NCBI GenBank assembly: GCA_964106645.2
Contig: OZ067038.1
DNA from: Podarcis pityusensis
Lineage: Eukaryota
Length of the DNA: 64,000 nt
Strand: one strand, 5' to 3'
Shown piece after piece: positions 1-64,000 of the stretch. The position numbers and the translations under genes are program-made. Positions within the stretch are counted from its first letter, which is position 1. Each line of letters begins with the position of its first letter. The notes beneath the pieces are model-generated. The model saw only the letters and a program-made list of their open reading frames with translations. It was not told the DNA's origin and searched no databases.

Positions 1-2277
1 ACATAAATCTTAGCACCATTACGACTAATGAAATAAAATGAGGTATACTGTACTTCTGATGCATTTATTTGGGAATAAACATCATTTTGTGGTAGAAAAT
101 CAGGACTATTCCAGTCATAAGGCAGAATAAGACAATTTTCTCCAGTGGTGGGTTTCCCTGGGATGCTTACTTCCCACATTATTACCCGCAACACAAGACA
201 AGGCTCTCCTCCACCACTGTCAATTCCATATTCTCCTTCCTGCCTCACATCACTTTGCGAAAGGACACAGAATAGGTCCTTCTTCAGAACCGAGGCATTC
301 TGGGTGAGATGGCTAGGAGAATGTTTGCACTGCTGCCACAGTTTGGTAGATTTTCTTAAAAATATATTAAAAAAACACAAATTCAGAGGTTACAAAGCTA
401 CCTGCTGCAGAAAACTAGGATGGCATTAGCAGGCTTTTGCCCAGAAGGCCAGACTCTGAAGAAGGATCCCCACTGAAAGTGCTGTTGTGGTAGCAGGACC
501 TGTTGAGTTGCTAGCTCAACAACTTAGTTGAATCCAGACCATGGTTTCTAAGTGCCTCATGGACATGGCTGGAAGGGATGTTTGGTGGAGAGAGAATGAA
601 CACTATCGAAACTGAGTGTATATGGGGTATGAAAGAAGGATGTCAATCTTTACCTCCATTAGTAAGAGATGGAGAGGAGATGCAGATGATTGCTGGGAGG
701 GTAGCCTGCCACAAGCAAGAGGTTTGGTTACCATCTAATGCATTCAAAGTTAATTATGTTGGACCTCTGTGGAATGCTTTTTTTTTTTTTAATGGCAATC
801 TCCCCCCACCCCATTTTATCACTGTGTTAGGTATTATTCTCCCTGCTGTTCAGTTTTAAGCTGTTAAACTAGGGTAGTTTATTTGTATTGTTTATGCAAA
901 GACTGATTTATTTATTTATTACAATTACTTATTATTAGTTCCTGAATCATTGTTTTCTAATTATTTCTGTTTAAAAATTGTTATATTTGTTAATCTGATA
1001 TCTTGTGAGCTTCACTGGGATCAATTTTGTGGGAAAGTGGCATACAGTAAGACCAACGATGGTGATGATTAAGTGTCCCAGGGCCATGACAGGATTTGAG
1101 ATTGGCTGCCTTCTCACTCTCATAGGCCACCAGCTTAACATCACAGCCAAGATGAGCAGCCCTGGAAATACTGGGTGGAATTCAGCATTGCACTAAGGAG
1201 ATGAACACAAGCATTTTTACTTGCCCAATGGAGTGATCTGCCCTCTCCTCCCTCTGCATGTTGATCAAAGCATTCTCCTAACCCTCCTAAGCAGATTTCG
1301 GGTGGGCACAGGGGGACTCATGGTGCTGGCTTTTGCTGGCCCAACAACTTAGCTGAATTTGGCCCATAGATTAGAAATGTAAACCCCTGTTCTTGTTTCA
1401 GAGGAATCCTATAGTGGAACAGGCCATGCTGGGCATCAAAATTCAAATACTTTTTCTGTTCTCTAGGAAATTCAATTTAGTTCATTTCACCAGGGCTGAA
1501 GATGGAGGCGAGGGAGAGATCTCTCTCCTGTCAGGAGAAAGGAGGAAGAAAAGAAATTTATCCCTGGTCTTTCCTCCCCGTACAAGCTGCTGATGCTTTT
1601 TAGCTCGCTCTTTTGCTGTGCACTAGGGACTAGGCCAGTGATACAGTGATCTAGTTTTCTCAATTGCCTTCTGGGTATCGCAGCTTCCAAATATGGAGCA
1701 GTTTGACATTTTAGTGTGGTTCACTGGCTTCATGCCCAGGCTTACTAGATTGTTTTTTCTTTTTTCTTTTAATGTTACAGTACAGTGAGCCTAACAGCCA
1801 AATGCATGGCCTTCACAGAGCCTGCCTTTATTCACTTCAGCTTGAATGGACAGCTGTGCTGTTAGAAGAGAAGGCTGTGTAGATAGCCTGAACTAAATAT
1901 ATTCCTGTCCTGAAAGATTTTGAAATGGTGTATTTATTTTGACATCAGCTCTTGGCTCAGATTGATAGTTGTGAGATATCTGTGAGCCTTTCCCAGCAGG
2001 ATCCCACAACAATTATTTTTGGTTAGATTAAAGCTGCACCCTGGGAAATCTACACACCACTCTAATGATGGATAGCCCTGTTGCGGAGGCTGCTGCATTT
2101 TGAGCCTGTGAAGGAGGGGTATAGAAATCACAGGCACAAAATTCAGTTTTTCAGAAATTGTCTGAGGGTGCATGAGTTTGCTACCTTATTGAAGCTAAGG
2201 GTGCTGCCAGATGGAGTTGTGACTGTATATGTGAGATCAGTGCTCCTCATGCATGCATGAGTTACTGATATCACAAT

Positions 2278-2463
2278 AAAAAATTTAAAAATTATCCAGT
2301 AGCACCTTAGAGACCAAGTAAGTTTGTTCTGGGTATAAGCTTTTGTGTGGGTGCATACACATGAAAGCTCCATACCCAGAACAAACTTAGTTGGTCTCTA
2401 AGATGCTACTGGACAAAAAAAAAAATCCGACTGCATCAGACCAACATGGCTACCTACCTGAAT
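2278..2463. mobile_element. Short palindromic Penelope-like (pLTR-end) insertion
   Basis: Inverted arms (tccagtagcaccttagagacc.../...ggtctctaagatgctactgga) homologous to the ends of the Penelope element at 48.5-49.6 kb; 13-bp direct repeat ctgatatcacaat at 2265-2277 and 2464-2476 (TSD). Confidence 0.75.
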
Positions 2464-2526
2464 CTGATATCACAATGACAGCCCATGTTTTTCCTCATTT
2501 CATTCAGATTTAACCGTCTTCTCTAT

Positions 2527-2529
<3 letters not shown>

Positions 2530-2557
<28 letters not shown>

Positions 2558-4207
2558 ATTATTTATACCCCGCCCATCTGGCTGGGTTTCCCCAGCCACT
2601 CTGGGCGGCTTCCAAAAGAATATTAAAATACTATGTTACATCAAACATTAAAAGCTTCCCTAAACAGGGCTGCCTTCAGATGTCTTCTAAAAGTCTGGTA
2701 GTTGTTGTTCTCTTTGACATCTGGTGGGAGGGCGTTCCACAGGGCGTTCCACTACCGAGAAGGCCCTCTGCCTGGTTCCCTGTAACTTGGCTTCTCGCAG
2801 TGAGGGAACCGCCAGAAGGCCCTCGGTGCTGGACCTCAGTGTCCGGGTAGAACGATGGAGGTGGAGACGCTCCTTCAGGTATACTGGACCGAGGCCGTTT
2901 AGGGCTTTAAAGGTCAGCACCAACACTTTGAATTGTGCTCGGAAACGTACTGGGAGCCAATGTAGGTCTTTCAAGACCGGTGTTATATGGTCTCGGCGGC
3001 CGCTCCCAGTCACCAGTCTGGCTGCTGCATTCTGGATTAGTTGTAGTTTCCGGGTCACCTTCAAAGGTAGCCCCACGTAGAGCGCATTGCAGTAGTCCAA
3101 GCGGGAGATAACCAGAGCATGCACCACTCTGGCGAGGCAGTCCGCGGGCAGATAGGGTCTCAGCCTACGTACCAGATGGAGCTGGTACACAGCTGCCCTG
3201 GACACGGATTTAACCTGTGCCTCCATGGACAGCTGTGAGTCCAAAATGACTCCCAGGCTGCGCACCTGGTCCTTCAGGGGCACGGTTACCCCATTCAGGA
3301 CCAGGGAATCCCCCACACCTGCCCGCCTCCTGTCCCCCAGAAACAGTACTTCTGTCTTGTCAGGATTCAATCTCAATCTGTTTGCCGCCATCCATCCTCC
3401 AACCGCCTCCAGACACTCACACAGGACTGTCACCGCCTTCACTGGTTCTGATTTGAAAGAAAGGTAGAGCTGGGTATCATCTGCATACTGATGAACACCC
3501 AGCCCAAACCCCCTGATGATCTCTCCCAGCGGCTGCATGTAGATGTTGAAAAGCATGGGGGAGAGGACAGAACCCTGAGGCACCCCACAAGTGAGAGCCC
3601 AGGGGTCTGAACACTCATCCCCCACCACCACTTTCTGAACACGGCCCAGGAGGAAGGAGCGGAACTACTGTATGACAGTGCCCCCAGCTCCCAGCCCCTC
3701 AAGACGGTCCAGAAGGATGTTATGGTCGATGGTATCAAACGCCGCTGAGAGATCCAGCAGAACTAGGAAACAGCTCTCACCTTTGTCCCTAGCCCGCCGG
3801 AGATCATCAACCAATGCGACCAAGGCAGTTTCAGTCCCATGATGAGGCCTGAATCCCGATTGGAAGGGATCCAAATGGTCCGCTTCTTCCAGGCGTGCCT
3901 GGAGTTGTTCAGCAACCACTCGCTCAATCACCTTGCCCAAGAATGGAAGATTTGAGACTGGGCGATAGTTGGCCATCGTGGCCGCATCTAAAGATGGTTT
4001 TTTAAGAAGCGGTTTAATAACCGCCTCTTTCAGCGGGTCTGGGAAGGCTCCCTCACGGAGGGAAGCATTCACCACCCCACGAAGCCCATCGCCCAGCCCT
4101 TCCCGGCTAGCTTTTATAAGCCAGGATGGGCAAGGATCAAGGAGACAGGTGGTTGGTTTCACTCGTCCAAGCAGCCTGTCCACATCCTCGGAGGTAACAA
4201 AATCCAA
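2530..4207 (-). mobile_element. 5'-truncated L2-clade (CR1-group) LINE, RT domain and 3' end with (TAA)n tail
   Basis: ORFs 3665-4207 and 2687-3631 are in one frame separated by one TAG; RT motifs YRPVSNL, QSGFR, LLDLSAAFDT, GVPQGSVLSP, YADD, SRLDYCN, LHWLP; (TAA)n at 2530-2555. Confidence 0.9.
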
Positions 4208-4214
4208 TAATATT

Positions 4215-4730
4215 CGAGGGAGCTTGCCTCATACCAAGTCCAACAATTGATCTATATAACTCAGTACTGTCAACCTGGGGACGCGGGTGGCACTGTGGGT
4301 TAAACCACAGAGCCTAGGACTTGCCAATCAGAAGGTCAGTGGTTCGAATCCCTGCGACGGGGTGAGCTCCTGTTGCTCGGTCCCTGCTCCTGCCAACCTA
4401 GCAGTTTGAAAGCACGTCAAAGTGCAAGTAGATGAATAGGTACCACTCCGGTGGGAAGGTAAACGGCGTTTCCGTGCGCTGCTCTGGTTCACCAGAAGCG
4501 GCTTAGTCATGCTGGCCACATGACCCGGAAGTTGTACGCCGGTTCCCTCGGCCATTAAAGCAAGATGAGCGCCACAACCCCAGAGTCTGCCACGACTGGA
4601 CCTAATGGTCAGGGGTCCCTTTACCATCTACTCTGGCTGACAGTGGCTCTCCACCATTCCCAGCCCTACCTGGAAATGGTAGGGATTGAACTTGGGACAA
4701 TGATCTTCCACTGAGCTACAATTCTTTCTC
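4215..4730 (-). mobile_element. Old tRNA-derived squamate SINE (Squam3-like) split by a Sauria SINE
   Basis: 4215-4275 and 4628-4730 match consecutive parts of the SINE family seen at 4816-5001 and 57810-58001. Confidence 0.5.
4277..4625 (+). mobile_element. Sauria SINE (Squam1)
   Basis: ggggacgcgggtggcactgtgggttaaacc head, B-box-like ggttcgaatcc, 3' end ggggtccctttacc; close match to the copy at 50937-51290. Confidence 0.9.
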
Positions 4731-4815
4731 CAACTCAATGTTCTGGTCACTACTAGACTCTGGGGCCATGGCACCCCCACTCATCTCCTCTTCATTTCAA
4801 TGTCCTCTGAGCAAT

Positions 4816-5001
4816 AACACAGGAGGCTGTGAATGAGCCGGGCCATTGGTCCATCTAGCTCAATATTGTTTACACTAACAGGCAGCAGCTCTTCAAGATG
4901 TCAGGTGGAGTCTCTCCCAGTTCCTATCTGGAGACAGCAGGGACTTAAACTGAGACCTTTTGAATGCAAAGATACCCTGCCACTGAGCTAAGGCTCTTCC
5001 C
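4816..5001 (-). mobile_element. Squam3-like tRNA-derived SINE
   Basis: Reverse-complement similarity to 57810-58001 (ggtccatctagctc...cactgagcta). Confidence 0.6.
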
Positions 5002-6165
5002 ATCTGGTATTTTCTCATTCACCCCTATTGGAACCATGGCCTAGGAAAGGGTATTGCTTTTATTTATGACCGTCATTTTCCCTACTGCTGTGTAAAATCC
5101 CTAGAAAATGTACATTTTCTGGAAGTCCTCTGTGTATATAGTTAGTTCCTGGGTCAAGGGGAAGTAATTGAAGAGGGAGCTTCCTGTAGAGGTAAGTGAA
5201 AGCAGGAAGCCAGGGAAAAGAAAAAGCTGTTCATGTGACCTTTCATCTCAGATAGCTCCCTTTTTCCTCAGCTCATATAAATAGACACTGCTGGTTGCTA
5301 TACAACCTTCTGGTTTAGCCACATTGGAATGCTTGCCATTATGGTTGGACAGAATAATATAAATAGCTATTAAGAGGAAGATGGAATTGGTAATTTTAGG
5401 AGGACACTGAAGGCTGAACACCTACCCAGTCACGCAGCGCAATCCTATATGTCCACCCAGAAATAAGCTCCACTGTGTTCAGTTTTCCAGCTGTGTATAG
5501 GATTGCTTTATCCTCAAGTACCTGGAGGTGATTTCTCTGAGGTGGTCAGAAGTGACTGGTGTCACTCCTTGGGACTGTTAGGATGGAAGGCAGGGAGACC
5601 AATAGTAAGTGGAGCCAGAGCCAATAAAAGACAGTCAACTGATTGTAATTTTATCCCCATCCTCCTCACTGCGGATTTCTGGAGGAGAAAGCAAGGTTAG
5701 CCAAAGTTGTGTGCCCCTCAGATGTTTTGGTCTACAAAACATCAGCCTCAACCAAAATGGCCATTGGAGAGGGATAGTGAGAGTCCACAACATTCAGGGT
5801 TAGCCGGGATTTACTGTTGGTGAGCGGACCTGAGTGAAGCCTCCCTCCCTCAGGTCCGCTCGCCAAGCCATGCCCCCTTGAGGCCACTGTGGATTAGCTC
5901 ATTTGAATCAGTGGGCTTGACAGGGACCCGTGAGCCTCTGCAGAGGCCGAGGGGGACGTGCGGCACACAAAATGGACCGTTGTGTCTGGGCAGCAAGGGA
6001 GGGAAGGCTGCAACCACCGCTCACCGAAGAGGATCGGTAAGCGGCCATTATTGGCACAGCTAGCTCTGGTCCAAAACTGTGTTTTGACAGGATTATTCTA
6101 TTATGTGGTGAATTGAAACTCAATTACTCAAATCCTTTCTTCTGTGCCCTCCCTTTCTTATCCAG

Positions 6166-6318
6166 GTGTCATCATGGGCGCATTGTGTGGGGCACTTCTT
6201 CGCATGGCAGCACCTATTAATCCTGATGTCATCATGTTGATAGCCTTCCCAGGAGATATCCTGATGCGGATGCTAAAAATGTTGATTCTTCCTTTAATTA
6301 TCTCAAGCTTAATCACAG
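6166..6318 (+). CDS. SLC1A2: SLC1A2 exon 3 (153 nt)
   Basis: tccag|...|gtgaga; (G)[50 protein letters not shown] matches EAAT2 TM1-2. Confidence 0.97.
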
Positions 6319-6985
6319 GTGAGATCTGTTCTAAACAATTAGAAGGTTAATCTTTTGTGAGAGATTAAGACCTATAGAGTCATGTTCACAGCTTTATACA
6401 CTCTCATAACAGTGTGTGTGTTCTTCATATTAGCGTACCGGTATTAGCCTTGAAAATTGTCTCCAAAACACCACTAAGTAACTCCTTGTGCAAGAGGAAC
6501 AACTTCTGCTTGTGCAACAGGACTTTCTCCTTCCCCTCACTCTGTGCACTTGCTAAATCTTTTCTGAAGCTCCTCCCAACTCTCCAGAGTTGGAAAAAAC
6601 TCCAAAGTCCGCAGTTGTGTACTACCTTTATTAAGATCAATTGAAAGGATTGCAAAATTTTGGCAAGCTTTTGAGTTTGCCAGAACACTTCATCAGGCAA
6701 GATGTTACACAAATATGTTACATCTAGACATCAGGGTTATAAGTCGGGATTTATTTTCTCAAGAAGAGTGAAAGCAGCCATTGATTCTTTATCCCAGAAT
6801 CTTCAGTGTGTAACCTTATGGATGTAGTACCTGTGCGGGACTTACTCAGCCTGTGATCTCCATCTTAGAACTGTGTGCAAGCTGACCTCATGGTTTTAAT
6901 AGCCAGAGTAGTTGTTCTACCCTCTTCCCATCGCTCCCTGCCTGATGTTTTCATATGCGTCCAAACTGCAGAACAACATCTTTAA

Positions 6986-7357
<372 letters not shown>

Positions 7358-8069
7358 TAAATTTAGCTTGTTTTATACTTATCAGTACAAAATAACAAAT
7401 ATCAGTGCTTCTACTGAGTTCCTCATTCTTTGCACTGTTCAGTTTGCATTGTAGTTTATTTTAGTGCTTCATTCTTGATAAAAACATTCTTCAGTTTTTT
7501 CTTTACTACTCCATATAGCTTCAGAATTTATTTTTGTTTCCCTGCAGCTTTAAAAGTCTGTCTTTTGTGTGGAAGGAGAGGAGAAGCACAGAAATACTTT
7601 TGATTTCCATGCCATTTGCCGAGCTTTTCAGTTAAAGATTTTCCGTCAATGAACATGCGCTCTGAACTAATTTGCCTGGTTTTAATTAAAGTCAGTTAAG
7701 CTTAATATGATTAGCTTTGATTGGATCCAGACCTGCCCTATCACTAGGCAGAGTGAGGCAGCCAATTCTGAGCATCGTGGAAGGGCAGCATATTGCTAAT
7801 GATCTAATTTATTATTATTGTGTTTGTATTGCCAGACTGGAGGTGAAGTGTTTGTGAGGGTTTTTTTCTGCCTTAGGTAACTAAATAACTTCACAGGTCT
7901 GGTGTACTTGGAGGGCAGGCAGGCCCAGTTGCTTCCCGGGCAGCAAAATGTCTTGGGCCATACATATCTGACCAGAGCATGCTTTATATCTTACTCCACA
8001 CAGACATTTATTTTTCATGTATTTCAGTTAACAGGGCTGGGAATACGGTATATTCTTATTATTTTTATT

Positions 8070-8520
8070 TTTATTTTTTAAAAAAAATAATTTCATTTAT
8101 AAAGAAATAAAGTGATAAGAGAAAAAGAAACGAAGGGTTTGGAAAATAAAACTGCAGAAAGTACAGTGTAATACAATTAGTAAAATCAATTACATTTCCA
8201 CATATTGGTATATAGATATAAACAATATTAGTATCTTACTACATATGTGGTTATTAATAGCCTACTGCATTCTGTATAAACTCATAACAAATGTCAATAT
8301 GTTCATCCAGACAAAGCCTGTGTCTATAAGCAATCCATTCATAAGTTGTGAGTGTTGTCAGGTTGTCAATCCATTGATTAAAAGGGATCATATCTTTATT
8401 CTTCCAATTCATCACTATCAGTCTCTTAGCCAGCATTAGGGCACATGGAATCCATTTTTGTTGTCCCATTCTCTGCTTCCATGTAATAGGAATATAATTT
8501 AAAAGAATGTTCTCTGAATT
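8070..8520 (-). mobile_element. Degraded L1/Tx1-like LINE 3' fragment
   Basis: ORF 8254-8469 (ALMLAKRLIVMNWK...PFNQW) resembles a non-mammalian L1 ORF2 C-terminus; A-rich end near 8060-8100. Boundaries approximate. Confidence 0.55.
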
Positions 8521-9463
8521 TTTTTAACTTTTTCCGTACAATCATATTTATATAGTCCAGCACTTTCTCCCAGAAGTTAGTAATTATAGAACACTGTAAA
8601 GACATAAAGAGGCATAATCCTTATTTCATCTCCAGCAAATAACCACTTTAGGGCTGGGGATATATTATAATTATTCGTACAGAAATATCTGTAAAATCTG
8701 ATGCGTTGAAGGCTGTTTCTATTCTTCAGCACATTGCTTAGAGAATACAATGCCACCGTGACCACTGTTGCACGGGAGGAAACAATTTGATGTCTGGAAG
8801 AAAAGTGCCCAAGCAGTCAAAAGTTCTTGGCACTGAGCAAACCTATGGTGGGTGTATTCACCTACTTAGGGGTGAGGCATGTCACAGGGTGATTGCTGGG
8901 GAGGGAAGGAAGTTTTTCCTGCAGTTGCCTATTCTACTCTTACTAAGTAGATAAACATTTCAGGCTGTAGTCATATTTCATCAGAAAAGTATATTAATAT
9001 GATTTTTTAAAGGGTGGTATGAATGTTAGCCATGTTGTTCATGCTTTCAGCTCTACACACATGTATGAGCAGCCTTTTTCCTGAAGCTAAATTATTTGAC
9101 AGTTACACAGACCTTTTTTTTTTTAATGATCCAAGCAAGATCCACTGCCAATCCTTTGCTAAGTATGCCTGAATGGCACCATTTAAAGGATTTTAAGTGC
9201 TATGTTATCTGATGTCGTAGCTCTAGGCTGTACCGTGTGGGTGGGGAGCAGAGGAAGGACAGGACCACATAGGGAGACAGATGCAAACTGCTGCAGAACT
9301 AAGCTAGCTGCATTTTCCCTCTCTCTTACCTTGCACCCAAGAGCACCTAAAAGCCCAGTCCTAAACTATGTTTACCAAAAAGTAAAGTTAACAGATTATA
9401 GTGGGGCTACCTTCCATGTAAACGTGCTTAGAATTGTAATCAAATCTGAGTAGCTTTAAAGGG

Positions 9464-9955
9464 CATGTTTATTCGATATACCATCAAAAGAAGAGTCAAA
9501 TATGTAGAGGCAGTACGTTCCCAAAATTAGAACAGCATGCATTAAACGCTGAAATGAACTCTTCCTTTCCAGCTAATTGTATTTTACTGAAAGTGATAAC
9601 TGGGCCCCTCGATGGGTAGAAAGCTGAGGAATGGGATAGTGGGCTGAAAGGGGAGCAAGTAGCTAACTTACATTAGACCCATCAGTCCTTTTATCACCCT
9701 CCCGGTGCTTATAATATTGAAAGACATGTTTATTCACGGTATCATCAAAAGGAGAGTCACATGGGTAGACAGTGTGTTCCAAAAAGTAGAACAATGTGTG
9801 TTCTGTTGCGCTGGTCTCTCCCTTTCCAGTTAATTGTGCTTAACAGGATGTGGGAATCGCCCCCTTGACTGGTAGAAAGCTGAAAGACTGGCTAAATGGG
9901 CTGACTGGGAAGCAAGCTACTAACTTCTTATATTGGCACTCTCACTCCTTTTATA
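9464..9955. repeat. Diverged ~260-bp tandem direct duplication
   Basis: catgtttattc...catcaaaag.agagtca...agaaagctga...ccttttat occurs at ~9464-9700 and ~9725-9955. Confidence 0.75.
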
Positions 9956-10081
9956 AATCTCAGGGCGATTGTAATGTTAATGTCTTCTGGCAAGCAGCTC
10001 CTTTCAATTACTTCACTATTTTTTTGAGCTTTCTTTGTTCGTCGGCAGTCACTTCGGTCAAGTATTTGTTAAGGTTAAGAT

Positions 10082-10155
10082 GGATAGCTCAGCTGGTTAA
10101 GCATGACACTCTTAGTCTCAAGGTGGTGGGCGTGAGCCCCACGTTGGGCAAAAGA
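10082..10155 (+). mobile_element. tRNA-derived SINE head
   Basis: A-box-like tagctcagctggtt; ends ccccacgttgggcaaaaga, the same family as 30573-30706. Confidence 0.55.
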
Positions 10156-10346
10156 CCACAGTCATGGACCTAACTTAGACATGTTTATTAATGTCAATGG
10201 GTCTACTCAGAGTAAAAGCTAGCAGAATACTACTCCCTGCCCACACTGAGTGTCAGCCACGATCTACAGAAGTGGGGAAAGACAGGCTTGGCCTCGGATC
10301 CAGGTTCTGTCATGTGGTGGCATTGGTTGTGATTGCTGCAGCAGCC

Positions 10347-10597
10347 AGGGGCGTTCTGAGGCGGGGGCAGCACGCCCCGGGTGTCATTCCAAAGGGGGGG
10401 GAGACAAAATGCCGACCTCTGATTTGCGGCACCTCCCAGGGCGTGCGCTGCTCACCGCACGCCCCCCAGGCGTGCACCACGCCCCCCGGGCAGCTCACCA
10501 TACCCCTGGGACGTGCACCATGCCTCCCGCGGTGGCGTGCCATGCCCCCTGGGACGAGTGCCGATCCGGGTACCAGAGCAGGTTGCTCCGCCTCTGG
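10347..10597. mobile_element. GC-rich probable non-autonomous DNA transposon
   Basis: Abrupt GC-rich island with imperfect inverted ends (ccaggggcg / cgcctctgg). Confidence 0.35.
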
Positions 10598-11917
10598 CGG
10601 CAGCTGTAGACTGGCACAACTACCTGTTTCCCCAGCTCCACCTCCAGCCTGCATGCTTGGCTGGGCTCTGGATATGATGGTTGTCACAACCCCTTCTATT
10701 GGGTTGCGTCTGTGGTAAGGGTTAGAGTTGAGCCGTTAGCTTTCATTGGCATTTACTCACAGGTCAGCGTGTTTGCAGCCCTAAGCAAGTGGCAGCCCAA
10801 CAAATAAAATTTGCATTTCGACCCCTTTTTAACTCCAGAATTTTACTTATATTAAAATAAAAGAATCCCTTGCCGTACGTACCATCTTATGAACCTTCTT
10901 AAGACAGACATTAGGCCAAATGGCTAAATTTCTTTCTTCTGGGCCTATGAATTTGCCAATCTATACAACCATGTTTTATCTGATCATGTATACAATTTTA
11001 CCTGTACGTAAGGAAAAGGCTTATTGGATCCTTTCTAGGAAAGATGTTAGATTCAGCTTGGTGGCCAACAGAGGCCCATCATGTGCACTCTTACTGCCAG
11101 TCTACACAATAGCTTTCATTTCTTACATTAGTTTTCATAGTGGTGGCTGCAGAATCCTGGAGTACTTTCTAGGGTCCCTCAACACGAAAAACAACTTCCT
11201 TGCCTTATCAGTTCACCTGCAGGGACAGTGATGTACAACAGGCTCAGTATTCTGTATGAACTGAGTGTCACCCTTGAACTCTTCCAAGAATCCTGTGTCA
11301 GCACGAAACCCTCCTTGAAGCTCAAAAAGTTGAGAATTGTGGTTTTAGAAAAATCCAAGAATAACAGTACTTGCCTCCTGCAGGTAGACATACCTGTCAA
11401 CAGTGGCAGCCAGTGAGGTCGTTTGTTAGGGGGGGGAAATACTATTGCTGGTGGTTGCAAAGCAGTAGAGGGAGAAAGGGAATTTCCACTTTTACCTTTT
11501 GGCACCAGGAACTGGAGGTAGGGATTGGTCTGGGCCCTAGACATTTTGTTGCCTGAGGGAAATGGAAATGCCACAGCAAGCTGGGTTACAAATACCCATT
11601 ATTAAGATATTTTGACATGTGAGACTGAATATTCTACAAGCATCTCTCCCTTTCTGACTGTAGAAATACAATAAAAAAAAAAGAAATAGCTAACCACTTG
11701 TTGCCATTTCATGAGGGACAGGTGTTTACTCTGTCTAATGTTAGGGCCAGATGGTGCAATTGCTGAATGGATAATTCCTCAGATTTGAGTGAAGGGTGCT
11801 GACGTCAGCAGGGGTAACTCCACTCTGTAACTCTGCACTTGCATATGACTGACAGTGGGACTTCCCACCTCCTCCGGTGCCTAATGGTAAGGCTCTAGCA
11901 CAACTTTTAATATTATA

Positions 11918-12140
11918 CAGTGGTGCCTCTGGTTACGAACTTAATTCGTTCTGGAGGTCTGTTCTTAACCTGAAATCGTTCTTAACCTGAGGTACCATTT
12001 TAGCTAATGAGACCTCCCACTGCCGCCATGCCGCTGCACGATTTCTGTTCTCCTCCTGAGGTAAAGTTCTTAACCCGAGGTACTACTTCCGGGATAGCGG
12101 AGTCTGTAACCCGAGTTGTTTGTAACCCGAGGTACCACTG
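11918..12140. mobile_element. Tc1/mariner (Tigger/pogo-like) MITE
   Basis: TIRs cagtggt(g/a)cctc...gaggtaccactg flanked by TA. Confidence 0.85.
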
Positions 12141-14584
12141 TACTGTGCAAGAGTTAAACTATGCACTCGCCTTCTGTTGGATCCCACACATTGTGGTAGT
12201 AGTAGTAGTGATAATAATCATAATCATAATATACAGTCTTCTATTTCAAGAATAAATGTTTTCCAAATAGGCTTACAGGGAACTCAATAGAAGCCATTGT
12301 CTCAATGATTTTCATCACCTGCCTAACATAGGTAACGGGTAAACAGTTAAATGGCAATGTGCCTCTAGGGGAAGGGCTGTAGCTGAGTGGTAGAACTTCT
12401 GCTTTGCCTGCTGAGGGTCCCAGGTTCAAGGGAAGGAATTTACCTTTTCCTCTGTTCCCACATGATTTCTGCTAGCAGTTTTACCTAGCAAGCCACTTTA
12501 TCAGCTACTTCTGCCTATCAGCTTTTGAAAATTCAACAGGGTGAGTTTGACTCATTCCTAAGGACTTGATGTCTGCCAGCCCTTTGCCCCAGGATAATTG
12601 AAGACAAGCAGGTATGGTTTTGTACCTTTATTCAAGCCATCTCCATAAAGTCAAGATAGTTAAGAAACTGTGATACTTGAAGGGTGAGCAATTATTGTCA
12701 ACTTACTACAGTGTTTAATTCTAAACTATGTGTCTCCCACTTAATTGGCAAGCAAAGGGAATAATTAAGTAATTAGCAGTTAACTACTTGAAAATTAAAG
12801 TCCTGCTAGACCTTCCTATAAGACCTTGAAGCTGAACTATTTAGCAGCTCCAGTATAGGAAATATCTTCATCCACAAACAAACAAATCTGCACAGTTTGT
12901 TTTCAGATTGCCTTAATTTGGTTTGAACTAGCACTTTCTTCCATTTCCTGTGATTTTAACAGCTGCAGGTTAATTAGAAATTCAGGAGATACAATTCCCA
13001 CCCCCATATATACAGCAGGAGGAATTTGAGGCTGGGCTTTTTTATTCTGGCAAGATCAAAATATCTCCATTTCCTGCTTGTTTGTGGGCTTCCTGTAGGC
13101 ATCTGGTTGGCTGATGTGAGAACAGGATATGGGACATGGGACTGAGGACTCTTGTTTTGATCCAGCAGGGCTCTTCGTATGTTACTGAGTCCAATAAGTA
13201 ATTTAACATTTTGTCTACTTTTGTCCGGAGTATCAAATGGAAGGGACTGGTTGACGAGGAGATGAACTAGAGTGCCCTGTATCTAATATGAATTAATGGA
13301 ATTTCAAGCTGCGTATCAAAGCCTTAGTGTTGTTAAGACAAGTTTAAGATAAGGGCCTGTATTGTAGTTACAGGGGAGGAAAGCCTAACTTGGGTTGACT
13401 CCCAGACATTTTTGCACATTCTGGGACATTGGTATGCACTTGTAGCCACTGACTTTTTATTATGGTTCCTGTTGGTATACCAGGAATTAAAACCAGCCTG
13501 CACTGGGCATGCATGACTGACTCAGCGCATACGAGAACAGGTGGAAGTCAGTGTGACCAAAGCTTTTCCCACAGCTGCATACAGTGCCTTAGTGATGAGA
13601 ATAAATCCTGATGTGACAGTCCCTGATAATGACAGGCCTGGTCTCACCAAGGCTGCCAAAACTCCATAATTTTGCTTTGTTTCCAATAAGGTCTTCAGCA
13701 ATAACCCTTCAGTTGCAGGAAATTCTGCTGTTCTCAGAGCCTTTGTAATGTTTTAAAGATGACAGAATTCTCAAGATAGTAATCAACTCCATGAAAATAT
13801 GTAGGAATTTTGGCTTGCTTAAGAGCTTCTGCTTTTGCTTGCTGCATTTCAAAGCCACACATTTCCGCAGGGTGCTCAAGCACATTTTTTTAGATTATTA
13901 ATAAGATGTGAATGTAGTAAAATGATTAGCGTAATCTGCATTGTTCCCTTAATCATTCATGATGCCACTATGACTGGCAGCTTAGCAGAAAGAACACATA
14001 TAACTGTTGGCTGATTTTGCTAACTTTGCTATCTGACTAAATTGTCTGGTGAATTAACTCTTCCCCTTTTATTGAGCAAACTGCATGTGTGATTTCAGCA
14101 AGACAAAATCAACTTTGCACAGACGCTTTAGGAAGTACCTCCTGCAGACTTGAATGCCTTGCATTCCCACTGCATATTAAGAAGGACACACAGCATTTTT
14201 TAATGACTGGTAACTTATTTTTGAATATCGACTAGATTTAGAAATTCTGCCTCTGTTCCATTGCCAGCTAGACCTTTCAAGTCATTCTTCGAATGGACTT
14301 CGTAGATTATGGCTTGTATACAGCAAAGTTGTCCTGTTTGCACAAGGGGTCCTGCTTGCTCAATGAAACTTTCCTTCCCTCTCCTCTCCCTATGTGCCCC
14401 CCTAAATATGCTCTGGAAGCTTGGGGGAAAACTCAGAACAGATTTTGGGGCGCTCAGAGGGATGACAGGCATGGGAGATACCATCGTACATGTGCGTATC
14501 CTTGTGTGAATGGGATTACTTTCTTTGATACAACCCAAACTATTTATCTACTTCTCACAGAAACGATAGATAAAAATATTAGTA

Positions 14585-14826
14585 CAGTGGTACCTCGGGT
14601 TACATACGCTTCAGGTTACATACGCTTCAGGTTACAGACTCCGCTAACCCAGAAATAGTGCTTCAGGTTAAGAACTTTGCTTCAGGATGAGAACAGAAAT
14701 CGTGCTCCGGTGGCGCGGCGGCAGCAGGAGGCCCCATTAGCTAAAGTGGTGCTTCAGGTTAAGAACAGTTTCAGGTTAAGTACGGACCTCCGGAACGAAT
14801 TAAGTACTTAACCTGAGGTACCACTG
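14585..14826. mobile_element. Tc1/mariner (Tigger/pogo-like) MITE
   Basis: TIRs cagtggtacctc/gaggtaccactg with TA TSD; same family as 11918 and 51444. Confidence 0.88.
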
Positions 14827-15794
14827 TACATCCAAAGATGAAAGTAAACATTGTGGGAATCATTGTACCTGCATTTGGATTTGCTCCCATTTAATTCCCT
14901 CCTGATTTGGGTAGAGTTATTGCTTTATTATAGTGATGTTTCCCCACGTGTGGTTTTTAGGAAAGATCAGAGATGTCTTGTGTTGTTGTGCTTTCTAATG
15001 GCAGAGTTGGATTTGTGTCTCAGTCCACAGACCTTAGCACAGAGCAGCAAGGTGCATACACAAAACTGGCAATGTCCAGGGCTCCCCAAACCACAAGAGC
15101 CCTGACTGAGCACCCAGAGAGCAGCAGGTGATGGAGGCAGTAGCAGACAGGCCCTGCATCAGCATCTTGGCCAACAAGGGCATGCTGGGACTGTCACTCG
15201 CCACCACCACAGCATCCTTTCCTTCTTTTATTTAACATCCTTTTATAGTTAGGCAGCAGCCAAGCATGTCCATGGTTACAGATGCTCATGTTATTTTTAC
15301 TTTAAATATATATTAGTCTTTGTCTACAACAAAATGGTGCTGAATCTCGAGTTTATCATCAGGGCAGCAGAAGCACAGTACGTTTTTTTTCTGTAGTCAT
15401 GATGATGCTAATTAAATTAGTTCTTTAAAATGGGAAACGGCACATGTTCAAAGTACTTCTTCTTTTATTAGGGCTGGCAAACTACTTTTTGTTTAATTTT
15501 TGCTCTAACATAACAAGGATACAAAAGCTGTTGTAAAGCATGGAATGGAGATGGGGGAAGAAGCAAATGGTGTAATTGTGTACTGCAGTAACATAGAGCT
15601 ATGTAAATGTGTTTGTGCAAGGTTGCTGAAGACAATAAAGTCCAGGGTCTAAATTTACCTAGTTGCACTGGTGATTTGCAAGGGCAGGTGCCAGAAGAAA
15701 TTTAGAAGGGGGATTTCAAGCTCAGAGTTTGCACTGCTTATGTAGCAGGCAACTTTACACTTGAATTTGCAGCCCTGTATTTTGATTCTTTCAG

Positions 15795-15957
15795 ATTCAA
15801 ACGGTCACCAAGAAAGTGCTTGTCCCTCAAGAGATCGATGAACCAGCCAATGCAACAGACTCCATCTTTGACATGTTGAATGAAACAGAAGTGACGCCAG
15901 AGCCTCAGCTAATCATTAAGAAAGGCCTCGAATTTAAGGATGGCATGAATGTCTTAG
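15795..15957 (+). CDS. SLC1A2: SLC1A2 exon 5 (163 nt), glycosylated extracellular loop
   Basis: ttcag|...|gtatgg; [54 protein letters not shown] with two N-x-T sequons. Not in the ORF track. Confidence 0.95.
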
Positions 15958-16843
15958 GTATGGAAACACTGTGTGCTTCACAGTTATTATTGTAGCAATA
16001 TTGTGCATTGTTTTGAATATATTGCTATCTTGTCATAACCCACCCTGGGACCTTAAGGTAAGAACGCTAACTAAATGATTAAATGTTTTAATGCATTCAT
16101 ATTATATATGCTGTAAAATGCCTTCAGACTTTTTAATTTAAAATATATGTAAAGCAATATTCAAGTCCAATAAATCATATCACATATCCTTTACATATAC
16201 TCACATTTACATATTCATTTTTGCATATCTTCCTCTGTTTATCTGTATGGTGGCAGGAGAATCCAAATCTGTTCAGGAAAATAGAACTGCCAATCATTGA
16301 GCATTTACACACATATACAGATGAATGGTTCATTTGGTCATCGTGACAATCTTTTATATTATGATAGATTTGTTAGGAGATAAAATAAGAACAGTACATG
16401 CTTGAACTTTCCTAGGAACACTGTTCTTCCTAGCATAGGGCAGGACTGATGGGACTTATAGACCAAAACACCTGAAGAGCACCAAGTCATCATATAACAG
16501 GTTACAGCAAGATATTAATAGCAGTGGGTTGTATCACATGCATCACTTGTGCAAGGGAAATTTGCCATTATCTTTTCCCCACTCTGTTCCTTGTGCTCCC
16601 CCCCCCCCAAGCTTCTCCTGAGAGTAGAAGAATACTTAGGGCCCTTCCAGACCGGTGTTTTACTGGGGGTGTATTCTGCAACATGTTCATGACACAAAAA
16701 TAGTCTGAGCTGACTTGAAGCCTGATTTAGTAAGGTTTATTTATTTATTTATATTTAAATTAATGAATAAGATTGCAGGAGTGTGGGTGCTTCGTTTTGA
16801 CAGAGCCTCAGTAGCGTTTAATATTTTAGCATTCTTTTAACAG

Positions 16844-16970
16844 GACTCATTGGGTTCTTCATTGCTTTTGGTATTGCAATGGGCAAGATGGGAGAACAAG
16901 CCAAGATGATGGTGGATTTCTTCAATATCTTGAACGAGATTGTAATGAAGCTGGTGACCATGATTATGTG
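16844..16970 (+). CDS. SLC1A2: SLC1A2 exon 6 (127 nt)
   Basis: aacag|...|gtgagt; [43 protein letters not shown]. Confidence 0.97.
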
Positions 16971-19133
16971 GTGAGTCAAAGTCATCATCTGCCAAGACAC
17001 GCTAAATCCAGTTGTATTCTGGACATCATTTTGTAATTTCTGCATGACCTACCTCACTATATTGGTCTGAAGCTACAGCAATTATTTCGATTGTTTGCTT
17101 TTCAAAGTTGTATCCTGCCCTTAGCCCACAAAGCTCAGAATGGCATAAACAGCAGTCCCCGCCCCCCCCCCGACAGCTAGGCAGCTGGAACAGAATGTGT
17201 GAGGTTGGACCAAACTCAACCTGGGGAGTTAATGGGATGCTGAGAGATTTGAGCTGAGGTCTCGTCAGTTCAAGTTCAGAAGTGCCACACCACACCTCAT
17301 TTGGTCAGCGAATCAAATGAGGCTGTTGCTATGTTTTTGCATATTTAATTTACTGCGGATGCTCAGGGCTTTCTTCTATCAGAACACACTAGATTGGCCC
17401 CAGAAGAACTTGATCTTCGCACAGCCACTGTCCTTGCATCACTGCTGGGACTGATTCCTAATTCAATGCATCAACAGAAGGCTTACCTTCAACCCATGAC
17501 TCTTGTTCATTTGCATAGAAGAGAACATTTAGTCTATGGAGACGCATTCCTTTATTTCATATCCAAAGGGACATTCTTTCCTATTATTTATGGCTACTCT
17601 CTTAGGAAAAGATCCACCCCCTCCAGCAGCTTTGGTGATTTATGAAACTCTTGTGAACACCATAATGACATAAAACAAAATTGGGCATCTGCTAAGGATG
17701 TTTCGTAACCCTTATTTAAGGATTATCCTCAGTGACCATTTCAGGAAGCAGACTGCCTGGCACCTGAGAAAACTGTGCAAAATGGGGATTGTGCGAAGCT
17801 TATAGAAGCTTCTGATTGATTTGCTGCTTCTGGGCAATGCTTGGATGGTTCATGAGAAGGTCAGATGGAGAGCAGACATTCCTTTTTCTAAAGAGCCCAG
17901 TTCCAGTTTTGCTTCCTAAATCTATCTCTCTATAAAAAAGTAAGTTTCACATTGCAAAAAAAAGAAAGTTAATATAGAGCATAAGAGTGGAGATTCCTTT
18001 AAGCCACCTGCTGCTCAGCAAAATTAATCATCATCAACAATAAATAAAGCTCTCTGACACAGTAACCCTTGTTGGTGGGTAGGCACCAGAAATTGCTTGG
18101 GAGCCTGGATATAGCCCACAGGACATGGGGTAGCCACTCCTGCTTCAAGGCCATTGTTGAAACCTTCATCTCTGTTCCTGTCTGCATGGAATCCCAGCTG
18201 GAAGCTTCTCAGTAGCTTGAGTCCTGGTTATGGGCAGGGCCAGTGAGTCTCTTTGTGGGAGGTCTGGCAAGCCACCCATTCACTAAGTGGCGTCATTATG
18301 AACTGCTGGAAGGGATGGATCATAGGAAAGAAAACAACCAAACAAAAGGCTTGCTTCTACGATATTATCAGCATGTATTAGGTTTCTCAGCAAGCAAGGT
18401 TTCGGCTGGTCTGCAAAACATTTTAATGTCTGGGCACAAGCAATGTACTGGCACAAGCAATGAAAAGCTCAGCTGAGTCAGTTAACCATCCTAACTGCCT
18501 GGCAAAAGCCACCACTAGACTTTTAGGAATTGTAAGGGAGTGGCTTTCTCTGGTCCAAGAAATTATCAGGGCTCCAATAATACAGTACTCCTTCTGTCGT
18601 AGCCTCTCTCACAGTGCTTATCTATTAGGGGTGGATAATTTTTTCCCCTTCTATCAAGAGCCCTTGACACACAGAATAAATCAAGTACTGCTACCAGCAC
18701 CCCCTGCACACAAAGGGGGAAATGCATCTGTCCTGTCTCAAAAGGGCTTTAAAATTTGGCAGTTTGTGCTGACAGAAAGCCAACCTATTTGCACTTTCAC
18801 CTCTGAAGGCACAGATCGGTTTTCAAACATGCCAATCCTCAGGCAGAAGAGCTTTGAAGATGCTCCGGTGGCTGAGAGTCACCCCCATCTGCTTCTTCAA
18901 AGGTAAAAATGGATCTGGTCCCCTATCAGCCAGCCACTTTCAAAGCTGTCCTCAAGACTGTGGCCTGAATCCAGCCAACAGGATAGTGCTCTTTCAGTCA
19001 GTTTGTGCAGCATAGGGCCATGCAGCCCCTGGTCCCATCATTCAATAGTGGGGGTATTTGGGGCTGAAAGGTTTTCCATCAAAAGGTGGTAATTTCAAGC
19101 TACATTGTATAGCTTTATCAATTGCCTTTATGA

Positions 19134-19445
<312 letters not shown>

Positions 19446-20991
19446 TGAAATGCAGAGTTAGCAACACGTTCAGGGCCATTATAAATACTTTGCTAACAAG
19501 ACTTACTCAGCTGAATGTGCGAACACTTATTGTGTGGATTAGCAATACCTGTGAGCTGATCAATTAACCTAAAAATGAAGAAAAGGTGTAAACTGGATTT
19601 CATGTGCCCAAAAACTCAAACCTGGTTCATAGCATTAACTGCTGTGATTCCAGCTACTTGGTTCAGATGACATCTGTTCCCTCAGGGATTGCCTGCAGGA
19701 ATTGGGGGCTGGGTGAAAGTCTTCTCCAGGGCTGGCCTAGACCATATAATGCTGCAATGGAAGTATCATTTTCAGGGCTTTTTTCCCAGCCCTGAACTGA
19801 GTTCTGGAACCCCTCAGGTGGTGCCATTGCCACTCTAAGAGAATGAGGGAGGTGTTCATGGTGAGTTCTGGCACCTCTTTTTCTAGAAAAAATAGCACTG
19901 GTCATTTTACTATATGACATCTAAATGCCTTGTTAGTCCATTCACAACTTGGATGGACAATTTGTATGATGAGGGATTCATCTCATATAAGATTACAAAG
20001 GTGAATGGAGATCATTCATGACAGAAATCCTTCCATAAGCCCAGCACCCCAGGCCTAGATCACCTGCCCTAAATCCAGTCCTGGACTTGTCTTTAGCACC
20101 AATAACTGCTGGGGCTTTTCTAGTTTTCCTCTTCAGAAGTCTGAGATCTCTCTCCAGTCAGGCAAGGCTTTCCACTTTGACTTTTAGTCATGATCTTCTC
20201 TGCTTTTCCAACAGAACCTTCTCAGGTTTCAGACATATGCCCCCACCCCCCACTACAGCTAACAGGAAGCTGTCATCTCCTTCTCTTCCCAAGGCACTTC
20301 TGCCAACTGACCTTTTCTTTGCTGAGTTCTTTAGTCCCTATGACAACCAGGAGTAGTTATGTTATTAGAAATCATATCAGAGTTTTTAAAAATATTGTAC
20401 AATAGCATGCATTGGGGGAGGGATTTTCTTCTGAACATGGGGGGGGTGAGGTTTAATTCTTTCCTCCCCGGCTGCATTCCCAACAAAAAATTGTCCTGCA
20501 ACTAAAGATTGTCATTCCCAACAAAAATCGTCCTGCAACTTAAAAACTAAAGACCTTATTGGAGCCAAAGTGAGATTTTACTTTGTGGCTCATTGCCATA
20601 TGCGAGGGGTACGGTTTTTGTTGGAATTGTAACTAAGGAGGTAAGGGTTCCTGTGCTTCAGATGAAATATTCCATCATGCCTGCTATCAATTTTGGGTTG
20701 TTTAAATAAATTATCTGCCTTGGTTTCTAATGGCACATGTTGTCACATCTGGTTTTACCCTCATTCAACAACTGTCAAAATATATACATCTACAGGGGCA
20801 TGCACAAGCTTTGATCAAAACACTGTGCATAAGCAGTTTTACAACCATAGAATTTACATGCTTACATCAGTTCCAGGACGGAAGAGGCAGATGTTGAACT
20901 GTGGACAGACAGAGACCTGATGAATGTGTGTGTAAGATGCCTGGTTGCTCCCCCAGAGTGTCAATAGAGCTATCTGTCCCAGGAAGTCTGA

Positions 20992-21261
<270 letters not shown>

Positions 21262-21828
21262 TGAACATTACAGACCTTGCCTATTGCAAAGCAGTTTAAA
21301 GTTGTGAGCCTCCATTGTAATAAACAGTGAAAAGCCTTGGCTGCTTTTGCCAGTTCCCAAGTAGAGCATCACGTATTGCAGCCTACATGGGAATTACACA
21401 GTTTTCTACATGAAGTAATTTCTGTGTAGGGATTTGTAAGACATGAAAGCAGACCTTGATTTCTGTCTATAACCTGGTTTCAGAGGCAGTGTTAATGTGT
21501 TGTGTAGAGATTTTCATTGTACTTGATTATAAATAATGGAAAATAAATATACTCAAGTTAGCATGAGTTAAATGAATCACATATTGCTTTAATCAAAAAT
21601 CATTAAATAAGAGTGCTTATGGAAAACAAATGATTTTATTTTTTTTGCAAAATCAAAAGTTTAATAAAACTAAACTCAGTCAAAATCTTCTAAATTACAA
21701 TATTAGAGGCTGCACTGAAATAACAGGGAATGTGTTCCTACAGAAGTTGGAGTGATCAAGCAGTTCCCATATTTGTAAGAGAAACACTAACTAAAAGAAG
21801 GCCCAGCTAAACAAGTGGATGTGTTTAA

Positions 21829-21972
<144 letters not shown>

Positions 21973-22897
21973 TAAGTAACATTAAAGAAACTTGTCACCT
22001 TTCTCCAGACAGTGATGTTGTGGCTTAACTACCCACTCAGGTGTCAACTCCTTCATGATCAATAATGCTTGCTACAAGAAGCACTCCTGCATGTGCAGCA
22101 GCTGACCAATGTTTATGCAACAAAGCATTTAAAGGAATGCATTGTTTCTGATACCCAACTGTAGCGAAATTGGAGCGGAGCAGAAATCGGCAAGCATTGT
22201 TTGCAGACAGTAGGAGGATGTTAACTTAAAGCATGTGGTTGTTTGCTGTTTCAAGGAAATGTCATTGATGTAAAAACATTTCACTTGATGGAGAAGTCCT
22301 GCCTCCTGAATGGACAAAGCCATAATTCAGCTGCAGAGGCAAGGTGTTAGCGAGGGGGTAGGGCTAAGGGCTTACCATTGTGTTTCTGATCATTCTCATG
22401 TGGTAAAAAATCCCTGTCCCCTGAAGTAAGCCCTGTGGCGAATTGTGCTGCTGACATTTGCTTCTTTAGAAAAGGTCAGATTGAGCAAGACAATATCATG
22501 GCAGCGCAAAGGAAAAGGAGCTCAAACCTTCCATAGTGGAATTAATGCCATAGAGGAATTGATGGGAGTATCTGGGCTTTTCACAGCACAGTCCTAGGCA
22601 TCTCCTGAGAAATAATTGAGAGATTTCACACTGATTCACACAATCTTCCCTAGGCCTTCTTTCAATTTAGTTTCACTTTACTATGCGTTTGTGTGTGTTA
22701 AGAGTGCACTGTACAAAATACTCAATAAAATACTGTTACAAATAACTGCAGCTTTATAGTATGGTCATGTAATATACAGACCTTCCTCTCTTCTTTTTCT
22801 TGTAAAGGCTATTTCACCCTAAAAATAATTCTTCTGAGACAGGTCTTCTGTGCACCGGTTTTAAACGTGAAGTGGCCCATGATTAGTCTACTGAGAT

Positions 22898-23205
22898 CAG
22901 GGGTGCCCAAACTTTTTTCAAAGAGGACCAGATTTGATGTGAAGGCCGACCAAGTGTGAGGGCCGACCAAAGTTGTTGAGCTTTTTTGTGAATTGAAATT
23001 GAAATTGAAATGAAATTGTATTGAAATTGAATTTTTTGTGTGAAATGAAATTGAATTGAAATTACAATTTTACCCCAAAGTTCTTAAGCTTTTTTGAGGA
23101 TTGAAGTTTACCCCAAAGTTGTTGAGATTTTTCTTGGATTTTACCCCAGGGCATTTGCTGCCATGGGGGCTGGATTAAATCGACTGGCAGGCTGGATTAG
23201 ACCGC
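22898..23205. mobile_element. hAT-like MITE remnant with internal (GAAATT)n microsatellite
   Basis: caggggtgcccaaac start is typical of hAT TIRs; hexamer repeats at ~22990-23065. Confidence 0.45.
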
Positions 23206-25085
23206 CGAAACAGAAAAAAGAGAGAAGAAATAGTAAGAACATGTCCCCAGTAAGAGTATTGCTGTTATGCATGTTATGTCTAGATTGCAGGTAGTCTGGA
23301 TTCCAGTAGATCTTCCCATTGGTGCTGGTGGGGCAGCTTGAAATACTTTCCCAAAGGACTATTGTATCTAGCAATTATATCAGTGCACCTTGTAAGTCTG
23401 TTACAGTTACTGAATAAAGCAGAAATATATTTTATTGTTGAGAAGCACCCAAGCAAACCTCTTACAAGTCCTGAGGTATAAAATATGTCTGGGGTTTTTT
23501 AAGTACTTTTGGTATGAGCTAAATAGACTGACATGATGAAATCTGGGAAGAAGGGAAAAAACATGAAAAAAAACATACAAGGGTAGTCATTCTTCATTAT
23601 GAAAACTGAAATATTAAGAAACCAGGTCATTCACTTAAAATTTATCAGGAGTAAACCTTTTCCAATTTATTATACTGTGTCAATCTTGATTCAAAATTGC
23701 TGTAATACTGGGTTGCAAATTCCATCTTTAAAATTGTATAAAATATGCTGGATATTATTTTATTTCTTTTGCTTTGTTTAGTGTAGGGAAGATATATACA
23801 GACTTCACAAGGAAATCTTTTTTTAAGTGTTCTGATCTCCTGCTGTTCCTCCACTCCAAAGTGAACAAAAATGGCATTTTAAAGAACATTGTTATTTGTC
23901 CACAGCTGGAATTAATCCAGAGTCATTAGTGGTAGCCAAGAACTGCAAGTTTCCAAAGGGGAAATTGACAAGCTTAGCAAATGTCACGGAAAGGTCTCCA
24001 GCACAGAGATGCTATGCCCAAAGAAATGGAGAATTAGAAAGGGCCTTCTTGTGTAAATGGTTCATATTCAGCTTCTAAAATGCTTGCTGAAATGTAGAGC
24101 TACCACTGCAAATTTAGCGTGAACACCTGATTTTTCTTCCCCTTTAGCATTCTGTGAAACCAAGCCAAAAAACCCATGATTTATGTCTGAAAAACGCCTG
24201 GGGGAATCACATTTTAATTTTTAGTACTTAGGCCTGGTGCTAAATAATAAATTGAGAAACAATGAGGGCCTATGTAAATGAAATGGACGTACCATGAAGG
24301 TTGTCTGAAATTACTTTCTATGGTAGCTTTCTCCACATAGGAAGGTTTCAGTATGCAGTGCAGCACCTCACAGAAGGGGGATGTTTCTCCATCTCACTGC
24401 AAACTTACAAAATGATTGTTGTGGATTGAAGAAAACCACCTGATTGGCACAATGACTGGCTGCCATGATACACAGATACAGTCGTCATGGGAAGCAGTTG
24501 AATTAAAGATCTCTGACCCCTATTAAAACTGGGCTGGTAGTAAGTGAACCACCACACCTACAGATGCCAGGCTTGTTTGGGGCAAGTGTTTCACAATGTA
24601 TACTTCATATCCACACATCATGATAAGGATTGGGTGCTGCAAGTGGATTGTTTCATGCAATCTAACTGAAATTTATAACTGACCTGCTGCTGAACGCTAT
24701 TTTGGCACCTGTTTATAGAAGGTTCGGCATTGGTCATCTACCTGTTTTTTTTCAATAGGACAAAATCTACAGTCATGTCACTATTTGATTACATAGATGA
24801 ACCTTTAAAAGAAAAAGAGTTGCCACATTTTTTTCACTTCATGATTGGATTTCTCTGTACAAAATGAGCATGTGCAGCTTCTCAAAAATCCCAAGAGACT
24901 GTGGGAACTACCCAGTTTTTCCTTTGCAGCATCAGGGTGATGCAAATTACGAGATCTCTTGACTATAATTCTTTTTCAAATGTTCAAAAGAACATAAAGC
25001 TAGTAAAGGTTAAAGGAACCACTTTAGGTGTAAGATATGACACTCAGGTCTACTTTAACATCCTGCTGGTGCTTTGCTTTTGCAG

Positions 25086-25317
25086 AGATCGAATGAGAAC
25101 CTCTGTCAATGTTGTGGGAGATTCCTTTGGAGCTGGCATTGTCTATCACCTCTCCAAGGCAGAGTTGGAAAACATTGATGCCCATCACAAAGGACATGAA
25201 GATATTGAAATGACCAAGACACAGTCCATTTATGATGACATGAAAAACCACAGGGAAAACAACTCAAACCAGTGTGTTTATACAGCCCACAACTCTGTCA
25301 TAATAGATGAGTGCAAG
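25086..25317 (+). CDS. SLC1A2: SLC1A2 exon 10 (232 nt)
   Basis: tgcag|...|gtacct; [24 protein letters not shown]...[10 protein letters not shown]. Confidence 0.97.
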
Positions 25318-25356
25318 GTACCTTTCACATTTATGGATATTGAGACTTGCATCTAG
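25318..25356 (+). CDS. SLC1A2: GLT-1b/EAAT2b alternative C-terminus (exon 10 read-through)
   Basis: Reads [12 protein letters not shown]; the rodent GLT-1b tail is PFPFLDIETCI. Confidence 0.9.
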
Positions 25357-27581
25357 TCAATCATACCTCATCTTCCTTTGTTTTTTAACCTGCATGTATT
25401 TTTTAAAAAATGTATCACTAATAATGGGACAATGCTGCATGCTATGTTGATCAGTTTAAAGATGTGGGTACATATATTGTTTGCTTTCTTTGAGTATTTA
25501 AATTGCTAATGCATGCCATGTTTACAAATAACATTGTGTTCTACAGGGTGTTTTGGAAGGCAGTGCAATGCAATGGGGGAATATTGTCCAGTTAAGCATT
25601 CTTATAGCTTTCCATTACAAGAAAGGTTGCAAATCCAGTTAATAAGGCCTATAGATAAATAGGAGAATTGATGTTGTGGCAATGAGAACGGTTAATACTG
25701 CCTAAAAACAAAAAACAAAAAAAATCTCCACCATTTTCTCCTCCAGATCAGAGCAATTCTGTTGCCTTTGTGTGTTTGGAGAATCCATGATGGACCAGCT
25801 ACCACATTTAAAGCCCTGCTGAGTAGCTATAGCCTGAACAGGAGGCTTTTCCTCTCTGTTGGCATCTTCTGTTTCTTTCCCTCCCCTCTCATGGACCGCA
25901 GGTGGGGAAGGGGGTCAACAACACCAATTCCAGGGGTGACATAGTTTGGGGGCTTTTGGGGGAGTGTGTCAGGGGAACAAGGGGACTTGAAATCCTGTAG
26001 GTCCATGACCTCCCCCAACATGCCTCCTGAACTCCATGATTCAGACCACACTACCGGTGGAACACCACTGACAGGCCATACCAGAGGATCTCCAGCATCG
26101 TAAGTGTCATTCTGCTGGAGGCCTTCTCTTTCCACTGGTGGAATGGCACTTCCTCCACTTCTTCTCATCCCTCGGCCAACCAAATGTGATTTTGGCCTTT
26201 TAAATGATATTTAAAAGTAACAGTTCAGAGCGCAAGATAGTTAACTGTTTGGAAACAGAAGTTCAGTCAAATCCAGAGATTTTTCTTGTGCATCCCACAG
26301 GGAGGAGCAGAAGCAACACAAAAGTCATTTGTTTCAGTGGGTTATGTTCCAGGAGCCTGCCATTTTCCCGAGTAGAAAAAGGCAGAAATTGGAAGCACAC
26401 TTCCTTGCTTCTTTTGAAATCAACGGCAGATACTTCCAAGTGAACGTAATTAAGATCAGGCTGTAAGGAACCTGGAGGAGAAAATATGAAGCTGTTTCTA
26501 TTTATATACAGTTAGGGGGAGCAAAGATAAGCACAAGAAAGAAGCACATTCTCATGCTTCCCCTGACACCCAAATAAATGCAAAGCCTGTCCTTTTGTGG
26601 ATCGATGCTTTCCATGGCACACTGTAGAGACACATGCACTGTACCTCGTCCTCAGCAACTGAGAGCTCTTGTGCTCGCCATAATATTTATGCTTTATTTT
26701 CATTTTCATTGTGGGCCATTCCAATGCCATTTTTGTGATTTCTGTCTATTGCTGTTTGTAAATTACTTGGTTCAAGAAGAGATTATAACAAGAATTGACC
26801 TGACCAAGAGTTACATGAACTTGAGGAAACTCCATGGCTGAATGAGAAACTAATTTGGATGCTTTGCATCTTGCTTCCAAACTCATCCTTGTGGACGCAT
26901 CACTGTTGTTTAGCATGATGTCTGAATGCAGCCATTGGCGAGACTGGGCCTGGCTGGAGAATTGAACTGAACAAACATTATTCTTTAGGCAGATCTACAG
27001 TTTTCCCTAATGTGCTGTCATTAAAGGATTGCCATAGCCATTTCAGATTTTGATTAATGTTTCAGCTGGATAGTCATCAAGCTCACTTACTTGATACTGA
27101 TATTTCTAAGTCCCAGTAGGGAGAACAGAGGAGAGAAACCATTGATGGCTGCGTACAATATCAGGTTTCTAAAATCACACAAGTAATTTAAAAATAACAA
27201 AGCTTTGCCTGTAACTAAAAACAATCTGACAGAAAGGCTTTATAAATATGCCAGTTCTAAAGAAAGGCACCATTGCTCTGACATTATGCCTAGGACCTGA
27301 GTTTATTTCTCTGAAGTAGGCATCTACTGTTTTAAACATTTCTCAGATCACATAGTTATGTATAATAATAAAGTGTAGAAGAACCCCATGGTTAAAAAAT
27401 TGAGCCCCTTTGAGTTAAGCACATAGTTCAGTCATGCTCATTTAAATACTGCATATTGAAAATCTGGACAGAAAAGTTGTTGAGCCTTTTTAAAATTATT
27501 ATTTTAAGTTTTGACCAAACTTTTTGAGTCTTTTTGCATGCAAAGTCTTAACAAACATCGCCGAAAACGACAATGCCAACA

Positions 27582-27695
27582 GGGGTTGCCATATGTCCGG
27601 ATTTCCCCAGACATTTCAGCGATTCCTGCCCAGACTCAGTTTCCAACTGCTGATTGCCAGCTATGTACAGGAAATTCCAGGTGCATGGCAACCCT
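27582..27695. mobile_element. Short MITE-like element
   Basis: Inverted ends gggttgccat / atggcaaccc. Confidence 0.4.
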
Positions 27696-28170
27696 ATTAA
27701 ATTTGTCTGGATTGTTCTTGATAAGTTTAAAAAATTACAAGCAGCGCAGAAAAGTATGTGAATGAAATTGTAGAAAATGCCCTGCAAGAGAAAAGTTTGC
27801 TGCAACTCTGGTCAGTGGTTGTTGTTGTTGTTTCTTTGTCTCAAGTATTAATATAATGACATGTCATTTCTACTTAATATTCTAAACAGCTTCCTAGTTT
27901 GATTGCTTTGCACAGCTAATATATGCTTTATTAGCAAGCTATGTCGATTGTTGTTGCATGGGCTGTTTTTCTGTATTATTATTTTTTAAAATCACAATTC
28001 ACATTACTTCCTTTGCAAACTAACCTATAATTTCAGTTCCAAATATGTGGTGTATTCTGTTCTTTATAATGCATGTGTTTCCCTTTTAATTATCTAAGAA
28101 AGAGGCTGGCTTTGTTTCAAACATGGGTACATTGTCATGATTTCATGTCCCAATGCTCCCATGCGTCCAG

Positions 28171-28206
28171 TTTGTCCATCATGTGGAATATCAGTCCTGT
28201 CTTTAA
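28171..28206 (+). CDS. SLC1A2: GLT-1c/EAAT2c-like alternative terminal exon
   Basis: ccag| then in phase 0 FVHHVEYQSCL*; the mammalian GLT-1c tail, as I recall it, is SLHYVEYQSWV. Confidence 0.75.
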   Translation, partial: FVHHVEYQSCL

Positions 28207-29046
28207 GTTTTCATGCGAAGCTGAGGACAGTAACATGAAAGGTAAGCTAGGAAATAATGGGGTTCTGTTTAGAATTAGATGAAAGACTCCCTTACTATGT
28301 AAAGGTCCAGTTCATTTCTGCCCAGTCAAACAAGCACATTGGCCATTTTGGCTTATCTAGCCATGCATAGCACATCTCCACTGGGGAAAAAAGATGGCGC
28401 TTGGCTGGCTGTGGGGTTGTTGTTTTTTTCCTTTAGAAAAAATATTGACTGCTGAGATGTTGCTTACAAGCCAGTATTTCCCATGGAATGATTTACCATT
28501 CTTGGTCTTCCACAATTGTTATCAAGTTAACATTGAAGTGTGAACCTTTAGCTGAGACTCTGATATGGCTGTTTGTGGTTTTGTATGTAAAATGCAGCCT
28601 TGTTAAGTATGGTTTGACTCAGTTGTAACTGCACCTTCAACATTACACAATCGGACACAGTAGTGAACAGTAATGTTTCCCAGCAGGTCCTTGTGGAGGA
28701 TCAATTCTGCCGTTTACTATTTAGCTTTTTGTAACATATGTGCATATGTATGTGTGTATGATTCACATATGTATGTGTATCTCTGTGCACATCAGGCCTA
28801 TAGACCTGATTTCTCAACATTCTGCTTTGCGGACAGAGCACTATTGTAATTTTGAGTTCTTCCTGCAGATTGAGAAACATTGAAAGGGCAGAACTGATTC
28901 AGTACAAAATAAAAACACGTATGTATATTTTCACACATAGATTTAATGTAAATCTTGTAAATATTCAGTTTTGCTGTTCAATTCTTGACATTTCTCGCAA
29001 AAGTGCCTTGATCTTTAAGTTAGGTGTTGATGACAATTATTTACAG

Positions 29047-29121
29047 GTCACCCTGGCAACAAACGGCAAATCTGCAGATTTCAATGCTGTTGAAGAAGAA
29101 CCTTGGAAACATGAGAAATAA
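29047..29121 (+). CDS. SLC1A2: SLC1A2 last coding exon (GLT-1a C-terminus)
   Basis: tacag|VTLATNGKSADFNAVEEEPWKHEK*; the human tail is [23 protein letters not shown]. Confidence 0.96.
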   Translation, partial: VTLATNGKSADFNAVEEEPWKHEK

Positions 29122-30572
29122 GGAAGGAACAATCCGGGTCCACCTCTAATAAGCCCCAGAAGTTGTCTTGTGGTAAAAGCTGGTATCAAGATTCAAGAAG
29201 ATTTTTCACTGTCTTCATTTAGTATAAAAACTATTCGCTTATTTAATGCTCTTAACGGAAACTTAGAAACAGTCTCATAAAGTCATTGCTCCTTTAGCAT
29301 CTTTGCCAAATAATTCATAACCATGTCTCTCAATTGTGTCACCATTTGAATGGATGTGGCTGAAGGACACCCTGTCAGTTCAAGAGATGTATTTTTGCTG
29401 GGCTTCCTCTGTTCAACTCAAGACGTAGAGAATGTAGATGCTGCAAAAGAGGAAAGATCAGAAAGCCCCAATGGCTGGTGAGACTCTGGCTAATAAGCAT
29501 TAAGTATAATGTAAAAGGTGCAGTCTTTTGCAATGCCTCTTCTCCTGCTGTAGATGTCAACCAGCACCTTGGTGCATATCAAATACAGTTAGCACTGTGG
29601 ACTGTAATATATGATCACTGTAAATGTTTTATATGTGCTTTATTAATACGTGGCATATGATATTCTCAGTTCCCTATTATTCATGCCATCCTCACATCGA
29701 TGGTCATATCCCAGTTCTTTTAACCATCCAGAGCCCCATGCATGCCAGATCCCAGGGGATATCATCATTTTTGTCACCCAAAACTTGAAGGTATAGGAAA
29801 AATGATTTGCAGTTTAGAGTGGTGGATGGGTGTGAATGCCTGTGTGCATGGTCCCCAAAAATGAATTAACCCCTGGGCAGCATGTATACATGGCTTGACC
29901 ATGATTTTTTCTCCAATTGAGTTCAATCGACTGTATTGCCAGTATATAAATTTAGGTGTGAAATATGTACTTTTCAGAGCTAATAAACCATCCCAGATTG
30001 TATACTATTCATACTAGCAACTAGCACAATTCTGATTATCCATACAAGGAGAAACATAGACTGCAATATGTGACTGTCTCAATCCAGCAACGTCAAAGTA
30101 CCATATAGATGCATATCACTGGTATTTCAGCAGGAAAATCTGCAGCAAGTAATATCTTGTCACCCTTTCGCTGAGACCTGGGATGGAACAAGTTGCTATT
30201 CTTTAGGGATAAAATGTCTGCAAATAAATCACATCTTTTGCATTCATTTTGCTAAAAACAAACTTAGCAAGTTTAATATTGTTTAACAGCTGGAAGCTAT
30301 TTATACACTGGAGAAAATGTTTTATATGTTTGGTCCTTGTGAACAGAGAACTGAAACGTAAGATATGGTAATAATCTTGTCAGTTATATCTTGGTTTGTA
30401 CAAATGGGTTTGGGTAAAGAATATCCATTCAGAATTGTAACAGAATTATATTTAGTAGTTGTTGTGATGCCCAAACTGCAATAATTCCTTGACAACCCAT
30501 CATAAAAGGACACACTGCCACAGCAAATATCTGTAAGTTGGAGCAGGAAAGATTTAATCTCTTGTTGACAGA

Positions 30573-30706
30573 TCATAGAATTGCAGAGTTGGAAGGGTCA
30601 ATGAGGGTCATTTAGTCCAACCATCTACAATGCAGGAATCTTTGCCCAACATGGTGCTAGAGCCAAAAATATTGAGATAAAGTGTCTCATGCTCTACTAA
30701 CTGAGC
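30573..30706 (-). mobile_element. tRNA-head/CR1-tail SINE in the SLC1A2 3' UTR
   Basis: catagaattgcagagttggaagg...tgcaggaatctttgcccaac resembles a CR1 3' end; tRNA-like head at the right end. Confidence 0.55.
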
Positions 30707-33700
30707 CACTCTGAACATGTTTGCCTTCCTGCAGACTTATACAGAGTATTATCCTTCGCCAAACAGGCATGAAGGATTTCCCATAGGTTTCAACAGAATC
30801 ATGTTTCTCCCTTTTGCTCTGTTCATACATGAACGTAACTTCGCAGGCTGGGTCATAGGAGGACTAGCTTTGTCTCCCGTTAAACCAGCCTGCGCACCCA
30901 TTCTTCTTGATCACCTTGAATTCTGGAGGTCATATAATTTAACTAAGTGGCCAGAGATGGGGTGGGGTAGGCTGTGTGGGAGAGCTGTGCTCATATCTTT
31001 CAATTCCCAACTAATTTGACACACTGAAGGGAGAGAGGAGAAACAGCTCTGCTGATTCCTTGACATAAAGGCAGTGTGCTCTTGTAGGGAAGGAATCTAC
31101 CCGTGGATTTTTATATTCTGATATTATACTTTTCATGGAATACATACATTTTGTAGAATTGAAGGCCCTACCCCATCTTTTGTGCACATGCTCATGTTAA
31201 CATCAATGAGGTACCATGGGGATTGCTTACATACGTATTTCTATTCTTCCCCACATCACTTTATACTTGGCGGCTGTTCAGTGCACAATTAGAATGAGCA
31301 AACAAGGTACTGAGCCAGCAATGTGATTTCCAGACCCCTGTCTAGGGTAATGGTTTGAGCAATACTAATAAAAAAATACCCCATTGCTTTTATCTTATTT
31401 TATAAACTAGGAAGACGTTCTCAAATTGAAATGGGGATAAATTCCGCATGTGTGCAGAGTTAAGAGTTTTTGAATGGATATCAACAGAAAGAACACCTTT
31501 TACAAAACTGGGGGAGGGGGGAGGAAGGGATTTTTGTATGTTTTATAACTCAGGGATTTTCAATCTTACGATACTCCTTTCCCAACAATATAAAACAGGG
31601 AGAGGGAAGCAACTATTATATTGGAGGCCTGCATATTTTATCTTCTAGATAAATGCTATTACATAATTCTGTTGTTCTAACTGGTCAACTGAATGTCCAC
31701 AAGTATTTCTATTTAATTATGAAGTCTAAATATTCTTAGCTGCCATTTCATAGTTTGCTTAGCCAATATGAATCTAGGTTGCTAAACTGGGGGGGGGGGG
31801 GGAATGAACCCTGTAAGTGGTCACAACACTAACACACATTCCTTTTTTTAATAGACTCTTCTTTCAACTTGCAAATGTTCTATATTTTCAACATGAATTT
31901 GCACACTATGCTTTTTCCTACTAGCCTGAGGCATGCCATCTTTCAATACCATGTTCCATTCCTCTCTTATTAGGATGCAGCTTCTACCAAGGGGCATGTA
32001 AAATCAACTGTAATCATCTCTGCAACCTAATCTCCCATCTCCAACTGTCCCTTCTGCCCAGACTTGTGATTTTAATCTAGACAGAATCAGTGACAGGAAA
32101 CAATTAAAAGTATCATTTGTAGGAAGTTATACGGAAGACCCTGACATTTCACCAACACTTCAAGCTCTTTCCAGCATGAGTGTGTGTAGTAAGAGCATGT
32201 GTGTGTTTTAGTGCTTTCCCTGCTTAGGCTCAAAACCTTTCCCTTTTTGTTTCAGTCATTCTTGGGCAGGTGAATGCTTAAGTAAGTAGCAGGTGAGAAA
32301 CAATTTCCACTTCATTTGCTTCTCTTGACTAATTTTGCACCAGCACTTTGGATGAAATGATTTCTTTGCTCAGGTCTCGCTTGCTAGTCTGCATAATTAA
32401 GAGGACCTTGCTTTAACCTCTTTGTAGATTCTTTATAAAAGGGATCTAAGATTTCAGAATGCTGATATCACATTCAGAACTCTGCCTCACATTGTCGTCA
32501 AGGGAAATGAAGGATGTTGAGCACTTTGCATTAGACCTTCTCTAGCATCCCATTCACTTGAAAAAAGGTGACCAGGTTGTAATTTTGTATTGCTCTTGGG
32601 TGGCTTGGCTTTGTTCTTTGGCTAGTACCATTTAAGGACTTCAAAAAATAATTAATGGCATAAGGTGACATCCAACATGAGTCATACTCAGAGCAGACCT
32701 GAGTACATTGATTTTGGGTCTGCTCGGACTATAACTAATGGGTGGGTACACAGGTGTACTTAGGCTCCCTTGCACCCTTGGCAAGGAGACACATCCCCCT
32801 CTTATCTTGCACCCTTGCAAGAGGATCCTGCACATGTCGCCTGGTCTCCCTGACCAGGGAAGAAGCAGCCTGGGGAGTGTGTGGACAGGCAGGTGGGCTC
32901 CTACTTAACTTGACCAACCCCTAGATACACCCCTGGGTGTATCTTCCTTAGATTTCAAGGACAGCAGGCTGAGGTTTGGTCTTTGCTGGTGGCAATTCCG
33001 TTGATGTTCTGCTTTCAGTGGATTTCCATAGGACACAATCAGTAATTCATACTTGTATAAGTAAATCTATTGAGTGTGGGGAAGGATCCAAACTCTTGTG
33101 CCCTATTCCTATTTACTTTAACCCTCCTCTTCCCAAGAAACTGGAGTTTCTCCTCTTCTTCCCATAGCTCCTTGGCTCTCCTCCCCTCTCGTTTGTATCT
33201 CCTCTAATCTTTTCTTCTACCAAATGTCTCACCTGTACTTCTCTAGTTTCTCAAAACGAAAAAACAAACAAAAAAAAGCCCCCCCTCCCTTCCTGCCCAG
33301 ACATGACCCTGGGCCTGGAGCTCCTTCTATCTTTCTCTTGCTCATCATTGTGATACCTGTTTATCTTGCAGCTGCTAACATTTTTTCAAGCAGCCACTCT
33401 AGCCATGTAACTCCATCTCTAATGCTCTTCTTTTCTCTACATGGAGAGAGAACTTTATGATGCCTGAAAATCAGTGGGCTGGGCAGAGGTTCATTGAGAT
33501 ATGTAATGTAATGGAGGTATGAAATATGTAATGATATGTAATATGTAATGGAGGTATGAAGCAATGAAACGGAATGAGGACAGTCCTCCAGTGTTACTGG
33601 TCAACATTTGTCACAATTAATCGTATTGTTTTCCATTTATTATCCACACAACTTCAGTGGGGTAGCATTTTATGTCACTAATTTGGGTTAAAATGGCTTG

Positions 33701-36700
33701 AGTTCGGCATAATACATGTGTAGTTATCTAATCACCAGTATTACATTCATTCTGATTATGTGACTAAGCCAAGCTCTTAGCCAGACCAAGCTTTGTGTTG
33801 CTGCAAGTTTGCCTAATATGCACTGAATGGCATCGCACACTTGCTTGGATGTTGGGTTATAACACAAGTCAACCTACCTACATTTCAGCTGACTGAAAGC
33901 AGCCTCTAAGCCACCCAACACTCTCTCAGTTGTCTTGGAACAGCCTTAACCAGCAGATAAAGAGAATTCATTATCCAACCCAGTCTTTGCTGGGTTTATT
34001 ACAGTATTTCCTAAAAGGCAAAAAGCAAATATGTGCACATAGGACCTCTACATATTCAGGGATCCCCATTCCATTAACTGGAGGGATCTGATTTATTCCT
34101 TCAAAACTGATCTATTGCTGGAACAAGAAGATTATTTGAAATTAAGTTCCTTTTCAGTCAGTGGCACACAGATCCCTCAACTATTGTCTTTAAAACCAGG
34201 GTTTGTGCACATTTATTCAAGACATGGACACAATTTAATACTGTGAGTCTTTCACATTAACAGTATTTTGTACATAACACATAATGCTTCACAGGGATTT
34301 TTTCATTGATTTTCTACAGCTTTGAAAGCTTATTTGCAAATCTTGATTACCAGTTGATATTTTTCAGTCAGTGCTGTAGATTCCAACATTCCATTTTTTT
34401 AACTTCTTCCAAGCTTCTTCTTCAAGCTTCCTTTTGAATACTGCAACAACAAAAATCCCCTTCTTTCCTGTCCTTCCTAGTGTGAACTGTAATTTATGGA
34501 ATGCATGAGGAAAATATGTATTTCTACTTCTAAATACATCTTCAATTCTAATGTAGGCATTTATTCATACCTTTTGTCCAGCAGCCACAAACTGCAGTGT
34601 AGACTGAATTAACAAATTTAGTATCTGTAATTTGCAGACATACTGATATTTTCTTATACTGTTTACAGACATACCAATATTTTGTTATACAACCTTGTAA
34701 GACAGAGAGAAAGCTACAATATTTACAGGGAATCCATATTAAAGGGGAAATGGAAAATTTTCTTATAACATATATAGATTAGTAAAAATTATCTGTGTTA
34801 TATTAAATTAACGTAACCCTGTAAACTTTATTTATAACCTCTAAGCAAAGCACAAATAGGAAATAAAGGTGTCTTTAAATGCTGCAGTTCATTATGGAAC
34901 ACTATGTTGTTATAATAATCTTAAGATTGATCAGATGAACAAATGATTGATCTGTTATTTTTGATACTTACAGTGTAATCCTATGCATGTTTACTCGGAA
35001 AAAAAAGACCCATTGTGTTAAACAGTGCTTACTCCCTAGTAAGTGTGTTTAGAATCACAGCCTTAACCTGGTGTCTTTACCAGGAGAATTAGGAAGGGTC
35101 TCCACCCTGCAATATACAAAGAGTCTGATGCAGAATAATTTATTCACCAGTATATTTTGTCCCCCAACCCTTCTCCTTCCTGCATTTTCCTGTTGTCCCC
35201 AATGTTTCCAATGGAATCGATTACAAAGTCTGTGTACTTTAGGATTGCAGCTTCTGAAGAAGGCCCTGATCTAGCTGTAGTCATGGGCCATCAGGCATAA
35301 GAACTGGTGTTCCGTAATTGGCATCAAGTGATGCATCCAGCTAGTTCAAAGTGGCTTGGGTGAGAATCATAACGTGGAAGGAGATGAGCATCTGTATTTA
35401 TTTATGTGCACAGACGTTGTTTGCTGGATTGGCCAGAAGCCTTCAGAGACCAGGCCTGCAGTTCCTCCACAGTCTTTTCTAGACTGGCTAAAGTAACAGG
35501 TTTTGCCAGTTCACTTCAAAGCCAGATCACAAGTTTTGCTGCTTGACAAATACTGTACAAGAAAGGAGGCGGCAGCAAAGCCAATAAGGGGTCATAGTTA
35601 TTTAATGAATAACAGCCCAAACTTAGCCATGTGTACTCAGAAGTGAGTCCTGTTGAATTCAAGGGGGGTTATTCCCGGGTATGTGGGTTCTTATGCAGGG
35701 GGAAGGGAACAGAAGACAGGCAAATGGCCACATTCAATGGCCTGCTGAGCTCTTGCTGGTGTAGTCAGAAGTGAGGTTGGAATGGATCTTTTGTTTTTCC
35801 TTGTCTTCTTCCTGACCAAGAATTTATTTTAGGCTAGGACACAAAGGTTTCCACAGGGAGAGTATCAACAAAGTTGGATCTTCCTCTGGAGGGCAGAGCT
35901 TTGCCCTTATAGTGTGAAATTGAATTGGTTTTATGGCCATGGAACACCTCAGTGATCATAGGGTTGCAGGGTCTGTCATGTAAAATGATATTTATACAAG
36001 TTCAGACAACGTAAGGAACTGCAGAACTGTGTTTCATGTCTTTGCCTTTGTACAAAAGGACCAAACAACATTCTTATGGGACCATGTCAATCGACTTGCA
36101 CATATAGAAATACCTCCTGATTTTTAAGACATTTATAAGAAAGCAAGCGGTATATTTTTCACCAGGATGAATGAGATCTGTTTTTCTTTTATTTCCTTAG
36201 CAGTTAATTATAAAGTATCTCTAGTCCTATGGCCTTGCTATTACCCAAGCACATTGAATGAGCAAATAAGAGTTATTAAAACCTGAGGAACAGCTTAAAT
36301 ACAATGTAGATGTTGTCTCTTGGCACACCAACTGCACAGCACACAGAGCAGAGGATATGTACTGAAACCATCAACGATCCATGAAACAGGTATATTTAAC
36401 TAGAGAAACCTGTTGTACATGCCTTGCGTTTGGGTGAGCAAACTGTACAGTAGATCTAGAATGTTGTCAATGTAAACTTATTTTGTAATCCTCTTCTATT
36501 TTAAAAGCAGAGTTTTCAAATACTCTCATAATTAGAGCCAAATGTGTTCTAGTGGTAAGATAAAAGTACTAATGATAGCTGTCAAAGCATGACACTCTTA
36601 TGAATACCAGTCTTGGTGCGTTGTTTTCCTCATGAAGAACAGTGCCTCTCCGCACTTTGTGTAGATAATGTAGCTTATCTTCGTGTAATTTCAGTGAAAT

Positions 36701-38755
36701 TGTGTATACAGTATTAATAGTTGCCATTTGGTTTTTAATTTAACATCAGTTATGCTGGAGTAGAAACTTTATAATATGTTCCGAAAAGAATTTGGGTTGG
36801 GTTGGCTGCTTGTCAGTATTTCCATCCCCAGGTATTTATCAGAATAATCTCCATAGGCAGATAACTGGTTTTATATGTTGATAATATAAACATGTTGGTG
36901 CATGTCAAAGTCTGAATAATTGTTGGAACCTTTTATTGCAGCCGACTCATTGTACATATGTTAGTCTTTGTTTTTATATATCTAACCAGCAGCATGCGAG
37001 TGTGTGTGTATGTTTGTAAATCCCTGGCACTTAGTGAATGTGACTGGCCGTCTCATTTTGCTGCACTGTGAATGCAATATCATTGCTACATTAAAGAATT
37101 AATGTAGACATATTATTCTGAGTTTATAATATTAATATATTTTCGTCTGTATACCTGATATGTTGGAAATGTAGAGACATGATTATTAGTAAGTCGCTGC
37201 ATCAGTTAGCTCATTGGTCAGAAGTAAAAACAAACCTTGCTGTACTCTTTACTTTGGATGCCATGCTTATCGTTTGCAATTGCAATGTCTGTTTCTGCTT
37301 TGCAACATGGACTCCTGCTGTCATCCAACAACATTTCAAGATTCCTCTGATGTTCATTTGCTTTCACTTGTTCACTGACAACAGTATCCACTGAAGAATC
37401 TGCATAACCTGAGCCTGTCATTTTGCTTTAAATCAAGGCACAGACATGCCTGTTAACTATAGACACTGGACTGTTTCCAGCTAAGTTTACTCAGAATAGA
37501 CACACTGAAATTAATGGACCCAAATTGGCCAAATCCATTAATTTCAATGGATCTACTCTGGGTTCATCTAATGCTGGATGCAAGCTTATCATTATCATTC
37601 TTAAGATTTGTGTTACACCAGCTAGCCAGAAGCACAGAGGCAAATACTGCTTCCATTTTTCAAAAGTAAGCATATGAAAAATTATAACAAATCCCATTCA
37701 TGTCAGTTTTGGAAACAGACAAACAACTGTGTTTTTGAGGTGTGCTTTACCTGTTGTGTTTATGTGCAGTTGTATCTCAAAATTTCCATGCACCAGTAAT
37801 CATACTTTTTATATATTAAGAATTTGAATGTCTCTGATAATAAAGAAGCTCTCTGAAAAAGAGCTACTGGTGGAAAGGCTGGCAGGATTCACTGTTGCTT
37901 TCACTCAATAAATGTAGCACCTTTACTGTGGCATATTCCATGGGATAAAATATCCCATACGGAAGCTAGTTGTCATCTGCCTTAAAAGTACTCTATAACT
38001 ATTCCTTTTTTCGATTCCGGCTTACCTATTGTGAATTGCCTTTAGCAATTGCTGAAGTGGCAAATCACTCTGAGCCTGATGACCGCAAGTGTGTGAGACA
38101 AAAGGGGAAAGCCACAAAATCTCAAGATCTGTGCATGTGTTCTTTTTCATATGCAACTATGGGCGAAATCCTATACACATTCGTGGGGGTAAGTTACATT
38201 AAACTCAATGGAACTTACTTCCGAGTAGATATGTATAGGACTGTGCTGTTTAGGGAAATTATTGCGCTCAGGGCCTTTGAGATCATGGCCATTGTGTATA
38301 TCATCAATTTGCAGTTCTTCCCTTGAAATGTGATGTGATCCATTTAGAATACATCCAAAAGAAACCATAAGCCTGGTCTTTGACATTGATTGGAAGTGTT
38401 CATCTGGGAATCGAAATGATGTACTTGTACAGTTCCTGTACCACATTTTGTGTAAAGACTAATGAATGCAGATGCGAAAACTTTCTATTAACTCTGGTTA
38501 CTTTCTTGTATATTGTAATGGGAATGCCTCATTTACTGAGTATTTTTTTTTTTTTGTAGTTTATAGTTCTAATTCTCCTAATCTTCATCTATACCTCCTT
38601 TAGTAACTACAGTATTTGCTTTTAATACTTTCTTACTGTGTGAACTGATTTCTGTAACTTATGTATAAAACAAAACTGGACATTCTTTATATACTGGAAA
38701 TAATCAGCGAAGACAATATTTCACTAAGTGTTGTACTTTTTATGTACATATCATC

Positions 38756-38761
38756 AATAAA
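38756..38761 (+). promoter_or_regulatory. Candidate distal SLC1A2 poly(A) signal
   Basis: AATAAA with several upstream TGTA elements and GT-rich sequence downstream; implies a ~9.6 kb UTR, similar to mammals. Confidence 0.55.
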
Positions 38762-39303
38762 TGTGGATTCATAATTTTAACGGAGTGTCAATTATTACAT
38801 ATCAACTCTGAAAAGAATATGTTATGTGTTTGTGCAAAGTATTTTATTCCCCAACACTATTTCTACTTAGTATATGTAAATCTCTATTTTAAATTACTTA
38901 TACATGGGGAGTTTTTTTGAGTATGACTCAGCTAAGGAAGTCTGTTCTTTTCTGGCAAAGAGGTCTGAAACCATACGTCTGACACAACCAAGCTTGCCTT
39001 GTTACTTAAATTTTGTGGTTTCGATATACCAAAGTTGATCAGAGAATAAATAATCTAAAATCAAAGGTTTCCAGTTGTCCCAGTGCAACGTGCTTTCTAG
39101 GCCAACGCTGTCCATGCACCGCAGACTGTTACATCAAAGCAGGTGAACCAATGGCAGCTGAAGGACATTGCACTTGGGTAGCAGACTTGTCTCTTAAGCA
39201 GCTAATTATGTCCAACACAGAAACAGAAAACCAATTTTTAAACTCCTAAGCAGTGATGCTTCAGTCAGGGAGTTGGTGAACAAAAAAGGGCTGGAAAACT
39301 ACT

Positions 39304-39317
39304 TTTATTATTTTATT
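39304..39317 (-). promoter_or_regulatory. Candidate distal CD44 poly(A) signals (tandem AATAAA)
   Basis: tttatt at 39304-39309 and 39312-39317; a proximal candidate is at 41157-41162. Confidence 0.4.
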
Positions 39318-41789
39318 CATGTCAGGACCAGGGATATTGGGTGTTTTTGTTTAAAGGAAATATCATCTGGCTTCAACTTAGAAAACAATGGAGATCGTTT
39401 CTGTAGAAGAAAACTGCCAAGCCTCAGTAAGTGTTTATAACTTTTGGAGACCACCAGTGTCCCTGATACAAATGGGGGGGGGGGGGAGAGAGAGAGAGCA
39501 ATGAAATAAATAAGCCACAGCTGTTTGAACATGCTGGCTAGAAGAAAATCCTCTGCCCGTGACTCAAGGACATCTAAAAGACGTCTGCTGACACCACTGT
39601 GCCTTGGAAAGGGAGTGAATGAATGACATTCTAATTGTTCCCACATGACACTAAAACAGTAAAAATGGTTCTCTCCACTTGGAAAGAATCCACAGGAGTG
39701 GGGGCTTTTAAAAGGTGGGTTCAAAAAGAGGGTATGCTGCTAGGAATCCATAGCATTTCTGACTGTAAAGAAAACTAGGATTTTGCAGTGGCAATGGTGA
39801 ATAAAATAAGAAACAATTTGTAGTGTTATTATCTGACAAGGTGCAAACATGTTTAAACAGCCAGAGCAGGGTGGAGGGCTGATGTTCGTCTACACAGTGT
39901 AGTGTGATCCAGATTAACAATGTGGTACAGATGTCAATGCTTACCCCGAGCTGTAGCATTGATGCATGGAACACTCCTTCCACAAACAGGCCTACATTTC
40001 TGCGTTGGTATGATAATGTGCATGGTGTTAATTAGGAAGTAATTAGGAGTTTTTAGTTTTTTTAAAAAATATGTCTCTTAAGAAAATTGGACATAAGAAG
40101 AACAAGGAACTGTGGTGATATATTTGCAACTATTTACTGTTATTCAGCTTCATAATATTTGTGTTTGATTTTCTCAGAGATTTTTATGTTAGTTTCTTCT
40201 TAGTCCTACAGGTGAGTTGTATTTCTCATAGCATTTGTCATGTGTAACCAACAGGCCATTTATAGCTTTCTACTGGAAAGGAAGCGATCATTTGCTATTC
40301 ATCTCTGTGGCATATGGAGACTGCTGTGGTTATTTTTATGCGCCCGGTGCAATCAAATGAAGTGTCTGAAGGAAAGGTTAAAACCCCTCTCCAACATCAC
40401 GTTGCAAATATGATTCAGGTAATATGAGACGAATGGACTGTGTACATGCTAGTTTCCTAAGAAGGAACATATTCTCAGCAGAGTGCAACCACCACCATAG
40501 TGCTGCTATGCACAAAAGCAACTTATTGCCCACACACGGCCTGCTAGGATGGGAAATGTGTATGCAAAGGAATGCTGTACATGTGTGGTTCTTGGACCTC
40601 TGAATGGTTCTTGGAGCTACCAGTAGCAGACAGTGTGTTGCAGCAATGGCACTCACCTGACCTCTGATCAGCCACATTGCTGCTGCTTTCAGGAAAGGAG
40701 AGTTAAGTGTGGTGCAAATGTACCAGCAGAGCCAATCTGGCTCCTCTGCTAGTGTGTCTGCACTGCACCAGCCTCCCCTTCTTCCTAGTAAGCAGCTGAG
40801 ATACAACTTATGAGTGCCATCACCCCACCCAACCATCTAACAAGGAGTTACATGTGCTGTTTCTGACATTAGGCTGGCAGCCATGCATGGAACTCCAAAA
40901 TGGAAAGAGTTATTTGAAGTAGACACAACACCCAGACATATAGGGTTTCGATTCAGACCCCCAATTCATTGGAAACATACAAAGGATCCCATAGAAAATC
41001 TACTGTTGTACATCCATTATATCTAAATGTGGTGTAGTCAAATGGAGCTGAATTAATACTTTTAACAAATATTCCAACTATGAACCATGCAATAGATATG
41101 CAACTTTGAAATGCAAAAACAACACCACAGATTGTTTAGATTATAGAGAATAAAAATTTATTTGCTATAAAATCAATTTTATTCTTACTCGCCTTTCCAC
41201 CCTATTAAAAATTGTTATTGGACATTCCTGGAATTTTTGGATAAATTTGTCTTTCTGTATTCAATTACTTCAGCACACAATTCCACATATCAAGAAGTGA
41301 GTGAGATTCAAAAAGATGACAAATCCTTCAGGGCTAAGTGACAAATAAGAATTCTGTTCTGAAGTCTCCCATTGCAATTAATATTGATGTTCTAGGCCTC
41401 AAGGTTATGCTCAGTACCTTAATGCCTTAAAGGCACTGGCTAGAGATCCTGGTGACTCCATTACAATATAATGAAGGGAAAGCTGCACAAGTTAGGGGAA
41501 ATAAGTTGAAGTTGGTATTCTGCCTTATCAAACAGTAGACCACAATTGGGAGACGGGTGATGTTGGTGGTCGCCCATCTGAACCAGGCAAAATTAAGCAA
41601 TCTTGAGCAGAGGAAACACGACATTTTTATCTTGTACCTGACCATTAAAAATAGAGAAAGAAGAAAATGTATGCTTAATTATGCTTCAAAGACATCAGTA
41701 GCTCATTGCATTTGTGAGTTCTAGTCCCAGTTCCGTGCATTGTTTTTTTGCTTCTTCACCTCTGATGAAATTGGATTGGCGCAGCTCTC

Positions 41790-41997
41790 TTACACGCCAC
41801 TCTTCAAGGCCACTTCTTGTTGGTTCTGCGTTTCATCAATTGCCTGGAATTCATCTGTTTGGTTTTCTGGCTTCTCATCATGCACCAAATGAACCATTTC
41901 CCGAGATCTACTGGCTTCTCCATTCAATCCACCCTTGTTTTTCTCATTTATGCCTCCTTTGCCATTGTTGATAATAAGTTTTTGCTTCTGCCCACAT
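41790..41997 (-). CDS. CD44: CD44 last exon, long cytoplasmic tail
   Basis: tag|(R)CGQKQKLIINNGKG...GLNGEASRSREMVHLV...DETQNQQEVALKSGV*; matches the CD44 ICD (RCGQKKKLVIN...KIGV). Confidence 0.95.
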
Positions 41998-43040
41998 CTA
42001 ATGGAAAGGGAAAAACATGGGATGTCAAAGCACACAATCACATTAAAAAGTGAAGTAAAACTCACCGATTCTATCTGGGTTAATCAAAGCTTTAAAACAT
42101 AAGAAAAGTCCAACATCCTGCCCTCACTTTGGCCAACAAGATGCCTATGGGAAACCTGCAAGTATGCATGTAGTATTTAATCTCGTGATATTTGAAGAAA
42201 AACTATGTTTTCAGTTAGGATGCCATTTTGATTTATAGCTTCCAGACTGAAGGTTAAAGGAAAGGTTATCTGCATTTGATCATGGTTGGTCTGTGCTTGT
42301 CTGCTTCTTTCAAGACAAAGGAAGAAAACAGCAGCTATGAAAGGTCAGAGACTATCATTAATTAGTAAATGTTTATGTCCACACTTAGATCCATGCATCA
42401 ACTTACAAACTAGCAGGAAATACTTCTGAAAAGTACCTTCTGTGTGGTAGATAAGATAAAAACAACAACAATGAAGTAACATGACTTTGATAGGACTGGA
42501 ATGCAGATTGCAGCCAAGGTAGTAATTCTCAGTCCACAGTCAGTGGAGAGCTGTCCGCTCATGACTCAAAATGGGTTAACAGTATAGGATCATCTACAGT
42601 TACAGGCAGGTGGGTGCTTTGCTGCGTGGCAAAGAAGCCCACAAAAGTTACAAGCCTGCAATTTTTACCATCGTGCTGAGAGCTGGAAGGAGGAGGACAA
42701 GGAGCTCCATCTCTCCTCTAACCTACTGCATTTCTATGCTGGGCCCAGAAGACAGGGCTTCCTTGCTTTGGCAGCCTACTTAGTTTCTATGCTGGTTGCA
42801 TAGGACGAAAGGAGAGCTCCATCCCTCCTGTGCCTGCCTGCTCTCACAGTGGCCACCTAGATGCCTATGGGATGCCCACATGCAGGACTGAGCATCCTTT
42901 AGGAAAATACTTGTATAGTGCAATTTCGTGTCAAAGGGAAAAAAACACATTAAAAATACATAGTTGACAACCTCTCTCTCCCTCTCATCTATCTATCCAT
43001 CCACACACCCACTATAAAAACAAGAAAAAATTAAACTTAC

Positions 43041-43054
43041 TGATTACCAGCTAA
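43041..43054 (-). CDS. CD44: Candidate CD44 short-tail microexon (gives ...NSRRS*)
   Basis: ttttaaccttgcaactgtaatag|TTAGCTGGTAATCA|gtaagt, about 275 nt downstream of the TM exon. Confidence 0.4.
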
Positions 43055-43328
43055 CTATTACAGTTGCAAGGTTAAAAGATATTCAGAAGCATAAAGAAGT
43101 TCCTTCATTGCTTACTTATTTAAATATTTACCAGCCACACTTTTGTATAAATGCACTATTGTGTGCCTTGACGTATGCTTTTCAATGGACATCTCTTGAA
43201 AGAAGGAGCTGCTTTCTCCTTTGTATTATTTAAAGATGTCAGATCTTGGATCTTGGAATTTCCCAGCAACAAGACTAAAAGAAAGTTCTGGCACTAACCA
43301 GTGGAAATTTACAAAAGCCATTCCTTAC

Positions 43329-43407
43329 CTCCTTCGACTGTTCACAGCAATGCAAACACCAAGTATCAATGCCAGTGCCAAGAGAGAAGCAACTACAATA
43401 AGCCAAT
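43329..43407 (-). CDS. CD44: CD44 transmembrane exon (79 nt)
   Basis: cag|(D)[25 protein letters not shown]|gtaagg. Confidence 0.96.
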
Positions 43408-44314
43408 CTGTGGGTGGAAGTTCGAGGGAGGGAAAAAAACATGGAAACTTTTACTGGCTAGTCATCTGGATAGAGAGTTGACACAGTAGTTGACATAGTA
43501 TCATTAATAACCCCACTTTATTTCCTTAAAGGACCCATGCTTATTGTTTTCTTTCAATGTATGAAGCAACAGAGTGAGGTTTCCTCTCAGGTCTGGCTCA
43601 CAAATATTCTTTCCTCCCCTGCACGCCCATATAAATGGCAAAAATAACTGTATGGAGACTCTTTTGTGAGAAGTGGGAAGCGTACAGAAACCTGATCATA
43701 ACAGCTGGTACACAGCACTGCTGTGACTAAGAAAATGGCTGCTGGTTGTTTCCAGGTTCTTCCTTTGTTATGCTAAGATTTCTCCCCAAGGCTGTGTATC
43801 CACATACAAGACTGCATGAAGGAAATACTTGCAAGGAACTAGCATAGTGCTGCAATATTATTTTTAAAGGTGGGTTCAGCCAGGTGCCTGCCCCCACCCC
43901 TAGACTCCCCATCTCTGACCCAGATAGGATGAGCTAGCAAACAACGATGGTGCTGAAAAGAAACAATAGTAGCTGCTGCCTCCTGCTTCCTCACAGGCTC
44001 TGTCTGGCAGTGGCAACTAGCAACAATGACACTGAGGGAGACCAGTGAGAGTGACTTATCCCCGGGCTCCCCAAGAACTGATAACTAAGTTCCTGAGACT
44101 TTCCCTCCTGTTTCCTGCTACACTGACCTTGCAAATACATGACAAAAATGAAGCCACTTTATAATGAATCTGGTGGCCTATGTAACCAAGTGTTTTCCTT
44201 GTCTGCCTGGCAGAAGATCCTGAAATGTAAGGTGACGGTCTTGCCTAGACTGAACCTTTAACTTAATTTCTCAGTGATTTAACCTAAGAAGTTCTACATG
44301 CAAAGCATCTGGAG

Positions 44315-44522
44315 CTGTGGTTCCCAAAGTGGGGCACACGCCCCACACGGGGGCAATTTGAGAACGAGTTATTAACAGTGAATGGCCTTTTAAGCTTCCT
44401 CCATGTGAATAGGAGTTCACTTCTTAAATAATAAGAATTATATGTCACCGGGGTGGGGTGGGGAATCAGGATTTTAGAGATGCTGAGGTGGGGCATGGCC
44501 ATAAAAAGATTGGGAATCACTG
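44315..44522. mobile_element. hAT-type MITE
   Basis: TIRs ctgtggttcccaa / ttgggaatcactg; imperfect 8-bp TSD atctggag/acctagag. Confidence 0.6.
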
Positions 44523-44622
44523 ACCTAGAGACTCACCACTTCCAGTGGTGGCAGTGAGAGGAGCAATCACAAACCAATAGGACGTTATAATAAACATAAA
44601 TGGTAAAAGTAAAGACACCAAC

Positions 44623-44721
44623 CTGGTATGATAGCCATTCGTGGCTCGCTTTTTGGCGATTCCCCTGTCTGGTCAATGTGTGTCCCTCTTCCGGACCCCT
44701 TCGGGTCATTTGGGTTATCAC
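44623..44721 (-). CDS. CD44: CD44 juxtamembrane constant exon (99 nt)
   Basis: ctag|(G)DNPNDPKGSGRGTHIDQTGESPKSEPRMAIIP|gttggt; the end resembles human ...PIRTPQIP; phase 1-1. Confidence 0.85.
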
Positions 44722-45616
44722 CTAGATAAAAAACAAACAAACATGCATTACTCACAAAACATTAGAGCTGTGTTATATAAATCTGGAGCCCTTGAGTTTT
44801 CACAAACAAAAAAAATACATGATATTGTCAAAGGAAACACAGGTGCGTTGAGTTTCATAACAAGGCCCTATTCCTTGTCACGGGAATGGTAAAGTACAAG
44901 GATACAGCAGTGCTTAAGCTCCATATAAACCATAGTTTCCTCAGAGCTTTCATTTGGGTTTCTCCCTATCACACCTTGTTTGCCAACCATTTCAAAAAGC
45001 CTTCTTTTGTAAAATACTGGCAGGCTATGCTAAGGAAAGGGAATTTTCATTACTCTATGAAAATTAAAATCAGTTTTCCAAACCATGATAAAATGCTTTC
45101 TTCTTTTAAATTTCCAGCTAGTTTATATTTATTGTATTCTTTAGCCCTGTATTTTGAGTTCTTCTGTGAAGTGTATCCCTGTAGCAAGCAGGGTGAAACT
45201 GCCTTTCCATAACACCACATACACTTATCAAATGCATGCAAACACTGCAGACGTTAGCTAATATTGCTATGTGTAATTGTTTGTAGTGATACTTATAGAA
45301 ATATGTATTAATCTGTTATAATTTGAAAATAGTTCCCATAAGTGAGAAAAGGGAGAAAAATCAACTAATCTCCAAAACTGGAGAGACAGAAAGATTGTTG
45401 AGAAATGATCACACAACTTCCTTCGACTAGTGCAAACGCATTCATTAAAATCAGAGTTTGATCATGCATCTTTGCAAGAAGTCATGAAATAAACAGAATG
45501 TAATCACAGTGAGATTTCCATCTAAAAGCTATTTGTTTCCACACCACATTTCCCCAGGATTTTGATGTATGGAAAAGTAAAGGTTAGCTGAAGTTCCTGG
45601 AATTTATAACTCTTAC

Positions 45617-45802
45617 TGGCAGTAGGCGATGATGGATGTCTGTCAGAACCACTGTCAATTTCAGGAAAAACTCCAGGTAATACATAATCTTGAGTGCCAT
45701 TTACAAGAGGCTCATCTTCAGTGCTCCATTCAGGACGCAATCCATGTAACTGTGGATCTTGTGTTGATTCTTCAGTTTTGGTTCCATCCTTTGAGACTAC
45801 TG
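45617..45802 (-). CDS. CD44: CD44 repeat cassette exon R11 (186 nt)
   Basis: acaacag|AVVSKDGTKTEESTQDPQLHGLRPEWSTEDEPLVNGTQDYVLPGVFPEIDSGSDRHPSSPTA|gtaaga. Confidence 0.8.
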
Positions 45803-47281
45803 CTGTTGTAATGATGGTTGAATTAACTATTAACTATCAATTAACCTTGAAATTTGCAGAATTAAAACCGGTTTGTTTTTTTGTTTTACAAAATTCCTAC
45901 TATACTGAAAGTTTAAAAAGAACAAAATAGGGAAGGTTGCAATGTTTCTGATCTGCTCATGAAACCTTCCAGTAGTAATGGACAGAGACTCAAGTGATCA
46001 ACAGCCAGAAGCAGCTCAGATCAAAGTAACATTGGATCCAAGGACCATTTGGCAAAAGATGCCACATTAGAGTGTGCATACACATGGAAATATTGTCTAA
46101 TAATAAAATTCATGCATGGCTCCTGCTAGCAAGCCCATTAACCCACACCACGCTTGGGAAGTAAGGTGTTGTCATTTCCTTCCCTTTTTCAAAACTTAAA
46201 CAAACCCACTGGCTCAAATTCTGTCCGATTTTTATCTCTACAGAGATAAATATTCAAGAAATGTAAAGCACACCAGCAGTTTGGAAAGCCCAAGAATATG
46301 CCAGGAACAACAAAGTGAAATGAATAATCAATATATCAGTTCTTACTACAGATATTAGGAGATGCTCTAATTGTCTACCTAAAAAGAAACACTAGCCACT
46401 GAAACTAGGAAGGAAACGAGTCTCTAAAGTACACCAAAAACTTCAACACACTGCCATGTTTAAGCAAGGATCCTGCAAAACTTTACATCTTGGCATTAAT
46501 ACTGACATAAAGACAGCATTTAAAGACATCACTAGGCTCTCAAGTAGGAGATGTAACAGCAGACAGCATAATAGATACATTTTGTGAAGGATCATTAGCT
46601 TCACATGATAGCAAAATGACATAATTGAAACAATAAATGCAAATATTTGCAGACCGGAATAGAGAAATCATGACCTAAATTGTTTTAGAAAATTATTCCC
46701 CTGTACATATCATACTCTCCCGCCCCCCCCCCCCGCCCCCGCAAAAAACAACAACATATGTTTGGGAAACAGTCAATTTGATCACAACTCAAAATGCAAT
46801 ACTCCTTCAACAAATTTACGTTGTGTAAACCTGCAGTGCCTGGCAAACAGACAAGTACTTCTCACAATCTTGGTGGCTATCAAAATGGTCATGGCTATCA
46901 CAATCACATGTGCTCCATTAGCCACAATTAAAGAATATTAAGCAAGGAATTTTGACAGGGAAATTTCAAAACTGAAGTTCAAAGATATGGAAATGTCATT
47001 AGGCTGCAACTGCTTACAAATGATTTTATGACATTATTTTATGAGGTGATCTCCACATGGCACAGTCCCCAAGTAGCAACTTCAACACATTCATTTTACC
47101 AATAAGGTCCTGGCCAAGGTAACAATTTAGTTTCTGTTCCTCGACCTTATATAAGTTCAGGTTACATGCAATTTAATTTTCGGTGTCTGTTTTAAAATAG
47201 ACATGAAAATTAACAACATGAGATTATCTCACCTAAGATAGACAGGGTTAAAAGGAATCCCACCACCATTCTACTGAATAC

Positions 47282-47428
47282 CTGTATGATCAGTATTATT
47301 TTTTTGACTTATTCCTCTTCGAGGAACAATTCCAGGAACTAAGACATCTGCTGTTGATTTCGTCGTGTATTTGTCTTCATGACCCCATTGCCTCACTGGT
47401 TCTGGGGTTGAATCTTCTTTGGCCACAT
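47282..47428 (-). CDS. CD44: CD44 repeat cassette exon R10 (147 nt)
   Basis: catag|DVAKEDSTPEPVRQWGHEDKYTTKSTADVLVPGIVPRRGISQKNNTDHT|gtattc; not in the ORF track. Confidence 0.72.
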
Positions 47429-48578
47429 CTATGGCAATGGTAAATGAATTGAGATTGTAAAAATAGCAAAACTATTAGCTGCTTTTCACTCTGATCCACT
47501 GACTTCTTACTCTACCAGCAGAATATTTCTATCCAAACAACATGCTGGGATGCCAGATTTGCTACAATTCAGAAATTCCAAAAGACTTTGACAGTGATCT
47601 GGCTGCCCCCTTGGTTTTATTTTCTGACCCAACATCTGACATCACCAGCTGACACTGACAGCTGATTAGGCATACAGAAAATTTCATCAACTTGACAATG
47701 ACATTTGTGTTATATACTTTTGATGGAAGAGAAAACTATTCATGAGCTACAGCCAAGTACTTGTCAGTTGTGGATGAGAGCCCACGTTCTTCAACCTTCT
47801 GCTCTCTACTCACCACTCCCTTTCTCACACACTCATTTCAACTCTTCTACAGGTTTTAACATGGGCTAATTTTATTATAAATCATGTCATAATTAAATGA
47901 TCATCACAGCAAACATCATTATTTGACTCTGGGTGATTGGCATATGCAAATAATAATCATAATGAATGAGATATAAAGAATTAAAATGTAAGACTTAGTT
48001 TCAGAACCATATTTGTATATCTTGTTTGTTTATGTTCTACAAGCTCTACACATGATCAGAAATTTAAACCAAAGGACATTATGCCCTACAGACTAGCTTG
48101 AGAACAAAACAAAACATCAGCATAGAAATATCTGGTCAGGTACTATCAAGTTCTTGTGTCGTGGAATGAATGCTATTGTCTATATTGCCAGGCCTGTTTT
48201 TTCTGGAGCCTGCTATATAAACTTGATGGGAGGAACATCTCCTTTAATTGGGGTTTGCATAAAATCAACTCTTAGAACAGGAGTTGTTCCTTATTATTAT
48301 TAAGGAACAGCAAGCTTGCCTCTAGTGAGAGAACTTTTAATTCTAATTTTCAGAAGGCTATGCCTCAGTACAATTTATGCCCTAATCCCTATTTTGAACA
48401 AATCACTTGTCCTTGTCATGTATCATTGCCTAAAAATATCCCCATAGGGCACTTTCAACTCTCAGAGGCTAGAGCTAACATTCAAAAGTTACAGATAGGT
48501 AGCCGTGTTGGTCTGCCATAGTCAAAATAAAAAAAATCCTTCCAGTAGCACCTTTAAGACCAACTAAGTTAGTTCTTG

Positions 48579-48616
48579 GTATGAGCTTTCGTGTGCAAGC
48601 ACACTTCTTCAGATAC
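48579..48616 (-). ncRNA. Minimal type I hammerhead ribozyme motif (inverted copy, sense to CD44)
   Basis: Exact reverse complement of 49555-49592. Confidence 0.6.
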
Positions 48617-49554
48617 ACTGAAACAGAAGTTGCCAGATCCTTCTATATAGTGAGAAGGTGGGGAGGGGTATTACTCAGACAGGTGGTGGGAATGGGAGAT
48701 TGGCAGATAGCTGGGATGAGCCTGCTGACGACTCTTAACGACTGTAATGGGTCTTACAGGAAAAGGCAAGGGGTGAGAAGGTGAGAAATGGCTTAGTCAT
48801 GTATAATGGGATAAGAATCCAATGTCTTTGTTCAAACCAGGTTTCTCCATGGTTTCCCATTGCCTACAGACAGCCACCCAATCTTAAACAACTCCTAACC
48901 CACAATAATACTACAACCAGACTTAACACGGACACTGGCACCAGAGCCTGCAATAAACCCAGATGCCAACTTTGCTGCCACATACACCCGGACAACACCA
49001 TTACTGGCCCCAACAACATCACACATACCATCTCGGGACTATTCAATTGCTCATCATCTAACATTGTGTATGGCATCAAATGCCAACAGTGTCCTTCAGC
49101 TCTCTATATTGGACAAACAGGCCAAACCTTACGCCAAAGAATAAATGGACATAAATCTGACATCAAGAATCACAAAACAGAGAAACCAGTAGGAGAACAC
49201 TTTAATCTCCCAGGACATTCTATACAAGATCTCAAAGTAGCTGTTTTACTACAAAGGAATTTCAGAAATAGACTGGAAAGAGAAGCTGCTGAATTGCAAC
49301 TCATTACCAAACTTAAAACCATGGAGAAACCTGGTTTGAACAAAGACATTGGATTCTTATCCCATTATACATGACTAAGCCATTTCTCACCTTCTCACCC
49401 CTTGCCTTTTCCTGTAAGACCCATTACAGTCGTTAAGAGTCGTCAGCAGGCTCATCCCAGCTATCTGCCAATCTCCCATTCCCACCACCCTTCTGAGTAA
49501 TACCCCTCCCCACCTTCTCACTATATAGAAGGATCTGGCAACTTCTGTTTCAGT

Positions 49555-49592
49555 GTATCTGAAGAAGTGTGCTTGCACACGAAAGCTCATAC
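49555..49592 (+). ncRNA. Minimal type I hammerhead ribozyme motif in the Penelope pLTR
   Basis: GTAT-CTGAAGA-A-GTGTG(cttg)CACAC-GAAA-GC-TC-ATAC: stem I, CUGANGA core, stem II, GAAA, palindromic mini stem III, UC site. Confidence 0.65.
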
Positions 49593-49918
49593 CAAGAACT
49601 AACTTAGTTGGTCTTAAAGGTGCTACTGGAAGGATTTTTTTTATTCAAAAGTTAAAATCAGAGGATTTCCTAAAGCATGAGACATCAATCCCAAAGAATC
49701 AGTCCCTCTCAAATTGCCCGAAAACAGCAACCTTATGTTAAAAGGAACAAATAATATTCTTAGGTTAGAATTCCAACCTTAAAATCTAGACATTAATCAA
49801 CATTTCCATTTGGTGGAAAGGCGGGGTACAGATTTAAAGAACGACAAATGCTTTGTTTCAAAAACAGTGCTTCATTTCATACATTGTGATGAAATGAATA
49901 GATTATTCAGCGCAATAC

Positions 49919-50071
49919 CTGTTTGTTTGCTTTCACTATCTGAATCAACTCCCATCGGTATACCATCTCTAGAAGTATTTGTGGGATATATTTCTTCAGC
50001 ATCCCAGCCTGGCTGATGAATGGGAGGTAATGGTTGTTGAGTTGAGTCTTCATGATCGTTGTGTATGACAG
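49919..50071 (-). CDS. CD44: CD44 repeat cassette exon R9 (153 nt)
   Basis: aaacag|AVIHNDHEDSTQQPLPPIHQPGWDAEEIYPTNTSRDGIPMGVDSDSESKQT|gtattg. Confidence 0.78.
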
Positions 50072-50331
50072 CTGTTTGGTGAATCAATGATGAACTTAGG
50101 TTTGGACGTGTTAAAATACAAAATGATGGTTTTTGCAAGCCACTCCCCTCCCAATAACTCACTGCGCAATGTTCTCAGCTTTACTCATATTTACATGCAA
50201 TTACATTTCTTGTGCACCTTACATGTTCAACTATATTTACTGACTGAAAATAAGAATCCAGTTGTGAGCAATGTGATTCCCCACACCATCACCAATCACC
50301 ACATAATTAAGAATGGATCTGCCACAACTAC

Positions 50332-50511
50332 CTGTATGATAGAAATTATCTATGTTATTGTTTCCAGCTGGAGGAATAACTTCTATGGGTACTTCATCCT
50401 TCGTGCTGTTTGTAGAATAATCATCTTCTCTACCCGATTCATGATGTATATCATGTACCGTTGGATCACGAGTAGCAACTTCATGTTTGATATCATCACT
50501 GGAACCCACAG
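50332..50511 (-). CDS. CD44: CD44 repeat cassette exon R8 (180 nt)
   Basis: catag|AVGSSDDIKHEVATRDPTVHDIHHESGREDDYSTNSTKDEVPIEVIPPAGNNNIDNFYHT|gtagtt. Confidence 0.78.
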
Positions 50512-50936
50512 CTATGATAATGATGGTTGGGTTGGGTTAATGTTAAGTGTTCTGTAACATTTGCAGAACTACATCCCACATGATTTGCTTAGCATCGCAT
50601 TTAATTTTTTTAAATTAGTATTGCTAATGGATATCCATTACCACATTTTAGTGGATCTCAATGCAAATTTAGTTTCCTTACAAACCAGGACACAAAAGGA
50701 ATATAATTCATTTGGAATATATCAACAGAATGAAAAAACAAAAACAAAACAAAAATGCACACTTCCTCTTTATAGTTACATGAAATGTTTTCTTTTTATT
50801 CTAACTTTCTGATAGAGGAATACTACTAAGTAGCAAGTTATCTCTAGATATTTGCAGTGTATTTTATTGTTACTTAAAAGCTTTACTGTGTGCATGAATG
50901 AAAAATGGATGTTCAAGGCTTATCCCATAACTATAG

Positions 50937-51290
50937 GTAAAGGTAAAGGGACCCCTGACCATTAGGTCTAGTTGTGGCCGACTCTGGGGTTGCGGCGCTC
51001 ATCTCGCTTTATCAGCCGAGGGAGCCGGCATACAGCTTCTGGGTCATGTGGCCAGCATGACTAAGCCACTTCTGGCGAACCAGAGCAGCGCACGGAAACG
51101 CCATTTACCTTCCCGCCAGAGCGGTACCAATTTATCTACTTGCACTTTGATGTGCTTTCGAACTGCTAGGTTGGCAGGAGCATGGACCGAGCAACAGGAG
51201 CTCACCCCATCGCGGGGATTCAAACTACCAACCTTCTGATCGGCAAGCCCTAGGCTCTGTGGTTTAACCCACAGCACCACCCGCGTCCCA
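50937..51290 (-). mobile_element. Sauria SINE (Squam1)
   Basis: Reverse complement of 4277-4625; (ACCTTT)n tail; TSD taactatag at 50928-50936 and 51294-51302. Confidence 0.9.
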
Positions 51291-51443
51291 CCTTAACTAT
51301 AGACCACTGCTATTCCAATGATGCTGGAATCAAGTTTAAATATTATGATTGCATGGCCAGTTCTCATATCAATTACAGACCATTGTGCCATATCATGACA
51401 CGAGTATCTTCCTTGTTTTGTTTAATGTCAATGAATTTCTATA

Positions 51444-51623
51444 CAGTGGTACTTCGGGTTACAGACTCCACTAACCCAGAAGTAGTACCTCGGGTTAAGA
51501 ACTTTGCCCCAGGATGAGAACAGAAATTGCGCACAAGCTAAGGTGGTACCTCAGGTTAAGAAAGGTTTCAGGTTAAGAACAGACCTCCGGAACGAATTAA
51601 GTTCGTAACTCGAGGTACCACTG
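51444..51623. mobile_element. Tc1/mariner (Tigger/pogo-like) MITE
   Basis: TIRs cagtggtac / gtaccactg with TA TSD. Confidence 0.85.
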
Positions 51624-51737
51624 TAATTGATTTCAGTAAGATTAAAATTGCAACCTGTTATCTAGCTCAATACAGCAGCCTAATTCATCTAGAACGTAAC
51701 AAAGAGAATATCTGAATTTTCTTCTTCTTGCTTGTAC

Positions 51738-51902
51738 CTATATGTGAAGTTTCATTTCCATGCACGTATTCAACTGAAGAAATAATTCCAGGTACAAAAT
51801 AATCTGTTGACGTGTTTGAAGGATGCCTGTGTTCATTGTTCTGGCCAGGATGTGCTTCTTGAGTAGAATCTTCATGGTCACTACCACCATCAGAGACCAC
51901 AG
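51738..51902 (-). CDS. CD44: CD44 repeat cassette exon R7 (165 nt)
   Basis: gacag|AVVSDGGSDHEDSTQEAHPGQNNEHRHPSNTSTDYFVPGIISSVEYVHGNETSHI|gtacaa. Confidence 0.78.
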   Translation of the reverse strand: MWSLMVVVTMKILLKKHILARTMNTGILQTRQQIILYLELFLQLNTCMEMKLHI

Positions 51903-52009
51903 CTGTCACAATATAGTTAGATCATTCATTCATTCATTTATTACAATGCTTATGTAATCTATTACGAAATTGTTTACTGAGAGGCACATTACCTGGCCTT
52001 CTACTGCAC

Positions 52010-52250
52010 ATAGATTCAAGTTACAAGAAAGGAGATTCCAGCTAAACATTAGGAAGAACTTTCTGACAATAGGAGTAGCCTAACAGTGGAACGGACTCCC
52101 TTAGTAGGTGAGGGACTCTCCTTCACTGGAGGTTTTTAAGCAGAGATTAGATGGTCAACTGTTGTGGAAACTTTTGTTGAGATTCCTGCATTGCAGGGAC
52201 TTGGACCAGATGGCCTTTGGGGGTCCCCTCCAACTCTATAATTCTATGGT
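52010..52250 (+). mobile_element. CR1 LINE 3' fragment
   Basis: aggaagaactttctgac...tctccttcactggaggtttttaagcagag...ccaactctataattctatg is a typical CR1 3' end. Confidence 0.8.
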
Positions 52251-52882
52251 TATGTATTGGGAGGCTTCTGACTCTTTCTAAATAATACATATGTTAGCCC
52301 ATCAGCATCCCTAAAGGGCATGTTGATGGCAGAATTTCCTTCAAAAGATTTCAATGAAACAGATTAGTTTAACATAAAAAAAAAATTGTATCTCTACAAG
52401 ACTATTCATGTACAGTTTTGTTTTGTTTTTGTAACTTGGAGGCGTAATGCCAAGTAGCCCTTCAGCCCTAGATTTATTTGTATTTTACCTGTCCTTACTA
52501 CTCCACCACTAAATTACTCCATTCATCTGACAGATGCTAAGTCAGTGGTCATTGTCATCCCTGAAAGTCGCAGTTATGGCAATTTATTTCTGTACTTTCT
52601 GCATTTATACACCCACCTTCTCACAGTGACTCATAAAAAACACACACCTGGGTTTGAAGGCTAAGTATGGAGAGTCGTCTCCTGTAATTACTGACTCTGC
52701 TTTTAAGTGGGTTATGAACACCATTATTTTGTTGCAAATGAATGGAACTTTATTATCAACTGGCAGAGAGAATGAGAGTAGTTGGGATAGCTCTTCAAAT
52801 GGAGTACGGTGACAATGCAGTACATTTGAAAAATAATACAAAGAACTGCAAATTTATTAAAGTTCTATTTCCTGGGAGGTAC

Positions 52883-53056
52883 CTGTATGATGCGTCTCCT
52901 TTTCATGCTTTCCTTCACTTGAAAGAATAATTATAGGTGGGATATTATCCACAGTTGTGTTTGTGGTATCTTCATCTTCACTTTCCCACCCAGGATGCAT
53001 TGCATGTGGTTTTTGTGTGGTGTCTTCCTGCTTGCCATTATCACTGGAGGCAACAG
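52883..53056 (-). CDS. CD44: CD44 repeat cassette exon R6 (174 nt)
   Basis: acaacag|AVASSDNGKQEDTTQKPHAMHPGWESEDEDTTNTTVDNIPPIIILSSEGKHEKETHHT|gtacct. Confidence 0.78.
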
Positions 53057-53536
53057 CTGTTGTAATGATGGTTTGAATATTTTTCAAATGTTACATAGGT
53101 ATCGTTCTTTTCATCAGTTCTTACTAAGTGCTATGTTTTGTTGAATTGAATCAATATCGTATTAGGTTTTTAAGTATAATTACATTTAGTCTGATGGCAT
53201 TTACCTACTATGATTTACAGTTCAAGTACCTTTCATCCAACACCAGAAGAATTAAAAGCCATTAGAATTCCTGTACTTGGAAGACACCCAAGGAGATGTT
53301 TCCATTTCAAGACTGCTTCAACTTGGAAGAGTTATTTCAGGCAGGAGATAATCTCAAGCAGCAAACAAATTTTGCATACTTTTTCATCACACCATGCTTC
53401 CTGTGTTTAGTGAAAGTCCATTTATTTAAATGGAGTCAGGATTACATCTTTACATAGTTTGAGATAGATTCTAATTTATCTAGAGAGATTACTGAAAAAA
53501 GAAGTAAAATGTTTTTACTATTTTTCCAGTCAATAC

Positions 53537-53716
53537 CTGTGTCTGAACGTTCATTTTCATGCTCACTTTCAGCTGCATGAAGAATTCCAGGCAGCAAATG
53601 ATTTCCAGATGTGTTTGTGAGATGTTTTTCTTCATTATCCTGTCCAGAATGCTCACTGTGCAACATTGTATCCTGACCGGAATCTTCATAGTCAGTGCTA
53701 TCACTGGAGACTACTG
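53537..53716 (-). CDS. CD44: CD44 repeat cassette exon R5 (180 nt)
   Basis: taacag|AVVSSDSTDYEDSGQDTMLHSEHSGQDNEEKHLTNTSGNHLLPGILHAAESEHENERSDT|gtattg. Confidence 0.78.
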
Positions 53717-53899
53717 CTGTTACAAAGATGGCTGGGTCAGTTTTGAATTCTCTGCTTTCACATGCGCTTCACTAAGTGCAATTCTACTTAACCCTAACAT
53801 GGAAAGTGGAAATCAGTAACCACAATAGCCGTTTTAGATGAGACAGAACTATAGCTCTATCCAAAACGTATTCTATAGCTATAAAATCTACACAGAAAA

Positions 53900-54243
53900 C
53901 AGGGCCAGTATACCTGAATGAGCGTCTCCACCCCCATCGTTCTGCCCGGACACTGAGGTCCAGCGCCGAGGGCCTTCTGGCGGTTCTCTCGCTGCGAGAA
54001 GCAAAGTTACAGGGAACCAGGCAGAGGGCCTTCTCAGTAGTGGCACGCGCCCTGTGGAATGCCCTCCCACCAGATGTCAAAGAACAAACAACTATCTGAC
54101 GTTTAGAAGGCATCAGAAGGCAGCCCTGTTTAGGGACGTTTTTAATGACTGATGTTTTAATGTATTTTTAATCTTTTGTTGGATGCCACCCAGAGTGGCT
54201 GGGGAAACACAACCAGATGGGGGGTTATTATTATTATTATTAT
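53900..54243 (+). mobile_element. L2-clade LINE 3' fragment
   Basis: Same family as the 3' end of 2530-4207; (TTA)n tail. Confidence 0.85.
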
Positions 54244-54290
54244 TTCTAATTTAGCTAAAAGATTTAATGATAATGAATCACTGCCTGTAC

Positions 54291-54430
54291 CTGTATGTGG
54301 CATTTCCTTTTTACTCGCTTTTTATTCTGAGGAATGATTCTAGGTGGCTAATTAAATTTAGATGCATTTGCAAGGTATTTATTGTCACTGTCCCAGCCAA
54401 GATCATATAGAACCATCTCTGCTTCATGAA
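54291..54430 (-). pseudogene. Decayed CD44 repeat exon (3' part)
   Basis: LYDLGWDSDNKYLANASKFN*PPRIIP, then a frameshift to ...PHT|gtacag. Confidence 0.6.
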
Positions 54431-54619
54431 TCTTTTGAAGCCTCTTGTCTGAGAAAGCAAATCTTTCCACCATAGGACTTATTTTGCCGGACTCTGGAGT
54501 ATTTATAAATACTTGTCCAGATCAAGTCAACATAGGCCTTTGGTCATCAACCTCAATGGAAGACTAAAGTAACCCAGTCTAAAAAAAGAAAAGGCAAGAA
54601 TAGGTGGGTTTTTTAAAAA

Positions 54620-54738
54620 AAACCTTTTCATGTTTTTTTTCCTATAGCTGCAATAAATTTGCCTTCACTGCCCAAGAGGATATAAACTAGCCTACATGTG
54701 TGAATCATGAGAAGAATCTTTGTAGTTCATTCCAACAG
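54620..54738 (-). pseudogene. Decayed CD44 repeat exon (5' part)
   Basis: attattatagcag|AVGMNYKDSSHDSHM*; family acceptor retained, donor not evident. Confidence 0.45.
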
Positions 54739-55415
54739 CTGCTATAATAATGTCTGAATCTGTTTTAAAGACAACAAATGGTAGCGAATGGTAGCCTGAT
54801 AAAGAATAGACCCATTAAAATCAGTGGACTGGAATAACATGAATCCATTCATTTCAGTGGATCAGCTCTTGATTTAGTTAGACAATACCCTATGTTAGCA
54901 GTTTCCTCCTCATAATTATTTGATGCCCATCTTATCTAGCTTTACGGGCACTATCAGAATTTTAGGGGAAGTCAATTAAAATATTAGGTTAAGGCTTAAG
55001 CAATATTAATTATTAGGTTAAGACTGAACTCCATATGCATTGTCAAAGTAATAAATTCCATCTGGGGAAATAATAACCTACAATCTAACATGCCACATTT
55101 CTCAAATTCTTTTCCCAAAGAAGCATGCATGGCTTCATCTTTAAGAGGACTTCAACCCAAGAAGACTTCAAAAACATTTATGTTTTGCTTAGAAATTTAC
55201 TGATGTGCTATGCAAGCTTGCTACTATTTTCTTGTGGATTTGGGGTTTTCTAAATTGTTTTTAAATTTATTGTTTGATCTTGAGTTTACATATTTGTCAG
55301 TCATCTTGTGGAAGTTTTGTCGTTGTTGTTTTGAAAGGTGACTATACATTTATTAAATGAATTTAAAAGTGTAGAAAAGTTTAACAATGCCGAATTTTCT
55401 TTTTCTTCCTAGTAC

Positions 55416-55599
55416 CCGAATGAGATATTTCCAAATCCTCTTCATGCTTGTTTACACTTGAAATGAGACCAGGCATAATTCCATTTTTAGATGTTTTTGT
55501 AGGATATCAATTTTCATTGCTCCCACCAAGATGGATCTCATTAATCTATATACCATGATTATCAGTCTTCACGGTTAATCTTACCCGTGGAGACCACAA
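55416..55599 (-). pseudogene. Decayed full-length CD44 repeat exon (184 nt)
   Basis: gtagcag|VVSTGKINRED* ... HLGGSNEN*YPTKTSKNGIMPGLISSVNKHEEDLEISHS|gtacta; stops plus a frameshift. Confidence 0.7.
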
Positions 55600-55794
55600 C
55601 TGCTACAATGATGACTGAATCAATACCACATTTTCACTATCAGGCCCATGTTATGCAGATTAAATAATTTTCTTAGGATGTATCAGTAGTTAAGGCTGCA
55701 ATCCTGATTCATGCTGACTTCATAGGAGTCAGGATTACACCCTTCGTAGGAAATAATAATGATTGGGGCTGAATAGAACTTTTCTGAGATATAC

Positions 55795-55962
55795 CTGTAT
55801 AAATGGATTCATTTTTTTGCTCATTTTCACTTGGATGAATAATTTCAGGTAGTGTCTCTTTGCTGGATGAGTTTGTGGGGTATCTTTCTTCATTGGACCA
55901 TTCAGGATATATGCCATGAGATGGTGGGCCTTGAGTGGATTCTTCAACTTTCATCCCATTAT
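55795..55962 (-). CDS. CD44: CD44 repeat cassette exon R4 (168 nt)
   Basis: aagcag|DNGMKVEESTQGPPSHGIYPEWSNEERYPTNSSSKETLPEIIHPSENEQKNESIYT|gtatat. Confidence 0.72.
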
Positions 55963-57350
55963 CTGCTTTTGTGGTGAAGTATTTGTTAATTTAATATATG
56001 CAGAACCACTGTCTATTGTACATGTATCTTGCAGTTCAATATGAATCCAACTACACTGGTGGCACGCAAGAAAAAAGGGTGCCTTTTAGGGGTCTGATTA
56101 TCTGTCACTAAGTCAAGATTCTCTATTACACTTTTAGTATAAGCACTTTTCAATAAAAAATAACCAGATCATATTTCAGTTAATTCATTTTAGTTAAATC
56201 CTTTGAAACAATATCTTATCTAGCCATTATTATGTACATGTGAAGCAAGCATTTTGTATTCCACAGCTATAAAATGATTTTGGTTTTAGTTAAATGGTAT
56301 GAAGACAACATATTTTGTTCATTTCTTATTTGCAGACAGCTAGGTTTCTAAAAAAAGAAAAGAAATAAGCTTGCAAAGGAGGTATTTTGACTTCCTCATA
56401 GACACATGCTGTTTATGGCACAATTACCAAGTATTTGTAAAAACAAATTTGTTCTTTCAATGTTGTGACGGCAAAGCAGGCAACAGAAATACAAATTAGT
56501 AAATACTGTAGATAATTTTGGTTATCTACAGTAAATGTGGAGTATTTTCTACTTGAAGAAATGCTAAAACAACAGTAATGGGCTGCATCTACACAACAGA
56601 GGCCCAAGCAAAATAATTGTGTGTAAAGCACTCTGACACTAATATTCTTGGTGTCAGAGATTGAATTATATTGGGGTGGTGGTGTCAAGATGAAATAAAA
56701 CTAATATGATATGAAGCCCTACTCAGATGATGAAATGTGACTTATCTGTTTGAATGGAATAGTGGCTCTTCTCAAAGCTACCTCTTTTTAAAACTTAGGT
56801 GCCTCTGATGCAAAAGAACATGGGTCCACCATTCTTTAACACTGACTGAGGTAGCAGGACAGAGAAATGTGCGTAGGATCCTGCAGAAGGGATGGCGCCA
56901 TTTGGAGGTTGGGCCTCCATGGACTGGCGGTGATGCCATCCATTATTGGGAATGCTAACAATCCATTATTAATGGAAGGTTTTCTCAGACTACCATGATT
57001 ATCTTAGTGCCCTAATACTGGAATACTAGGAATTCACTTTAAAGGGTAGTAAGAAGGCCAAAATATATGTGAGATGCAGGTCTGTGAATGTAGCTGCTGT
57101 GTAAGGGGCAGGGGAACTGGATCAGAACCGTGACATAGGAGGGGCTGCTGCTTTCCTCCTGTGCAATTACCACAATAAAAATTGCTTCCGTTTTTGAAGC
57201 CATGTTTCACCCCAAATGGAGAAGCGTCAGACCACAGTTCTAATAAAGGCTGGACTTCTCGCTGAGACATAAAAGCCTTCCTATTCGCTGACATAAAAGA
57301 GAAATAGAACTGAACATAGGAAGATTACATTAACATCCTGCAGGCAGTAC

Positions 57351-57524
57351 CTGTCTGAGAAGATTCATTGTCATGAAGCTTCTCACTTTGAGGAATAAGT
57401 GTTTCTAGGACACCAAGGATCGTTCTGTTTGTGGCAGAACCACTTCTCCGCCCAGCTTTGCCCACTGTGGATAACTGATCTTGATGTGATTCTTCACGTT
57501 CAGCACTTTCATTGAAGGCTAGAA
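57351..57524 (-). CDS. CD44: CD44 repeat cassette exon R3 (174 nt)
   Basis: acaatag|VLAFNESAEREESHQDQLSTVGKAGRRSGSATNRTILGVLETLIPQSEKLHDNESSQT|gtactg. Confidence 0.7.
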
Positions 57525-57809
57525 CTATTGTAGCAATGATAAATAATGCAGGAATCAGTAACTCAGTATTTTTGATTTCCGTGTGTTTAGTAGATAGTGA
57601 GAGACTCAGAAAGTTCTGTGCGTGAACTCCAGTGGAAACAGGCTTCCCCAATTGTTTCGCCATAGGATGGAAACCTTATTTATGCATGTAGAATCGCCAC
57701 CTCAACAGAAGTCAATAGGGAAGCCCATTCTGCCTGTCAGAATTCTCACCTCAACAAGGAGTCACTGTACTGAGGTGGTTATTTGAATCAGTATAGTTCA
57801 AACCTTCCA

Positions 57810-58001
57810 TGGGGAAGAAGCTTGACTCAGTGGCAGAGAATTGGCTTTGCATGCAGAAGGGTTCAATCTCTAGCATCTCCACACAGGACTGGGAAAGACT
57901 CTGTCTGAAACTTGGCAGAGCTGCTGCTAGTCAGTGTAGACTGTCCATCTTGAGCTAGATGGACCAGTGGCGTGACTAAGTATAAGGCAGCTTCCTATGT
58001 T
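57810..58001 (+). mobile_element. Squam3-like tRNA-derived SINE
   Basis: ctcagtggcagag...gggttcaatc head; gagctagatggacc...aggcagcttcctatgt tail. Confidence 0.7.
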
Positions 58002-58762
58002 TGAGATGGCATGCTAATCACTAGTTAGTGCAAGAAGAGGTATAATTTTATCATTTTATATAATTTTTCTTTCTGTGTGGAAATGGATAGAATGACTAAT
58101 GCACAAACCAATTCGGCCAAAATGCTTGGATGAAAATTCAGTCTTCTTACAGAATCAGCTACTTCCACTGAGTTCAGTAGGCTTACATCAGCTTAAACCC
58201 AGATTCTTCAATTTGCATACTGTAGCAATAAGTCTGGCAACCAATACAACTCAAGCTGCTGCATTGCCACAACAGGGATAACACAGAGATAACTTCAGAA
58301 TAACCAAACAGCAAAGTGGTCTTGATTTATACCTCTGTGTTCTCACACACGGCACATCCTTAATATTCAGTCAAACCACTGGCCCATCAAGCCCAGTACA
58401 GTCTACTTTTAGATATTTATATAGGTTTACTAGCAAATGGTATAAACATAAATTTTATCGGTATTACATATCTGGGGTACTTTTGACACTGATAATAGAT
58501 TGTACCTATCTATTTAAAATGTAACTAAAAATAATGGGAGAAAAATGACTGCGAAGAGCAAAACTCTCAACAATTTGGAACTCACATCTCTAATATATGG
58601 AAGAATAACGAAAGGAAACTCACAACGCCCACCAACCCCTTGACTAAAAGTTCTAATTTTAAGTATGGTTAAACACCATTTCTCCAGAAACCTGGATCAG
58701 GAAATGAAAGCAAACAATCCAAATGAAAATCTAATTCTACAGTTCACTATTGCTTCTGATAC

Positions 58763-58951
58763 CTGTATGGTGGGAAGATTCTTCCTCCAGAGTTCTTTCT
58801 CTTTCACTTGATGGAACAAGCACAGGATGCAATACGTCTGAAGCTGTGGTTGTAGGTAATGTGTCTTCAGTTTCTAATCCAGAGAGAGCACCATCTAGTT
58901 GAGTCTGAGTTGAGTCTTCCTGCTTGAAGAAATCATCACTGGAGGACCCAG
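58763..58951 (-). CDS. CD44: CD44 repeat cassette exon R2 (189 nt)
   Basis: ataacag|AGSSSDDFFKQEDSTQTQLDGALSGLETEDTLPTTTASDVLHPVLVPSSERERTLEEESSHHT|gtatca. Confidence 0.78.
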
Positions 58952-60649
58952 CTGTTATGATGATGTTTTGAATCAGTTGCAGTGTTATGCTTGCTGAACA
59001 ACCATCCAGATTGTTCACTTTATCTTGTTAAACTAGACATGGCTTGCTTTTTCAATTATGTGCATAAGCAAGAGGAGGAGGAAAGTAGATAATTTTTTTG
59101 GAAAGTATTGTTGAATTCACAGCCACCCAGTGTCATCACCTCGATTATCAGAAGTTGCTGATTTTCCAGACAGTGCCCCAGAGACCAGTAGGAATAGTGG
59201 AAAGGCGTGTAACAGTATTATAGGCAGAAAAGATGTGACAACAGCTTGCACCTTTAACTGATCTATCAAACGTCTTTGATAGATGCCAAGGCTTTGTACA
59301 ACTGAAATCACAGCACCATCTTAAGTCCATAAACTTTCTCTTTCTTGTCTTCTTTTTCTTCTTCCTTTTTCATTGAAATTGTACTTTTTGGAATATGTTT
59401 AGACATTTGTTCCAGGCACTAAGGCCAAATGCTGCAGCTAAATAATGTTGGTTCACACATTCAACTTGAAAAAAATATTTTGGCTGGCATTCTGAGCCAG
59501 ATGTAGTTCAACCATTTCAGCATAGCCTTATACAGTTCTAAAGGTGCTGCTGTTTAAATCCAAGGAAAGCGTCAGAAGCATCTTGAGGTACCACCACCAC
59601 ACCACCAGATTTTTCCTTCAGAGTCAAACCTTTTCCCAGCATTCAGCAGGAAGCATAATGTGTTGAACATTATGATGACTGCCTGAGATGAGCCCAAGAG
59701 AACATGCTTTAGATTTTGAGAAATAACACCAAGCCCACAGAAAGCCCTATGGAATAGGAAAGCAAGGTAGACCCCATCTGCAAGAGAAAATGCTAATACA
59801 TTTCCATAATAAACCAAACCAAAATTGCAATGCAAGTTGCATATGTGTTTGTATAAATGCCATTTATTCATTTTTCATTCCCTAATATTGCAATCGTCCT
59901 CTAATGTTGGCGAATCTATGCCCTTGGGTTCAAAAGATCTCTGTTTTCATGCGTTTGAATAGCAGTTTATATAGTTCTTTCTTTAAAACAAAGTGAAGCA
60001 TCACAAAATGAGCTCATGTTAGCTCCCAACTTTCTAAACAAGGAACTGATTTGAGCCAATTTTGTGAAGTCTACAAGCACTGGCTACTTGAAAAACACAG
60101 CGGCAACTTGATTTGGTATGGGCCAATCTCATCATGTTTCTATACTGACTTTTACTGGCTGCGTGTCTGATCTATGTGTACTTTAGCACTGCCAAACTTC
60201 CTTTGTGTAGCACTGAACTGAGGCCAACGTGGTTACATATGACAGCACTTTAAAAAATACTGCTTTAAGATATGGTTAGACAGGGATGACATGTTGGTTT
60301 GGAACTTCTGCAAATTTCAGGGAACTTTGCAGTCTAAAATAAATTCAGATTTGGGATTTGTGACTCACTCTTGCTTAGTCAAAGCCAAATAACACGTGAG
60401 CTTTTGGTTTCATGGTTTTGTTAAGATTTAACAGAACACATCTGGGGGGAAATGCCTTCAAATATGTGGCTCTGCTTTCTTTTTTTAAAGTAATCACAGT
60501 ATATTATCTGCAGATGTAGTAGCAGATATACTACAGATGTAGCACTGCACCATGATTCTAGTTATTAACTAACTTCTAGACTTTGATACTGTGAGAGTTG
60601 ATGCTGACAAGAAAGAGGTAGTGTCAAGATCATGCTTTAGTAGTCATAC

Positions 60650-60823
60650 CAGTAGCTGTTGAATAATGTTCATCATCACCTAGGGGAACAATTCGGGGTA
60701 GCACATCCTCCCTTGTGCCATTTGTTGAATATCTGACTTCACTGTCTTTTTCAGAGTGTACACCATGCAGAAATGAATCATGGGCCGAGTCATCATGCTT
60801 GACATCTTTGGTGGAGACCACAG
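60650..60823 (-). CDS. CD44: CD44 repeat cassette exon R1 (174 nt)
   Basis: acaacag|AVVSTKDVKHDDSAHDSFLHGVHSEKDSEVRYSTNGTREDVLPRIVPLGDDEHYSTAT|gtatga. Confidence 0.8.
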
Positions 60824-63043
60824 CTGTTGTGACAATAGTTGAATTGATATTTATTTGACTATATTCCACACTACCACCAACCAATTAACTTTGGTATTAT
60901 TTCTTGGGTATAACACATGGGTATAACACAAGTCATCTATATTGTACAGGTATTTTTAATGCACAGCTCACATATCCGTGTTGTTTCGTCTTTAGCATCA
61001 AGTGGAAACTTACATGTGTGAGAGAACCCTCTGAAATTCACCATCGCAGGCACAACAATTTGAAATCAAATGCAGTACTTTACAGTGGACAGTTCACACA
61101 TGTCCACTGAATGCCATCAAATACTGAATAAATAAACAACCATGAATCAGGAGTATGTCCTCTTTATATTGCAAATATTCACTCTGGCTGAAAATTATTG
61201 CAAGAGTAGTAGATCTGCAAGCAAAACCCATGATACAGGATAGAAAATTTTCCCAAATGAAAATTTTTCTAGTTTCTGTTTCCTAAGTGGCAATGAATGG
61301 CTGCCAATTGCAAATGTAATATTGGGAAAGTTTGGACGTTTCAAAGGTTTTGTTCTATTTACTTAAACACAAGTACAATAAATATGCTAGGTTAGAAAAT
61401 TATCTGATGCAAACACTTCTGGAAAACCCACATCAATGTCTTGGAAAAATAAAATTTTGGAAACTTAACATTTTACTTTTCATCAGAGTGGCAGAGACAA
61501 ATTCTGCGTATATTTTAAGTTCTGGTGGGCAATCGCACAATAGTGCCACTAGCTTTGTACTACTGCTGAAGAAAATTGGAATCATGACCACTGATGAGTT
61601 TCAGAGATCATTACAAAAATCCAAACTCAACCCTTCTGTTACCATCAAGTGCTATGCATACTAACCTTTCCACTTATAACCAAAGGTTGTCATTAAAACA
61701 AAAACTGGGATTGGTTCTGTGCTTTGAACAGCAACTTGATACAGAAAAGTAAGGGTACTTCTACACTGTCCCTACTCCTGGGTGCTGCTCAGTCATGTAC
61801 CAGCAAACTCAGGTTATACAATTAAAGCAAGTTTTGTGCAACAAATCTGCTTCTCCTAAAAATCAGTCTTAAATGCAATGGAAAGGTTGTAAAGTGTGGG
61901 ATAACAATGGCTTTATTAAATAAAAATAGTAAGTAAGTAAGCAAGTAAGCAAGCAAGTAAGGCTGTTGCTAAAGGCACAAAAATATATGTCTCCAACTAC
62001 TGTATAAAATTATGTTGGAAAACAATAAAATAAAGTTTTGATCCACGGAATTTTTTTCCTTTGAAATGCACTCTTTGACTTACGATTTGCTTTGCTTCAC
62101 TATGGAAGAACTATAGCAAAATGCATGATCCATGCAATACAATGAGACCCACTACACTTCTGATAGATACAAATGACTACAAGCCGCTTGACTGATTTCA
62201 CTAAATTGCATTTTCCACAATTAGAGAAAGAATAATCCAGGAAGATATGCACAACATATGTTAGTTTAGCATATAACTTGATGCTTGTTGCTAAACCCAA
62301 AGAATAACTTTTACCACCACCACAAAACAACCACCATCTCACCATAGCAAAATAAATTTGACCTCATAGACCACCTGTGCACAAATAACATGAATGATAA
62401 AAGTCAGAGCCTAGAGATTAAATGTACTGATAGGAATGGTACTTTTCCAAATACAACTGAAGGCACCAGCACACTTTGCAATGTCCCCATCATAGAGATA
62501 ATCCAATGCAAAAGAAACCAAAGTAGTTTAAGGATGTTTACCAAGGAAAGCGTAGTTTCATAATATGCATTCCTAGGACAAATGCCTAACAGACACCAAT
62601 GAGAGGAGGTAAGGCAACTCAGAGCTAAATGAAGTTCAAGCATAAAACACAAAATGAGACTTTTGTTTGTAAGTATGCATCCAAGTTTCCATTTCCAGAA
62701 TAAACCAATAGGATTATACCAGTGTAAGATGTGCATAGAAAAAATGGCAGAGTAATATAATTCATGGTACTCAATTAAACCTTCTTTGCTTTGTGTTGTC
62801 TATTATTAAGCAGTAATCTTCCACTATATCCAGAATTTCATTATAACATTATAAATTAATTTTCGATTCGATGCTGTTGTATTTCTGAACTTTGTATGGT
62901 ACAAATTATTCCTTATAGATTATCATTGATTACTTCTAGAGTGCTTAATATGTACACATACATCCAAATCCCATTGTTTACTGAGACACATCTAATGACT
63001 TTCATTATAGCGCAGTGCATACATTACAGGAATTAATGCTTAC

Positions 63044-63223
63044 TGGTTTTTGATGGCCGAGGTTCGTTATCACCACTGCTGTTCCATTCAAGAACGGTTT
63101 CAGGATTTAAGTGCCCAGACCCTTCTCCATTATGATCATCATCATCATCGCTACCATCATCATCATCATCGCCACCATCATCATCATCACCAACAACATC
63201 ATGATGTTCTTCAGAACTCTTAT
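63044..63223 (-). CDS. CD44: CD44 variable-region exon with poly-Asp tract and EGSG motif (180 nt)
   Basis: actag|DKSSEEHHDVVGDDDDGGDDDDDGSDDDDDHNGEGSGHLNPETVLEWNSSGDNEPRPSKT|gtaagc; phase 1-1, open frame. Confidence 0.75.
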
Positions 63224-64000
63224 CTAGTGATTTGATTATGTAAATCTACGGTAAGCTTTTAATATCATTATCCATTTCCCAATCACCAAAGTAAGTATTA
63301 TCCATCCTTATCCTTGTCTTTCTTATTTGTGGCAGTGTTTTCAGAGCTCCTCGTTAGAGATGAATAATGAGTAAGAGATTAATAATGCGTAATAGATTTA
63401 TTGGGTGGAACTAAATCAACCAGTGGTGGCGGTGCAACAATGTACAGTGGGCATCAAATCAATAAGACTGTCTGTGATCCAGTGCATGACAAGAAGATGG
63501 CTGAATTGGTTACAGTTGCCTTGTATCACTGTAATACCACACAAGGCATTGTGAGTGATATAATAAAGAGAAGAGAGAGCATTTACAAGGCACTCAATAC
63601 ACCAGGATATGCTCCTGGGAGGCACTACAAGATCCTTTGGATCCCACTAGAGAAAAGTTGGAGCTCTGAATATGGGTGATTTGACAAGAATCTCAGTGGA
63701 AATGCTATATTCTTACTGTATAATTTGCTACCATAAGAAAAGAGACAGTTACACAGAAGTTAGAGACAGCACAAGAGAATTTTCAGTTTATGCATCCCAC
63801 TGCCACCACAAATAATGGAGCTGGCATTAAGAACAACCAGTGGATAAGAAGAAATAATGTTATTGACAAAGCAACCCAATATTAGGATGCTTTGAGGAGT
63901 TATTAAAAGAGCAGGGGATCTCAGCAATACAGAGATGTAGCAATAGAGGATACATATTCAAGTCCAAATGAATATTCATGCATATTCAGTCTGAACTGTA

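What the first reader, a model, noticed from the sequence alone, without database searches (positions are those of the whole stretch)
45617..60823. CD44 stem built from a tandem array of at least 11 paralogous cassette exons
Seen: 11 open, AG/GT-bounded, phase 1-1 exons, all multiples of 3 (174, 189, 174, 168, 180, 174, 165, 180, 153, 147, 186 nt; 1890 nt or 630 aa in total). They share the consensus AVVS.D....EDSTQ....H.(G/E)W..E..Y.TN.(S/T).....PG......E....HT and a shared acceptor (catcattacaacag-like), while the intron interiors show no obvious similarity. Known: mammalian CD44 has ~10 variant exons that are not obviously homologous to one another. Inference: this lineage amplified a single exon (weak resemblance to mammalian v10) into a combinatorial cassette array. 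That would give a tunable-length glycosylated stalk under the hyaluronan-binding domain, possibly relevant to epidermis, shedding or regeneration.
Basis: partly seen in the sequence, partly recalled or inferred. Interest (0 to 1): 0.9.

Follow-up and report, generated by a model that had tools for sequence, protein, structure and literature searches.

The report
Repeated cassette exons in lizard CD44
The stalk of the cell-surface hyaluronan receptor CD44 in this wall lizard is encoded by 11 intact copies of one old exon that are spliced in or out. The same array occurs in other lizards, snakes, turtles, crocodilians and birds, so it is an old sauropsid feature that sits in public gene models but that I did not find described in any paper.

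Summary
On the minus strand, 45617-60823 holds 11 open, AG/GT-bounded, phase 1-1 exons of exactly the reported lengths, all clearly paralogous. I also found two decayed copies.

The gene is CD44:
- Its transmembrane and cytoplasmic exons lie downstream.
- A convergent SLC1A-type gene lies beyond it.
- RefSeq CD44 models of Podarcis raffonei and P. muralis contain all 11 exons in order.

RNA-seq of a very close relative shows exact junctions for the four 3'-most exons and the constant exon. It also shows skipping of exon 45802-45617 and skipping of the whole array.

The exons diverge 2.4-2.8 times more slowly than the deep intron. They encode acidic, Ser/Thr/His-rich, cysteine-free sequence with no predicted fold and a positionally conserved N-glycosylation site.

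Squamates share 1:1 orthologous units, the last unit is orthologous across sauropsids, and turtles, crocodilians and birds carry arrays too.

A CAUCAU-bearing weak acceptor flank is conserved between lizard and bird units. It recalls the YB-1-dependent acceptor of human exon v5.

Homology to the mammalian v exons could not be tested.

The parts
60650..60823 (-). variable exon unit 1 (174 nt, phase 1-1)
   Evidence: AG/GT bounded and open. nhmmer E 1e-43. Present in P. raffonei and P. muralis CD44 models.
58763..58951 (-). variable exon unit 2 (189 nt); lacks the N-x-S/T site
   Evidence: Squamate orthogroup SH-aLRT 95.
57351..57524 (-). variable exon unit 3 (174 nt), the most divergent copy
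   Evidence: (E 7e-14). Skipped in some RefSeq isoforms.
55795..55962 (-). variable exon unit 4 (168 nt)
   Evidence: Orthogroup SH-aLRT 99.
55413..55618 (-). decayed unit (pseudo-exon): in-frame stops and a frameshift, acceptor flank still recognisable
   Evidence: nhmmer E 6e-19. Translation. Best match is Varanus unit 5, which has no intact Podarcis ortholog. Diverges at or above the intron rate against P. raffonei.
54287..54757 (-). second decayed unit in two pieces (54757-54650 and 54428-54287)
   Evidence: nhmmer E 6e-7 and 2e-8. Stops seen.
53537..53716 (-). variable exon unit 5 (180 nt)
   Evidence: Orthogroup SH-aLRT 93.
52883..53056 (-). variable exon unit 6 (174 nt)
51738..51902 (-). 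variable exon unit 7 (165 nt)
   Evidence: Skipped in P. raffonei isoform X13.
50332..50511 (-). variable exon unit 8 (180 nt)
   Evidence: RNA junction 50071|50332 with 58+83 reads. Orthogroup SH-aLRT 90.
49919..50071 (-). variable exon unit 9 (153 nt)
   Evidence: RNA junctions 47428|49919 (51+58 reads) and 50071|50332. Orthogroup SH-aLRT 85.
47282..47428 (-). variable exon unit 10 (147 nt)
   Evidence: RNA junctions to 45802, to 49919 and directly to constant exon 44721. Orthogroup SH-aLRT 93.
45617..45802 (-). variable exon unit 11 (186 nt), the last unit; a true cassette
   Evidence: Included (junctions 44721|45617 with 15+39 reads, 45802|47282 with 12+18) or skipped (44721|47282 with 28+33). 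Groups with the last units of alligator, turtle and birds, SH-aLRT 90.
63044..63223 (-). upstream exon with poly-Asp run and EGSG, not a member of the repeat family
   Evidence: Matches P. raffonei CD44. Absent from P. muralis models and one P. raffonei model. Length differs by 6 and 21 nt between species.
44623..44721 (-). membrane-proximal constant stalk exon (99 nt), strong polypyrimidine acceptor
   Evidence: RNA depth 86-95 and junctions into the array. Boundaries.
43329..43407 (-). CD44 transmembrane exon (79 nt)
   Evidence: Hydrophobic segment followed by NSRRR. Loose ends from exon 44721-44623 land here.
41790..41997 (-). CD44 cytoplasmic-tail coding exon up to the stop codon
   Evidence: 69 residues 100% identical to P. 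raffonei and P. muralis CD44.

Best explanation
This is the variable (alternatively spliced) stalk region of the CD44 gene of a Podarcis wall lizard.

Shown:
- It consists of 11 intact and 2 decayed copies of one ancestral exon of about 170 nt in phase 1-1. Any subset can therefore be spliced in without breaking the frame.
- RNA reads and public isoform models show single-exon skipping, block skipping and skipping of the whole array.
- The array is old. Most units were already distinct in the squamate ancestor, and at least the last unit was distinct in the sauropsid ancestor. Later birth and death followed: decay in lacertids, and recent block duplications in ratites and a terrapin.

Inferred:
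- Each unit adds about 55 residues of acidic, Ser/Thr/His-rich, cysteine-free, unfolded chain that usually carries one N-glycosylation site. The array would work as a graded spacer of up to about 630 residues between the hyaluronan-binding Link domain and the membrane, tuning the length, charge and glycan load of the stalk.
- Inclusion is probably governed by weak, purine-interrupted acceptors that carry a conserved CAUCAU element. This is the kind of site through which YB-1 activates human CD44 exon v5.
For: Exon anatomy.

Gene identity:
- Transmembrane and cytoplasmic exons.
- 90-100% identity per exon to RefSeq CD44 of P. raffonei and P. muralis, whose longest models contain all 11 exons in order.
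- Xlink domain in those proteins.
- Convergent SDF-family neighbour gene.

Expression and alternative use:
- Stranded RNA-seq junctions fall exactly at the predicted boundaries. About 35-50% of constant-exon junctions enter the array, and exon 45802-45617 is included in about 33-46% of those.
- 35 RefSeq isoform models in three lacertids skip different units.

Constraint:
- Exon divergence is 1.16% and 0.69% against 2.82% and 1.92% in deep intron (p 6e-6 and 4e-5).
- Non-synonymous rate over intron rate is about 0.4.
- All orthologous exons are open.

Age.

Disorder and glycosylation:
- 22% Ser/Thr, 20% Asp/Glu, 0 Cys, and an N-x-S/T site at position 29-34 in 9 of 11 units.
- AlphaFold2 pLDDT 62, pTM 0.14, no secondary structure.
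- No Pfam or PDB match for the unit.

Acceptor element:
- 7 of the 14 CATCAT hexamers in 15.3 kb lie within 25 nt of the 13 acceptors.
- The same element sits upstream of units in a passerine bird and, as in-frame translation, in many other assemblies.
- Human v5 precedent: PMC3458536.
Against: - RNA reads were laid only on 44560-50559, so junctions for units 1-7 rest on RefSeq models of congeners, not on reads seen here.
- The RNA runs come from a very close relative (31-mer share about 0.6), not certainly the window's own species, and the tissue is unknown.
- Pooled dN/dS between close species is 0.7-1.5 on few counts. Constraint is shown against introns, not by dN/dS.
- Spacer function, glycosylation and YB-1 dependence are inferences; nothing here tests the protein.
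- The conserved motifs (EDSTQ, GW, PG) may mean a specific ligand rather than a mere spacer.
Confidence: 0.8

Rival explanations
1. The sauropsid array and the mammalian variable exons v2-v10 are the same ancient family. One ancestral cassette exon with a CAUC-bearing weak acceptor was amplified before the amniote split, and the mammalian copies diverged beyond easy recognition.
For: - Same position in the gene, the same symmetric phase, and exon sizes that I recall as similar in mammals (recalled, not tested).
- The array was already multi-copy in the sauropsid ancestor.
- Human v5 has a poor polypyrimidine tract with CAUC motifs that act as an intronic enhancer. This is the architecture conserved upstream of lizard and bird units.
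- From memory only, not tested: several mammalian v exons contain T-Q ... W ... E ... Y/H ... T patterns.
Against: - The lizard profile found no mammalian or amphibian protein at E<=1e-3 among 1.8 billion representatives. That threshold needs about 35 bits, so weak kinship would be missed.
- No mammalian sequence could be obtained for a targeted test.
Confidence: 0.4
2. The array arose in sauropsids independently of the mammalian variable exons, by tandem duplication of an exon in the same long intron. In that case the two variable stalks are convergent.
For: - No mammalian hit in the profile search.
- A 2008 study found no variable exons in the chicken, frog and stickleback assemblies then available and called v3 mammal-specific.
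Against: - That study predates the current assemblies. Birds clearly do have units.
- The shared acceptor architecture with human v5 is unexpected under independent origin.
Confidence: 0.4
3. One reading: a recent amplification of one exon, specific to this lizard lineage.
For: - The paralogy itself.
- Lineage-specific recent block duplications do occur elsewhere, in emu, ostrich and Malaclemys.
Against: - Paralogs within the window are only 20-44% identical, and their introns are unalignable.
- There are 1:1 orthologs in geckos, varanids, iguanians and snakes.
- The last unit is orthologous across sauropsids.
Confidence: 0.02
4. The copies are a dispersed transposon, or are non-functional open frames picked up by gene predictors.
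For: None beyond the repetition itself.
Against: - Hits occur only in this array, all on one strand.
- Every named protein hit in the public library is a CD44.
- Junction reads are exact.
- The exons are conserved above the intron level, while the two decayed copies are not.
Confidence: 0.01

Closest known systems
Mammalian CD44 variable exons v1-v10 (CD44v isoforms)
   Same: - Same gene and the same insertion point, between the Link/stem exons and the membrane-proximal constant exons.
- Frame-neutral cassette exons of roughly 100-200 nt used combinatorially; the standard form skips all of them.
- The weak acceptor with CAUC motifs is documented for human v5.
   Different: - Here the exons are visibly copies of one unit, with profile E-values of 1e-30 to 1e-50.
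- There are 11 intact copies, adding up to about 630 residues.
- No sequence match to mammalian CD44 was found at library-wide thresholds.
- No v3-type heparan-sulphate module was identified inside the array.
RefSeq and Ensembl CD44 gene models of sauropsids, for example P. raffonei XP_053243862.1, P. muralis XP_028583942.2, and isoforms of Alligator, Chelonia, Dromaius and Falco
   Same: The same exons are already joined into predicted proteins of up to 1174 aa in Podarcis and 1265 aa in Malaclemys, with many skipping isoforms.
   Different: These are automatic models without commentary. Six full-text searches of the held library found no paper that describes the repeat nature, age, decayed copies or conserved acceptor element. 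Pfam has no family for the unit.
Other variable glycosylated ectodomain segments made by cassette exons, such as CD45 exons A, B and C (from general knowledge)
   Same: Alternative inclusion of unstructured, heavily glycosylated segments changes the size and charge of a leukocyte or epithelial surface receptor.
   Different: CD45 has three such exons. The CD44 array here is a long tandem family with birth-and-death turnover.
Collagen XXIII exon array noted elsewhere in this genome (scan note s1-722463)
   Same: A tandem array of copies of one exon in a membrane protein that can be switched in or out.
   Different: A different gene and chemistry (collagen triple-helix repeats), and reported there as a lizard-specific expansion. 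I did not check it.

Membership tests
CD44 gene | N-terminal Link (Xlink) hyaluronan-binding domain | tested here: met
   The Link exons lie outside the window. The congener proteins that contain the window's exons at 90-100% identity carry PF00193 at E 1e-20.
CD44 gene | Single transmembrane segment followed by the conserved basic juxtamembrane motif and cytoplasmic tail | tested here: met
   Transmembrane exon 43407-43329 and tail exon 41997-41790. The tail is 100% identical to P. raffonei and P. muralis CD44.
CD44 gene | Tail-to-tail neighbour SLC1A2, as on human 11p13 (recalled from general knowledge) | tested here: met
   Plus-strand exons at 6-25 kb match Pfam SDF at E 1e-14 to 6e-25, convergent with CD44. 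Assigning them to SLC1A2 itself is an inference.
CD44 variable (v) exons | Location between the Link/stem exons and the membrane-proximal constant exon, frame-neutral | tested here: met
   The array lies between exon 63223-63044 and constant exon 44721-44623. All units are multiples of 3 in phase 1-1.
CD44 variable (v) exons | Alternative inclusion in mRNA, including a form that skips all of them | tested here: met
   Junction reads for inclusion and skipping of unit 11. 81+72 reads join the constant exon to an exon upstream of the window. Skipping isoforms in RefSeq models. Units 1-7 were not covered by reads here.
CD44 variable (v) exons | Sequence homology to individual mammalian exons v1-v10 | tested here: inconclusive
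   No mammalian hit at E<=1e-3 in the library-wide profile search. No mammalian long isoform could be retrieved for a targeted comparison (one search listed only squamates and turtles).
Tandem exon-duplication family | Significant pairwise or profile similarity among neighbouring exons of one gene, same strand and phase | tested here: met
   nhmmer E 1e-30 to 1e-50 for the 10 exons in the profile and 7e-14 for the eleventh. 20-44% protein identity to the reference unit.
Dispersed transposon | Copies elsewhere in the genome or in unrelated genes | tested here: not met
   No copy outside 45.6-60.9 kb in the window. All named library hits are CD44.
YB-1-dependent weak 3' splice site (as in human CD44 v5) | Poor polypyrimidine tract interrupted by purines and carrying CAUC or CACC motifs | tested here: met
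   45-65% pyrimidine in the last 20 nt. 7 of 11 acceptors carry CAUC/CACC and 5 of 11 carry CAUCAU. The element is conserved in a bird. The feature is described.
YB-1-dependent weak 3' splice site (as in human CD44 v5) | Binding of YB-1 and loss of inclusion when the motif is mutated | not testable with these tools
   Needs minigene and knock-down experiments.

The most novel reading that the evidence does not exclude
All CD44 variable exons of amniotes, including mammalian v2-v10, descend from one ancestral cassette exon. Its weak, CAUCAU-bearing acceptor has been kept for about 300 million years as the regulatory handle for inclusion. Sauropsids preserve the family in recognisable form and so give the key to the origin and splicing logic of the much-studied mammalian CD44v isoforms.
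Probability: 0.35. Interest if true: 0.65.

Novelty: new variant of a known kind. Interest (0 to 1): 0.5.

Why it matters
CD44 variant isoforms are among the most studied alternative-splicing products in cancer and immunology. Their evolutionary origin is nevertheless obscure, and a 2008 paper concluded that variable exons are missing outside mammals (PMC2531186).

This locus shows that sauropsids have a large, expressed and selectively maintained variable region built from one exon family. It comes with an equally conserved intronic element at each acceptor.

That gives three things:
- a concrete model for how the CD44 variable region arose, namely tandem exon duplication followed by birth and death;
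- a natural series of stalk lengths for testing what the variable region does;
- a testable link to the YB-1/CAUC mechanism worked out on human v5.

It is not a new kind of system, and the exons already sit unremarked in public gene models.

Tried and rejected
- Motif searches for the cytoplasmic tail with human-like patterns failed at first. The tail was found by listing open frames.
- The profile of the unit found nothing in the PDB. Pfam has no family for the unit.
- I tried to obtain mammalian CD44 long isoforms through the Link-domain search. The 120 rows shown were all squamates and turtles, so mammalian homology was left untested.
- Screaton 1992 (PMC50718) is not held.
- Six literature searches found no description of sauropsid CD44 repeats or of CD44 exon duplication.
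- Genomic DNA of Varanus, Heteronotia, Sceloporus and Pangshura CD44 could not be fetched, because the product was not on record or the gene range was too long.
- dN/dS between Podarcis species rests on too few changes to be informative. I used exon-versus-intron rates instead.
- Rejected: the transposon, artefact and recent-amplification readings (see rival explanations).
Exons were searched one by one by reference, and full-length comparisons used public protein ids.

Full report
**1. The observation**

The gene runs on the minus strand.
Their coordinates are 60823-60650, 58951-58763, 57524-57351, 55962-55795, 53716-53537, 53056-52883, 51902-51738, 50511-50332, 50071-49919, 47428-47282 and 45802-45617.
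- Each has an AG acceptor, a GT donor and an open frame. The first two bases complete a codon and the last base opens the next one, which is phase 1-1.
- A DNA profile built from ten of the exons (all but 57524-57351) finds those ten at E 1e-30 to 1e-50 and the eleventh, which was not in the profile, at E 7e-14. All hits are on one strand and nowhere else in the 64 kb.
One is 55618-55413, with stops and a frameshift. The other is a unit split into 54757-54650 and 54428-54287.
- Protein identity to the reference unit is 20-44%, with shared motifs EDSTQ, GW, Y-x-T-N-x-T and PG.
- About 25 nt upstream of each acceptor is also shared. The intron interiors show no similarity to each other.

**2. 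The gene**

- Downstream on the same strand lie a 99-nt stalk exon (44721-44623), a 79-nt transmembrane exon (43407-43329) and the cytoplasmic-tail exon (41997-41790).
- A profile of the 11 units was searched against 1.8 billion representative proteins. It returned 47 hits. All 13 long ones that I looked up are annotated or clustered as CD44. They come from Podarcis raffonei, Salvator, Gekko, Vipera, Alligator, two turtles, emu, ostrich, falcon, goose and ground tit.
- P. raffonei isoforms X1 and X2 and P. muralis isoforms X1 and X4 contain all 11 exons in window order, at 86-100% identity in tblastn alignments that overrun the exon ends. They have an Xlink domain at the N-terminus.
- The window is 96.3% identical in DNA to the P. 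raffonei locus and 97.3% identical to the P. muralis locus. It therefore comes from a closely related Podarcis.
- Plus-strand exons at 6-25 kb belong to the sodium:dicarboxylate symporter family and converge on CD44. From general knowledge, this is the arrangement of SLC1A2 and CD44 in human.

**3. Expression and splicing**

- Two stranded RNA-seq runs were laid on 44560-50559. They come from a very close relative, whose runs hold about 0.6 of the window's 31-mers.
- They give canonical junctions on the gene strand exactly at the predicted boundaries:

| Junction | Reads (X23 + X24) |
|---|---|
| 44721\|45617 | 15 + 39 |
| 45802\|47282 | 12 + 18 |
| 47428\|49919 | 51 + 58 |
| 50071\|50332 | 58 + 83 |
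| 44721\|47282 (skips the last unit) | 28 + 33 |

- A further 81+72 reads join the constant exon to an exon that lies upstream of the window in the P. raffonei protein. That form skips the whole array.
- Roughly 35-50% of constant-exon junctions enter the array. Unit 11 is included in about 33-46% of those.
- Contigs of two older runs carry the same junctions.
- Units 1-7 were not covered. Their use rests on 35 RefSeq isoform models of three lacertids, which skip single units or blocks in many combinations.

**4. Selection**

- Against P. raffonei and P. muralis, the 11 exons differ at 1.16% and 0.69% of sites. Deep intron differs at 2.82% and 1.92% (Fisher p 6e-6 and 4e-5). Splice-site flanks are conserved as well.
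- The decayed copies diverge at 5.7% against P. raffonei.
- The non-synonymous rate is about 0.4 of the intron rate.
- All orthologous exons are open in both species. dN/dS itself rests on too few changes to use.

**5. What the units encode**

- The 619 residues are 22% Ser/Thr, 20% Asp/Glu, 6.6% His and 6.6% Pro. There is no cysteine, and only 23% is hydrophobic.
- Nine of the eleven units carry an N-x-S/T site at position 29-34.
- AlphaFold2, run with a 64-sequence alignment of units, gives pLDDT 62, pTM 0.14 and no secondary structure.
- The inference is an extended, glycan-bearing, acidic spacer whose length is set by splicing. This step is inferred, not shown.

**6. Age and turnover**

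- Best matches between Podarcis units and those of Varanus, Anolis, Python and Gekko are colinear. They score far above second-best matches and above within-species paralogs.
- A maximum-likelihood tree of 87 units recovers one-per-species squamate groups. SH-aLRT is 85-99 for units 2, 4, 5, 8, 9, 10 and 11.
- The last unit forms a clade (SH-aLRT 90) with the last units of alligator, green turtle, goose and falcon, and with the last emu unit and its recent copies.
- The array was therefore already differentiated before the squamate radiation, and at least partly before the sauropsid split.
- Turnover continues. Emu, ostrich and Malaclemys show runs of identical scores that indicate recent block duplications.
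- Lacertids have lost at least one unit. The decayed copy at 55618-55413 best matches Varanus unit 5, whose group has no intact Podarcis member.
- Two exons upstream of the window in P. raffonei give only marginal matches to the profile, E 0.006 and 0.03.

**7. The acceptor element**

- The last 20 nt of each intron are only 45-65% pyrimidine. Their consensus is close to TCAAcCATCATTAcAACAG. The constant exon has a long T-rich tract instead.
- Seven of the 14 CATCAT hexamers on the gene strand in 15.3 kb fall within 25 nt of the 13 acceptors.
- In the ground tit locus, five of the seven listed unit hits (one duplicated pair among them) are preceded by CCATCAT or ACATCAT and an ACAG or GCAG acceptor.
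- Open frames that read through the acceptor in many other assemblies translate to the corresponding I-I/F/V-T-A pattern.
- An intronic element kept across paralogs and across the lizard-bird split, while the rest of the intron is unalignable, is most simply a splicing signal.
- In human CD44, exon v5 has a very poor polypyrimidine tract interrupted by purines. Its CAUC motifs bind YB-1 and are required for inclusion (PMC3458536).
- I propose the same mechanism here as an inference.

**8. Comparison with what is known**

- Functionally this is the CD44v system: the same gene, the same position and the same frame-neutral cassette logic.
- It differs in that the exons are evident copies of one unit, and in the number of copies.
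- A 2008 paper reported a lack of variable exons in the bird, frog and fish assemblies then available (PMC2531186). Current models clearly contain them.
- I found no paper describing the repeat family.
- Whether mammalian v exons belong to the family is open. The library-wide search found none at E<=1e-3, which is a harsh threshold. I could not bring a mammalian long isoform into the session.

**9. Procedure notes**

Exons were given one by one by reference.
- The window contains no N runs.

**10. Verdict**

The feature is real, expressed and conserved, but it is ancient and widespread in sauropsids and is already present in automatic gene models. It is a new variant of a known kind, of moderate interest.

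Noticed in passing
window 48492-49642: A young insertion inside the intron between units 10 and 9. It has a 197-aa open frame with a GIY-YIG domain (Pfam E 3.7e-5), flanked by inverted copies of a 67-aa frame, and looks like a fragment of a Penelope-like retroelement. It is absent from the P. raffonei and P. muralis loci and from RNA contigs of the related species. It is covered at very high depth on both strands, so it belongs to a multi-copy, transcribed family.
   Followed up: partly
window 6100-25400, + strand: Exons of a sodium:dicarboxylate symporter (EAAT/SLC1A-type) gene converge on CD44, matching the SLC1A2-CD44 neighbourhood recalled from human 11p13.
   Followed up: partly
window 63044-63223, - strand: The poly-Asp/EGSG exon differs in length by 6 nt from P. 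raffonei and by 21 nt from P. muralis. It is absent from all P. muralis isoform models and from P. raffonei X16, so it is itself a variable, length-polymorphic cassette outside the repeat family.
   Followed up: partly
window 53784-54113 (-) and 2718-3077 (+): Two open frames on opposite strands share a long, nearly identical peptide stretch. This is a dispersed repeat of unknown type, with no Pfam match. One copy lies in the CD44 intron next to the split decayed unit.
   Followed up: no
P0008 (emu), P0009 (ostrich), P0169 (Malaclemys terrapin): Runs of units with identical profile scores indicate very recent tandem duplications of two-unit blocks in ratites and four-unit blocks in the terrapin. 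Copy number in these species may be polymorphic, or may be inflated by assembly.
   Followed up: no
L003:28662-28787 and 30419-30544 (ground tit): Two identical divergent units about 1.76 kb apart, rich in Asp/Glu/Ser and preceded by the CAUCAU acceptor flank. This is either a recent duplication or an assembly duplicate in the bird locus.
   Followed up: no
L001 (P. raffonei), protein P0177 residues 216-247 and 284-339: Two variable exons upstream of the window give marginal matches to the unit profile (E 0.006 and 0.03), including an STQ ... W ... E ... N-x-T pattern. They may be older, more diverged members of the same family.
   Followed up: partly
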